Shown: one piece after another, positions 1 to 32,000 of the stretch | Position numbering within the stretch: the stretch's first letter is position 1 | How the letters are laid out: the number at the start of each line of letters is the position of its first letter | Source: Fibrobacter succinogenes subsp. succinogenes S85 | GTDB taxonomy: Bacteria > Fibrobacterota > Fibrobacteria > Fibrobacterales > Fibrobacteraceae | Length of the DNA: 32,000 nucleotides | Reading direction: 5' to 3' | Assembly (NCBI RefSeq): GCF_000146505.1 | Contig: NC_017448.1 | Coordinates: forward strand, 1,350,001 to 1,382,000 | The notes under the pieces: model-generated | Told to the model about the DNA's origin: nothing | Database searches by the model: none | Seen by the model: only the letters and a program-made list of their open reading frames with translations | Position numbers and translations under genes: made by a program

Positions 1-180
1 CAGGTCTATATGCGACCGCCTCGCGTGCAAGAAATGGAAACGCTCACCGACGACATTTGGCAAGTCAAGCGCTGGTGGAAGAACCGCGTCACACGCGTTA
101 TCCTCTGTTTCTTATGCCCGGGCATTCCGGCAATCATCGGAAAGATTCTCGCGATCTTCAAGATTTATCAAGCGTTTTAG
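1..180 (+). CDS. 3' end of a hypothetical membrane protein (partial, starts upstream of the window)
   Basis: Frame 1 is open from base 1 to TAG at 178-180 and reads ...TLTDDIWQVKRWWKNRVTRVILCFLCPGIPAIIGKILAIFKIYQAF*. It has a plausible C-terminal TM helix and the same codon preferences as neighbouring genes. The track ORF 57-263 in another frame looks non-protein-like. Confidence 0.4.
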   Translation, partial: QVYMRPPRVQEMETLTDDIWQVKRWWKNRVTRVILCFLCPGIPAIIGKILAIFKIYQAF

Positions 181-317
181 GACCAACCGCGGGTGGCGGT
201 CCGACGCTTTATGTTAATTTATCTTTACTGACAAATAGTCAACGCAAATTTTCGGAACCATAGGTTCCGTTGCTCCTTTTTGAAAATATTTTAATAAGAA
301 CAAATAAGGAGTACGCA

Positions 318-1736
318 ATGAGTTTGAAGAAAACTTTTTCAGGGATTGCACTTGGTGCAGCCCTTCTTGGCGCAGGTATATCAAGTGCCTACGCTGCTGA
401 CGAAACACTAAGATCCCTTGCAGATAAAAACGGAATCTACATCGGCGCGATTCTGAACTCGCAATGGTTCGGCGGAGGCCTTCCTGGCAATTACGAACAG
501 ATCCACAAATCCCAATTCAACATCGTCGTTGCCGAAAACGAGATGAAGTTCGACGCCACCGAACCGCAAGAAGGGAGATTCAATTACAACAATGGCGACA
601 AGATGGTCCGTTACGCACAGCAAAACGGAATGCGCGTCCGCGGCCACGCCCTCGCCTGGCACAGCCAAGTTCCGGGCTGGGTAAACAACTACAAGAACGA
701 TAAAAAGAAATTGCTCGCCGTTCTCAAGAACCACATCGAAAAGGTTGTCGGCCACTGGAAAGGTCAAGTCGCTGAATGGGACGTGGTGAACGAAGCCATC
801 AGCAACAACGAACCCCAATGGCGTACAGGTTCCGTGTGGTACCAGGGTATCGGTCCGGAATTCATCGATTCCGCCTTCGTATGGGCTCACGCTGTAGACC
901 CGGATGCAGAACTCTGCTATAACGACTACAACCTCGAACAGGGCGTCAATCCGAAAGCCAAGGCAGGATTTTTGCTAGAACAGGTGAAGCGCTGGGTCAA
1001 AAACGGCATTCCTATCCATTGCGTGGGTTCCCAAACACACGTGGAAGACACCACCACCGACAAGCACTTTATCGGTTCACCGGATAGCCTCCGCTCCCTC
1101 GCCAAGGAACTTGCAAAACTCAATGTCAAGCTGAAAATCACCGAACTCGATATCGGATTCAAGAGCGGCATCAATGTCAGCAAGAGCGACCTTGAACGTC
1201 AGGGACAAACATTCCGTCAATACCTCGACATTATCCTCGAAGAACCGAATGCGGACACGTATCTGATTTGGGGTGTTTCTGATAAATGGAGCTGGCTTGG
1301 CGGCCTGAACAGACAGAAAGGCCTTATCTACGATGACAATCTGAAGCCGAAGCCTGCATTCGATAGCATCTTGGTGAGACTCCAAACTTACGAACCTCCC
1401 AAGGATTCCGTCAAGCAGGATTCCGTTGCACAAGACTCCATCAAGAAGGATTCGACAGCCAAGGATTCTACGAAAAAGGACTCTACAGACGCCATCGCAA
1501 AAATCGCCAGCAGAACGACGATGTCCGCATACGTTGCTGGCCGCACATTGTTCGTAACGGGATTGGTTTCTAAGACCGCCGCAAAGGTCGACTTGTTCGA
1601 TATGCAAGGCCGCCCCGTGTTCAGCACCAAGTGTGAAAATGGAATGGTGGACTTGAAGGATATTGCCGAAGGGCTTTACGTGGTGCAGATACGCTCAGGC
1701 AGCAACAAGATAGTGCAACGCGTGAACGTGAAGTAA
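318..1736 (+). CDS. Secreted GH10 endo-1,4-beta-xylanase with T9SS-like C-terminal sorting domain (paralog 1)
   Basis: ATG at 318 is preceded by AAGGAG (306-311). There is a signal peptide (MSLKKTFSGIALGAALLGAGISSAYA). GH10 signatures are present: ENEMKFD, HALAWHSQ, WDVVNEA (acid/base Glu) and ITELDI (nucleophile Glu). The C-terminal ~80 aa (...LFVTGL..KVDLFDMQGRPVFS...EGLYVVQIRSG...VNVK) fit the Por_Secre_tail pattern. Confidence 0.9.
   Translation: MSLKKTFSGIALGAALLGAGISSAYAADETLRSLADKNGIYIGAILNSQWFGGGLPGNYEQIHKSQFNIVVAENEMKFDATEPQEGRFNYNNGDKMVRYAQQNGMRVRGHALAWHSQVPGWVNNYKNDKKKLLAVLKNHIEKVVGHWKGQVAEWDVVNEAISNNEPQWRTGSVWYQGIGPEFIDSAFVWAHAVDPDAELCYNDYNLEQGVNPKAKAGFLLEQVKRWVKNGIPIHCVGSQTHVEDTTTDKHFIGSPDSLRSLAKELAKLNVKLKITELDIGFKSGINVSKSDLERQGQTFRQYLDIILEEPNADTYLIWGVSDKWSWLGGLNRQKGLIYDDNLKPKPAFDSILVRLQTYEPPKDSVKQDSVAQDSIKKDSTAKDSTKKDSTDAIAKIASRTTMSAYVAGRTLFVTGLVSKTAAKVDLFDMQGRPVFSTKCENGMVDLKDIAEGLYVVQIRSGSNKIVQRVNVK
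1398..1487 (+). repeat. Six tandem 15-nt (pentapeptide) repeats in the xylanase linker
   Basis: PKDSV KQDSV AQDSI KKDST AKDST KKDST, read directly from the sequence. It lies between the catalytic domain and the C-terminal domain and is absent from the paralog at 3533-4936. Confidence 0.8.
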
Positions 1737-1787
1737 AGATTGCAACAAGCGCGCTGCAAGATGTATTTCAAGATGCGCGCCGTAAAT

Positions 1788-1825
1788 AAAAACGCCGCGA
1801 CCTTTTTAAGGCCGCGGTTTTATTT
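1788..1825. terminator. Bidirectional intrinsic terminator between convergent genes
   Basis: Stem CCGCGACC (1795-1802) / GGCCGCGG (1810-1817), flanked by an A-run on the left and a T-run on the right. On the minus-strand RNA it forms 8 bp with one G-U pair followed by U-rich sequence. Confidence 0.55.
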
Positions 1826-2454
1826 TATTCAACGCATCTCACGGAGAACCCGAAATTTTTGGGTTTCATCATGTAGCTGAAGCCCATGGATTTTGAGGAG
1901 AGGTACCAGACCGAAGCTTCCCCCCCTTCGGTGCTTGAGCTCCAGAAAAACGCGAACTTATTTTCATTGCCGTAAGTGCCATCATCGAACATGTTGCCAG
2001 CGGGCATCGCACTGAATTTGAGCGTATCGTTGCCGTTAGTTTCGCCAGACCAGCCGTAATTCGCCTTGATTAAGTAACCGGCATTAAAATCACCACCAGC
2101 GGCTTTCCAAAGGCTTTCAAATTCTTCATTCGTCGGCAAATGGAAACCTGCAGGGCATGCCTTTTGCGCAGCATCCCACGTGTAGAGGCGACCGTAGACC
2201 ATGCAATTATCTTCATCTTCCCTATAGCAAGTACTACCGGGCATTTTGTAGTTTAAATTGTCCGCCATCCACTTGCGACCATCAATAACGACGGTGCGAT
2301 ATTTTTGTTTATCGCGGGCGTCCTTGATTTCGTTTTTCTTTGCTTTGGGGGCGGCAAGAGATGCGCTAGAGGCAACAAGCGTAATGACAAGAGCTGATGA
2401 TAGATAATTCATAGTATAGTTAGATAGCCCTCCCCATACGCGGATCATGCTCAC
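1825..2454 (-). CDS. Fibrobacter succinogenes major paralogous domain (TIGR02145-like) secreted protein
   Basis: Motifs typical of the family: WMADNLNY, YGRLYTWDAAQKACPAGFHLPTNEEFESL, GWSG, FSAMPAGN, FFWSSS, GFSVRCVE. There is an N-terminal hydrophobic signal. The start is ambiguous (2454 or ATG at 2412). Confidence 0.8.
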   Translation of the reverse strand: MSMIRVWGGLSNYTMNYLSSALVITLVASSASLAAPKAKKNEIKDARDKQKYRTVVIDGRKWMADNLNYKMPGSTCYREDEDNCMVYGRLYTWDAAQKACPAGFHLPTNEEFESLWKAAGGDFNAGYLIKANYGWSGETNGNDTLKFSAMPAGNMFDDGTYGNENKFAFFWSSSTEGGEASVWYLSSKSMGFSYMMKPKNFGFSVRCVE

Positions 2455-2507
2455 ATAAGTGCTAAAGCACTAAGTGATCAAAGAGCGCGGTGGCGGGCAT
2501 GACAAAT

Positions 2508-3410
2508 TTACTTTTCTACGGCGATGAGCTGGGCTTCGCCCTGACCCGGGAGCGGCTTGAAAATTTTCACATTCGTCTGCGTTGCCGGGCCACCAAAAGC
2601 CTTCATTTCACACACGAAGAGATAGTTCATGCCTGCAACCACCTGCGAAGATACGCTGAGCGGTTTCAAGTTGAGGTAAGCGTAATCCTTCGTCGCTTCG
2701 GCAAAAGCAGCGGAATCGTCAGCCGTGAGCGGGCGCTGTCCAGAATACCCACCCATGAGTATTTCATCGGTCTTGCCCGTTGCAAGGTCTGCAAAGAAGC
2801 CTTCAACTTCACGTGTTGCCGTTTCAATGCCCTTTTCTGCATTGATTCGCTTGTTAGAAATTCCGTAAGCGAGTGTCACGTTGGCGTTCGGTTCAAGAGT
2901 CTTGAGTTCTGCGGCACTCGCCTTGCGACCGCCACTGCCGTAAGTGCAGAACGGCACCACGACCTTGCCGCTCAAATCGTTAGCGTCCAAGAACGAGTAA
3001 ATCGGCGGAGTGAACGTTCCAAACATAATCGGGTAACCAATGAACACCGTATCGTACTTCGCCACATCGAGTTTTGCATTCACGAGAGCGGGCCACTGTT
3101 TGGATTCACGTTCTGCACGGACCGCCGCAATCGTGCTATCATAAGTGGACGGGTACGGTTTTACAAGCGTCAGTTCAAATTCATCGGCATTGCGAGTGCT
3201 CTTGAAAATTTGCGCCAGCTTTTTCGTGGCACCCGTCTGCGAATAATAAACCACCACCGACTTTGCAGATTTTACGGCAGGTGCATTTTGCACTTCGGAC
3301 TGTGCCGTTTTAGATTCAGCCTTGGGCTGTTCCTCATTGCAACCGGCAAACATCACAGATGCAGTAACAACAGACGCCATTGCAAGTGATAATTTAAGCT
3401 TTCGGGACAT
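2508..3410 (-). CDS. Lipoprotein flavodoxin-like protein with C-terminal cystatin/stefin-like domain
   Basis: ATG at 3410 has GGAGG 5 nt upstream (the 3440 start in the track is TTG). Signal plus Cys: MASVVTASVMFAGC. Flavodoxin motif VVVYYSQTGATKKLA, and later PFCTYGSGG. The C-terminal ~85 aa contain QVVAG (2631-2645) followed by NY and a (F)KPLPG segment, as in stefins. Confidence 0.8.
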   Translation of the reverse strand: MSRKLKLSLAMASVVTASVMFAGCNEEQPKAESKTAQSEVQNAPAVKSAKSVVVYYSQTGATKKLAQIFKSTRNADEFELTLVKPYPSTYDSTIAAVRAERESKQWPALVNAKLDVAKYDTVFIGYPIMFGTFTPPIYSFLDANDLSGKVVVPFCTYGSGGRKASAAELKTLEPNANVTLAYGISNKRINAEKGIETATREVEGFFADLATGKTDEILMGGYSGQRPLTADDSAAFAEATKDYAYLNLKPLSVSSQVVAGMNYLFVCEMKAFGGPATQTNVKIFKPLPGQGEAQLIAVEK

Positions 3411-3532
3411 AGGTACCTCCAATAAAAACCTTACACACAAAAGGTAACCATTTTAATGGGCAAGAAAAAATTTCCACGCCCATTTTTGATTATTTTTTCG
3501 TCGGTGTACTGGGTCAGAAAGAGGATCCAACG

Positions 3533-4936
3533 ATGAAAAAACATCGTATTTCAAAATTTATACTCAGTGCAGCATTTCTTGGCGCAGGCTTCATGAACGC
3601 ACAAGCCGCTGACGAAACCATTCGTGAGCTCGCCAAGGAACGTGGCCGCTTTATCGGCACCATCTTGAATAGCGAATGGTTCAACGACGCAATTGAACCG
3701 GAATTCGAAGAAATTCACAAGACTCAATTCAACGTGGTCGTCGCCGAAAACGAAATGAAGTTCGACGCCACCGAGCCCAAAGAAGACGAATTCAACTTCG
3801 AAAAGGGCGACAAGATGGTCAAATACGCACAGGCAAACGGACTCCGCGTTCGTGGACACGCTCTCGCCTGGCACAGCCAAGTTGCAAACTGGGTGAACGA
3901 CTATAAGGGCCAAAAAGAAAAGTTGCTCGCCGTTCTCAAGAACCACATCACCAAAGTTGTCGGCCACTGGAAAGGCAAAATCGCCGAATGGGATGTGGTG
4001 AACGAAGCCGTCAATGACGATTACAATGCCGACTGGCGTTCGACTAACTCCGTTTGGTACGAAGGCATCGGCGCAGAATTTTTGGATTCCGCATTTGTCT
4101 GGGCGCACGAAGCCGACCCGGATGCAGAACTCTGCTACAACGATTATTCCATCGAATGGGGCCTCCGCGAAGGATCCAAGGCAAGCTTTGTCGTGGAACA
4201 GATCAAGCGCTGGAAAGCAAACAACATTCCTATCACCTGCGTAGGCACACAAACCCACATCGAAATTGCACACGAAACAACTCCGCAAAACGTGCGCGCA
4301 CTCGCCAAAGCACTTGCAGAACTCGGCGTGACATTGAACATTACCGAACTTGATATCGGATTCTCGAAGGGTTCAGCAGGCAAGCTCACCGAAGCGGACT
4401 ACGCCAAACAAGGACACTTGTACCGCCAATTCATGGATGTGTTCCTCGAAGAACCGAACATGGGCGAATTCGTGATTTGGGGATTGACCGATGCTCACAG
4501 CTGGCTAGACGAACAGCAAGGGAAGACCGAAGGACTTCTTTACGACAAGCAATACAACCCGAAGCCCGCATACGATAGCGTCATGGCAAGTCTCAAGGCG
4601 CACCCCGCTTCCGAAGTCAAAACTCCATACCCAGAATCCGTTCTCAACCCGCCCAAAGATTGCGGGACCGGCAACTGCGACGATCCCATCGCCATCAAGA
4701 CGCTCGCCAAGTTGAACAACATATCTATACACCTCGCCGGACGCACACTGTTCGTAACAGGTTTGGCTTTGAAGACGGCAACAAAGGTTGACATATTCGA
4801 CATGCAAGGTCACCTTGTATTCAGCGCAAAGAACGTCAAAGGCAACATTGAGCTTTCTTCAACTCCTGAAGGATTATACGTTATTCAAATCCGTCAGGGC
4901 GTAACAAGACTTACCAAACGAATCACCATTAAGTAA
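3533..4936 (+). CDS. Secreted GH10 endo-1,4-beta-xylanase with T9SS-like C-terminal sorting domain (paralog 2)
   Basis: AGAGGA RBS and a signal peptide ending NAQA. It has the same GH10 motifs (ENEMKFD, HALAWHSQ, WDVVNEA, ITELDI) and the same C-terminal domain (LFVTGL..KVDIFDMQGHLVFS..EGLYVIQIRQG...ITIK). It aligns by eye with 318-1736 along its whole length except the linker. Confidence 0.9.
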   Translation: MKKHRISKFILSAAFLGAGFMNAQAADETIRELAKERGRFIGTILNSEWFNDAIEPEFEEIHKTQFNVVVAENEMKFDATEPKEDEFNFEKGDKMVKYAQANGLRVRGHALAWHSQVANWVNDYKGQKEKLLAVLKNHITKVVGHWKGKIAEWDVVNEAVNDDYNADWRSTNSVWYEGIGAEFLDSAFVWAHEADPDAELCYNDYSIEWGLREGSKASFVVEQIKRWKANNIPITCVGTQTHIEIAHETTPQNVRALAKALAELGVTLNITELDIGFSKGSAGKLTEADYAKQGHLYRQFMDVFLEEPNMGEFVIWGLTDAHSWLDEQQGKTEGLLYDKQYNPKPAYDSVMASLKAHPASEVKTPYPESVLNPPKDCGTGNCDDPIAIKTLAKLNNISIHLAGRTLFVTGLALKTATKVDIFDMQGHLVFSAKNVKGNIELSSTPEGLYVIQIRQGVTRLTKRITIK

Positions 4937-4937
4937 T

Positions 4938-4977
4938 GGAGATCCCCGTCAAACGAGGACTGGCGACGGGGATGACA
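4938..4977 (+). repeat. REP-like hairpin element, copy 1 (GGAGATYCCCG...CGGGRATGACA family)
   Basis: GGAGATCCCCGTC-aaacgaggactggc-GACGGGGATGACA. The stem is 9 bp and the element starts 1 nt after the xylanase stop codon. Confidence 0.6.
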
Positions 4978-4989
4978 ACTCTGATAAAG

Positions 4990-5016
4990 GTCGCGAAAAA
5001 AAATCGCGGCTTTTTT
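4990..5016 (+). terminator. Intrinsic terminator after GH10 paralog 2
   Basis: GTCGCGA (4990-4996) / TCGCGGC (5004-5010) form a 7-bp stem with one G-U pair and an A7 loop, followed by T6 (5011-5016). Confidence 0.6.
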
Positions 5017-5043
5017 CGTACCAAAAAAAAGATTTTTCGTTAA

Positions 5044-5058
5044 TGTGACCTAGTCACA
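5044..5058. promoter_or_regulatory. Perfect palindrome TGTGAC-cta-GTCACA (CRP/FNR-family-like operator candidate)
   Basis: 6-3-6 inverted repeat about 96 nt upstream of the trxA ATG and about 30 nt upstream of an AT-rich TATCTAAAATATAGG box. A Crp/Fnr-family regulator gene lies just downstream of trxA. Confidence 0.35.
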
Positions 5059-5153
5059 GTCTAAAGCCTTGTGATTATCTAAAATATAGGCGTAAAGAAG
5101 GGAAACAACCCCCAAAAGAGTTTAAACAAAACAAAAAAAGGAAAGGTAAAACA

Positions 5154-5462
5154 ATGGCTGAATTAAACATCACTAGAGAAAACTTTGAACAAGAAGTCCT
5201 CAAATCCGACAAGCCCGTTCTGATTGATTTCTGGGCTCAATGGTGCGGCCCATGCCGCATGCTCTCGCCCACCATCTCGGAAATTGCCGAGGAATACAAG
5301 GACAAAGTCAAGGTCTGCAAGGTCAACGTCGATGAAGAGGGTGATCTCGCCGCCATGTTCCGCGTGTCTAGCATTCCGCTGCTCGTGGTCATGAAAGACG
5401 GCAAAGTCACAAATTCCGCCGTCGGCGTCCGCCCGAAAGACCAAATCGTCAAAATGATATAG
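5154..5462 (+). CDS. trxA: Thioredoxin
   Basis: 102 aa with the WCGPC active site, typical thioredoxin length and layout, and an AGGAAAGG RBS. Confidence 0.92.
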   Translation: MAELNITRENFEQEVLKSDKPVLIDFWAQWCGPCRMLSPTISEIAEEYKDKVKVCKVNVDEEGDLAAMFRVSSIPLLVVMKDGKVTNSAVGVRPKDQIVKMI

Positions 5463-5476
5463 TTCAATCCAACCAA

Positions 5477-5526
5477 GCCCGCCACCGTCTGTATGGAGCA
5501 GAGTCCGAGTGCGCGGGCATTTTTTA
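5477..5526 (+). terminator. Possible terminator after trxA (weak)
   Basis: GCCCGC (5477-5482) / GCGGGC (5513-5518) followed by ATTTTTT. The loop is long (30 nt), so this is a low-confidence call. Confidence 0.3.
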
Positions 5527-5551
5527 CATAAGCATTCCAATCACAGCACAC

Positions 5552-5579
5552 TTCCTACTGTCTACCGTCTACTTCCTAC
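5552..5579 (+). repeat. Four tandem heptamers TTCCTAC TGTCTAC CGTCTAC TTCCTAC
   Basis: Read directly from the sequence. Pyrimidine-rich array with 7-nt period, about 35 nt upstream of the Crp/Fnr gene start. Confidence 0.6.
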
Positions 5580-5614
5580 TTCTTTTTATATATTCCCTCT
5601 AAAGGGAGCGCTTT

Positions 5615-6283
5615 ATGGTTGAACCGATTAGTCAAATTGTCAAGAAAATTCCGTTTTGGGGAAATCTTTCGCTTGAAGAAAAAGCGTTAGTTTCGCAACG
5701 CGCGATGATCAAGCACTTTAATAAAGACCAGATTGTTAGCAGCAACAGTTCCGCTTGTCTTGGGATCATCCTCATTTTGAGCGGAGGCATCCGCGTGAGC
5801 CTCATCTCGGATGAAGGTCGCGAAGTCACGCTTTACCGTGCGCACGCGAACGAATTTTGCGTTTCAACCGCCTCTTGCGTGATCCACCAGTTGACATTCG
5901 AAACAATCGTCACCGCCGAAGAAGACACTTCCGTACTCGTCATCCCCTCCTCCGTTTGCGCCAAGCTCATGGACTCCAATATTCATGTGCGTTCATTCGT
6001 TTTTGAACGCGAGACGGAACGCTATTCGCAGACGATTTGGGCCATTCAGCAGATGCTATTCAAACGTTTCGACCAACGCCTTGCCAATTACTTGATTAAT
6101 TCATACGAAAGTAGCGACAAGCCCGAAGTCAAAAAGACACAAGAAGAAATCGCGCGAGACGTGAATTCCGCCCGAGAAGTGGTCGCCCGCATGCTCAAGG
6201 AATTCGCCGCCAAAGGGCTTGTTGAAATCAAGCGCGGCGCAATCGTGCTCCGCAACATCGAGGGATTAAAAAGGCTGCTATAA
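5615..6283 (+). CDS. Crp/Fnr family transcriptional regulator
   Basis: 222 aa with an N-terminal cNMP-binding-like beta-roll region and a C-terminal HTH (QEEIARDVNSAREVVARMLKEFAAKGLV). AGGGAG RBS. Confidence 0.85.
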   Translation: MVEPISQIVKKIPFWGNLSLEEKALVSQRAMIKHFNKDQIVSSNSSACLGIILILSGGIRVSLISDEGREVTLYRAHANEFCVSTASCVIHQLTFETIVTAEEDTSVLVIPSSVCAKLMDSNIHVRSFVFERETERYSQTIWAIQQMLFKRFDQRLANYLINSYESSDKPEVKKTQEEIARDVNSAREVVARMLKEFAAKGLVEIKRGAIVLRNIEGLKRLL

Positions 6284-6333
6284 GGAGATTCCCGGTCATC
6301 CCCGTCAAGCGAGGACAGGCGCCGGGAATGACA
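6284..6333 (+). repeat. REP-like hairpin element, copy 2 (composite)
   Basis: GGAGATTCCCGG-tcatccccgtcaagcgaggacaggcg-CCGGGAATGACA. The outer stem is 8 bp. The loop carries a near-copy of the left arm plus loop of copy 1. The element starts 1 nt after the regulator stop codon. Confidence 0.6.
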
Positions 6334-6418
6334 AAAGAGCCGAGCGATGCAGAAACATGCTTGCATGTTTCTATATCCGAGGCGAACATGTCAAGCCACG
6401 AAGTGGAATGACATTATG

Positions 6419-6456
6419 AAAAACGCTTCGCCGTTAAAACAGCGAAGCGTTTTTTT
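6419..6456. terminator. Bidirectional intrinsic terminator between convergent genes
   Basis: CGCTTCGC (6424-6431) / GCGAAGCG (6442-6449) form an 8-bp stem. It is flanked by A5 on the left and T6 on the right, and abuts the stop codon of the minus-strand gene. Confidence 0.7.
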
Positions 6457-8488
6457 ACTTGTACATGTAAATCTTGCCGTTCGGGAACTTGAATTCCTTC
6501 ATACCGGCGATATTTACCTGACTTACAGACTTCACATCACCACCGTAGAAAATCGTGCTGCCATGGTATTCCGGCTTGAAAGCTGCATTTTCTGTACCGT
6601 AGTAATTATCACTCGTGAAGCTGACAGAAGCGCAATTCGGAGTGTCGGTCGAGTAGTCACCGAATGCAAGGAGCACGCCGCCCGTAATTTCAAAGCCTGT
6701 GTCCGTATCGATGAGACCGCCCGCCATATTGGAGGGGCATCCATTGCCACCGCCCTGTTGGCCGCCCATACCCGGGAAACCGCCACCCATGTTCCAGCCG
6801 CCCCCACCAGGGAAACCGCCGCCCATACCGCCATTTTCATAGCTTTGACCGGTAATTTCAAGAATCAACACACCACCTGTCATCTTTGCAGAACCATTGG
6901 CATCGAGCACGTCAATCATGTTGCCCTTTGATGCGATATAGTGGTGACCGCCGCTAATCACAGCATGACCGCTAGATTCACTGAACATGGAATATCCGCC
7001 CGAATTTTCCTTAGCGCCCCCGGCAGCGTTCCAGCCATCATTTGTTGCAAATGTCGCCGTAACACCACCCTCGGCATAGATTCTGTACGCTTCCATGCCT
7101 TCGTACGCTGTAGTAATATTTACCGTGGAACCGCTCAAGTGCAAGGCGGAGTCCGCATGGATACCATCGTCCTTCGTGGAAATGGTCACGTCACCCGCGT
7201 TCATGAAGACTTTGTATTTTGTATGCAGTGCATCGTCATCGGCAGTCACATTGATGTTACCACCGTTCACATAGATGAACTTTTCAGCCACCAAGCCCTT
7301 GCCTGTAGAAGTCACCTTAACCGTTGACAGTTCCGTAGAATCGCTCACCATGACATAATGAGCAGCCTGAATGCCATCATCACCCGCTTTAATGGTAATG
7401 TTGCCACCGCGAATATCGACAATGCCCTTGCCGTCGATAAAGGACTTGCACTTGCCATCGTTACCTTCTTCGCATTCGTCACTTTCAAGGGCGTCACCCT
7501 TCTTGGCCGTGAGATTCAGCATACCGCCAGAAATCTGGAGACTACCCTTGCCCTTGATGGCGTTTTCTTCCGCTTCCACGGTGATGTTGCCGTTCTTGAT
7601 TTTAAGATCGTTACTGCACTGGATGCCGTTTTTGAACTTGCCCTTGACGGTCAAAGTACCGGCACCCTTGATATTCAAATCGTCTCTCGAATAAATGGCT
7701 GCCTTTGCCGTATCCTGAGCACCATTGACCTTTACGAATAAGTGATTACCATTACCATCTTCAACCACGTTGGTCGTACCCTTGACCAAATGGAGAACCG
7801 TCTTGTCAGCATTTTTCACGAGAATCGGAGCGTTGGAGCTCTTGATAGTTGCATTGTGAAGATAGATGCCCGTGTTGCCTTCGTTTTCGGCACCCGGAGT
7901 ATTCACGACCACTTGGAAATCAGAAGATTCACCGGTGACGTAGTAAGCGCCCGGGCAAGTAATCATTGCGCTTTTGTCTGCAATTTCAACGCAACCATTG
8001 TTGTTTTCGACAGTAGCCGAAGTACCCGCAAGTTTCAGGAGAATCTGCGTACCATCCAAAGTCCTTGCGTCTTCGTTGTCATTCTCGTTATCGCCAGATT
8101 CCGAGCTGCCGGGAACAGCCTTGTTAGAACTCGACGACACAACAGGGACGGCATTGCTGGAGCTAGAGGCACCGACGTTCGGCACAACGCTAGAACTCGA
8201 AACGATATTGCCAGGCATAACACTTGAACTAGAAACAATATTACCAGGCGAAACAACGCTAGAACTTGAAATCCCGATAACTGGGGCTGTATTGCTAGAG
8301 CTCCAAATTTCAACATCAATATCTAAAGCGCCGGAACTAGATTCAATTCCAAAAGCATCAGTGCTAGAAGAGGTTCCTGCGGGAGCATACGCCCCGCCAT
8401 TAGGATTCATAATAGAACCGTCTTCACCACATGCCCAAAAGCTCAAAGCTGCAGATGCAGCAATCACAGGCAACTTTTTTAACATCAT
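6455..8488 (-). CDS. Cthe_2159-like (PF14262-like) beta-helix carbohydrate-binding protein, exported
   Basis: Signal MMLKKLPVIAASAALSFWAC, with GGAG 6 nt upstream of ATG 8488. Repeated beta-helix rungs with DDGIQA / DDALHT / DDGIHAD / AYEGMEA / NDGWNAAGG motifs recalled for this family. It also has a Ser-rich repeat block and a Gly/Met-rich block. Confidence 0.75.
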   Translation of the reverse strand: MMLKKLPVIAASAALSFWACGEDGSIMNPNGGAYAPAGTSSSTDAFGIESSSGALDIDVEIWSSSNTAPVIGISSSSVVSPGNIVSSSSVMPGNIVSSSSVVPNVGASSSSNAVPVVSSSSNKAVPGSSESGDNENDNEDARTLDGTQILLKLAGTSATVENNNGCVEIADKSAMITCPGAYYVTGESSDFQVVVNTPGAENEGNTGIYLHNATIKSSNAPILVKNADKTVLHLVKGTTNVVEDGNGNHLFVKVNGAQDTAKAAIYSRDDLNIKGAGTLTVKGKFKNGIQCSNDLKIKNGNITVEAEENAIKGKGSLQISGGMLNLTAKKGDALESDECEEGNDGKCKSFIDGKGIVDIRGGNITIKAGDDGIQAAHYVMVSDSTELSTVKVTSTGKGLVAEKFIYVNGGNINVTADDDALHTKYKVFMNAGDVTISTKDDGIHADSALHLSGSTVNITTAYEGMEAYRIYAEGGVTATFATNDGWNAAGGAKENSGGYSMFSESSGHAVISGGHHYIASKGNMIDVLDANGSAKMTGGVLILEITGQSYENGGMGGGFPGGGGWNMGGGFPGMGGQQGGGNGCPSNMAGGLIDTDTGFEITGGVLLAFGDYSTDTPNCASVSFTSDNYYGTENAAFKPEYHGSTIFYGGDVKSVSQVNIAGMKEFKFPNGKIYMYK
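8102..8272 (-). repeat. Ser-rich 11-12 aa tandem repeats (SSSSVVSPGNIV / SSSSVMPGNIV / SSSSVVPNVGA / SSSSNAVPVV / SSSSNKAVPG)
   Basis: Read from the translation of 6455-8488. The underlying ~36-nt DNA units are visibly similar around 8189-8270. Confidence 0.7.
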
Positions 8489-8668
8489 TGAACACTCCAT
8501 TTTTTCTTAATATAAATTCCATGCTCCAAAATGGACCATTCCGCCGCCCAATTTCCGTTGAAGTCAATACAACAGGGTTTAACGATTATGATAGCCGCGA
8601 CATTGACGGAATTAGCCAAATCCTATAGCCAGTTATTGGTTCTGCACAATTGCCGTCCCTTGTAAAAA

Positions 8669-8684
8669 TTTCTAAATTGCCTCG
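8669..8684 (+). promoter_or_regulatory. Promoter-like box TTTCTAAATTGCCTCG upstream of cysS
   Basis: Nearly identical to the 17-mer upstream of gpmI (17867-17883), differing by one T. It lies 49 nt before the RBS-supported ATG at 8733. Confidence 0.35.
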
Positions 8685-8732
8685 CGCATTAGCATGTTTG
8701 GCGCATGTTGCGCCGCATTAACCGGAGGCTTT

Positions 8733-10187
8733 ATGGCACTTCAATTCTACAACACCGCATCACGCAAGAAAGAACTGTTCACTCTTCCCGAAGGCGTTCC
8801 CGCCGTGCGTATGTACTGTTGTGGTCCGACGGTGTACCACTTTGCCCACATCGGCAACCTCCGCACTTACATTTTTGAAGATTTCCTCGTCCGCACGCTC
8901 AACTACTACGGCTACAAGGTCAATCACATCGTGAACATCACCGACGTGGGCCACCTCACAAGCGATGGCGACACCGGCGACGACAAAATGGAAAAGGGCG
9001 CAGCCCGCGAAGGCAAGTCCGTCTGGGACATCGCAAAGTTCTACACAGACGCATTCATGGCCGACTGGCACCGCCTCAACATCCAGGAACCGACTCGCTG
9101 GACGCGCGCCACGGACCACATCCAGGAACAGATTGACTTGGTGAAGACGCTCGAAGAAAAGGGCTTCACCTACCGCACCTCTGACGGCATCTACTTCGAC
9201 AGCCTCAAGTTCCCGCGCTACGCCGACTTTGCCCGCCTCGACGTAGAAAACCTCCGCAAGGGTAGCCGCATTGACATGGGCGAAAAGCACAACGCTACAG
9301 ACTTCGCACTCTGGAAGTTCAGCCCGACCGACAAGAAGCGCGCTATGGAATGGGACAGCCCGTGGGGCGTTGGTTTCCCGGGTTGGCACATCGAATGCTC
9401 CGCCATGGCCATGAAGTACAACGGCCCGACGCTCGACATCCACTGCGGTGGTACGGACCACATCCGCGTGCACCACACGAACGAAATTGCCCAGAGCGAA
9501 TGCGCCAACGGCGTTCAGTTCAGCCGTTTCTGGATGCATGGCGAATTCCTCCGCACCGCAAGCGAAGAAAAGCTTGAAGATGGCACGACCGAACAGAAGT
9601 TCGGCAAGATGAGCAAGTCCTCGGGCGAATTCTTGACCGTCACGCTCCTCATGGAACGCGGCTTCAACCCGCTCGACTACCGCTACTTTGCACTCGGCAG
9701 CCACTACCGCAACTACCTGAACTTCACTTGGGAAGCCCTCACCGGCGCCAAGGAAGCCTTCAAGAGCTTGCACAAGAAGACGGACCCGCTGATTGGCAAG
9801 GCAACCGCGATCACCAGCGAAGCTGCCAAGGCCTTCCAGCAGGAATTCAAGGACGCTATCGGTGACGACCTCAACATGCCGCGCGCACTCGGCATCATGA
9901 ACACGATGCTCAAGAGCGACATCGATGACGGCGAAAAGGCTGCACTCGTGGCTGACTTCGACAAGATCTTTGGTCTCAAGCTCGACCAGCCGCGCGAAGA
10001 ATACGTGAAGAAGGGCGCAAACGACAACATCGATACCGCTAAGATCGAAGCTTTGATCGCAGCCCGCAAGGAAGCTCGCGCCAACAAGAACTGGGCCGAA
10101 AGCGACCGCATCCGTGATGAACTTGCCGCGATGAACATCGTGATCAAGGACTCTAAGGAAGGCACGACCTGGAGCGTGAAGGAATAA
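8733..10187 (+). CDS. cysS: Cysteine--tRNA ligase
   Basis: Class I aaRS motifs HIGN (FAHIGNLRT) and KMSKS (GKMSKSSG), plus the CGG/HIEC Zn-site context. ATG 8733 is preceded by GGAGG (8724-8728), so it is preferred over the upstream ATG at 8694. Confidence 0.93.
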   Translation: MALQFYNTASRKKELFTLPEGVPAVRMYCCGPTVYHFAHIGNLRTYIFEDFLVRTLNYYGYKVNHIVNITDVGHLTSDGDTGDDKMEKGAAREGKSVWDIAKFYTDAFMADWHRLNIQEPTRWTRATDHIQEQIDLVKTLEEKGFTYRTSDGIYFDSLKFPRYADFARLDVENLRKGSRIDMGEKHNATDFALWKFSPTDKKRAMEWDSPWGVGFPGWHIECSAMAMKYNGPTLDIHCGGTDHIRVHHTNEIAQSECANGVQFSRFWMHGEFLRTASEEKLEDGTTEQKFGKMSKSSGEFLTVTLLMERGFNPLDYRYFALGSHYRNYLNFTWEALTGAKEAFKSLHKKTDPLIGKATAITSEAAKAFQQEFKDAIGDDLNMPRALGIMNTMLKSDIDDGEKAALVADFDKIFGLKLDQPREEYVKKGANDNIDTAKIEALIAARKEARANKNWAESDRIRDELAAMNIVIKDSKEGTTWSVKE

Positions 10188-11551
10188 GCCATTTTCCTCC
10201 TCGTTGTCATATACGTTGCATTTATTGGGCTAGGTCTCCCCGACACCATTCTTGGGGCGGCTTGGCCCTTAATGCATTTAGACCTCAAAACGCCGATTTC
10301 TGCGGCGGGTATTCTTTCGATTATCGCATCGCTCGGGACAATCGTCTCTAGCCTCTGCACACCAAAATTTCTCCGGGTTTTAGGCACTGGAAAGCTTGTC
10401 GCCTACAGCATTGCACTGACCGCAATTGCCTCTGTCGGTTACGGAAATGCGGATTCGTTCAACGTCCTTTGCCTTTGGGCGATCCCGATGGGCATTGGCG
10501 CAGGCGCCGTCGACGTGGCGATGAACAACTTTGCCGCCATTTATCTTGAATCCAAGCACACGAACTGGCTGCACGCAAGCTGGGGCATCGGAGCAACGCT
10601 TGGGCCATCGCTTCTTTCGTTCTCGATTATGATCGGCAGCGGTTGGCGTGGAGCATACGAATATGTCGCCGCAAGCCTCACCGCAATTTTCGTTTTAATT
10701 CTCATTTCACTCCCGCTGTGGAAAAAAACGGAAGCGCGTGGAGGACTCTCGGAAAACGTCACTATCCCGGCGAATTCCGAGAATGCGAAAGCCGCGAGCC
10801 CCGAGAATGCGCAAAAAATGTCGCGCCCTCCGACAACAACGCAAATAATGCGCCGCACATCAGCATTCGCGAGGCGCTCCGCGTTCCGGGAATGAAGCTT
10901 TCGTTCCTCACGTTCTTCTTTTATTCGGCACTCGAAATTTCAACCAGTCTTTGGTGCGGCACCTACCTCATCGCTTGCGGATTCAAGCCCGAAATCGGAG
11001 CGTTCATCGTTTCGCTCATGTTTGCATCCGTGATGGTTGGCCGCATCATCAGCGGATTTTTCGCAATTAAGTTCACCGACCACCGACTGATTTACGCGGG
11101 CATTTTCACCGTCGCCGCAGGCTGCCTTGTGCTTTCACTCCCGCTTCCGCTATGGATGCAGCCCGTTTGCATTTGCCTGCTCGGCCTCGGTTGCGCCCCT
11201 GTTTATCCATCACTAATTCACGCCACCCCTGCGCGTTTCGGCGAATCGCTCTCCAGCCAAGCCATCAGCATCCAGCTCGCCGGTTCCTACATCGGTTCAA
11301 TCTTGATGCCGCCCGCATTTGGTCTCGTTGCAGCTAAATTCACAGTCCATCTTTGGCCGATTTCACTCTCGATTTTTGTCGGATTGTTACTTTTATGCGT
11401 GTGTTTGCTGGACTACGTAACGCACAAAAAACTGAACAAGTCTTACGCCCGCGAACGCGTCATTGACATTCTCCACACGGTTTCGATGGAAACTCTCAAA
11501 CGGGAACGTCGCATACAACGTCATTTACGCAATCGCCAAAAGAAACGTTAG
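10188..11551 (+). pseudogene. MFS transporter, apparently disrupted (no start codon for TM1, -1 frameshift near 10813-10818)
   Basis: MFS-like sequence (AIFLLVVIYVAFIGLGLPDTILGAAWPLM...) begins immediately after the cysS TAA, in the same frame, with no ATG/GTG/TTG before 10272. The first half (10272-10895) and second half (10643-11551) are in different frames. Adding one A to the A6 run at 10813-10818 would join ...ENAQK to NVAPSDNNANNAPHISIREALRVPGMKLSF... Confidence 0.6.
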
Positions 11552-11560
11552 GGGTTTATT

Positions 11561-12217
11561 ATGGAAATAAAGCAATTTGTATTCAATCCGTTCGGAGTGA
11601 ACTGCTACATCCTGAGTAACAGCAAGGGTGAAGCCATTTTAATTGACCCAAGCGTGAGCAATACCCGCGAACAAGCGGCACTCACCGATTACATCAAAAG
11701 CGAAAATCTGAAAGTCGTACGCGTTTTAAACACGCATTTGCACTTGGATCACGTTCTCGGGAACGCATTTGCGGAACGCACTTTTGGCATCAAGGCCGAA
11801 GCACACAAAGACGACACATTCCTTCTCGATGCGCAAAAAGAACAGAGCCAAATGTTCGGGCTCCCATGCAACGATCTAGCTCCCGCGTTGGGCAATTATC
11901 TGAGCGATGGCGACATCGTCGAAATTGCAGAAATCCGTCTGCAAGTGATTCACGTTGCAGGGCATTCCCCGGGCGGTCTCGCCTTCTTCTGCGAGAATCC
12001 AGGCAAAGTGAACGGACAAGATAACGTTCCACCACTCCTTTTCCCGGGCGATATCATTTTCGCGGGAAGCCGCGGTCGCAGCGACCTCTACGGCGGTGAC
12101 GAATTCGCCCTCGTGAGCGGCATCAAGTCGAAGCTCCTTACGCTCCCGGCAGAAACCGTTGTATTCCCCGGCCACGGACCAAGCACAACCATTGGCAACG
12201 AGAAGATGTGGTATTAA
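11561..12217 (+). CDS. MBL-fold metallo-hydrolase (glyoxalase II-like)
   Basis: 218 aa with the HLHLDH metal-binding motif, then HVAGHSPGG and a distal GHG. Confidence 0.85.
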   Translation: MEIKQFVFNPFGVNCYILSNSKGEAILIDPSVSNTREQAALTDYIKSENLKVVRVLNTHLHLDHVLGNAFAERTFGIKAEAHKDDTFLLDAQKEQSQMFGLPCNDLAPALGNYLSDGDIVEIAEIRLQVIHVAGHSPGGLAFFCENPGKVNGQDNVPPLLFPGDIIFAGSRGRSDLYGGDEFALVSGIKSKLLTLPAETVVFPGHGPSTTIGNEKMWY

Positions 12218-12229
12218 TTTAAGCCAGAA

Positions 12230-12258
12230 GGAGATTCCCGATTAAATCGGGAATGACA
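12230..12258 (+). repeat. REP-like hairpin element, copy 3 (minimal)
   Basis: GGAGATTCCCGAT-taa-ATCGGGAATGACA. The stem is 9 bp and it lies 12 nt after the MBL hydrolase stop codon. Confidence 0.6.
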
Positions 12259-12270
12259 GTGAAGTAACAA

Positions 12271-13422
12271 ATGAACAACGGGCAAGCGAGAATCGGTTGG
12301 ATTGACGAATTCAAGGGATTCGTTCTTTTGCTCGTCTGCCTTTTTCACATTGAACAGAATTTCCCCAACGCGCACCTTGGAATGTGGCATTTAAGCGCAC
12401 TCCGCATGTCCGCATTTTTCTTTATTTCAGGATTTCTATTCAGTACAAAACGTTTCACAAATTTTAAGAGTTACTTTACCCATAAAACGCGAGTCCTGTT
12501 AGTTCCCTATCTTTATCTTTCATTCCTATTTTTAGCCATTGACCCAGTCATTTACAATTTCGCTTTGTTCCCGAAATCGCCCACGATTATGGTCGTGAAT
12601 ACCATTCCCGACATCAACAACACATGGCAATACATCTATTGGAACATCGCTAAAATTTTCATCGCCGGGAAATCTTCCGTGGGCGCAGGGCCACTGTGGT
12701 TTGTGTTTACTTTATATTCAGTCAGCTTGCTTTTTTACCTGCTTCACGAGATGTCTAAAAAGCAAGTCCACCCCAAACTGTTTTTCGCCGTTATGGCAAT
12801 AGAAGGGCTCCTTGGCGGTTGGCTTCTGAACGAGAATCACATTCACTTGCCGCTTGGCATTGAACGCGACCTTACCATTCTATTCTTCTTCGGATGCGGT
12901 TTTCTCTGCAAGGAACCCATCAAAAAAATCCACAACGCCATTTCTACAGGCACAATTCACACCTCGAGAAATACGGCCATCGTCGCCGCCATCGGAATCG
13001 TAAGCTTTATCGCATACGCTTTTTTGGAATCGCCGAGTCCGAATTTCAGCATCATGAACAATGACTTGGGCAAGAGCCTCCCCCAATTTGTCGCAAGTTC
13101 CATCACAGGCATTATCGGCCTCATCGCCACGTTCCTGCTCGCAAGCAAGATTCCAGACATTGCACCCATCCGCATTTTCAAGGGAATACTCCGCAACATT
13201 TCCCGCAATGCGCTCGTAATCCTCGCAGTCCACTGGTGGATTGTCCTGATTTTGAGACTCTTTTTCAGGCCGCAAATCAACCAACCCGGAATCGCCTACA
13301 CCGCAATCCCGATTGTCGCCCTCGGCACCATCGCTGCCATCCCGCTTTTCCGCTGCAAGCTCTACCGCCTACTCGGCAAAGAAAAAATCAGCGTTCGAGA
13401 AAGTTTAAACATTAGGGATTAA
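12271..13422 (+). CDS. Acyltransferase family 3 (membrane-bound O-acyltransferase-like) protein
   Basis: 383 aa, polytopic membrane protein. The N-terminus RIGWIDEFKGFVLLLVCLFHI fits the Acyl_transf_3 pattern (R..lD..KG......v..H). Confidence 0.8.
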   Translation: MNNGQARIGWIDEFKGFVLLLVCLFHIEQNFPNAHLGMWHLSALRMSAFFFISGFLFSTKRFTNFKSYFTHKTRVLLVPYLYLSFLFLAIDPVIYNFALFPKSPTIMVVNTIPDINNTWQYIYWNIAKIFIAGKSSVGAGPLWFVFTLYSVSLLFYLLHEMSKKQVHPKLFFAVMAIEGLLGGWLLNENHIHLPLGIERDLTILFFFGCGFLCKEPIKKIHNAISTGTIHTSRNTAIVAAIGIVSFIAYAFLESPSPNFSIMNNDLGKSLPQFVASSITGIIGLIATFLLASKIPDIAPIRIFKGILRNISRNALVILAVHWWIVLILRLFFRPQINQPGIAYTAIPIVALGTIAAIPLFRCKLYRLLGKEKISVRESLNIRD

Positions 13423-13451
13423 AAAACGCGCATCTCGGAAACGACTGCGCG
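13421..13451 (-). terminator. Intrinsic terminator for the minus-strand small gene
   Basis: CGCGCA (13427-13432) / TGCGCG (13446-13451) form a 6-bp stem. On the minus-strand RNA it is followed by U6 (A-run 13421-13426 on the plus strand). Confidence 0.5.
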
Positions 13452-13459
13452 ACAAGCAA

Positions 13460-13726
13460 TTACAAATAGCTCTTGAACTTCGGCGCAGGTGCTTCGGCGG
13501 GCTTTTTCTTGGGCACGTAAATTTTTACGGCATACACGTTAAAGTCCGTCTCGGCAACGATATCGCCTTCTTGCAAGTCTTCGTAAACATCGATTTCTAT
13601 TTCGACGCCATCGCGTGCGATGCAGCGGATGGAACGCGCCGTCAGTTCCTCGCGCAAAAGAGGAACGTCAACGACCTTCTTGTAAGTGCCGTGATGAGTC
13701 GTACCAAGAATTCGATTGCAAAGCAT
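13460..13726 (-). CDS. Hypothetical small protein (88 aa)
   Basis: Open frame with a plausible globular composition and a Lys/Pro/Ala-rich tail. It has a downstream terminator, no clear SD, and no family that I recognise. Confidence 0.4.
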   Translation of the reverse strand: MLCNRILGTTHHGTYKKVVDVPLLREELTARSIRCIARDGVEIEIDVYEDLQEGDIVAETDFNVYAVKIYVPKKKPAEAPAPKFKSYL

Positions 13727-13755
13727 AGAATGAAATGTAGAAAAATAGTATACGG

Positions 13756-14047
13756 CTATGAGGTCGTGCTTCGCACTTTGACGCTTTCAGCGTCCGCAGC
13801 TGCACTCGATCATAAAAATATGCAAGCATATTTTTGCGATGCTCGTTTTGCATGCTTTTTGAGGTCGCTTCGCTCTGGGCTATGGGCAAACATGTTCATT
13901 CCAAGATTTTTTCTTTTACTATCTTTTTGAAGAGCTCAAAGGCGCATCGCGCCGTCCCCACAACCTCAAAGCACCGAAGGTGCGACCTCATACCTCACCA
14001 CCTTTTTACTATCTTTCGTCTATCGTCTATAGCCCGCCAAAGCGGGC
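13756..14047. other. Hairpin- and repeat-rich non-coding region upstream of uvrB
   Basis: Perfect short hairpins at 13780-13794, 13814-13835, 13941-13953, 13971-13983 and 14032-14047. Direct repeat TTTTACTATCTTT at 13914-13926 and 14004-14016. TGAGGTCG motif at 13757-13766 and 13860-13868, with its inverted copy at 13982-13992. Confidence 0.5.
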
Positions 14048-14064
14048 GTTCTATCGTCTAAATC

Positions 14065-16263
14065 ATGGCTCGCGCACGTAAGACTATTACTCCTGATCCG
14101 TATGCAAAACCGATAGCGAAACCGCTACCGCCTTCCAAGAGCTTGCCTGGAAAACTCAAACAGTTCCAGGCGCCCACTCGTGCGGATTTTGACCTCGTGA
14201 GTCCTTACGGCGCCGCAGGCGACCAACCCAAGGCCATCGAAGAATTGACCGAAGGGTTCAAGAACGGCGAACAGTTCCAGACGCTTCTCGGCGTGACCGG
14301 TTCCGGCAAGACATTCACGATGGCAAACGTCATCAAGAATGTTGGCAAACCAACGCTCATCCTCACACACAACAAGACGCTCGCCGCCCAGCTTTACCAA
14401 GAATTCAAGTCGTTCTTCCCGAACAACGCGGTGGAATACTTCGTGAGCTACTACGACTACTTCCAGCCCGAAGCGTACATTCCACACACGGACACATTCA
14501 TCGAAAAAGATGCAAGCATCAACGACGAAATTGACAAGCTCCGTCTGCGCGCAACGGCCAACCTCCTCACCCGCCGCGATGTCATCATCGTTGCCTCTGT
14601 GAGCTGCATTTACGGTTTGGGTAGCCCGAGCGAATACTTCGACTTGATGGTCCGCATCAAGAAGGGCGACATTTATGACCGCGACAAAATTCTGCGAGAC
14701 CTTGTCCACATCCAGTATTCACGCAACGATTTCAGTCTCGACCGAGGTTCGTTCCGCGTCCGCGGTGACGTGATCGAAGTCCACCCGAGCTACGACGAAG
14801 ACGGCCTCCGCATTGAACTTTTCGGCGACGAAGTCGACCGCCTTTACCGATTCAACATCGTCACGGGCGAAGTCATCAAGGAAGTTGAAGAACTCACCAT
14901 CGCCCCCGCAAAGCACTTTGTCACCAAAGAAGAAAACCGCGCGGGCATGTTGCAACGCATCCAGAAGGAACTCACCGACCGCCTAGCCGAACTCGACAAG
15001 GAAGGCAAGGTTCTTGAATCGGCACGCCTTTCGAGCCGCACCCGCTACGACATGGAAATGTTGCGCGAAACGGGCATGTGCAACGGCATCGAAAACTACT
15101 CCCGCATCATTGAAGACCGCGCTCCAGGCACACGCCCATTCACGCTCATCGACTACTTTGGCGATGACTGGCTCTTGATGATTGACGAATCGCACGTGAG
15201 CATCCCGCAAGTGGGCGGCATGGCCGAAGGCGACAAGTCCCGCAAAACCACGCTCGTGCAATACGGATTCCGCCTCCCCTGCGCTCTCGACAACCGCCCG
15301 ATGAACTTTGCCGAATTCGAGTACATGTACCCGAAGCAAGTGCTTTTTGTGAGCGCCACCCCCGGTGACTACGAACTCAAAAAGACGAACGGCGTTGTCA
15401 CGGAACAAATCAACCGCCCAACCGGGCTTTTGGACCCGAAAATCGAACTGTTCCCGATCCAGGGCCAAATGGACGTGCTCCTGTACCGCATCGAAGAAGT
15501 CGTCAAAAACGGCGACCGTGTGCTAGTCACGACGCTCACCAAGAAGATGGCGCAGGACCTCACGGAATTTTTCATCGAAGCAGGCGTCCGCGCGAAGTAC
15601 CTCCATAGCGACATCAAGACGCTCGAACGCCACGAGCTCATCCGCGGACTGCGTAGCGGCGAATACGACGTGCTCGTGGGCATCAACCTCTTACGCGAAG
15701 GCCTCGACCTCCCCGAAGTGAGCATGGTCGCGATTCTCGATGCCGACAAGGAAGGGTTCCTCCGCAACTACAGGAGCCTCATCCAGACGATGGGCCGCGC
15801 AAGCCGCAACGTGAACGGCACAGTGCTTTTGTTCGCGGACAATATGACAGAAAGTCTGCAAAAGGCTATCGACGAGACGAACCGCCGCCGCGGCCTCCAG
15901 GAAGAATTCAACAAGGAACACGGAATTACCCCGAAGTCCGTCACCCGCAAGATCGAAGAAGACCTGCGAATCATCGACCCCTTGGGCGATATCGGCGACG
16001 ACACCACCGACAGCGAAGATGATTGGAAAGACAAACCGGGTATCCGCCCGATGGAACCGTTGCAGCCCTCTAATTATAGACGAAAGACGAAAGACGAGAG
16101 ACGAAAGAAAGCAGCGGCCCCCGGCGCACCTCCCGACAAACCATCCAAAGCATCCGAGTCCAAGCTCGCCGACCTGGAACGCCAAATGAAAGAAGCGGCA
16201 GCCCGCCTTGACTTTGAAGAAGCCGCTCGAATCCGCGATATTATACGCTCGCTCGACGCGTAG
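14065..16263 (+). CDS. uvrB: Excinuclease ABC subunit B
   Basis: Walker A GVTGSGKT, the DESH box (MIDESHVSIPQ), helicase motifs, and a C-terminal UVR domain (LERQMKEAAARLDFEEAARIRDII). At 732 aa it is longer than typical because of ~40 extra N-terminal residues (alternative TTG at 14143) and a long charged linker. Confidence 0.93.
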   Translation: MARARKTITPDPYAKPIAKPLPPSKSLPGKLKQFQAPTRADFDLVSPYGAAGDQPKAIEELTEGFKNGEQFQTLLGVTGSGKTFTMANVIKNVGKPTLILTHNKTLAAQLYQEFKSFFPNNAVEYFVSYYDYFQPEAYIPHTDTFIEKDASINDEIDKLRLRATANLLTRRDVIIVASVSCIYGLGSPSEYFDLMVRIKKGDIYDRDKILRDLVHIQYSRNDFSLDRGSFRVRGDVIEVHPSYDEDGLRIELFGDEVDRLYRFNIVTGEVIKEVEELTIAPAKHFVTKEENRAGMLQRIQKELTDRLAELDKEGKVLESARLSSRTRYDMEMLRETGMCNGIENYSRIIEDRAPGTRPFTLIDYFGDDWLLMIDESHVSIPQVGGMAEGDKSRKTTLVQYGFRLPCALDNRPMNFAEFEYMYPKQVLFVSATPGDYELKKTNGVVTEQINRPTGLLDPKIELFPIQGQMDVLLYRIEEVVKNGDRVLVTTLTKKMAQDLTEFFIEAGVRAKYLHSDIKTLERHELIRGLRSGEYDVLVGINLLREGLDLPEVSMVAILDADKEGFLRNYRSLIQTMGRASRNVNGTVLLFADNMTESLQKAIDETNRRRGLQEEFNKEHGITPKSVTRKIEEDLRIIDPLGDIGDDTTDSEDDWKDKPGIRPMEPLQPSNYRRKTKDERRKKAAAPGAPPDKPSKASESKLADLERQMKEAAARLDFEEAARIRDIIRSLDA
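16078..16105 (+). repeat. Heptanucleotide tandem repeat AGACGAA x4 (one unit AGACGAG) inside the uvrB linker
   Basis: Read directly from the sequence. It encodes ...YRRKTKDERRKK... The 7-nt period is not a multiple of 3. Confidence 0.8.
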
Positions 16264-16430
16264 TGTATAATTTTGTTTACGAATTCGTTATATTTTTCAT
16301 CACACCAACTAACTCGCAACTTACTCTTTGTAATTTTATTTTTGTATTATTATAAAAAGATAAATACTTGGTACGTTTCAACCAAATTTTGTTTATTTTC
16401 ACTTTAAGATTATAAAAAAAGGGTATTACA

Positions 16431-17477
16431 ATGAGTTCTAAATTTACAGCGCCTCTTATTTTCAGTTCCGCTCTCGCTTTGGGAGCAATGGGTTTTGTCG
16501 CTTGTGGCGATGATTCCAATCCGAGCCTTCCGCCCTCGCCCACCTCTTCTTCGAGCGGCCCAATTGTCATTCCGGAACCAACTGTTGAAACGGCTATTGT
16601 TTTTACCGGCCTTAATGCAGAAGTTGGCAGCAAAAATGTCAAGTTCTATGGAACATTGTCAATTGACTTCGGTGACTCAAACACAGTTGCAGACGTAAGC
16701 GCAGCACGCTTTACCCAAGTCACTTTCAACGTCGTCAAGAAGGGTACTCTAGAGCCGCAAGGTACTGCAGCATTTGCAACACCGATTGACTTTGCAAACT
16801 CCTTTATCCAGACAGTATCGCTCTATGAAACGGGCGTCAAGTCTGACCTCGCTGAAGGCTATACCGAATGTGGTGATTTTGAACTCATCATCACAGCAGT
16901 TGTCGACGACGGCATTACAGAACCTTCCGTCTCTGTTGAAAGAATTCCGTTCACACGCCCGGCCATGTGGTGCCAGGAACCGGAAAGCTCCTCTTCTGAA
17001 GCGCCGGAAGTCACAGGCGCTCCGCTTACAGGTTTTGAAGTCGTAATCAACACCAAAGTTGAAAAGTGCATCAACATAGCCACAAAACAAGCCGCTGAAA
17101 CAGGCGATATCTGTTTTGGCTATGGTGAATCGTCTAACAGATTGTATAGCGATACCGGCGTCAAGTTCGCCCTTTATGCCAACAGAGAATCCGGCAACCC
17201 TGATATATTCTATGGCAAAGTCCTCCGCCCGGAAATAGTCAAGGGCAGTGCAGAAACAACGGACTTCCTTTACAGGGAAAGTGCCTTGCAGGAAACCTAT
17301 CCCAACTTCTACAGTGTCAATGACCAGTTCTTCGTAGGCATCAGGGATACATACGATCCGTACACCAACCCGAACTCCGGTTTCTACGCATTCATCGTAA
17401 CGGACAAGGGTACCAAAATAGACAACGACAGCAACGTAAAAGGCATGAAGGTGTACGTTTACGCAACTGCACAGTAA
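16431..17477 (+). CDS. Hypothetical lipoprotein
   Basis: Signal plus Cys: MSSKFTAPLIFSSALALGAMGFVAC. It has a Pro/Ser linker and an internal SSSSE linker. The upstream region is AT-rich, a strong terminator follows, and I recognise no family. Confidence 0.75.
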   Translation: MSSKFTAPLIFSSALALGAMGFVACGDDSNPSLPPSPTSSSSGPIVIPEPTVETAIVFTGLNAEVGSKNVKFYGTLSIDFGDSNTVADVSAARFTQVTFNVVKKGTLEPQGTAAFATPIDFANSFIQTVSLYETGVKSDLAEGYTECGDFELIITAVVDDGITEPSVSVERIPFTRPAMWCQEPESSSSEAPEVTGAPLTGFEVVINTKVEKCINIATKQAAETGDICFGYGESSNRLYSDTGVKFALYANRESGNPDIFYGKVLRPEIVKGSAETTDFLYRESALQETYPNFYSVNDQFFVGIRDTYDPYTNPNSGFYAFIVTDKGTKIDNDSNVKGMKVYVYATAQ

Positions 17478-17502
17478 TTCAAAAACGAAAACCCTTTAAA
17501 AG

Positions 17503-17527
17503 GACCTCCCCCGTGGAGGTCTTTTTT
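17503..17527 (+). terminator. Intrinsic terminator after the lipoprotein gene
   Basis: GACCTCC (17503-17509) / GGAGGTC (17515-17521) followed by T6. Confidence 0.7.
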
Positions 17528-17557
17528 GTTGTCATTCTTGCACACTTTTCTATATTG

Positions 17558-17806
17558 GCGCTCCTTCGGAGCGCATTTGGCATCTACGATGCCATGCGGC
17601 TGCATCTCGGCCATAGGCAATGTAAACATTGCCTGCGGCACTCAATTTGCACGCATTTAGTACGGCTCGGCAATGGCAAAACAACAAGTTTTTTTGACGT
17701 CTTCGACGTCAGTGGCTACGGCTCGCAAATGCAAAAACAAGTTTTTGCGCATTCTCACCTTGCACACTTTTGCCGCTGCGCTCGCCTTTGACACTCTTCG
17801 AGTGTC
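17558..17806. other. Array of six perfect short hairpins plus direct repeats (non-coding)
   Basis: Hairpins: GCGCTCC-ttcg-GGAGCGC (17558-17575); GGCATC-tac-GATGCC (17579-17593); GGCAATG-taaa-CATTGCC (17616-17633); GACGTC-ttc-GACGTC (17696-17710); GCAAAAAC-aa-GTTTTTGC (17731-17748); GACACTC-ttc-GAGTGTC (17790-17806). Direct repeats: TACGGCTCG..CAAAA.CAAGTTTTT at 17661-17693 and 17717-17746; CTTGCACACTTTT at 17537-17549 and 17759-17771. Confidence 0.55.
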
Positions 17807-17866
17807 TTTTGCTAGGCTCAAAAGTGGGCCTGTAAACAGTCCCGTTTCACTCGCCTTACGCAAAAG

Positions 17867-17883
17867 TTTCTAAATTTGCCTCG
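17867..17883 (+). promoter_or_regulatory. Promoter-like box TTTCTAAATTTGCCTCG upstream of gpmI
   Basis: Contains TAAATTTG, which matches the Bacteroidetes-type -7 consensus TAnnTTTG. It lies 24 nt before the gpmI ATG and is a near-identical copy of the box upstream of cysS. Confidence 0.35.
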
Positions 17884-17906
17884 TAAACATTTTTAATGGA
17901 GTAAAT

Positions 17907-19541
17907 ATGCTCAAGAAACTTTCCAACTTCCCTGGCATCAAGGGCCCGGTCGTCACCATCGTGATGGACGGTTTTGGTATCACCGATAAGGTCGAAGGCA
18001 ACGCCATCAAGGCCGCCCGCACCCCGACTCTCGACAACCTCTTCAAGATGTACCCGAACGTCCTCTTGAAGGCCCACGGCCGCGCCGTCGGTATGCCGAC
18101 CAACGAAGACATGGGTAACTCCGAAGTTGGCCACAATGCTATCGGTGCTGGCCAGGTGTACAACCAGGGTGCAGCCCTCGTTGCAGACGCCATCAACAGC
18201 GGCGACATATTCGATCGCGATGCTTGGAAGGAAATCTCCGGCAACGTTCGTGAAAAGAACACCGTTCTTCACTTCATCGGCCTCTTCAGCGATGGTAACG
18301 TTCACTCCAACATCGCTCACCTTAAGGCCATGGTTGCCCAGGCCAAGAAGGAAGGCGTCAAGAAGGTTCGCGTTCACATCCTCCTCGACGGTCGTGACGT
18401 TCCGGAAACCTCCGCTCTCGATTACGTCGGCCCGTTCGAAAAGTTCCTCGACGAACTCCGCTCTCCGGAATTCGACGTTTGCATCGCTTCTGGCGGTGGC
18501 CGTATGCAGATCACCATGGACCGTTACAACGCTAACTGGAAGATGGTGGAACTCGGCTGGAAGACCCACGTGCTCGGCGAAGGCCGCTACTTCGACAACG
18601 CTACGCAGGCTATTGAAACCCTCCGTGGCGAAACCAAGGCTATTGACCAGGACCTCCCGCCGTTCGTGATTGCTAAGGATGGCGCTCCGGTTGGCACCAT
18701 CAACGATGGCGACTCCGTGGTGTTCTTCAACTTCCGTGGCGACCGCGCCATCGAAATCACCCGCGCCTTCGAAGAAGAATCCTTCAACGAATTTGACCGC
18801 AAGCGCTTCCCGCACGTCTGCTACGCCGGCATGCTCCAGTACGACGGCGACCTCAAGCTCCCGAACCGCTTCCTCGTTCCGCCTCCGGCAATCAAGGAAA
18901 CCAGCGGCGAATGGCTCGCTGAAACGGGCGTGAAGCAGTTCGCTTGCTCCGAAACGCAGAAGTACGGCCACGTGACCTACTTCTGGAATGGTAACCGTTC
19001 CAGCAAGTTTGACGGCGAAACCTACCTCGAAATCGAATCTGACGTTGTTCCGTTCGAACAGCGCCCGTGGATGAAGGCTGCCGAAATCACCGACGCCATG
19101 ATCGAAGCTTTGAAGAGCGGCAAGTACCAGACTCTCCGTTGCAACTTCCCGAACGGCGACATGGTGGGCCATACCGGTTCCTTCCGCGCCGCTACGATGG
19201 CTATCGAAGCTGTGGACATCGGCCTCGCCCGCTTGCTCCCGGTGATTGACGCTCTCGGTGGTGTTGCAATCATCACGGCTGACCACGGTAACGCCGACGA
19301 AATGTACGAAATCGACAAGAAGACCGGCATGCCGAAGGTCAACAAGGACGGCACCTTCAAGGCCAAGACAAGCCACACCCTCAACAAGGTGCCCTGCATC
19401 CTTTACGATAACGTAACGGGTGGCAAGCTCGGCCTCAAGGAAGGCGACTGGGGTCTTTCCAACATCGCAGCAACGACCGCGAACCTCCTCGGCCTCGAAA
19501 AGCACGAGGCTTGGGACGACTCGATGCTCATCATCAAGTAA
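17907..19541 (+). CDS. gpmI: 2,3-bisphosphoglycerate-independent phosphoglycerate mutase (plant/kinetoplastid-like long form)
   Basis: 544 aa. Motifs: MGNSEVGHNAIGAG, GGGRMQITMDRY, YAGMLQYDGDLKLP, FACSETQKYGHVTYFWNGNRS, NGDMVGHTG, ADHGNA. TGGAG RBS. Confidence 0.93.
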   Translation: MLKKLSNFPGIKGPVVTIVMDGFGITDKVEGNAIKAARTPTLDNLFKMYPNVLLKAHGRAVGMPTNEDMGNSEVGHNAIGAGQVYNQGAALVADAINSGDIFDRDAWKEISGNVREKNTVLHFIGLFSDGNVHSNIAHLKAMVAQAKKEGVKKVRVHILLDGRDVPETSALDYVGPFEKFLDELRSPEFDVCIASGGGRMQITMDRYNANWKMVELGWKTHVLGEGRYFDNATQAIETLRGETKAIDQDLPPFVIAKDGAPVGTINDGDSVVFFNFRGDRAIEITRAFEEESFNEFDRKRFPHVCYAGMLQYDGDLKLPNRFLVPPPAIKETSGEWLAETGVKQFACSETQKYGHVTYFWNGNRSSKFDGETYLEIESDVVPFEQRPWMKAAEITDAMIEALKSGKYQTLRCNFPNGDMVGHTGSFRAATMAIEAVDIGLARLLPVIDALGGVAIITADHGNADEMYEIDKKTGMPKVNKDGTFKAKTSHTLNKVPCILYDNVTGGKLGLKEGDWGLSNIAATTANLLGLEKHEAWDDSMLIIK

Positions 19542-19571
19542 TGAGCTTGCGGACAAGCGCCGCGAACCATT

Positions 19572-19602
19572 AAAAAAGGAACCCTTCGGGGTTCCTTTTT
19601 TT
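19572..19602. terminator. Strong (bidirectional-looking) intrinsic terminator after gpmI
   Basis: AAAAAAGGAACCC-ttcg-GGGTTCCTTTTTTT. The GC core stem is 7 bp, extended by A/T pairs, with a T7 tail. Confidence 0.8.
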
Positions 19603-19656
19603 GCATTTTGGCGAAGTCCGATAATGTTGAAAAAAAAAGTTTTCATTCCTTTCAAA

Positions 19657-19671
19657 AAAACTTATCTTTAA
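19657..19671 (+). promoter_or_regulatory. Conserved cassette-upstream 15-mer AAAACTTATCTTTAA (copy 1)
   Basis: Identical 15-mer at 27673-27687 upstream of the second cassette, followed in both by ..AGAAA. It contains TATCTTTA, which is close to TAnnTTTG. Confidence 0.4.
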
Positions 19672-19703
19672 TTCCAGAAACGATGTTGGAATGAGGAATT
19701 AAA

Positions 19704-21029
19704 ATGAGTTTTAATTCTAGAGAGGGTTTTACCCTTATAGAGCTAATGGTCTACATAGCTCTACTTGGTGGTATAGTGCTCTTGGCGGGCCAGGCTTTTA
19801 GCGACAGCACCAAAATGCGTGTCCGTACGCAGAGCATGCTGCAAGCCAACCAGACCGCGGGTAACGTAGGCACGATCCTCAAAGAGGACATCGCACAGCT
19901 TGGCGCCAAAAGCTCAAAAGAAGCTGGCGGCGGAACCATGGACGTATTCAACACCGACCATATTCACGACGTTTACATGGATCCCGATGCTACAGAAGAT
20001 GCAGACAAGGATTCATCTTCATTCACAATCGTAAAAAACGACGACGGAGACGGCAGGGACAAAATCACCATGCGCCGTCTGCGCTATTCCGATGCAGGCG
20101 CCTACCAGGCCGTCGAAGAAGTGACCTGGTTCCTTGAAGACCGCGTCCTTAAGAGATCTTGCAAAAGCACAAGCGCCCTGGTCGAAGATGCAGAATGCCC
20201 ATCGGAAAACGCTAGCGTGGTTACAATCGCAGAACACGTGGACAAGTTCTCGCTCACGCCCGCGAAGCCCACTACAGAAGTGGCCTCCGTCAGCGTACTC
20301 CCCTCATCCAGCGAATCAGACAAGAACTTTAAACTGGTTTCCCGTTTTGGCGATGAAAACTTCGAGCCCGTAACGATTGCCCCCGAAGAAGGCGGCACGT
20401 CTATTAAGCTTTCGGGCTTTTCCATGAATTACAACTTTACCACTAGCGAACCGATTAGCAATCCGGACATGATCAAGGCGAACCAGGTTTTCGTTTCCAG
20501 TCTCGGAAGCAGCTTGAGTTCCTGGGGAGCCCAGTGCATCCAGGTCACCTTAAGTCCCTATATTGAATACGAAATATCCTTTTCCATGCCCTATTCCGCA
20601 ACGGATGACCCCAGCAGAATGTTCTGCCCAGGCAGGGACCACATGGCTGTAGGCTTCAGGTATGCCGAGAACGGCAACAAACTCGACGGACTGAGCGATT
20701 TTCAGTTCTACCCACCAACCGTCGGCGATGAGCGCGACACGGGGCTCCGCAAGATGCGCTTTACGACAAACACGACTTATGAAAACGTCTGTCTAGGATT
20801 CACTTTCGTCAGTTTCTCTCCTGTAGCCTCTTCAGGGAACATCACCATTTCAAACGTCAGGCTCCGAAAGGTTCCAAGTTCAAACTATACGTTCACGGAC
20901 GAGGCTATCGCAACAGCCGACAAGAAAAACGTAAAAGCCATCAAGCTGGAGCTATCCATCAACAAGAATGGCGAAGCCGGAGCCGAGACAGCGATTATAT
21001 CAATCCCAAGCAACGGCCCAAGAGATTAA
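19704..21029 (+). CDS. Large prepilin-type N-terminal cleavage/methylation domain protein (PilW/GspJ-like minor pilin candidate), P1
   Basis: MSFNSREG|FTLIELMVYIALLGGIVLLAGQAF class-III signal with Glu at +5. TGAGGA RBS. 441 aa. It is a paralog of 27755-29176 and shares the C-terminal ...PSNGPRD. Confidence 0.85.
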   Translation: MSFNSREGFTLIELMVYIALLGGIVLLAGQAFSDSTKMRVRTQSMLQANQTAGNVGTILKEDIAQLGAKSSKEAGGGTMDVFNTDHIHDVYMDPDATEDADKDSSSFTIVKNDDGDGRDKITMRRLRYSDAGAYQAVEEVTWFLEDRVLKRSCKSTSALVEDAECPSENASVVTIAEHVDKFSLTPAKPTTEVASVSVLPSSSESDKNFKLVSRFGDENFEPVTIAPEEGGTSIKLSGFSMNYNFTTSEPISNPDMIKANQVFVSSLGSSLSSWGAQCIQVTLSPYIEYEISFSMPYSATDDPSRMFCPGRDHMAVGFRYAENGNKLDGLSDFQFYPPTVGDERDTGLRKMRFTTNTTYENVCLGFTFVSFSPVASSGNITISNVRLRKVPSSNYTFTDEAIATADKKNVKAIKLELSINKNGEAGAETAIISIPSNGPRD

Positions 21030-21050
21030 AAAAAATTGAGGAGTGTGGTT

Positions 21051-24000
21051 ATGTTTAGTAAAAAAGGTGTTTCTCTTGTAACAGTTCTCCTGTTTATGCT
21101 CGTCGCTACAATCGCAGCGACAGCGACATTCAAATGGCTCACTTCCGAGAACCGTTCTTCGGCAACGAGAATGCAGACTCAGGAAGCACGCCAGAGCGCC
21201 ATCGCCGGCATCCAAAGCACCAGAGCCTGGATGACCAACAACGCAAACGAAGTCGGCGCCCTTGTGCGCCAATACGTCCTCGGCGGGAAGCAGCCCATCT
21301 TGCTCAACAGCCGAGTTTCCCCGCACATCAGCAGCAAGCAGGATTTCAACGTCTGGCTGACCGGTGTTAGTGAAACCAACGGCTACTTCAAATTCAAAAT
21401 TCTCTCTGAAGGTATCGCACGCAACGATTCAAAGCACACCGAAGCAGCCATCATCAACGTTTCAGGGCTTTACCAAGTATCAATTCCAGAAATCGAAGAA
21501 GAGGAAACATACAAGAACATCGCCTACGACTACTCGTACTTTGGAGGTTCCATCTCGAACCATGGCGATGCCAAACTTTCATCCATGCTAATCAACGGAA
21601 ACTGGTCGGGAAACCCGATTGGCATTGACAAAAACATCATCATCACAGGACATGCCTCACTTTCCGGTGACAACGTCGATATTTACGGAACAGGTTGCAT
21701 CGGTGGAGACCTCTATACCGATAACGGAATAGAAGCCAAAAATCTCTACGTACACGGAACAGCTCATAAGTACGGTACAAAAAACAAACCTGGAAACCAA
21801 GGCGTATCAAACCACGCCTATTTTGACGGAATCGTTGAACAAGATGCCACAAAGCCATTCCTTGTTGGCGGCAACTTGACGATCAAGAATGTATTCAAAA
21901 CCCACATGGCATCCGGCAACAATCCGGTGACAATTAACGGAAACCTCTGTATTGATTCCGCAATATCCCAAATCCAGATTGGTGAAGCATCAGGAGCAAG
22001 CCCTAGCGATTTACAAAATTTTACCGTCAAAGGTGATGTTTGGGCTTCTCATACAAATGCGTTCTATACAAAAGGCGGCGATTTTCACGAATACTATTAC
22101 AAGCTCATTCTTGGCGAAAACGAAGGTTCTAAAGTTTATCTTCCGGACGCCTTCCACTCTAATGATTATGTCACAATGCGAAATTCCAAAACCTGGAATG
22201 ACTACATGCCCTATATCTATGTAGAAGCCGCTCCAAGCAAATACTACTTCTACCATGTGGAATCCGGTGTTACAGACGTCACCTACGACGGGTCCAAATA
22301 CTTTGTCGGTGGTTACCAGTACCCGCATCACTATAACTATAGCTACGTTCCAAGAAAACTATCTCCATACTGCAACAAGGATGAAAACTCTGAAAAACCA
22401 GTACTCCGCGTGACCCCCTGGTTTAAATCCAATGGGACACTTACGAACGAACACCAGGCCACTAAGCCCATTGCCTGCGCCGACTCCGTCAAGCAAGTCT
22501 GTTACGACATTTGGGAAGAAAAGCCGGGATGCGACGGAGCAAGCTTTAAGGTGGATGACATTTTAAAGACGGCTTACAGCCAGTTTGAAAAATACGCTGA
22601 TAGCGGCTGTGCAAAAGATATCACAACATTAAACGATAGTTTCCCTGAAGTAGCCAACACTTGCTATGACGACAACACCAAAGATGACTACAAGAAAAAG
22701 AACCACATGTACAACGGCTATCTCGTTGTAAAAATCGAGGCGAAACAGTTAAGTCAAAATTACGGAGACGGGCTCAAAGGAAAGTTCATCATCATAGTAA
22801 CTAACAAGCCGGGACAGGTCGCTTTTCCGCCTACAGAAGGAACAAATGATTACGTATTTCTCTACCTAACACAAGGTGCCGGTGAACTGATGGGGCTTGG
22901 TACGAGCAATTATAATTACTTCATCTACACCAAAGAAGACATCGGATCATCAACGTATAGTGAAACAACACATCAAATCACTCCTAGTGGCGGAATTCTT
23001 TTCAACCACGCATCCCTCAGCGGATCCGTGTATGCCGAAGTCGGAACAGGAACCAAATGCGCCAAAGTGGCCGCACTGACGTCCTCCAAGCCATTGCTAT
23101 TCAATCAAGACTTGATGAACAGCCTGACCATAAACCGCATCATTTGCGATGCCTCCGTTACAAACTGCGGTGGTGCGGCATTCTCATCATCGTCCTCGGC
23201 GGCTCCCATGAGTTCATCCGCATCCGAAGAAAGCATCAATGGCAAGGACCCCTACTATATCTCCATTGCGCCTCAGCTAAACGTTACGCTAGAATCACAA
23301 TACAAAGCTACAGAAGCAGCACCCGAAGACGCAAGCAACATCGACCCCTCCATTCTTGTGATTCCGCGAATCATTTACCTTTCCAAGAATGCAGCCGGAA
23401 AACTTGCTGATTATTATTCCGTCTTGAGTCTGAACGGCGCAAACGAAAACAAGAGCCCATCCAAAGTCAGTTGCAATGGCTCATTTTCGACAACAGAAAA
23501 GCTTTACACAGGAACAGAGCTGACTCCCGGAACATACACCTGTAACTACGCTTCAACAAATTACGGAACCGTTCCGTTCTATGTTGTTGTAAGCAACGCC
23601 AGCGGAGAGCTCCCGATCGTTTCGTTCCCAACAGCACCGCTAGACGTTCAGGCACTTAGCTTAAACTCCAGTGTCGATGTATCGGTACATATCGGCAAGG
23701 CCACCAACACTAGCGGGAAAATCAAATTTGACGTGGCCATAAACCAAGCCATCAATGGCTGGACTATAACGCCAAAGGCTGGTGTTACAGCACGCAGCGG
23801 AAGCGGAAGCGCCCTCTACTATACAGTCGAAGTCACCCCCAACGCCACAGCGGAACAGGACATCGAAATCTTTACGATATCCGCAAGCAGCAACGCCGAT
23901 GACGGAGACATGTACTTTACGCTCAGCGCACCGACAGAGCTTTGCCGACTCGTATCGGGTGCAGGCCTCAACCACCATGTTTATCTCAGAGCCCACACGA

Positions 24001-27000
24001 CCATCAACAAGGGCGAACTTTCCGATTACTGCGCCATCAACGATTGCGACGAAGACATGCAAGAAAAGAGCGAGCGCCCAGACTGCGAAATCAGCGACGA
24101 ATGGGTTATCGCTCATGGCACTGCCTGCAGCATCGTAGAAAAAAACTACAGCTGGAAATGCTTGACAAACACAGCCATTTCACTGGCATCCGTAAGTTCA
24201 GCCGACATCCCGCAAGCATGCGAGATTATCATTCCATCTACAAACAACACCATTACAACTCCTGTCGGCGGAGAAACAAGGAATCTATACGGATCCCTCA
24301 AGCGCAAAAAAGTCGAATTGATTGTCAACCTCAAGAACGCATTCGACAAGAGCACTTCCGTCACGTTTCAAGGGCAGTCCTACTCGCAGAGTGAAACTTG
24401 TACAAAGGAAAACAGCCCCTGCACATTCCACGTGCTGGCTGGCGAACAGTATGTATTCACGCACGAAGAATACGGCGAAGACCAGGGGAATTTCAATTAC
24501 TGGGCTTGCGAAGGCGACAACTGCACAAATCCGACAACGCATGAAGACGAGCCCACATTTACATTCTACGGGCCGCACACGATTTCTGCCGAATTTAACA
24601 AGGAATCGCATTGCTATTATGACGACTTCTCGAACATCGGTGCATTCTGCTCCAACGGCGATGAAAACTGCATAGACACTTGCGCAACAGCCCTTTCCAA
24701 GGGAACGCATTGCGCCCCGAAGAACAGCAAACAGCACAAGTCGCACTGGCTCATGACCTACCACAATAGCGGTTCGGGCAACAATGCCGACTATGTCCGT
24801 CCCAACTTCGGCGCCGGTTCCATTTTTGCGTCCAACACCAGCAACGCAAACAACCAGAGCGGAAAAGTTTCCGTCATCCTCAGAAACATGACGGCAGGGC
24901 TGTACGGAACGATGTTCTCTCTCGTCCAGACTTCCGTGCTTGAAAAAGCAAATTCCAATGACTTCCTCAATTCCGGTTTTATCTTCAGGAGCAACGGCAA
25001 TGAACACTTGATTTTGAACGTTTACGGAGTCAGCAAGCCTAACAATAGTGGCGAATTGACATTCCGCGTCTGCAAAGTCAGCGGGCAATCCATCAACAAT
25101 ACAAACAAGGGGTCCTGCCAGCTTGTCTCCAAGAAGGAAGGTTCATCTCCGCTCTCCATAACGAGCAACACATTTATTAAAGTCCGATTCACCATTGATG
25201 ACAACGACTTGCTGAGCATCACCGCCAAGGTCGATGACGACACCTGGGAGGGCGAGCTCAATGTCAGGGACTTCGGCTGTAACGATGCCGACAACGCATT
25301 CGTAGGCATCAGCCTAGCCGACCCCGATTTCAAGATTTACGACAACGGCTGGGTTCCTTCGTCATTCGATGAAACATGCTGGGACGTGCCAACCGTCACC
25401 TGCAACTTTGTTGACAAATACGAAATCGTCCCCCTTAACGATTACGTATCGCCGAAGGTTCTTATCTCTAGCTGGTTCTCCGAAAAGAACTGCTATACCG
25501 AATACTATTACAATGGTTGCGACAACGCGACATCCACTTGCGTAAACGGCACAGGAACCCCAGGCGAAATAGGCTCCAAGCTGAGTGGCGAAACATACAA
25601 GTTCACTCAGGACGGTCAACACGGCTACCTCATTGACGAAAACAAGAGAGCCCAGGACGCTTCCATCAAGGTGGTTTGCCCCGGTGATGCCGGCAGTCTT
25701 GACCTTGCCCAGGACTACTATAGTTGCGGTACGTTCCAAGTCGGGACTACACAGAACTGCATCCACGATTTTGAAATCTGGAACGAAACCCAGTACATGA
25801 GCGCGAACGTTCCGTACGAATTCCCAACGCCGAAAACCAACGGTGTCAACTTGCGCGAAGCCAAGCTCCATATCAACGTGAAAGTAGACGACATCAAAGA
25901 CGGCAACGATCTTGGAACAAACTTGAAAGTCTATTTGCAATCCGCCAACAAGATGCAGAGCTTGACAAGAACGATAAGCGCGGCTGGCCCGCACGACATA
26001 AACGTGGATGACCTCATCGGAACTACAGGATTCAACCCGGAACAGGTCACTAACGTCGTCATCACAAGCGACAACAGTATCAACATCGAAAAATTGCACA
26101 TCCACAGCAACTGTCCGAACAAGCTTGACCTCAAATGCGAACAAGCCGTTTACGACTATACCAAACTTGGATGGAAAATCAAAATCAATCCGCAAAAGGA
26201 CGGAGTCAAGTGCTCTTACACGTCTTCGGACATGAACATTGATTCCGAAACCGATGTCAACTGCAGCGATGTCGTTTATCTCCAATACAAAAATGGATAT
26301 GTCAACAACTGGATTATCTATAACGATTTGCCGACATTTACCGTAACAGCGACCAACAACTTCGGCTCCGAATCGTGTAGCATCAAGGGAGAAAGACCCG
26401 GGAACAACAACATCACCTGCAGCGTCCCGTCAGACCAACAGACAATCCCGTTCGATTCAAAGGCGCCGACATTCAACTTCAAGTTTGGCGAAAACGCCTA
26501 TGGATGGGATTACAACGTCACCTACAAGGCCTATTTAGACAATGAGGTTGTCAAAGAAGGCAGCGCCAAACTCGGCGCCCAGCAATCTTACACGCCTTCG
26601 GATTCCGACGTCAAGCCCTCAAGCGGAGCGCACACCTACAAGGTCGATTTCACCATCGGTGCCTGGACACAGTCCTGTAAGGCAACGTTCACTGTTGAAG
26701 ACAAGACAAAACAGGCTCCCACAATCAGCTCCTGCAGCGTTACGGACAACGGCAAATTCACGGCGGTTGTGAGTAACCCCGATGATGTCAATTACACTTA
26801 CACGTTTACCATCATGGACAACATAGGCAACAAGCTCGTTGACGGAGCGACAGGCACGGGGAACGAAACGAGCCTTGAGTACACATACGCTCCAGGAAAA
26901 GAGGGAACATATAGATACACTGTCAAAATCGGCGAAAGTTCCTGCACAAAGCAAAGGACAGTTTCTTCGCCCATTGAGCTCAAGTGCCAAGACATCACGG

Positions 27001-27548
27001 GACAGAACGCAAGCGACATGATTACCGTAAATCCGATAGTCAACAACTGCTCCGGCTGTACTTACAAGATATTTGACGGAGAACTGGAAAAGAGTTCAGA
27101 CCTAACATTCAGTGATCCCAATGCTACAGGGACAAAGAAATACCGCCTACGGGCTACAGACGAAAACGACAACGTAGCAAATTGCGATTTCAACGTTTCG
27201 TTTAACAGCGAAAGCAACCAGACTACGACACTTGTGCATAGCGACAATCCAAGCTGGGAGTACTTCGCAGAAGGGAGCCACAAGGTCAAATGCACCGGAA
27301 AACAATACTACGGTCACTTAGTATGCAAATGTCCAAATTCCGCATGGAATTACTACGACTGTAGAATGAAATACAATGGTACAGAAATCCGGGTATCCTC
27401 AAACCAGAGTGTTTCAGTAGATGGATCAAACTCACAGTGCTACAACAACTACGTGGCCACTATTGAAATCCTGTCGCCTTACACGACCGGATACAACAAC
27501 CAAACACTCACTCAAGGCCGCGGAATGTACTGCGCCCATACGTGGTAA
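21051..27548 (+). CDS. Giant (2165 aa) Cys-rich protein with PilX/GspK-like E5-less pilin N-terminus, G1
   Basis: ATG 21051 is preceded by GAGGAG (21038-21043); the 21036 start in the track is TTG. The N-terminus reads MFSKKG|VSLVTVLLFMLVATIAATATF, then RMQTQEARQSAIAGIQSTRAWM and FKFKILSEGIARN...AAIINVSGLY. The long extension has beta-helix-like, Ser-linker, lectin-like and Cys-bracketed repeat segments. Confidence 0.85.
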   Translation: MFSKKGVSLVTVLLFMLVATIAATATFKWLTSENRSSATRMQTQEARQSAIAGIQSTRAWMTNNANEVGALVRQYVLGGKQPILLNSRVSPHISSKQDFNVWLTGVSETNGYFKFKILSEGIARNDSKHTEAAIINVSGLYQVSIPEIEEEETYKNIAYDYSYFGGSISNHGDAKLSSMLINGNWSGNPIGIDKNIIITGHASLSGDNVDIYGTGCIGGDLYTDNGIEAKNLYVHGTAHKYGTKNKPGNQGVSNHAYFDGIVEQDATKPFLVGGNLTIKNVFKTHMASGNNPVTINGNLCIDSAISQIQIGEASGASPSDLQNFTVKGDVWASHTNAFYTKGGDFHEYYYKLILGENEGSKVYLPDAFHSNDYVTMRNSKTWNDYMPYIYVEAAPSKYYFYHVESGVTDVTYDGSKYFVGGYQYPHHYNYSYVPRKLSPYCNKDENSEKPVLRVTPWFKSNGTLTNEHQATKPIACADSVKQVCYDIWEEKPGCDGASFKVDDILKTAYSQFEKYADSGCAKDITTLNDSFPEVANTCYDDNTKDDYKKKNHMYNGYLVVKIEAKQLSQNYGDGLKGKFIIIVTNKPGQVAFPPTEGTNDYVFLYLTQGAGELMGLGTSNYNYFIYTKEDIGSSTYSETTHQITPSGGILFNHASLSGSVYAEVGTGTKCAKVAALTSSKPLLFNQDLMNSLTINRIICDASVTNCGGAAFSSSSSAAPMSSSASEESINGKDPYYISIAPQLNVTLESQYKATEAAPEDASNIDPSILVIPRIIYLSKNAAGKLADYYSVLSLNGANENKSPSKVSCNGSFSTTEKLYTGTELTPGTYTCNYASTNYGTVPFYVVVSNASGELPIVSFPTAPLDVQALSLNSSVDVSVHIGKATNTSGKIKFDVAINQAINGWTITPKAGVTARSGSGSALYYTVEVTPNATAEQDIEIFTISASSNADDGDMYFTLSAPTELCRLVSGAGLNHHVYLRAHTTINKGELSDYCAINDCDEDMQEKSERPDCEISDEWVIAHGTACSIVEKNYSWKCLTNTAISLASVSSADIPQACEIIIPSTNNTITTPVGGETRNLYGSLKRKKVELIVNLKNAFDKSTSVTFQGQSYSQSETCTKENSPCTFHVLAGEQYVFTHEEYGEDQGNFNYWACEGDNCTNPTTHEDEPTFTFYGPHTISAEFNKESHCYYDDFSNIGAFCSNGDENCIDTCATALSKGTHCAPKNSKQHKSHWLMTYHNSGSGNNADYVRPNFGAGSIFASNTSNANNQSGKVSVILRNMTAGLYGTMFSLVQTSVLEKANSNDFLNSGFIFRSNGNEHLILNVYGVSKPNNSGELTFRVCKVSGQSINNTNKGSCQLVSKKEGSSPLSITSNTFIKVRFTIDDNDLLSITAKVDDDTWEGELNVRDFGCNDADNAFVGISLADPDFKIYDNGWVPSSFDETCWDVPTVTCNFVDKYEIVPLNDYVSPKVLISSWFSEKNCYTEYYYNGCDNATSTCVNGTGTPGEIGSKLSGETYKFTQDGQHGYLIDENKRAQDASIKVVCPGDAGSLDLAQDYYSCGTFQVGTTQNCIHDFEIWNETQYMSANVPYEFPTPKTNGVNLREAKLHINVKVDDIKDGNDLGTNLKVYLQSANKMQSLTRTISAAGPHDINVDDLIGTTGFNPEQVTNVVITSDNSINIEKLHIHSNCPNKLDLKCEQAVYDYTKLGWKIKINPQKDGVKCSYTSSDMNIDSETDVNCSDVVYLQYKNGYVNNWIIYNDLPTFTVTATNNFGSESCSIKGERPGNNNITCSVPSDQQTIPFDSKAPTFNFKFGENAYGWDYNVTYKAYLDNEVVKEGSAKLGAQQSYTPSDSDVKPSSGAHTYKVDFTIGAWTQSCKATFTVEDKTKQAPTISSCSVTDNGKFTAVVSNPDDVNYTYTFTIMDNIGNKLVDGATGTGNETSLEYTYAPGKEGTYRYTVKIGESSCTKQRTVSSPIELKCQDITGQNASDMITVNPIVNNCSGCTYKIFDGELEKSSDLTFSDPNATGTKKYRLRATDENDNVANCDFNVSFNSESNQTTTLVHSDNPSWEYFAEGSHKVKCTGKQYYGHLVCKCPNSAWNYYDCRMKYNGTEIRVSSNQSVSVDGSNSQCYNNYVATIEILSPYTTGYNNQTLTQGRGMYCAHTW

Positions 27549-27574
27549 GCCTCCATTAAGAAACCAAAGTTTCC

Positions 27575-27603
27575 AAAGCTCCCCATTTGGGGAGCTTTTT
27601 TTT
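27575..27603 (+). terminator. Strong intrinsic terminator after G1
   Basis: AGCTCCCC (27577-27584) -attt- GGGGAGCT (27589-27596) followed by T7. Confidence 0.8.
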
Positions 27604-27672
27604 GTGATAAAGCCGACTTTTTCAAGTAAAAACAGACAATAAAAAAGAATTATTTACCGCTTTTACATACAT

Positions 27673-27687
27673 AAAACTTATCTTTAA
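27673..27687 (+). promoter_or_regulatory. Conserved cassette-upstream 15-mer AAAACTTATCTTTAA (copy 2)
   Basis: Identical to 19657-19671. It lies after the G1 terminator and before P2. Confidence 0.4.
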
Positions 27688-27754
27688 ACTAGAAATATCA
27701 TCATAATTGCATATTTTTATTGCAATTTCAAAAAAGGTGTCGTGAGGGTAGATA

Positions 27755-29176
27755 ATGGAGTTTTTTAGCCTAATGGCAAATAAAGGTACGAAAGTAAAGA
27801 TGCAACGCGCATCCGGTTTTACCCTCATTGAGCTGATGGTCTACATAGCCCTTCTTGGAGGTATCGTCCTCATCGCAGGCCAGGCGTTCAGCGACAGCTC
27901 CAAGATGCGAATGCGAACGCAGAGTATGTTGCAGGCTTCAGAAATAGCAGAAAAGGTGGCTGTAATATTCAAGGCAGATGTCGCACAGACTGGAGCGAAA
28001 ACGTCTATGGAAGATGGCACATCAGAATCTGGGGCGGAATACGGCAACAAATTCAGCAATATCTACACGAGCGTTTACATGGACCCAAGCGTTGACAATA
28101 AAGATTCGTCCTCATTTTCCGTCGTGACCAAAAACGGTTTCGACAGCCTTACCATTCGACGTTTGCGTTACGACGAATCCGGACATTACTCAGCCGTTGA
28201 GCAAATTGCCTGGTTCGTCCGAGACGGATCGCTGTGGCGCAACTGCAGAGTCCTAGAAAAGAAAACAACCCTCTCTGACGACGACCCCTGTACCGACGGC
28301 GCTACATCCGAGCCTAACAATATTGAAATGGCTTCAGGAGTAAGCAAATTCAAAGTTACACCAGGAAAGCCAAGCGTTGTAGGGGACAACATCCAATTAT
28401 TCCCAGGCGCAGGCGAATCCGAATTCAGGCTTGTCGGTAGAAATGACGGGGACCGCGAGATGCCGATTGTAACCAATGAAGCAGGAGAAACGCACAAAGG
28501 CGGAAGCACCCAAATTATATCGGGATTCTACCAGAACTACGACCAAAGCATGCAAACCATAAAAAGCGAAGCCGCCCGAAAGATCAACGAAGTTATCGCT
28601 GTCCGCAACGAGACGTACCCAGATTTTTCGTGGCAGACCCTTTGCGCCCAAGAAGGCAGCAACTTCACGTTTGAACCGAACAATGAGTACGAAATTTCAT
28701 TCGAAATTCTGCCCACCGACGAAAATGCAGACAAAAGCAAGTTATTCGTCCCTGGAGAAGACCACATGTCCGTTGGTTTGCGAAGTCTTGAGACTGGAGG
28801 CCCAATTACGTATGGAGACCCCGCCACAAAAATTAGTGATTTTGCCTTCTTCCCTCCTTTGGGCGTCAAAAGCGAAGGAAGCGGAGAACGCTCCATGCGT
28901 TTTTCAGTCCCTATCAAGATTACAAAAGCATGTCTCGCGTTCACGTTCGCCTGCTATTCCCCTCTCGTATCACAAGGGAAAATATCCATCTCAAAATTGA
29001 AAGTCCTAAAGATACCCAGTGCTAACTACAAATTCGAAAATTATGATTTCGAAGCAAACAAAATTGACAAGCAGAACGTAAAGGCGTTTCTGCTAGACCT
29101 GGATATCAGAATCAGAGGCGAATCTGGACATGTTGAATTGGTCGTTCCCACACCAAGTAACGGGCCGCGCGATTAG
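27755..29176 (+). CDS. Large prepilin-type N-terminal cleavage/methylation domain protein (PilW/GspJ-like minor pilin candidate), P2
   Basis: ...MQRASG|FTLIELMVYIALLGGIVLIAGQAF with Glu at +5. The best SD (GAGGG) serves ATG 27755. Alternative starts at 27773 and 27800 would give shorter leader peptides. The C-terminus reads ...PTPSNGPRD*. Confidence 0.85.
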   Translation: MEFFSLMANKGTKVKMQRASGFTLIELMVYIALLGGIVLIAGQAFSDSSKMRMRTQSMLQASEIAEKVAVIFKADVAQTGAKTSMEDGTSESGAEYGNKFSNIYTSVYMDPSVDNKDSSSFSVVTKNGFDSLTIRRLRYDESGHYSAVEQIAWFVRDGSLWRNCRVLEKKTTLSDDDPCTDGATSEPNNIEMASGVSKFKVTPGKPSVVGDNIQLFPGAGESEFRLVGRNDGDREMPIVTNEAGETHKGGSTQIISGFYQNYDQSMQTIKSEAARKINEVIAVRNETYPDFSWQTLCAQEGSNFTFEPNNEYEISFEILPTDENADKSKLFVPGEDHMSVGLRSLETGGPITYGDPATKISDFAFFPPLGVKSEGSGERSMRFSVPIKITKACLAFTFACYSPLVSQGKISISKLKVLKIPSANYKFENYDFEANKIDKQNVKAFLLDLDIRIRGESGHVELVVPTPSNGPRD

Positions 29177-29184
29177 GAGGATTT

Positions 29185-32000
29185 ATGTATAAGCAAAAAA
29201 ATATGAAATCCGGTGTGTCTCTTATCACCGTGCTGATGTTCATGCTTATTGCAACAATAGCTGCAACAGCCACCTACAAGCTACTCACAAGTCAAGGACT
29301 CTCTAGCGAAAGCAGAATGCGCCAACAAGAGGCTTATCAAAGTTCACAAGCAGGCATTGAAAGTGCCAGAATGTGGATGACATTCCACGCAAACGATGTT
29401 GGCGCTTTGGTAAAGGCTTTCATTGACGGAGGCAACAAGCCTATTAATCTTGATGCAAGGTTACGCCCTTTGCAGCGTGCAGGGCAAAATTACCACGTAT
29501 GGCTTACGGGAGTGAACACCGAAAAGAACACGTTCAAATTAAAAATCCTTTCATCCGGCGAATCCAAGAACAACACACAATGGAATGAAACGGCCATATT
29601 TAACGTAGATGGGTTGTATCGAGTCAGGCTTTTTGAAGAAGAAGAATATAGCGCCATTCCGTTCAGATACAATTACTTTGGTGGTTCAACTCAATCACAA
29701 GGCCATATGAAGGCATACTCTTTGCTAATTAACGGCAATACAGAAGGATCCAACCCTATATATACAGAAAACGACCTGATTGTTACGGGAAACGCCATTG
29801 CATCAGGTAATTCCATTGGAGCAGGAACCACAGTATGCATTGGAGGGAATCTTGATGCAAGCAACGGCGTACTCGGCAACGATTTCTATGTCGGAGGAAA
29901 CGCAGCTCACTTCACATTTCCGTCATCATCTGAACCAGCCGGTCTCTACAACGCAAACGTCACAGGTAACGTCTACATAGAAGGCAACCTTGAAGCACCA
30001 ACCACAGGCGATCAAAAATTCCAGAAGAATCTGACAGTCAACGGCACATGGTATACAAACTTTTCAGCGCACGATTCCCGTGTCGCAGGGAACATGTGCT
30101 TAGGGGAAAACGGCCAAGTTCTCATTAGCGAAAAAAATCCCGCACGTGATTTTCTCGTCGGCGGAAACGTTTGGGCAGAATCGACATACCCCATATGGAT
30201 TACAAACGGAGAAGACAACGAAGGCGAATACAACAAGATTATTATTGGAAACAAAAAAGATTCCAAAGTTTACATCAAGAGCGCCCACCCCATCGCTGAT
30301 TACGTAACACTCAGAAACAACAGAACATTTATCGAAAAGAACACCTATTACAAGGGATCCTATACTTATGGATCTCAAGCCAAATGGGATAACAAGACAA
30401 CCCGCCCATACCCAGATTTAAAGCCCCACATGAAGAACAAAAACGACGCCTACTACCTTTACTACTACAACGGTCAAGGCCAAGATGTCGACTACATCGT
30501 TTCTAATGCAGGAGGATGGGGCTGGGGCGCACAAGCGTATTACGCTAACTATTATGTCGGGAACAAAATTTTCTACACCCCCCAAAGTGGCTATTGGGGA
30601 TCGTATGGCTATACCGCAGAAAAAAACAACTTCTTGAATTACCAGAACGGCACACCGACAGGCTCGCCATACTGCAAGGCGACTCCAGATAAGTGGCGCC
30701 CCGAATGCCGAGTTACCCCGTGGTTTAAATCCCAGGGAACCGTATCAAGCGAAATGCCGGCAAGCCAACCTTTTGAATGCGCCGAATCCGTCAAGACCTA
30801 TTGCAACAAGCTCTGGAAAAAGAAAGAAGGCTGCGATGGTGCAAGCTACAAAGTTGACGACATTCTCGTAACCGCCTATAACCAATTCATATCGTACGCC
30901 AACAAAAACTGTAGCAATGTAACACACTGGGGCGACAACATGAGTCGCTATCTTAACGAATGCTACAAAGAAAATAGCTCCGATCCAACCAAATACAAGA
31001 ACAACCTTTACAACGGCTACCAAGTCGTTGAAATTAAAAACCGAACTGAACTTAAAAACCCCACCACCCCCTTAAAGGGCAAGTTTATCATCGTCGTAAC
31101 ACAGGCTTTAGGACAACAAAATTTGCCGCCGACTACAGCAGATTCCTATGTACTCCTCTATCTGAAAGAAGGAGCAAGCTCCACGATTCAAGCAGCGGTT
31201 GAAAACGGCATATACAATTATTTCATCTACACCAAAAAAGACATTGGCGGACTCCTATTTAACAACTCCACTTTCAGCGGCTCGGTTTATGCCACCGCAG
31301 ACAACTGCGCAAAAGTGGGCGATTTCAAGGCACGCTCCTTGGTATTCAACGACGACATGATGAACGATTTGTCGGCAAACGCCGTCATTTGTAACGCATC
31401 TGTAGGCGAAAGTTCTTGCGGAGGCGCAGCAACGGGAACTTCAGGATCCTCATCGTCTTCCTCAGAATCGACAGAAAAACTATTCGATAGCTATTATATT
31501 TCAATGGCTCCGCAATTGGGCGTAAGACTAGAATCCCAAAACAAGAGTTCAGAAACACCTCCACAAGCAAGTAGCAACAACATCACAGAGCTTTCTCCCT
31601 CATTCATTGTACTCCCGCGAATCATTTACTTGCCCAGCGACCCCTACGGACAGCTGACCGACTACTACAATGTACAAACGCTCAACAGCAATGGTGCGGC
31701 CCTGAGAAAATCAGATGTAAACGTATCTTGCTCCGGGCCGGGAGCACTGTCTACAACCGGCAATCTCTATACGGGAACAGCTCTCAGCAGAGGACTTTAC
31801 ACATGTACCGCTACGGCAAGCAATTACCCGAGCATTCCATTCTGGGTCCACGTCGGAAAAGACACCCGCGGAACAGCGACAATCGTATTTGAGAAAGAAT
31901 CCGAAGAAATGGATGCCAACGACTTAAAAGAAGTCAAGCTAGAAGTCCCAGCACATGCTGCAGAACTCACTGTAAACTTCTATTGCCCCGATGTTGAAAA
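29185..32000 (+). CDS. Second giant PilX/GspK-like-N-terminus protein, G2 (5' partial in window; open to the window end)
   Basis: Not in the supplied ORF track because there is no stop codon in the window. ATG 29185 is preceded by AGGAGG (29175-29180), which overlaps the P2 stop codon. I translated the frame by hand and found no stop through 32000 (at least 938 codons). The N-terminus reads MYKQKNMKSG|VSLITVLMFMLIATIAATATYKLLTS...RMRQQEAYQSSQAGIESARMWM...FKLKILSSG. It aligns with G1 in conserved islands. Confidence 0.8.
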   Translation, partial: MYKQKNMKSGVSLITVLMFMLIATIAATATYKLLTSQGLSSESRMRQQEAYQSSQAGIESARMWMTFHANDVGALVKAFIDGGNKPINLDARLRPLQRAGQNYHVWLTGVNTEKNTFKLKILSSGESKNNTQWNETAIFNVDGLYRVRLFEEEEYSAIPFRYNYFGGSTQSQGHMKAYSLLINGNTEGSNPIYTENDLIVTGNAIASGNSIGAGTTVCIGGNLDASNGVLGNDFYVGGNAAHFTFPSSSEPAGLYNANVTGNVYIEGNLEAPTTGDQKFQKNLTVNGTWYTNFSAHDSRVAGNMCLGENGQVLISEKNPARDFLVGGNVWAESTYPIWITNGEDNEGEYNKIIIGNKKDSKVYIKSAHPIADYVTLRNNRTFIEKNTYYKGSYTYGSQAKWDNKTTRPYPDLKPHMKNKNDAYYLYYYNGQGQDVDYIVSNAGGWGWGAQAYYANYYVGNKIFYTPQSGYWGSYGYTAEKNNFLNYQNGTPTGSPYCKATPDKWRPECRVTPWFKSQGTVSSEMPASQPFECAESVKTYCNKLWKKKEGCDGASYKVDDILVTAYNQFISYANKNCSNVTHWGDNMSRYLNECYKENSSDPTKYKNNLYNGYQVVEIKNRTELKNPTTPLKGKFIIVVTQALGQQNLPPTTADSYVLLYLKEGASSTIQAAVENGIYNYFIYTKKDIGGLLFNNSTFSGSVYATADNCAKVGDFKARSLVFNDDMMNDLSANAVICNASVGESSCGGAATGTSGSSSSSSESTEKLFDSYYISMAPQLGVRLESQNKSSETPPQASSNNITELSPSFIVLPRIIYLPSDPYGQLTDYYNVQTLNSNGAALRKSDVNVSCSGPGALSTTGNLYTGTALSRGLYTCTATASNYPSIPFWVHVGKDTRGTATIVFEKESEEMDANDLKEVKLEVPAHAAELTVNFYCPDVE

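Follow-up and report, generated by a model that had tools for sequence, protein, structure and literature searches.

Tandem prepilin and giant-protein cassettes of Fibrobacter succinogenes S85, probable swappable adhesive tips of a type IV pilus

The window analysed here, a stretch of 32,000 nucleotides from the genome of Fibrobacter succinogenes S85, contains in its last part (19630-32000) two cassettes that, judging from their sequences, probably form swappable adhesive tips of a type IV pilus. Each consists of a prepilin gene (P) followed by the gene of a giant protein (G), and the two are diverged paralogues with 40-42% identity (Table 1). We favour, with moderate confidence, the explanation that P and G belong together as minor (pseudo)pilins of a type IV filament, a cognate pair in which P occupies the GspJ/PilW position and G that of the Glu5-less GspK/PilX subunit. 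If this reading is true, the tips of a fibre-degrading Fibrobacter of the rumen would be both swappable and adhesive.

Table 1. Features of the two cassettes (window positions; aa, residues of the protein; positions within the pilus are putative).
Feature	Position	Strand	Details
Promoter-like region, unit 1	19627-19673	+	A-tract, TTTTCATT, 15-mer AAAACTTATCTTTAA at 19657-19671
P1	19704-21029	+	441-aa prepilin, J/PilW position
P1 parts			leader MSFNSREG; alpha1 helix aa 11-64; beta pilin head to ~aa 200; jelly roll ~aa 205-434; tail PSNGPRD
P1 C-terminal beta-sandwich (jelly roll)	20316-21002	+	CBM-like; boundaries from DSSP on the AF2 model
Shine-Dalgarno GAGGAG of G1	21038-21043	+	7 nt 5' of the ATG; read from the sequence
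G1	21051-27548	+	2165-aa giant protein, K/PilX position; from translation
G1 pilin-like module, aa 1-145	21051-21485	+	long N-terminal helix and four-stranded sheet (AF2)
G1 beta-helix (~aa 163-465), then alpha/beta domain (~aa 478-700)	21537-23150	+	AF2
G1 Ser-rich linker (aa 707-725) and remaining core to ~aa 1700	23169-26150	+	BLAST, alignment
G1 variable distal region, aa ~1700-2165	26151-27545	+	BLAST coverage
Intrinsic terminator closing unit 1	27575-27604	+	stem 27575-27598, 6 GC pairs
15-mer AAAACTTATCTTTAA, second copy	27673-27687	+	promoter-like element of unit 2
P2	27755-29176	+	473-aa prepilin, paralogue of P1
G2	29185 to past 32000	+	paralogue of G1; 938 aa in the window, then window end

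The open reading frames, the N-termini and the shared PSNGPRD ending of P1 and P2 given in a preliminary description of this DNA were correct on re-reading, and its view of two tandem paralogous units with the same architecture was borne out. Full-length P1 and P2 share 42% identity (E 3e-105), and G1 and G2 40% over ~890 aa (E 0); a 122-nt stretch coding for alpha1 is 82% identical in DNA between P1 and P2. The G1 frame is open from a TTG at 21036, and the ATG at 21051 is favoured as the start because the homologues begin with MF(N/S)KKG; the start codon of P2 is uncertain (27755, or one of the alternative ATGs at 27773 and 27800). The Gly-1 codons lie at 19725-19727 (P1), 21066-21068 (G1), 27815-27817 (P2) and 29212-29214 (G2). 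G starts closely behind the P stop in both units, as had been described: the TAA of P1 (21027-29) is followed by GAGGAG and then the ATG, and in unit 2 the TAG of P2 is part of TAGGAGG, 8 nt upstream of the G2 ATG. The 15-mer AAAACTTATCTTTAA, already pointed out as an element that each unit has upstream, is found at exactly two sites, 19657 and 27673 (expected count 0.08; two matches in none of 100 shuffles). By comparison with Bacteroidota promoters, TATCTTTA may be an FCB-type -7 element. The strong terminator noted after unit 1 has a 10-bp stem and a T run, and a second terminator is found 3' of gpmI (19572-19601).

By its sequence, P is a true prepilin. The N_methyl family (PF07963) matches P1 and P2 with 22.3 and 23.4 bits, above the Pfam threshold of 21.2, and 24 homologues share an invariant Glu5 in GFTL(I/M)E and an invariant PSNG within the near-invariant tail PSNGPRD. 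This part of the original assignment stands. Membership in GspJ is not supported by curated score, the gspJ model giving 12.7-14 bits, below its cut-off of 64.85. In the AF2 model of P1 (pLDDT 79.9) a 54-residue N-terminal helix precedes a beta head, and in a PDB comparison this helix is the only part of P1 with matches among solved type IV pilins. The C-terminal domain is predicted to be a jelly roll that resembles CBM4/CBM22 modules. Foldseek against the PDB retrieved CBM4-2, CelK CBM4, CBM22, SGBP-B and Cry domain III (E 1e-5 to 5e-4, probability up to 1.0, target-normalised TM-score 0.36-0.47), matches that were assigned to this domain from the alignment lengths, the aligned query residues being unseen. 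Jelly rolls are a common fold, and the likeness to CBMs comes with 7-14% identity and moderate TM-scores, which counts against the explanation favoured here. The jelly roll had not figured in the preliminary description.

The N-terminus of G is of the K type, with Gly-1 present (leader MFSKKG in G1) and Glu at +5 absent, followed by a predicted pilin fold. No other part of the protein is as conserved (conservation 0.85 for aa 1-30, 0.63 for aa 31-145 and 0.42 for the core), with 17 invariant columns in the first 30 residues of the family alignment, K4, G6, V7 and S8 among them. The AF2 model of the G1 head has helices at 9-77 and strands at 98-144, with pLDDT 84-90 for aa 41-140. PilX_N and T2SS_GspK gave weak matches to the N-terminus only, aligning with G residues 5-66: PilX_N scored 19.9 and 21.5 bits on the G proteins of the window, below the threshold of 25.5, and T2SS_GspK 13.6-19.2 bits on G, below the cut-off of 130. 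The designation of G as PilX_N/GspK-type therefore holds as far as the Glu5-less Gly-1 N-terminus and the correct placement of these matches are concerned, and fails at the curated cut-offs; in HMM searches the cassette proteins reached no curated family cut-off for GspJ, GspK or PilX. Only 289 relatives of the G head were found by phmmer in 1.84 billion protein representatives, next to nothing beyond the G family itself. The PDB contains no sequence relative of the head and no fold that the G model matches significantly, GspK and PilX included.

Behind this head, G is laid out as a conserved core of ~1,700 aa and a variable distal end of ~450 aa, and its length varies between 1936 and 3201 aa across 70 homologues. 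In BLAST comparisons G1 is covered to ~aa 1700 by all 69 of 69 homologues, and in the distal region coverage drops from 45/69 to 3/69. The beta-helix and alpha/beta region is modelled by AF2 with short regular strands and pLDDT often >90; the best PDB match of the G1 model is the tapirin C-terminal domain (E 0.23, not significant). A Pfam scan of 19 full-length G members found PilX_N only, with no family match in the remaining core. The protein is indeed Cys-rich, as had been remarked, with 59 Cys (2.7%) in G1, many of which do not vary within the family. G1 ends in MYCAHTW (27525-27545), a Cys...Trp ending that recurs in the G family: the terminal residue is Trp in 28 of the 70 proteins (background 1.4%), and 57 of them have a Cys within the last 10 residues (26% expected). 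Both the division into core and variable tail and this C-terminal motif are additions to the preliminary description.

The P-G family is restricted to Fibrobacteraceae, of which we have surveyed 72 loci. P and G were adjacent in every locus with sufficient downstream sequence, the 70 G homologues always lying directly 3' of a P gene. In about half of the loci two small prepilins precede P-G. F. intestinalis ATCC 43854 is one example and 42 other P occurrences are alike: an H-like prepilin comes first, then an I-like prepilin, P and G, and stop and start codons overlap. This gene order is the strongest new evidence for the J and K positions of P and G, which had been proposed before from the window. 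The H-I-P-G core operon itself was first seen in the present survey.

Both cassettes of the window are orphans, J-K pairs that come with a promoter of their own. The window has no gene for an H or I prepilin, a major pilin or the machinery and, in agreement with what had been reported, the PilB, PilC, PilD and PilQ families had no match among its ORFs scanned against Pfam. Such orphans are widespread; the promoter-like region of unit 1 is conserved 5' of orphan P genes in further species, and the region upstream of unit 2 is most like that of the orphan cassette at locus L011. The phylogenetic neighbours of P and G agree, and the pair is inherited as a unit. The two window paralogues represent old lineages common to several species, the closest relatives of G2 being the G genes of loci L065 and L066, and those of P2 the P of L005, then the P genes of L065 and L066. 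A syntenic relative has a single cassette at the window site. The suggestion of a family of alternative tips fits the widespread orphans, the old shared lineages and this relative.

If P and G are minor pilins of a type IV filament, both would enter the inner membrane via the N-terminal hydrophobic helix, be cleaved after the conserved Gly by the prepilin peptidase, and join minor pilins of the H and I types, whose genes would lie elsewhere in the genome. The H-I-P-G complex would start the filament and may remain at its tip, and the distal pilus end would thereby carry the CBM-like jelly roll of P and the ~2,000-residue extension of G, consisting of the beta-helix, Cys-rich beta domains and the variable last 450 aa. 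This extension would have to pass the secretin, and no subunit of 230-340 kDa is known to have been shown to do so. That point weighs against the favoured reading, as do the curated family scores below cut-off, the missing PDB fold match of G, the near-absence of phmmer relatives outside the G family and the absence of H, I, major pilin and machinery genes from the window. A conserved core, a variable distal end and a P domain resembling CBM4, CBM22 and SGBP-B give the P-G architecture an adhesin-like look, and the tip parts of both proteins could be adhesins whose most plausible target is plant cell-wall material. As they come without H and I genes and under promoters of their own, the window cassettes would be alternative tip modules, transcribed separately and served by common machinery. 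The machinery for such a filament exists in the genus: all analysed Fibrobacteres genomes have PilB, C, D, M, N, O, Q and T (PMC4704652), the S85 envelope proteome includes PilM, PilC, PilT and a type IV pilin, and transcripts of PilQ, PilN, PilM and PilT are present. Pilins have been implicated in the adhesion of F. succinogenes to cellulose, a link that the preliminary description had mentioned and that is in the literature (PMC3079729, PMC6851124).

A short pseudopilus of the type II secretion kind, capped by H-I-P-G, might instead push G through the secretin and leave it tethered at the surface as an adhesin or enzyme scaffold. We consider this rather unlikely, although four genes in the set H-I-J-K and no PilY1 homologue are what type II systems have, their K subunit completing its own sheet (PMC13533445), the GspH, GspI, GspJ and GspK models give the best of the weak matches, and a type II pathway with a GspE-like ATPase has been ascribed to F. 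succinogenes. Against it, Fibrobacteres genomes encode as many as three PilT retraction ATPases besides PilM, N, O and Q, which is typical of type IVa pili, and the type IV pilin of the envelope proteome is abundant. The sequences themselves give no means of telling pseudopilus from type IV pilus.

It is improbable, in our judgement, that G is no pilin at all and that its gene, as a mere neighbour of a pilin gene, codes for a giant adhesin that is secreted or anchored in the envelope. Its basic n-region, hydrophobic core and Ala-Thr-Ala (residues 24-26), a possible signal peptidase I site, would suit a Sec signal peptide or an uncleaved anchor, and the sub-threshold PilX_N score and the lack of a significant match of the model to solved folds, pilins included, point the same way. 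However, conservation peaks in the first 30 residues of proteins that are otherwise 30-56% identical, with Gly-1 and the preceding Lys invariant, and such conservation is not usual for signal peptides. The hydrophobic helix moreover runs on, in the AF2 model, into a ~70-residue helix packed on the four-stranded sheet, and the gene before G is always J-like, the operon having the order H-I-J-K and junctions that are coupled or overlap. Very improbable, finally, is a surface structure or secreted complex of their own (a fibril or an enzyme-tethering scaffold), in which P and G would use the prepilin peptidase and not join a major-pilin pilus. The orphan cassettes, with their own promoter and terminator, do lie far from the machinery, and the G N-terminal module forms a closed family without close relatives among ordinary PilX proteins; yet around half of all cassettes share an operon with minor pilins of the H and I types, whose sole known role is the priming of type IV filaments, and the orphans are not accompanied by assembly or secretion genes.

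We have found no publication on giant P-G cassettes in the literature searched. The type IV tip that we favour is already known in kind, modular minor pilins and interchangeable tips both having precedents: GspK and PilX likewise have no Glu5 and cap the tip complex (PMC7541494), and modular pilins keep grafted modules on display (PMC8179133). The H-I-P-G order of the Fibrobacteraceae is the canonical order of GspH-I-J-K and FimU-PilV-W-X.

The two cassettes of the window, each made of a large prepilin (P1, P2) and a giant protein with a pilin-like N-terminal head and without Glu at position +5 (G1, G2), are located downstream of the housekeeping genes cysS, uvrB and gpmI. P1 and P2 share 42% identity along their whole length (E 3e-105), and G1 and G2 40% along ~890 aa. 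The G1 ATG is preceded by GAGGAG at 7 nt, with a P1-G1 gap of 21 nt, and the TAGGAGG placed 8 nt before the ATG of G2 contains the stop codon (TAG) of P2, the P2-G2 gap being 8 nt. The 15-mer AAAACTTATCTTTAA has exactly two copies in the window, at 19657 and 27673 (0.08 expected; two matches in 0/100 shuffles). The ORFs, their paralogy, the gene junctions, the shared 15-mer and the terminator of the first unit had all been pointed out in the preliminary description, and were confirmed by the ORFs, identities, shuffles and stem. The sole long DNA repeat between both units is a stretch of 122 nt coding for the N-terminal helix of P (82% identity). Since the inter-unit DNA repeats are confined to the conserved 5' ends, we discarded a diversity-generating retroelement or recombination cassettes acting on the tail of G; the published case of such a retroelement that mentions Fibrobacter involves another domain.

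Coordinates of the features of the P-G cassettes (window positions unless a locus from a related genome, L, is named; L032 is F. intestinalis ATCC 43854)
Feature	Position	Strand	Description
gpmI terminator	19572-19601		upstream of the four same-strand ORFs P1, G1, P2, G2
Promoter-like regions	19627-19673, 27640-27690		also upstream of orphan P in L005, L011, L012, L014, L027, L065, L066
P1	19704-21029	+	441 aa, ORF
G1	21051-27548	+	2165 aa, ORF
G1 C-terminus MYCAHTW	27525-27545	+	end of G1 translation
Terminator ending unit 1	27575-27598		10-bp stem
P2	27755-29176	+	473 aa, ORF
G2	from 29185	+	938 aa to window end, ORF incomplete
L032 H-I-P-G operon	9006-18341 of L032		overlapping stop/start codons; same in L008, L009, L022, L028, L030, L035, others
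L032 operon gene 1			172 aa, H-like, N-terminus KKGFTLVEVL
L032 operon gene 2			155 aa, I-like, N-terminus KKGFGIVEVL
L032 operon P			462 aa, third gene
L032 operon G			2,323 aa open frame, likely 2,313 aa from MVQNKKG; fourth gene

The class III prepilin signal that had been read in P1 and P2 is supported by the N-methylation motif model PF07963, whose Pfam threshold (21.2 bits) both exceed (22.3 and 23.4 bits, respectively). With TIGR02532, P1 scores above the cut-off (16.9 against 16.3) and P2 just below it (15.9). An alignment of 24 homologues (43-70% identity to P1) has an invariant Glu at +5 (E13 of P1) and preserves GFTL(I/M)ELMVYIA, three invariant Cys and a near-invariant C-terminus, (I/V/T)PSNGPRD. 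When P was checked against the gspJ model (TIGR01711), the match suggested by the preliminary description did not reach the curated cut-off (12.7 bits for P1 and 14.0 for P2 against 64.85), and the alignment covered only the N-terminal 70 residues; some databases call P homologues "PulJ/GspJ family protein". The P family profile matched the solved type IV pilins among PDB sequences through the N-terminal helix only.

The AlphaFold2 model of P1 (mean pLDDT 79.9) contains a 54-residue N-terminal helix (11-64), a beta head and a separate C-terminal beta-sandwich (~205-434). A Foldseek search of this model against the PDB retrieved carbohydrate-binding jelly rolls, i.e., CBM4-2, the CBM4 of CelK, CBM22, Bacteroides SGBP-B and domain III of a Cry toxin (E 1e-5 to 5e-4, probability up to 1.0, TM-score on target 0.36-0.47, identity 7-14%). 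Because no Pfam model, CBM models included, matched the C-terminal half of P at E ≤ 1, the likeness to CBMs is one of fold and not of family membership. With a pilin module followed by a CBM-like jelly roll in the predicted structure, P looks like a modular pilin carrying a lectin- or CBM-like graft.

The N-terminus of G1 reads MFSKKG followed by VSLVTVLLFMLVATIAATATFKW, and that of G2 ends its leader in MKSG followed by VSLITVLMFMLIATIAATATYKL. The KKG-VSL arrangement is present in G, and the same leader pattern is seen in all loci; in 19 full-length members 17 of the first 30 positions are invariant, K4, G6, V7 and S8 among them. As in GspK and PilX, Glu is never found at +5, where G has Thr, Val, Ala or Ile. 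Conservation, measured as the fraction of sequences with the commonest residue per position, is 0.85 in the first 30 residues, 0.63 at residues 31-145, 0.42 in the core and 0.32 in the tail, a gradient that, as read from the alignment, fits an assembly interface and not an ordinary signal peptide. Neither G1 nor G2 was matched by PF07963 or TIGR02532. PilX_N (PF14341) gave 19.9 for G1, 21.5 for G2 and 25.0 for the L032 homologue against a gathering score of 25.5, and T2SS_GspK (NF037980) gave 13.6-19.2 against a cut-off of 130. Both of these models align exactly to residues 5-66 of G, PilX_N reaches E ≤ 0.01 in 7 of the 19 full-length members, and some homologues have a precomputed PF14341 match, one of them being named by NCBI "pilus assembly PilX N-terminal domain-containing protein". 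The original view of G as a PilX/GspK-type protein is thus backed by Gly-1, the absence of Glu5 and the placement of the weak matches, but not by the PilX_N and T2SS_GspK cut-offs, which were missed.

In the AlphaFold2 model of G1 residues 1-900 (pLDDT 78.7) the head has helices at 9-77 and a four-stranded sheet at 98-144, followed by a long beta-helix (~163-465), an alpha/beta domain (478-700), a Ser-rich linker and Ig-like sandwiches. The predicted architecture is modular, with over 1,500 residues extending past a pilin-like module and a beta-helix. Foldseek found no significant match for this model in the PDB, GspK and PilX structures included (best E 0.23), no PDB sequence is related to the head, and the GspK alpha-domain was not detected in G. 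The top Foldseek match was a tapirin of Caldicellulosiruptor, attractive by its theme, which we did not accept as evidence given its E of 0.23 and probability of 0.10.

When G1 was compared by BLAST with 69 other complete members, residues 1 to ~1,700 were aligned in essentially all of them (more weakly at 250-550), and along residues 1,700-2,165 the coverage dropped from 45 to 3 of the 69. Because of this collapse past ~1,700, we describe the core of the family as conserved and its distal end as variable. The proteins contain ~3% Cys (51-109 per protein), many at invariant positions. No internal sequence repeats were found in G1, and a Pfam scan of the 19 full-length members returned PilX_N alone, beyond four marginal matches in single members. 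In spite of the variable last 450 aa, the extreme C-terminus is recurrent, [LIV]xC[KGAS]xx[WY]-COOH, with a terminal Trp in 28 of 70 proteins (16 of 47 independent tail types; background 1.4%) and a Cys within the last ten residues in 57 of 70 (42 of 47 tail types; expected 26%). By analogy with what is proposed for CpaL and PilY1, this motif may be an in-cis "plug" strand, or else a terminal strand stapled by a disulfide.

Word-indexed searches for G homologues gave at least 17 and at least 22 matches, mostly truncated sequences, and the family was assembled from the genome loci and an exhaustive phmmer search. The latter, with residues 1-160 of G1 against 1.84 billion representatives, retrieved 289 proteins at E ≤ 1e-3, of which 270 at E ≤ 1e-10; among the matches listed, nearly all have 1,650-3,081 aa and the short ones look like fragments. 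As far as such sequence searches can define it, the G head is a closed family in which giant size is the rule. Other identities considered for these proteins were discarded. A PilY1-like G was rejected on the grounds that the PilY1 beta-propeller domain is absent from G1, G2 and 18 other full-length members. T9SS cargo was rejected since PF18962 is absent from G1, P1 and P2, the two GH10 xylanases of the window, which carry it, serving as internal control. A lipoprotein reading had no supporting motif or domain.

Scanned with the P profile, species-representative genomes gave 72 loci, almost all in Fibrobacter, Fibrobacteraceae or Hallerella MAGs, together with F. intestinalis ATCC 43854. In every locus with enough downstream sequence, as in the window, P was directly followed by a G of 1,936-3,201 aa (median ~2,345), and other contigs behaved alike, so that the P-G adjacency first noticed in the window holds across the survey. 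Upstream of P there is a small prepilin in 43 of 76 occurrences, its stop codon overlapping the P start, and in at least 25 of these 43 a second small prepilin is found further upstream. In the F. intestinalis operon the best equivalog-level matches of the first gene are a prepilin peptidase-dependent protein model and GspH, and the second gene has weak pilin-family matches to GspI and PilV. By its gene order, this H-I-P-G operon (the core operon) is the canonical GspH-I-J-K / FimU-PilV-PilW-PilX arrangement, in which P occupies the J/W slot and G the K/X slot. The J-like and K-like placing proposed from the window agrees with this order, both in F. intestinalis and in the I-like gene that precedes P in the 43 occurrences. 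In several species the core operon is flanked by what we take, from the translated N-termini, to be dnaA-like and trpS-like genes. Six P-G loci (L031, L052, L058, L063, L067 and L074) come from MAGs labelled Bacteroidaceae, Bacteroidales, Oscillospiraceae, Senegalimassilia, Methanomethylophilaceae and Alistipes. The flanks of L063, L067 and L074 follow the Fibrobacter pattern, dnaA-like upstream and trpS-like downstream, and because of this synteny such contigs are probably mis-binned Fibrobacter DNA.

There are also 33 P-G pairs, both window cassettes included, that have no H and I genes upstream (orphans). Ten of them, belonging to different species, share a conserved promoter-like region formed by an A-tract, TTTTCATTT, a spacing of ~8-10 nt and AAAAACTTAT(C/T)TTTAAT. 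Its TAT(C/T)TTTA core presumably resembles the -7 element of Bacteroidota-type promoters. The homopolymeric A/T tract of this region (9-10 nt) varies in length and composition among loci. Orphans can be found directly after the core operon (L043, L048, L053 and L060), and in L005 three of them form a tandem array. In a neighbour-joining tree of P, P1 groups with orphans of L027 and L005, and P2 belongs to a different orphan clade (L005, L065 and L066); the G genes closest to G1 and G2 are paired with these very P genes. Since the neighbours of P and G coincide, the cassettes appear to have been inherited as units, and the copies in the window are, on this phylogenetic evidence, old paralogous lineages rather than a recent duplication. 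In a syntenic relative (L077) the order is cysS, MFS, MBL, acyltransferase, uvrB, a 344-aa gene, gpmI, P and G; there is a single cassette after gpmI (10001-18170 of L077), and the genes beyond it are unrelated ones (DUF3990/DUF3791, sugar modification). Genomes therefore vary in whether they have the second cassette.

The rest of the window includes a fibre-degradation neighbourhood (270-1736 and 3533-4936 on the forward strand, 1825-2454 and 6455-8500 on the reverse) with two GH10 xylanases bearing T9SS sorting domains, a Fib_succ_major protein and a 681-aa Cthe_2159-type carbohydrate-binding protein. An MFS gene is split into two overlapping forward ORFs (10272-10895 and 10643-11551, both MFS_1). 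Its counterpart in L077 is intact (423 aa), and the split is a frameshift, which reflects either a pseudogene or an error in the window sequence. Between uvrB and gpmI two forward ORFs, 16431-17477 (348 aa) and 17513-17791 (92 aa), have no Pfam match; the 344-aa gene of L077 occupies the place of the former. Finally, an open frame of 599 aa antisense to gpmI (17856-19655, reverse strand) matches no family and is almost certainly not a gene.

The architectural part of the preliminary interpretation (P as a prepilin, G with a pilin-like head, and the J-K gene order) stands, while the function is still something that we infer. The reading we favor, and consider probable, is that P and G are a minor-pilin tip pair, its cleavage, tip location, secretin passage and ligand being inferred. 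Prepilin peptidase would cut P and G, which would then join H- and I-type minor pilins in the initiation complex of a type IV filament. The complex would stay at the filament tip and display there the jelly roll of P and the extension of ~2,000 residues of G, and the orphan cassettes would supply alternative tips. Regarding the machinery, PilB, C, D, M, N, O, Q and T, with a prepilin peptidase, are reported in every Fibrobacteres genome analysed (PMC4704652). The envelope proteome of S85 includes PilM, PilC, PilT, a GspE-like ATPase and an abundant type IV pilin, transcripts of the secretin, PilN, PilM and PilT genes have been detected, and pilins have been linked to cellulose adhesion in the F. 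succinogenes literature. Fisuc_0252 is annotated as PilM, Fisuc_0248 as secretin-family, Fisuc_1016/1017 as PilT-like and Fisuc_0251 as a fimbrial assembly protein, which we take to be PilN. With these annotations of Fisuc_0251 and Fisuc_0252, we discarded Fisuc_0251-0253 as the H-I-P genes of S85.

The main rival is that the H-I-P-G complex forms a type II-like pseudopilus that exposes G on the surface of the cell. The type II pattern is that of an operon lacking PilY1 in which the K subunit is self-sufficient (PMC13533445), and we give this version a minor but real chance. That the N-terminus of G is simply a Sec signal seems less likely still, being weakened by the extreme N-terminal conservation, the predicted pilin fold and the position in the operon. 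Going beyond the tip pair itself, it is conceivable, as a tentative proposal, that cellulose attachment in Fibrobacter relies on a type IV filament with a swappable cartridge, made of a CBM-like J and a K subunit of 230-340 kDa, in which the adhesin is covalently part of the cap and the C-terminal Cys...Trp motif acts as an in-cis plug on the head. If so, the giant closed loop could bear load during retraction, and with core and orphan cartridges a single machine would have several substrate specificities.

Few organisms of the herbivore gut degrade cellulose as effectively as F. succinogenes and its relatives, which have no cellulosome; how they grip and process crystalline cellulose is a long-standing question. 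Published models name "pilin" and fibro-slime proteins with no defined mechanism (PMC3079729, PMC4668043, PMC6851124). P-G is a concrete, genus-wide and testable candidate for the attachment to fibre, with a core operon and variable extra cassettes. Our literature search found no paper connecting Fibrobacter with minor pilins, pseudopilins or PilX, and P and G carry merely generic names in databases. It is established that modules can be grafted on pilins, that a K subunit can have a built-in adhesin, and that separate tip adhesins and interchangeable tip sets exist. What is new here is a cap subunit that itself reaches 230-340 kDa, a J subunit with a CBM-like domain, the duplication of J-K only as promoter-bearing orphans, the restriction to Fibrobacteraceae and the C-terminal Cys/Trp motif that invites the idea of an in-cis plug. 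The system would stretch the modular-pilin principle ~3x in size, would show that the J-K half of a tip complex can be duplicated alone, and raises the question of how the giant G passes the secretin. In addition, ~2,000 residues per G, in some 270 clusters at 50% identity, are without any domain model.

One of the closest parallels is the GspH-I-J-K / FimU-PilV-PilW-PilX set. Its four genes follow one another as in Fibrobacter, the products of the first three have class III signals with Glu5 and that of the last lacks Glu5, and the N-terminal helices are similar. That complex is expected to prime and cap the filament, and the Fibrobacter set would be expected to do alike. GspJ/PilW have ~200-280 aa and GspK/PilX ~170-330 aa, whereas P is longer (430-490 aa), with an extra jelly-roll domain, and G has 1,900-3,200 aa, misses the curated HMM cut-offs and has no detected GspK alpha-domain. 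Unlike those sets, the Fibrobacter J-K pair is also found alone, under a promoter of its own, and as tandem copies. The subunits on top of the tip complex that lack Glu5 are GspK and PilX (PMC7541494). The grafted-module plan, by predicted architecture, is shared by P and G with the modular pilins, such as PilB (vWA module) and PilC (lectin module) of S. sanguinis, CofB of ETEC and ComZ of Thermus (Raynaud et al., 2021, PMC8179133). In these, a small pilin module bears a functional graft, probably at the tip, carbohydrate-binding modules being common, and the largest multi-domain example noted in the survey has 860 residues (PMC8179133). G is 2 to nearly 4 times longer, has no recognised domain signature, and bears the graft on a Glu5-less K-type subunit.

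CpaL/TadG of the Tad pili (~600 aa) is a large minor-pilin-like subunit in the K role at the tip, as proposed for G. An adhesive/sensing middle region is covalently built into it, and in the predicted fold a beta-strand at the extreme C-terminus turns back onto the pilin-like N-terminal domain (PMC13533445). However, CpaL belongs to another filament class (Tad, type IVc), is much smaller, and no sequence relationship with G was found. PilC/PilY1 and MshQ also resemble G in being very large and, as proposed for G, tip-associated, in having their genes right after the minor pilins, and in combining conserved anchoring and variable parts, but they are non-pilins with a signal peptidase I signal that dock non-covalently by a C-terminal plug strand.

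According to the TIGRFAMs descriptions, the four-gene Verru_Chthon cassette A-D (TIGR02596-TIGR02600) combines prepilin-type genes with one large protein and is repeated in the genome; our literature search found no paper on it. Its proteins D and C were weakly matched by the H-, I- and P-like proteins, through the N-terminal helix only and far below the cut-offs, and, in contrast to the Fibrobacter cassettes, the family occurs in Verrucomicrobia. Among Gram-positive fibre degraders, the type IV pili of Ruminococcus and the pili and tapirins of Caldicellulosiruptor have the same proposed role, i.e., holding a cellulolytic cell to an insoluble plant polymer. Tapirins are beta-helix proteins encoded beside the pilus locus. 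There is no homology with P-G, and the binders there are the major pilin or separate proteins. Lastly, Myxococcus xanthus has three T4aP minor-pilin/PilY1 clusters and four Kil Tad "Tips" (PMC7541494; PMC12075869), which, like the Fibrobacter cassettes, are paralogous minor-pilin sets thought to vary the tip of one machine. The Myxococcus sets are complete, whereas Fibrobacter duplicates J-K only, so that H and I would have to be shared, and the proposed target is plant polymer instead of prey or surfaces.

Follow-up and report, generated by a model that had tools for sequence, protein, structure and literature searches.

A giant modular protein with a PilX/GspK-type N-terminus in Fibrobacter succinogenes S85: a candidate pilus-tip fibre adhesin

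Results

Gene organization of the G1 locus

The analysed window is a 32,000-nt stretch of the genome of Fibrobacter succinogenes S85, to whose forward strand all coordinates given below refer. Translation of positions 21036-27548 yielded a single unbroken reading frame, which contains the intact coding sequence of G1 (21051..27548, + strand; 2,165 aa plus stop). The likely start of this gene is the ATG at 21051, which is preceded, at a distance of 7 nt, by the ribosome-binding site GGAG (21040..21043, +). The G1 ORF is not a chance one, because 704 homologues of its product were found and, among the 120 matches listed, many align co-linearly with 95-100% of the query. The mature protein has a calculated mass of approximately 237 kDa and a pI of 5.1. 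As the original prediction had proposed, cysteines are abundant: 59 were counted (2.7% of residues). In an alignment of 20 family sequences, conservation reaches 90% or more for 36 of them and 70% or more for 49.

All of the peptides quoted in the original prediction were found in the G1 translation at their positions, namely AAIINVSGLYQV (aa 132-143, nt 21444-21479), the NGNWSGNP...HGTA stretch (aa 182-238, nt 21594-21764), FSSSSSAAPMSSSASEES (aa 711-728, nt 23181-23234), HCYYDDF...IYDNGW (aa 1187-1434, nt 24609-25352), the fragments of the Cys-bracketed modules (aa 1788-2052, nt 26412-27206) and CKCPNSAW...YCAHTW (aa 2092-2165).

The obligate partner gene of G1 is pil441 (19704..21029, +), whose stop codon is separated from the ATG of G1 by 22 nt. 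It encodes a 441-aa prepilin-type protein with the leader MSFNSREG followed by FTLIELMV, i.e. with Glu5 and a canonical G/FTLIE motif (Pfam N_methyl, E 9e-5; TIGR02532, score 16.9 versus a cutoff of 16.3; weak GspH/GspJ N-terminal matches). All 70 related loci contain a pil441 homologue together with the giant gene, and in approximately 67 of them it ends directly upstream on the same strand. The upstream boundary of this two-gene unit is a terminator-like hairpin located after the iPGM gene (19572..19601, +; 13-bp stem, 4-nt loop, T-rich tail). Another such hairpin (27575..27598, +), placed 27 nt past the G1 stop, has a 10-bp stem with 6 GC pairs, followed by TTTTTGTGAT.

The prepilin and giant-gene pair is tandemly duplicated, both in the window and in Fibrobacter sp. 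UWB7. The second pair of S85 consists of pil473 (27755..29176, +), a paralogue of pil441 (42% identity) that may in fact begin with the ATG at 27800 (its leader would then read MQRASG, ahead of FTLIELMV), and of G2 (29185..32000, +), a PilX-type gene that runs past the end of the window (> 938 aa) and shares 40% identity with G1 over aa 4-885. The UWB7 orthologue of G2 has 2,418 aa. Both the organism, a rumen or gut Fibrobacter, and the surroundings of G1 are fibre-degrading: the window also carries genes for two GH10 xylanases and one Cthe_2159 family protein.

Near the G1 locus no pilus or secretion machinery genes were found. A single partner pilin is present beside G1, while known priming complexes contain three or four minor pilins. 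Elsewhere, genes for a prepilin peptidase, PilC, PilM/N/O, PilQ and several PilT proteins are present in the analysed Fibrobacteres genomes, that of F. succinogenes S85 among them, and PilB is encoded by all except one of these genomes (PMC4704652, Table 4).

The N-terminal pilin module

The first 146 residues of G1 (21051..21488, +) comprise a leader and a complete small pilin fold. AF2 modelling predicted a 55-residue alpha1 helix (aa 9-63), two short helices (aa 65-77 and 86-92) and a 4-stranded sheet (strands 98-109, 112-122, 128-138 and 140-144), and the module boundaries given in the original prediction agree with this secondary structure. The class III-type leader MFSKKG is followed by VSLVT, with Thr at position +5 and no Glu5. 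These features are common to the family: Gly6 is conserved in at least 90% of its members, the consensus at +5 is Thr (VSLIT, no Glu), and the helix sequence, like Gly at -1, is near-invariant throughout.

PilX_N (PF14341) matched G1 with E 7e-4 and a score of 19.9, i.e. below the Pfam gathering score of 25.5; among 20 family members it was found in 16, at E 6e-6 in the best case. The GspK N-terminus (NCBIfam NF037980) was found in 18 of 20 members, and its match to G1 (score 13.6, far under the cutoff of 130) covers model positions 2-63 alone, the remainder of the model being unaligned. These matches, together with the predicted helix and sheet and the prepilin gene located 22 nt upstream, uphold the proposal of a pilin anchor. 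Judged by sequence, the N-terminus is of the PilX/GspK tip-subunit class, an assignment that does not separate a type IV pilus from a type II filament. Relatives of G1 are named by NCBI 'pilus assembly PilX N-terminal domain-containing protein'. The pilin fold is followed by an acidic flexible linker, IPEIEEEET (aa 147-155; 21489..21515, +; pLDDT < 50).

Domain architecture of the stalk

The rest of G1 was expected to form a modular, beta-rich and Cys-rich extracellular stalk, which was supported by structure prediction. The AF2 models of the two protein halves both had a mean pLDDT of 83-84, and Foldseek matched tandem chains of Ig, Big and FN3 domains with a probability of 1.0; the top structural matches were tandem Ig-like surface or adhesion chains, including GhpA, SpyCEP, cadherins and cohesin. 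Pfam models cover nothing of the G1 family outside the N-terminal helix.

A beta-solenoid with Gly/Asn/Asp turns was predicted at aa 156-470 (21516..22460, +), with approximately 30 strands, mostly of 3 residues, one per 5-10 residues. The solenoid character of this segment had been anticipated correctly, but not its extent, which had been placed at about aa 181-327. Its sequence gave non-significant matches to left-handed beta-helices (1kqa, E 0.24; YdcK, E 0.15). The solenoid is followed by a conserved Cys-rich domain (aa 471-706; 22461..23168, +; pLDDT mostly 85-96), composed of a helical subdomain (aa 478-552) and a beta part (aa 557-700), with 8 Cys, each conserved in 89-100% of sequences. 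Searches of this domain against Pfam, NCBIfam and PDB gave no match. The predicted Ser-rich linker was also recognized (aa 707-730; 23169..23240, +); this disordered segment is the sole long low-confidence stretch of G1 (pLDDT 28-41 at aa 711-726).

Beyond this linker G1 is predicted to be almost wholly beta, with approximately 12 beta-sandwich domains. Four domains were delimited by AF2, invariant columns and Foldseek within aa 731-1186 (23241..24608, +): beta-sandwich A (aa 731-852), carrying an invariant PR...G.L.DY...N motif, beta-sandwich B (aa 853-964), a Cys-rich alpha/beta domain (aa 965-1060) and beta-sandwich C (aa 1061-1186). Foldseek matches in this region were to SpyCEP, TIE, cadherin, cohesin and CLIPPER domains. 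BatD/DUF11 and CarboxypepD_reg gave sub-threshold matches in one relative. Aa 328-708 and 731-1186, that is the remainder of the solenoid, the Cys-rich domain and these four domains, are absent from the original prediction.

The next segment (aa 1187-1439; 24609..25367, +) consists of a Cys-rich lead-in and a beta domain of approximately 210 aa, predicted with 12-13 strands (the long ones of 8-12 residues) and a pLDDT of mostly 85-94. Its suggested likeness to ConA, LamG or DUF1080 folds gained no support beyond the secondary structure: a profile of this block (A8) gave nothing significant in Pfam or among PDB sequences, and fold searches returned whole-chain Ig matches alone. Two further beta domains (aa 1440-1690; 25368..26120, +) contain conserved cysteines at positions 1443, 1451, 1481, 1543, 1559, 1570 and 1688.

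The four Ig-like modules of about 90 aa postulated near the C-terminus (aa 1691-2064; 26121..27242, +) were recovered by AF2 as four beta-sandwiches (aa 1691-1782, 1783-1885, 1886-1973 and 1974-2064), bracketed by Cys 1696/1776, 1790/1876, 1895/1965 and 1979/2045, respectively. For this region Foldseek gave a probability of 1.0 with chains of GhpA, titin and MG domains, and likewise with viral Big and Ig chains. The protein ends with a Cys-rich cap (aa 2065-2165; 27243..27545, +; terminal C-x3-W), for which AF2 predicted a beta domain, in line with the C-terminal cap proposed before. The cap pattern is common to part of the family, and PDB and Pfam searches with it gave no match. Searches of G1 and of 20 family members revealed no T9SS C-terminal domain, autotransporter barrel, LPXTG motif or lipobox.

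Distribution and variability of the G1 family

In homology searches the G1 family proved closed and confined to Fibrobacterales, with only 301 representatives among 1.84 billion proteins, mostly of 1,900-3,081 aa. This length variation results from module insertions near the distal end; relatives carry 89-272 additional residues inserted at about aa 1963.

The alleles of G1 are mosaic, with the solenoid and the C-terminal cap being the most divergent. The solenoid shares 56-70% identity with the UWB7 allele, whereas the flanks on both sides are 97-99% identical. For aa 2001-2165 the identity is 71-72% with allele P0001 (96% identical) and 43-60% with UWB7, the cap (aa 2065-2165) being the most variable part of G1.

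A C-proximal CBM64-like module of approximately 90 aa is present in 50 of 123 family sequences (~40%). Its profile matched solved CBM64 structures (5lu3, E 6e-5; 5e9p, E 3e-4), and Pfam CBM64 was found in 6 of 11 such modules (best E 5.5e-6). They resemble the cellulose-binding CBM64 of Spirochaeta thermophila glycoside hydrolases (5e9o, 5e9p, 5lu3), with which they share the core ...NG...DG.[YW]YI; however, they have an added Cys-rich start (C-x-C-x2-3-C), and the matches are marginal. G1 itself has neither a CBM64-like module nor any recognised carbohydrate-binding module, and its Cys-rich cap is unrelated to the CBM64-like module of the relatives.

Discussion

The G1 N-terminus has close counterparts among PilX/GspK minor pilins, which have a short leader ending with Gly and a hydrophobic alpha1 helix without Glu5, are encoded directly behind a Glu5-bearing minor pilin (pilW-pilX, gspJ-gspK), and would act as the topmost subunit of the priming/tip complex. 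The likeness is limited to the first 50-65 residues and, in G1, lies below curated thresholds. Moreover, these proteins have approximately 200-330 aa, compared with 2,165 aa in G1, and the rest of the four-pilin set is not adjacent to G1.

In its general plan, a small pilin module and a short flexible linker that would display functional modules at the filament tip, G1 also resembles modular pilins such as PilB (vWA module) and PilC (ConA-like lectin module) of Streptococcus sanguinis, ETEC CofB and Thermus ComZ (beta-solenoid); ComZ is a precedent for a pilin-borne solenoid, and PilC for carbohydrate binding (PMC8179133, PMC9934059). In contrast to these proteins, G1 has approximately 16 domains instead of 1-2, its modules lack any database signature, and it belongs to the Glu5-less class, not to the canonical IPR012902 pilins.

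The PilY1/PilC tip adhesins are likewise large (>100 kDa) and modular, with a variable ligand-binding end; at the tip of type IVa pili they are presented through the minor-pilin complex. Whereas G1 carries a pilin module of its own, PilY1 does not belong to the pilins, its defining feature being a C-terminal beta-propeller, and no PilY1/PilC family was among the Pfam matches of G1 and 20 members. The best Foldseek matches were to fibrillar adhesins and giant surface proteins built as Ig chains, for instance the Aureispira 'grappling hook' GhpA (9flp, 9fly), also an extended stalk of long Ig-like beta-sandwich strings. This likeness reflects the fold in general (10-12% identity, TM 0.1). GhpA has no pilin anchor, and its anchoring and export routes differ.

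We consider it probable (roughly 60%) that G1 represents a giant, modular member of the PilX/GspK class of minor pilins, acting as a tip-located fibre adhesin with exchangeable distal modules. Its processing, tip position, export, adhesion and ligand are inferred, as set out in the following model. Prepilin peptidase would cleave the short basic leader MFSKKG after Gly6, and the hydrophobic alpha1 helix would keep G1 in the inner membrane while approximately 2,000 residues fold in the periplasm, disulfide bonds probably stabilising the folded body. GspK of type II secretion pseudopili has no Glu5. Since G1 lacks this residue too, it would occupy the top of the filament-priming complex, on the Glu5-bearing Pil441. 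The growing filament would then drive the G1-Pil441 complex outward via the secretin, so that the pilus tip would bear a flexible stalk (solenoid, Cys-rich domain, Ser-rich hinge and approximately 12 beta-sandwich beads), several tens of nm long by our own geometric estimate. The distal modules, which the family seems to swap (extra Ig modules, CBM64-like and putatively cellulose-binding modules, different caps), would bind plant cell wall material. For adhesion or carbohydrate binding by G1 the sole direct hint is the CBM64-like module of some relatives.

The lack of Glu5 and the GspK N-terminus as the sole NCBIfam signal (18/20 members) would also suit a giant GspK analogue at the tip of a type II secretion pseudopilus, instead of a type IV pilus that is extended and retractile. 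In that case the stalk could lie at the secretin or immediately beyond it, and serve as an adhesin fixed to the surface or provide docking for secreted enzymes. A single Glu5-bearing partner, weakly GspH/GspJ-like at its N-terminus, recalls GspJ-GspK, and a type II pathway has been reported in F. succinogenes (PMC3079729). We nevertheless regard this as unlikely: the GspK alignment is confined to positions 2-63 at a score of 13.6 (cutoff 130), the fit of PilX_N is no worse, gsp genes are lacking next to G1, and the analysed Fibrobacteres genomes, including that of S85, encode PilT retraction ATPases (PMC4704652). It is less probable still that G1 is no filament subunit at all, its N-terminus being an uncleaved signal anchor or signal peptide on a conventional giant surface or periplasmic fibrillar adhesin. 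The sub-threshold PilX_N match, the absence of machinery genes nearby and the resemblance of the body to fibrillar adhesin stalks are consistent with this idea, but AF2 predicted a full pilin head domain, more than a helix, and the near-invariance of Gly at -1 and of the helix, the canonical prepilin partner in 70/70 loci and the lack of detectable alternative sorting signals (T9SS C-terminal domain, autotransporter barrel, LPXTG, lipobox) argue for a filament subunit. In addition, the stalk, when extended, would by our estimate be longer than the periplasm is wide.

Parallel beta-helices are frequent in pectate lyases and glycosidases, and aa 471-706 are strongly conserved with a fold lacking a known match. 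G1 might accordingly be a pilus-displayed enzyme, with a catalytic solenoid (e.g. a lyase- or hydrolase-like beta-helix) or aa 471-706 domain, or a scaffold recruiting glycoside hydrolases. Modular pilins with predicted peptidase modules do exist (PMC8179133). This seems very improbable, as no catalytic family was matched in Pfam, NCBIfam or PDB sequences across 20 members, and the solenoid is among the most divergent allelic regions, which would be unusual for an active site scaffold.

A plant-fibre adhesin at the pilus tip is the most likely role of G1. In its favour, pilins have been implicated in Fibrobacter attachment to cellulose (PMC4668043, PMC6851124). Against it stand the sub-threshold PilX_N and GspK scores of G1, the absence of machinery genes close by, the single partner pilin and the lack of a recognised carbohydrate-binding module in G1, as well as an in vivo study of F. 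succinogenes that placed the emphasis on outer membrane vesicles, not pili (PMC8092306). In the literature we found no paper naming Fibrobacter together with PilX, and nothing on the expression, processing or localisation of any G1 family member. The statement of the original prediction that no characterised minor pilin reaches the size of G1 agrees with the InterPro survey of modular pilins by Raynaud et al. (2021), in which the largest protein had 860 residues (PMC8179133). G1 would extend the known modular pilins to approximately 2.5 times the length of this most extreme surveyed case.

Reading frame and N-terminus of G1

The frame extending from 21036 to 27548 (+) of the translated window is open throughout and constitutes a single ORF. 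Its likely start is the ATG at 21051, which is preceded by GGAG at 21040–21043. From this codon the giant gene G1 encodes 2,165 residues (approximately 237 kDa once the leader is removed; pI 5.1), among them 59 cysteines; in a 20-sequence family alignment, conservation is ≥90% for 36 of these cysteines and ≥70% for 49. Database searches retrieved 704 homologues of G1, and many among the best 120 of these 704 are co-linear with it over 95–100% of the query, which argues against a chance reading frame. Among the homologues are an allele sharing 96% identity with G1 and a protein of Fibrobacter sp. UWB7 sharing 80%, the latter named by NCBI “pilus assembly PilX N-terminal domain-containing protein”. 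The original prediction described G1 from the sequence as a pilin module fused to a long chain of repeat domains. This description was borne out in detail, all of the quoted peptides being found in the translation where they had been placed, and the interpretation built on it is supported in part.

G1 begins with a short leader that is hydrophilic for the most part and ends in Gly (MFSKKG), followed by approximately 20 hydrophobic residues (VSLVTVLLFMLVATIAATATF). Conservation across the family reaches at least 90% for Gly6 and for the residues of the helix. The mature N-terminus, VSLVT (family consensus VSLIT), carries Thr rather than Glu at position +5. The absence of Glu5 is a hallmark of the GspK/PilX subunit, which caps the priming complex. 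The PilX_N model (PF14341) matched G1 with 19.9 bits (E 7e-4), i.e. under its gathering threshold of 25.5 bits, and matched 16 of 20 relatives at E values up to 0.5 (best 6e-6). The GspK equivalog model (NF037980) gave 13.6 bits with G1 against a cutoff of 130, with model positions 2–63 of 307 aligned, and its N-terminal ~60 positions matched 18 of the 20 relatives, far under the cutoff. Orthology with GspK was rejected on the basis of this score and of an alignment confined to the N-terminus; G1 is thus similar to GspK in its N-terminal part, without being an orthologue.

Predicted structure of G1

G1 was folded with AF2 as two halves (aa 1–1186 and aa 1150–2165) using a 34-sequence family alignment, and the mean pLDDT values were 82.7 and 83.8, respectively. 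In the resulting model aa 1–146 form a textbook small pilin fold, consisting of a long helix (9–63), two short helices and four antiparallel strands (98–144). This predicted lollipop arrangement of helix and sheet has a pLDDT of about 84–89 in its globular part and, together with the class III leader, upholds the proposal of a pilin anchor. It is followed by an acidic linker of low confidence (aa 147–155) and by a predicted beta-solenoid (aa 156–470) of approximately 30 very short strands with Gly/Asn/Asp turns between them, a pattern that fits stacked coils with regular turns. Comparison of the solenoid with left-handed beta-helix proteins gave non-significant matches (galactoside acetyltransferase 1kqa, E 0.24; YdcK, E 0.15), and none of the top 50 Foldseek matches of the N-terminal half was a solenoid. 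The earlier comparison with bactofilins is not supported; no bactofilin family occurs among the Pfam matches of G1 and 20 relatives.

The next region, aa 471–706, is predicted with high confidence as a helical subdomain with a beta part, and contains eight cysteines that are 89–100% conserved. A Ser-rich tract (aa 711–726) is the sole long disordered stretch of the model. Beyond it the model shows three beta-sandwiches and one Cys-rich alpha/beta domain (aa 731–1186), a Cys-rich lead-in with a beta domain of ~210 residues and 12–13 strands (aa 1187–1439), two more beta domains (aa 1440–1690), four Cys-bracketed Ig-like modules of ~90 aa (aa 1691–2064) and a Cys-rich beta cap ending in C-x3-W (aa 2065–2165). 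For the aa 1187–1439 block, a putative lectin-like domain that had been likened to ConA/LamG or DUF1080 jelly-rolls, a profile gave no significant match in Pfam or among PDB sequences. The cap profile likewise gave nothing significant in PDB or Pfam, and a database search with it returned fragments only. The terminal C-x3-W motif (window 27528–27545) closes the sequence of many family members (CAHTW, CKHDW, CATDW, ITNCW), whose preceding caps differ.

In Foldseek searches against PDB and BFVD both halves matched chains of tandem Ig, FN3, cadherin, cohesin and MG-domain surface proteins with a probability of ~1.0, and the best match of the C-terminal half was the Aureispira grappling-hook protein GhpA. 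Whole-chain tandem-Ig matches dominate these searches, and no query ranges are reported. The matches are generic: they support the predicted stalk of beads, as the original prediction of a modular beta-rich stalk had it, and assign no individual domain. The four Ig-like modules that it proposed were recovered in the AF2 secondary structure as tandem beta-sandwiches of 7–9 strands and ~90 aa, with Foldseek matches of probability 1.0 that refer to whole chains only. The Pfam PKD match in G1 is weak (E 0.46), and membership of the Ig/FN3/PKD group is therefore indicated at the level of fold only. BLAST self-comparison of G1 detected no internal sequence repeats, which suggests that the Ig-like modules are old and divergent.

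Several known classes of surface protein were also looked for. Neither G1 nor 20 relatives contained a Pfam match to the C-terminal beta-propeller of PilY1/PilC, or a Pfam or NCBIfam match to any catalytic family. The T9SS sorting domain (Por_Secre_tail), which both GH10 enzymes of the window carry, was not found by Pfam in G1 or its relatives.

Partner gene and genetic neighbourhood

Directly upstream of G1, and separated from it by 22 nt, lies pil441 (19704–21029, +), which encodes a 441-aa protein with the leader MSFNSREG followed by FTLIELMV, i.e. a canonical prepilin motif with Glu5. Strong terminator-like hairpins precede pil441 (19572–19601) and follow G1 (27575–27598, 27 nt past the stop codon), an arrangement suggestive of a single bicistronic unit. 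The order of a Glu5 minor pilin followed by a Glu5-less pilin mirrors that of gspJ-gspK and pilW-pilX. A pil441 homologue was found in all 70 related loci of species-representative genomes, in approximately 67 of them directly upstream on the same strand; as judged from gene content, the pairing is obligate.

This cassette is duplicated in tandem within the window (27755–32000). The second prepilin-type gene, pil473 (27755–29176), encodes 473 aa and is 42% identical to pil441. The giant gene of this second pair, G2, begins at 29185 and continues past the window end; over aa 4–885 it shares 40% identity with G1. The corresponding region of strain UWB7 reads UvrB, a 350-aa ORF, iPGM, pilin-like, giant, second pilin-like, second giant (2,418 aa) and PheS; another species carries one pair only. 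This synteny, the names of the homologues and the fibre-degrading genes of the window identify its source as a Fibrobacter. Having recognized the anchor and the stalk, the original prediction had passed over the tip class of the pilin, its partner and the tandem copy of the pair, as well as the aa 471–706 domain.

No pilus or secretion machinery genes are adjacent to G1, and the window contains neither the prepilin peptidase gene nor assembly genes. According to a published survey, all analysed Fibrobacteres genomes encode a prepilin peptidase, PilC, PilM/N/O, PilQ and several PilT proteins, and all but one encode PilB (PMC4704652, Table 4).

Some other features of the neighbourhood are worth recording. 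Two GH10 xylanases, each ending in a T9SS sorting domain, and a 681-aa carbohydrate-binding protein of the Cthe_2159 family (270–1736, 3533–4936, 6455–8500 (−)) constitute a fibre-degradation context, which is separated from G1 by housekeeping genes. An MFS transporter is split into two overlapping ORFs in different frames (10272–10895 and 10643–11551); in the related Fibrobacter contigs L004 and L005 a single gene of 423–439 aa occupies this position, and the split probably reflects a frameshift, due either to pseudogene formation or to an assembly error. Between uvrB and the iPGM gene lies a 348-aa ORF (16431–17477) with a hydrophobic, signal-peptide-like N-terminus followed by Cys and without a Pfam or NCBIfam match, whose position is kept in UWB7 (350 aa) and in another species (344 aa). 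UWB7 carries a 200-aa Fib_succ_major-domain gene between iPGM and the pilin-like gene (L001, 7903–8505); in the window this place (19541–19704) holds no such gene and is occupied by a ~160-nt spacer with a terminator. A 599-aa ORF (17856–19655, −) antisense to the iPGM gene (Pfam E 7e-72) can almost certainly be dismissed as a spurious shadow of that gene.

Distribution of the family

When aa 1–705 of G1 were compared exhaustively, by phmmer, with 1.84 billion cluster representatives, only 301 proteins matched at E ≤1e-3 and 278 at E ≤1e-10, mostly of 1,900–3,081 residues. The family is thus a closed one, which lacks a fringe of distant relatives and consists throughout of giant proteins. Past the N-terminal helix, no Pfam or NCBIfam model matched any of 20 diverse members, and comparison of a whole-family profile with PDB sequences revealed no solved relative, the single match, to a left-handed beta-helix, being non-significant.

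The loci originate from Fibrobacter, Hallerella, Fibrobacteraceae and Fibrobacterales assemblies, with two or three copies in several genomes, and from a few oddly labelled bins. The latter (L015, L016, L028 and L048) are assigned to Sodaliphilus sp., Alistipes onderdonkii, a Bacteroidaceae bacterium and a Methanomethylophilaceae archaeon; each contains a Fibrobacter-type pair, and in L015, L016 and L048 the coordinates of the partner-gene match are near-identical or identical. These are most likely mislabelled bins rather than evidence of a wider distribution.

CBM64-like modules and variation between alleles

Sub-threshold CBM64 matches were observed near the C-terminus of two distant family members. 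A profile built from 11 aligned modules matched the solved CBM64 of Spirochaeta thermophila (5lu3, E 6e-5; 5e9p, 3e-4; 5e9o, 2e-3), and six of the 11 modules matched Pfam CBM64 (best E 5.5e-6). The module is Cys-rich, ~90 aa long and follows the pattern C-x-C-x2-3-C...GCYF...VNVNG...DGG[YW]YI. Of 123 family sequences 50 carry it, in every case within the last ~400 residues; some relatives have it twice, and in some it forms the C-terminal domain. Among its carriers are P0022 and P0023, which are 47–51% identical to G1, as well as P0031, P0052, P0077 and P0091. The module profile matched neither G1 nor its UWB7 orthologue nor the UWB7 G2, and G1 has no CBM64 (PF18666) of its own. The possibility that the G1 cap is itself such a module was rejected (hhalign probability 0.5%).

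Length differences within the family are concentrated at three sites: a loop at aa 384–414, a point at ~aa 1963 and the region after aa 2068. The inserts at ~aa 1963 comprise 89–272 residues, equivalent in length to between one and three additional Ig-like modules. Identity between alleles is also uneven. P0001 (96% identical to G1 overall) is 96–100% identical over most of its length, with 84% at aa 501–600 and 71–72% at aa 2001–2165. The UWB7 allele P0007 (80% overall) is 97–98% identical over aa 1–200 and 99% over aa 601–800, falling to 56–70% over aa 201–500 (56–57% over aa 301–500) and to 43–60% in the cap. The mosaic identity of these two alleles and of P0005 indicates, at the level of sequence comparison, that alleles have recombined, and the solenoid and the C-terminal cap appear to be hot spots of this exchange. 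Such mosaicism and the exchange of distal modules are as expected of a surface-exposed, ligand-binding tip. A diversity-generating retroelement was considered as the source of the C-terminal variability and rejected, the sole direct repeats being those due to G1/G2 paralogy; the Pfam scan of the larger ORFs of the window revealed no reverse transcriptase.

Proposed function

We propose, with a probability of roughly 0.6, that G1 is a modular pilin of the pilus tip. The protein would be processed by prepilin peptidase, would fold in the periplasm, probably with the formation of many disulfides, and would cap the priming complex together with the pil441 product. It would then pass through the secretin at the tip of a type 4 filament that drives it outwards. 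The stalk, hinged at aa 147–155 and 707–730 and several tens of nm long by our own geometric estimate, would offer the distal modules to plant cell wall polymers as putative ligands. A carbohydrate-binding or adhesin function is plausible for G1, although the clues to it are indirect.

G1 may instead sit at the tip of a type II pseudopilus, which sequence cannot tell from a type IV pilus tip; we regard the pseudopilus as an unlikely location. That G1 is a conventional giant adhesin, using its hydrophobic N-terminus only as a signal anchor, would agree with the stalk of beads, but seems improbable, since the predicted pilin head is complete and a prepilin gene invariably accompanies G1-type genes. 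A pilus-displayed enzyme, or a dock for enzymes, is very improbable; no catalytic signature was found in G1 or the 20 relatives.

The tip-pilin reading can be extended, tentatively and with considerable doubt, to the suggestion that giant PilX-type proteins and their partner pilins are the primary adhesins of Fibrobacter for cellulose and plant fibre, with two or three alternative tip cassettes per genome. Their recombined distal parts would be CBM64-like modules, extra Ig modules and different caps, and retractile type IV pili would capture fibres and draw the cell into the tight contact needed for cellulolysis. These proteins might also be the unexplained cellulose-binding outer-membrane proteins of >200 kDa reported in the 1990s.

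That the N-terminus belongs to a pilin had already been flagged by annotation pipelines, and the concept of modular pilins is established. G1 resembles PilB with its vWA module, PilC with its lectin module, CofB and the beta-solenoid protein ComZ (Raynaud et al. 2021, PMC8179133), but has 2,165 residues, and its relatives up to 3,081, whereas the largest modular pilin of that survey had 860. Functionally it would be akin to a PilX fused with a PilY1-type tip adhesin, while not itself being a PilY1. Pilins have been invoked for adhesion in models of Fibrobacter cellulolysis, adherence-defective mutants lack a type IV pilin, and pilin transcripts are modestly up on cellulose (PMC4668043, PMC6851124, PMC3079729); giant PilX-type proteins are not mentioned in these papers, and our literature search found no paper featuring both Fibrobacter and PilX. 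As far as we know, four features have hitherto gone undescribed: the size of the protein, a string of conserved but unclassified domains that extends over ~2,000 residues and lacks relatives in Pfam or among PDB sequences, the organization as an obligate cassette of two genes, and tips that can be exchanged and may be CBM64-like.

The family takes the modular pilin idea to an extreme, with ~16 domains and 237 kDa carried on a Glu5-less tip pilin, and poses the mechanical problem of priming so large a load and exporting it through a secretin. Fibrobacter is among the most effective cellulose degraders of the rumen and grips crystalline cellulose without a cellulosome. To our knowledge, published models refer to “pilins” and fibro-slime proteins and name no defined adhesin. 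The family therefore provides a concrete candidate, a predicted tip-displayed adhesin of 2,100–3,000 residues, many members of which have a CBM64-like module at the very position expected of a tip that binds ligands. Its newly described features bear directly on how Fibrobacter grips cellulose.
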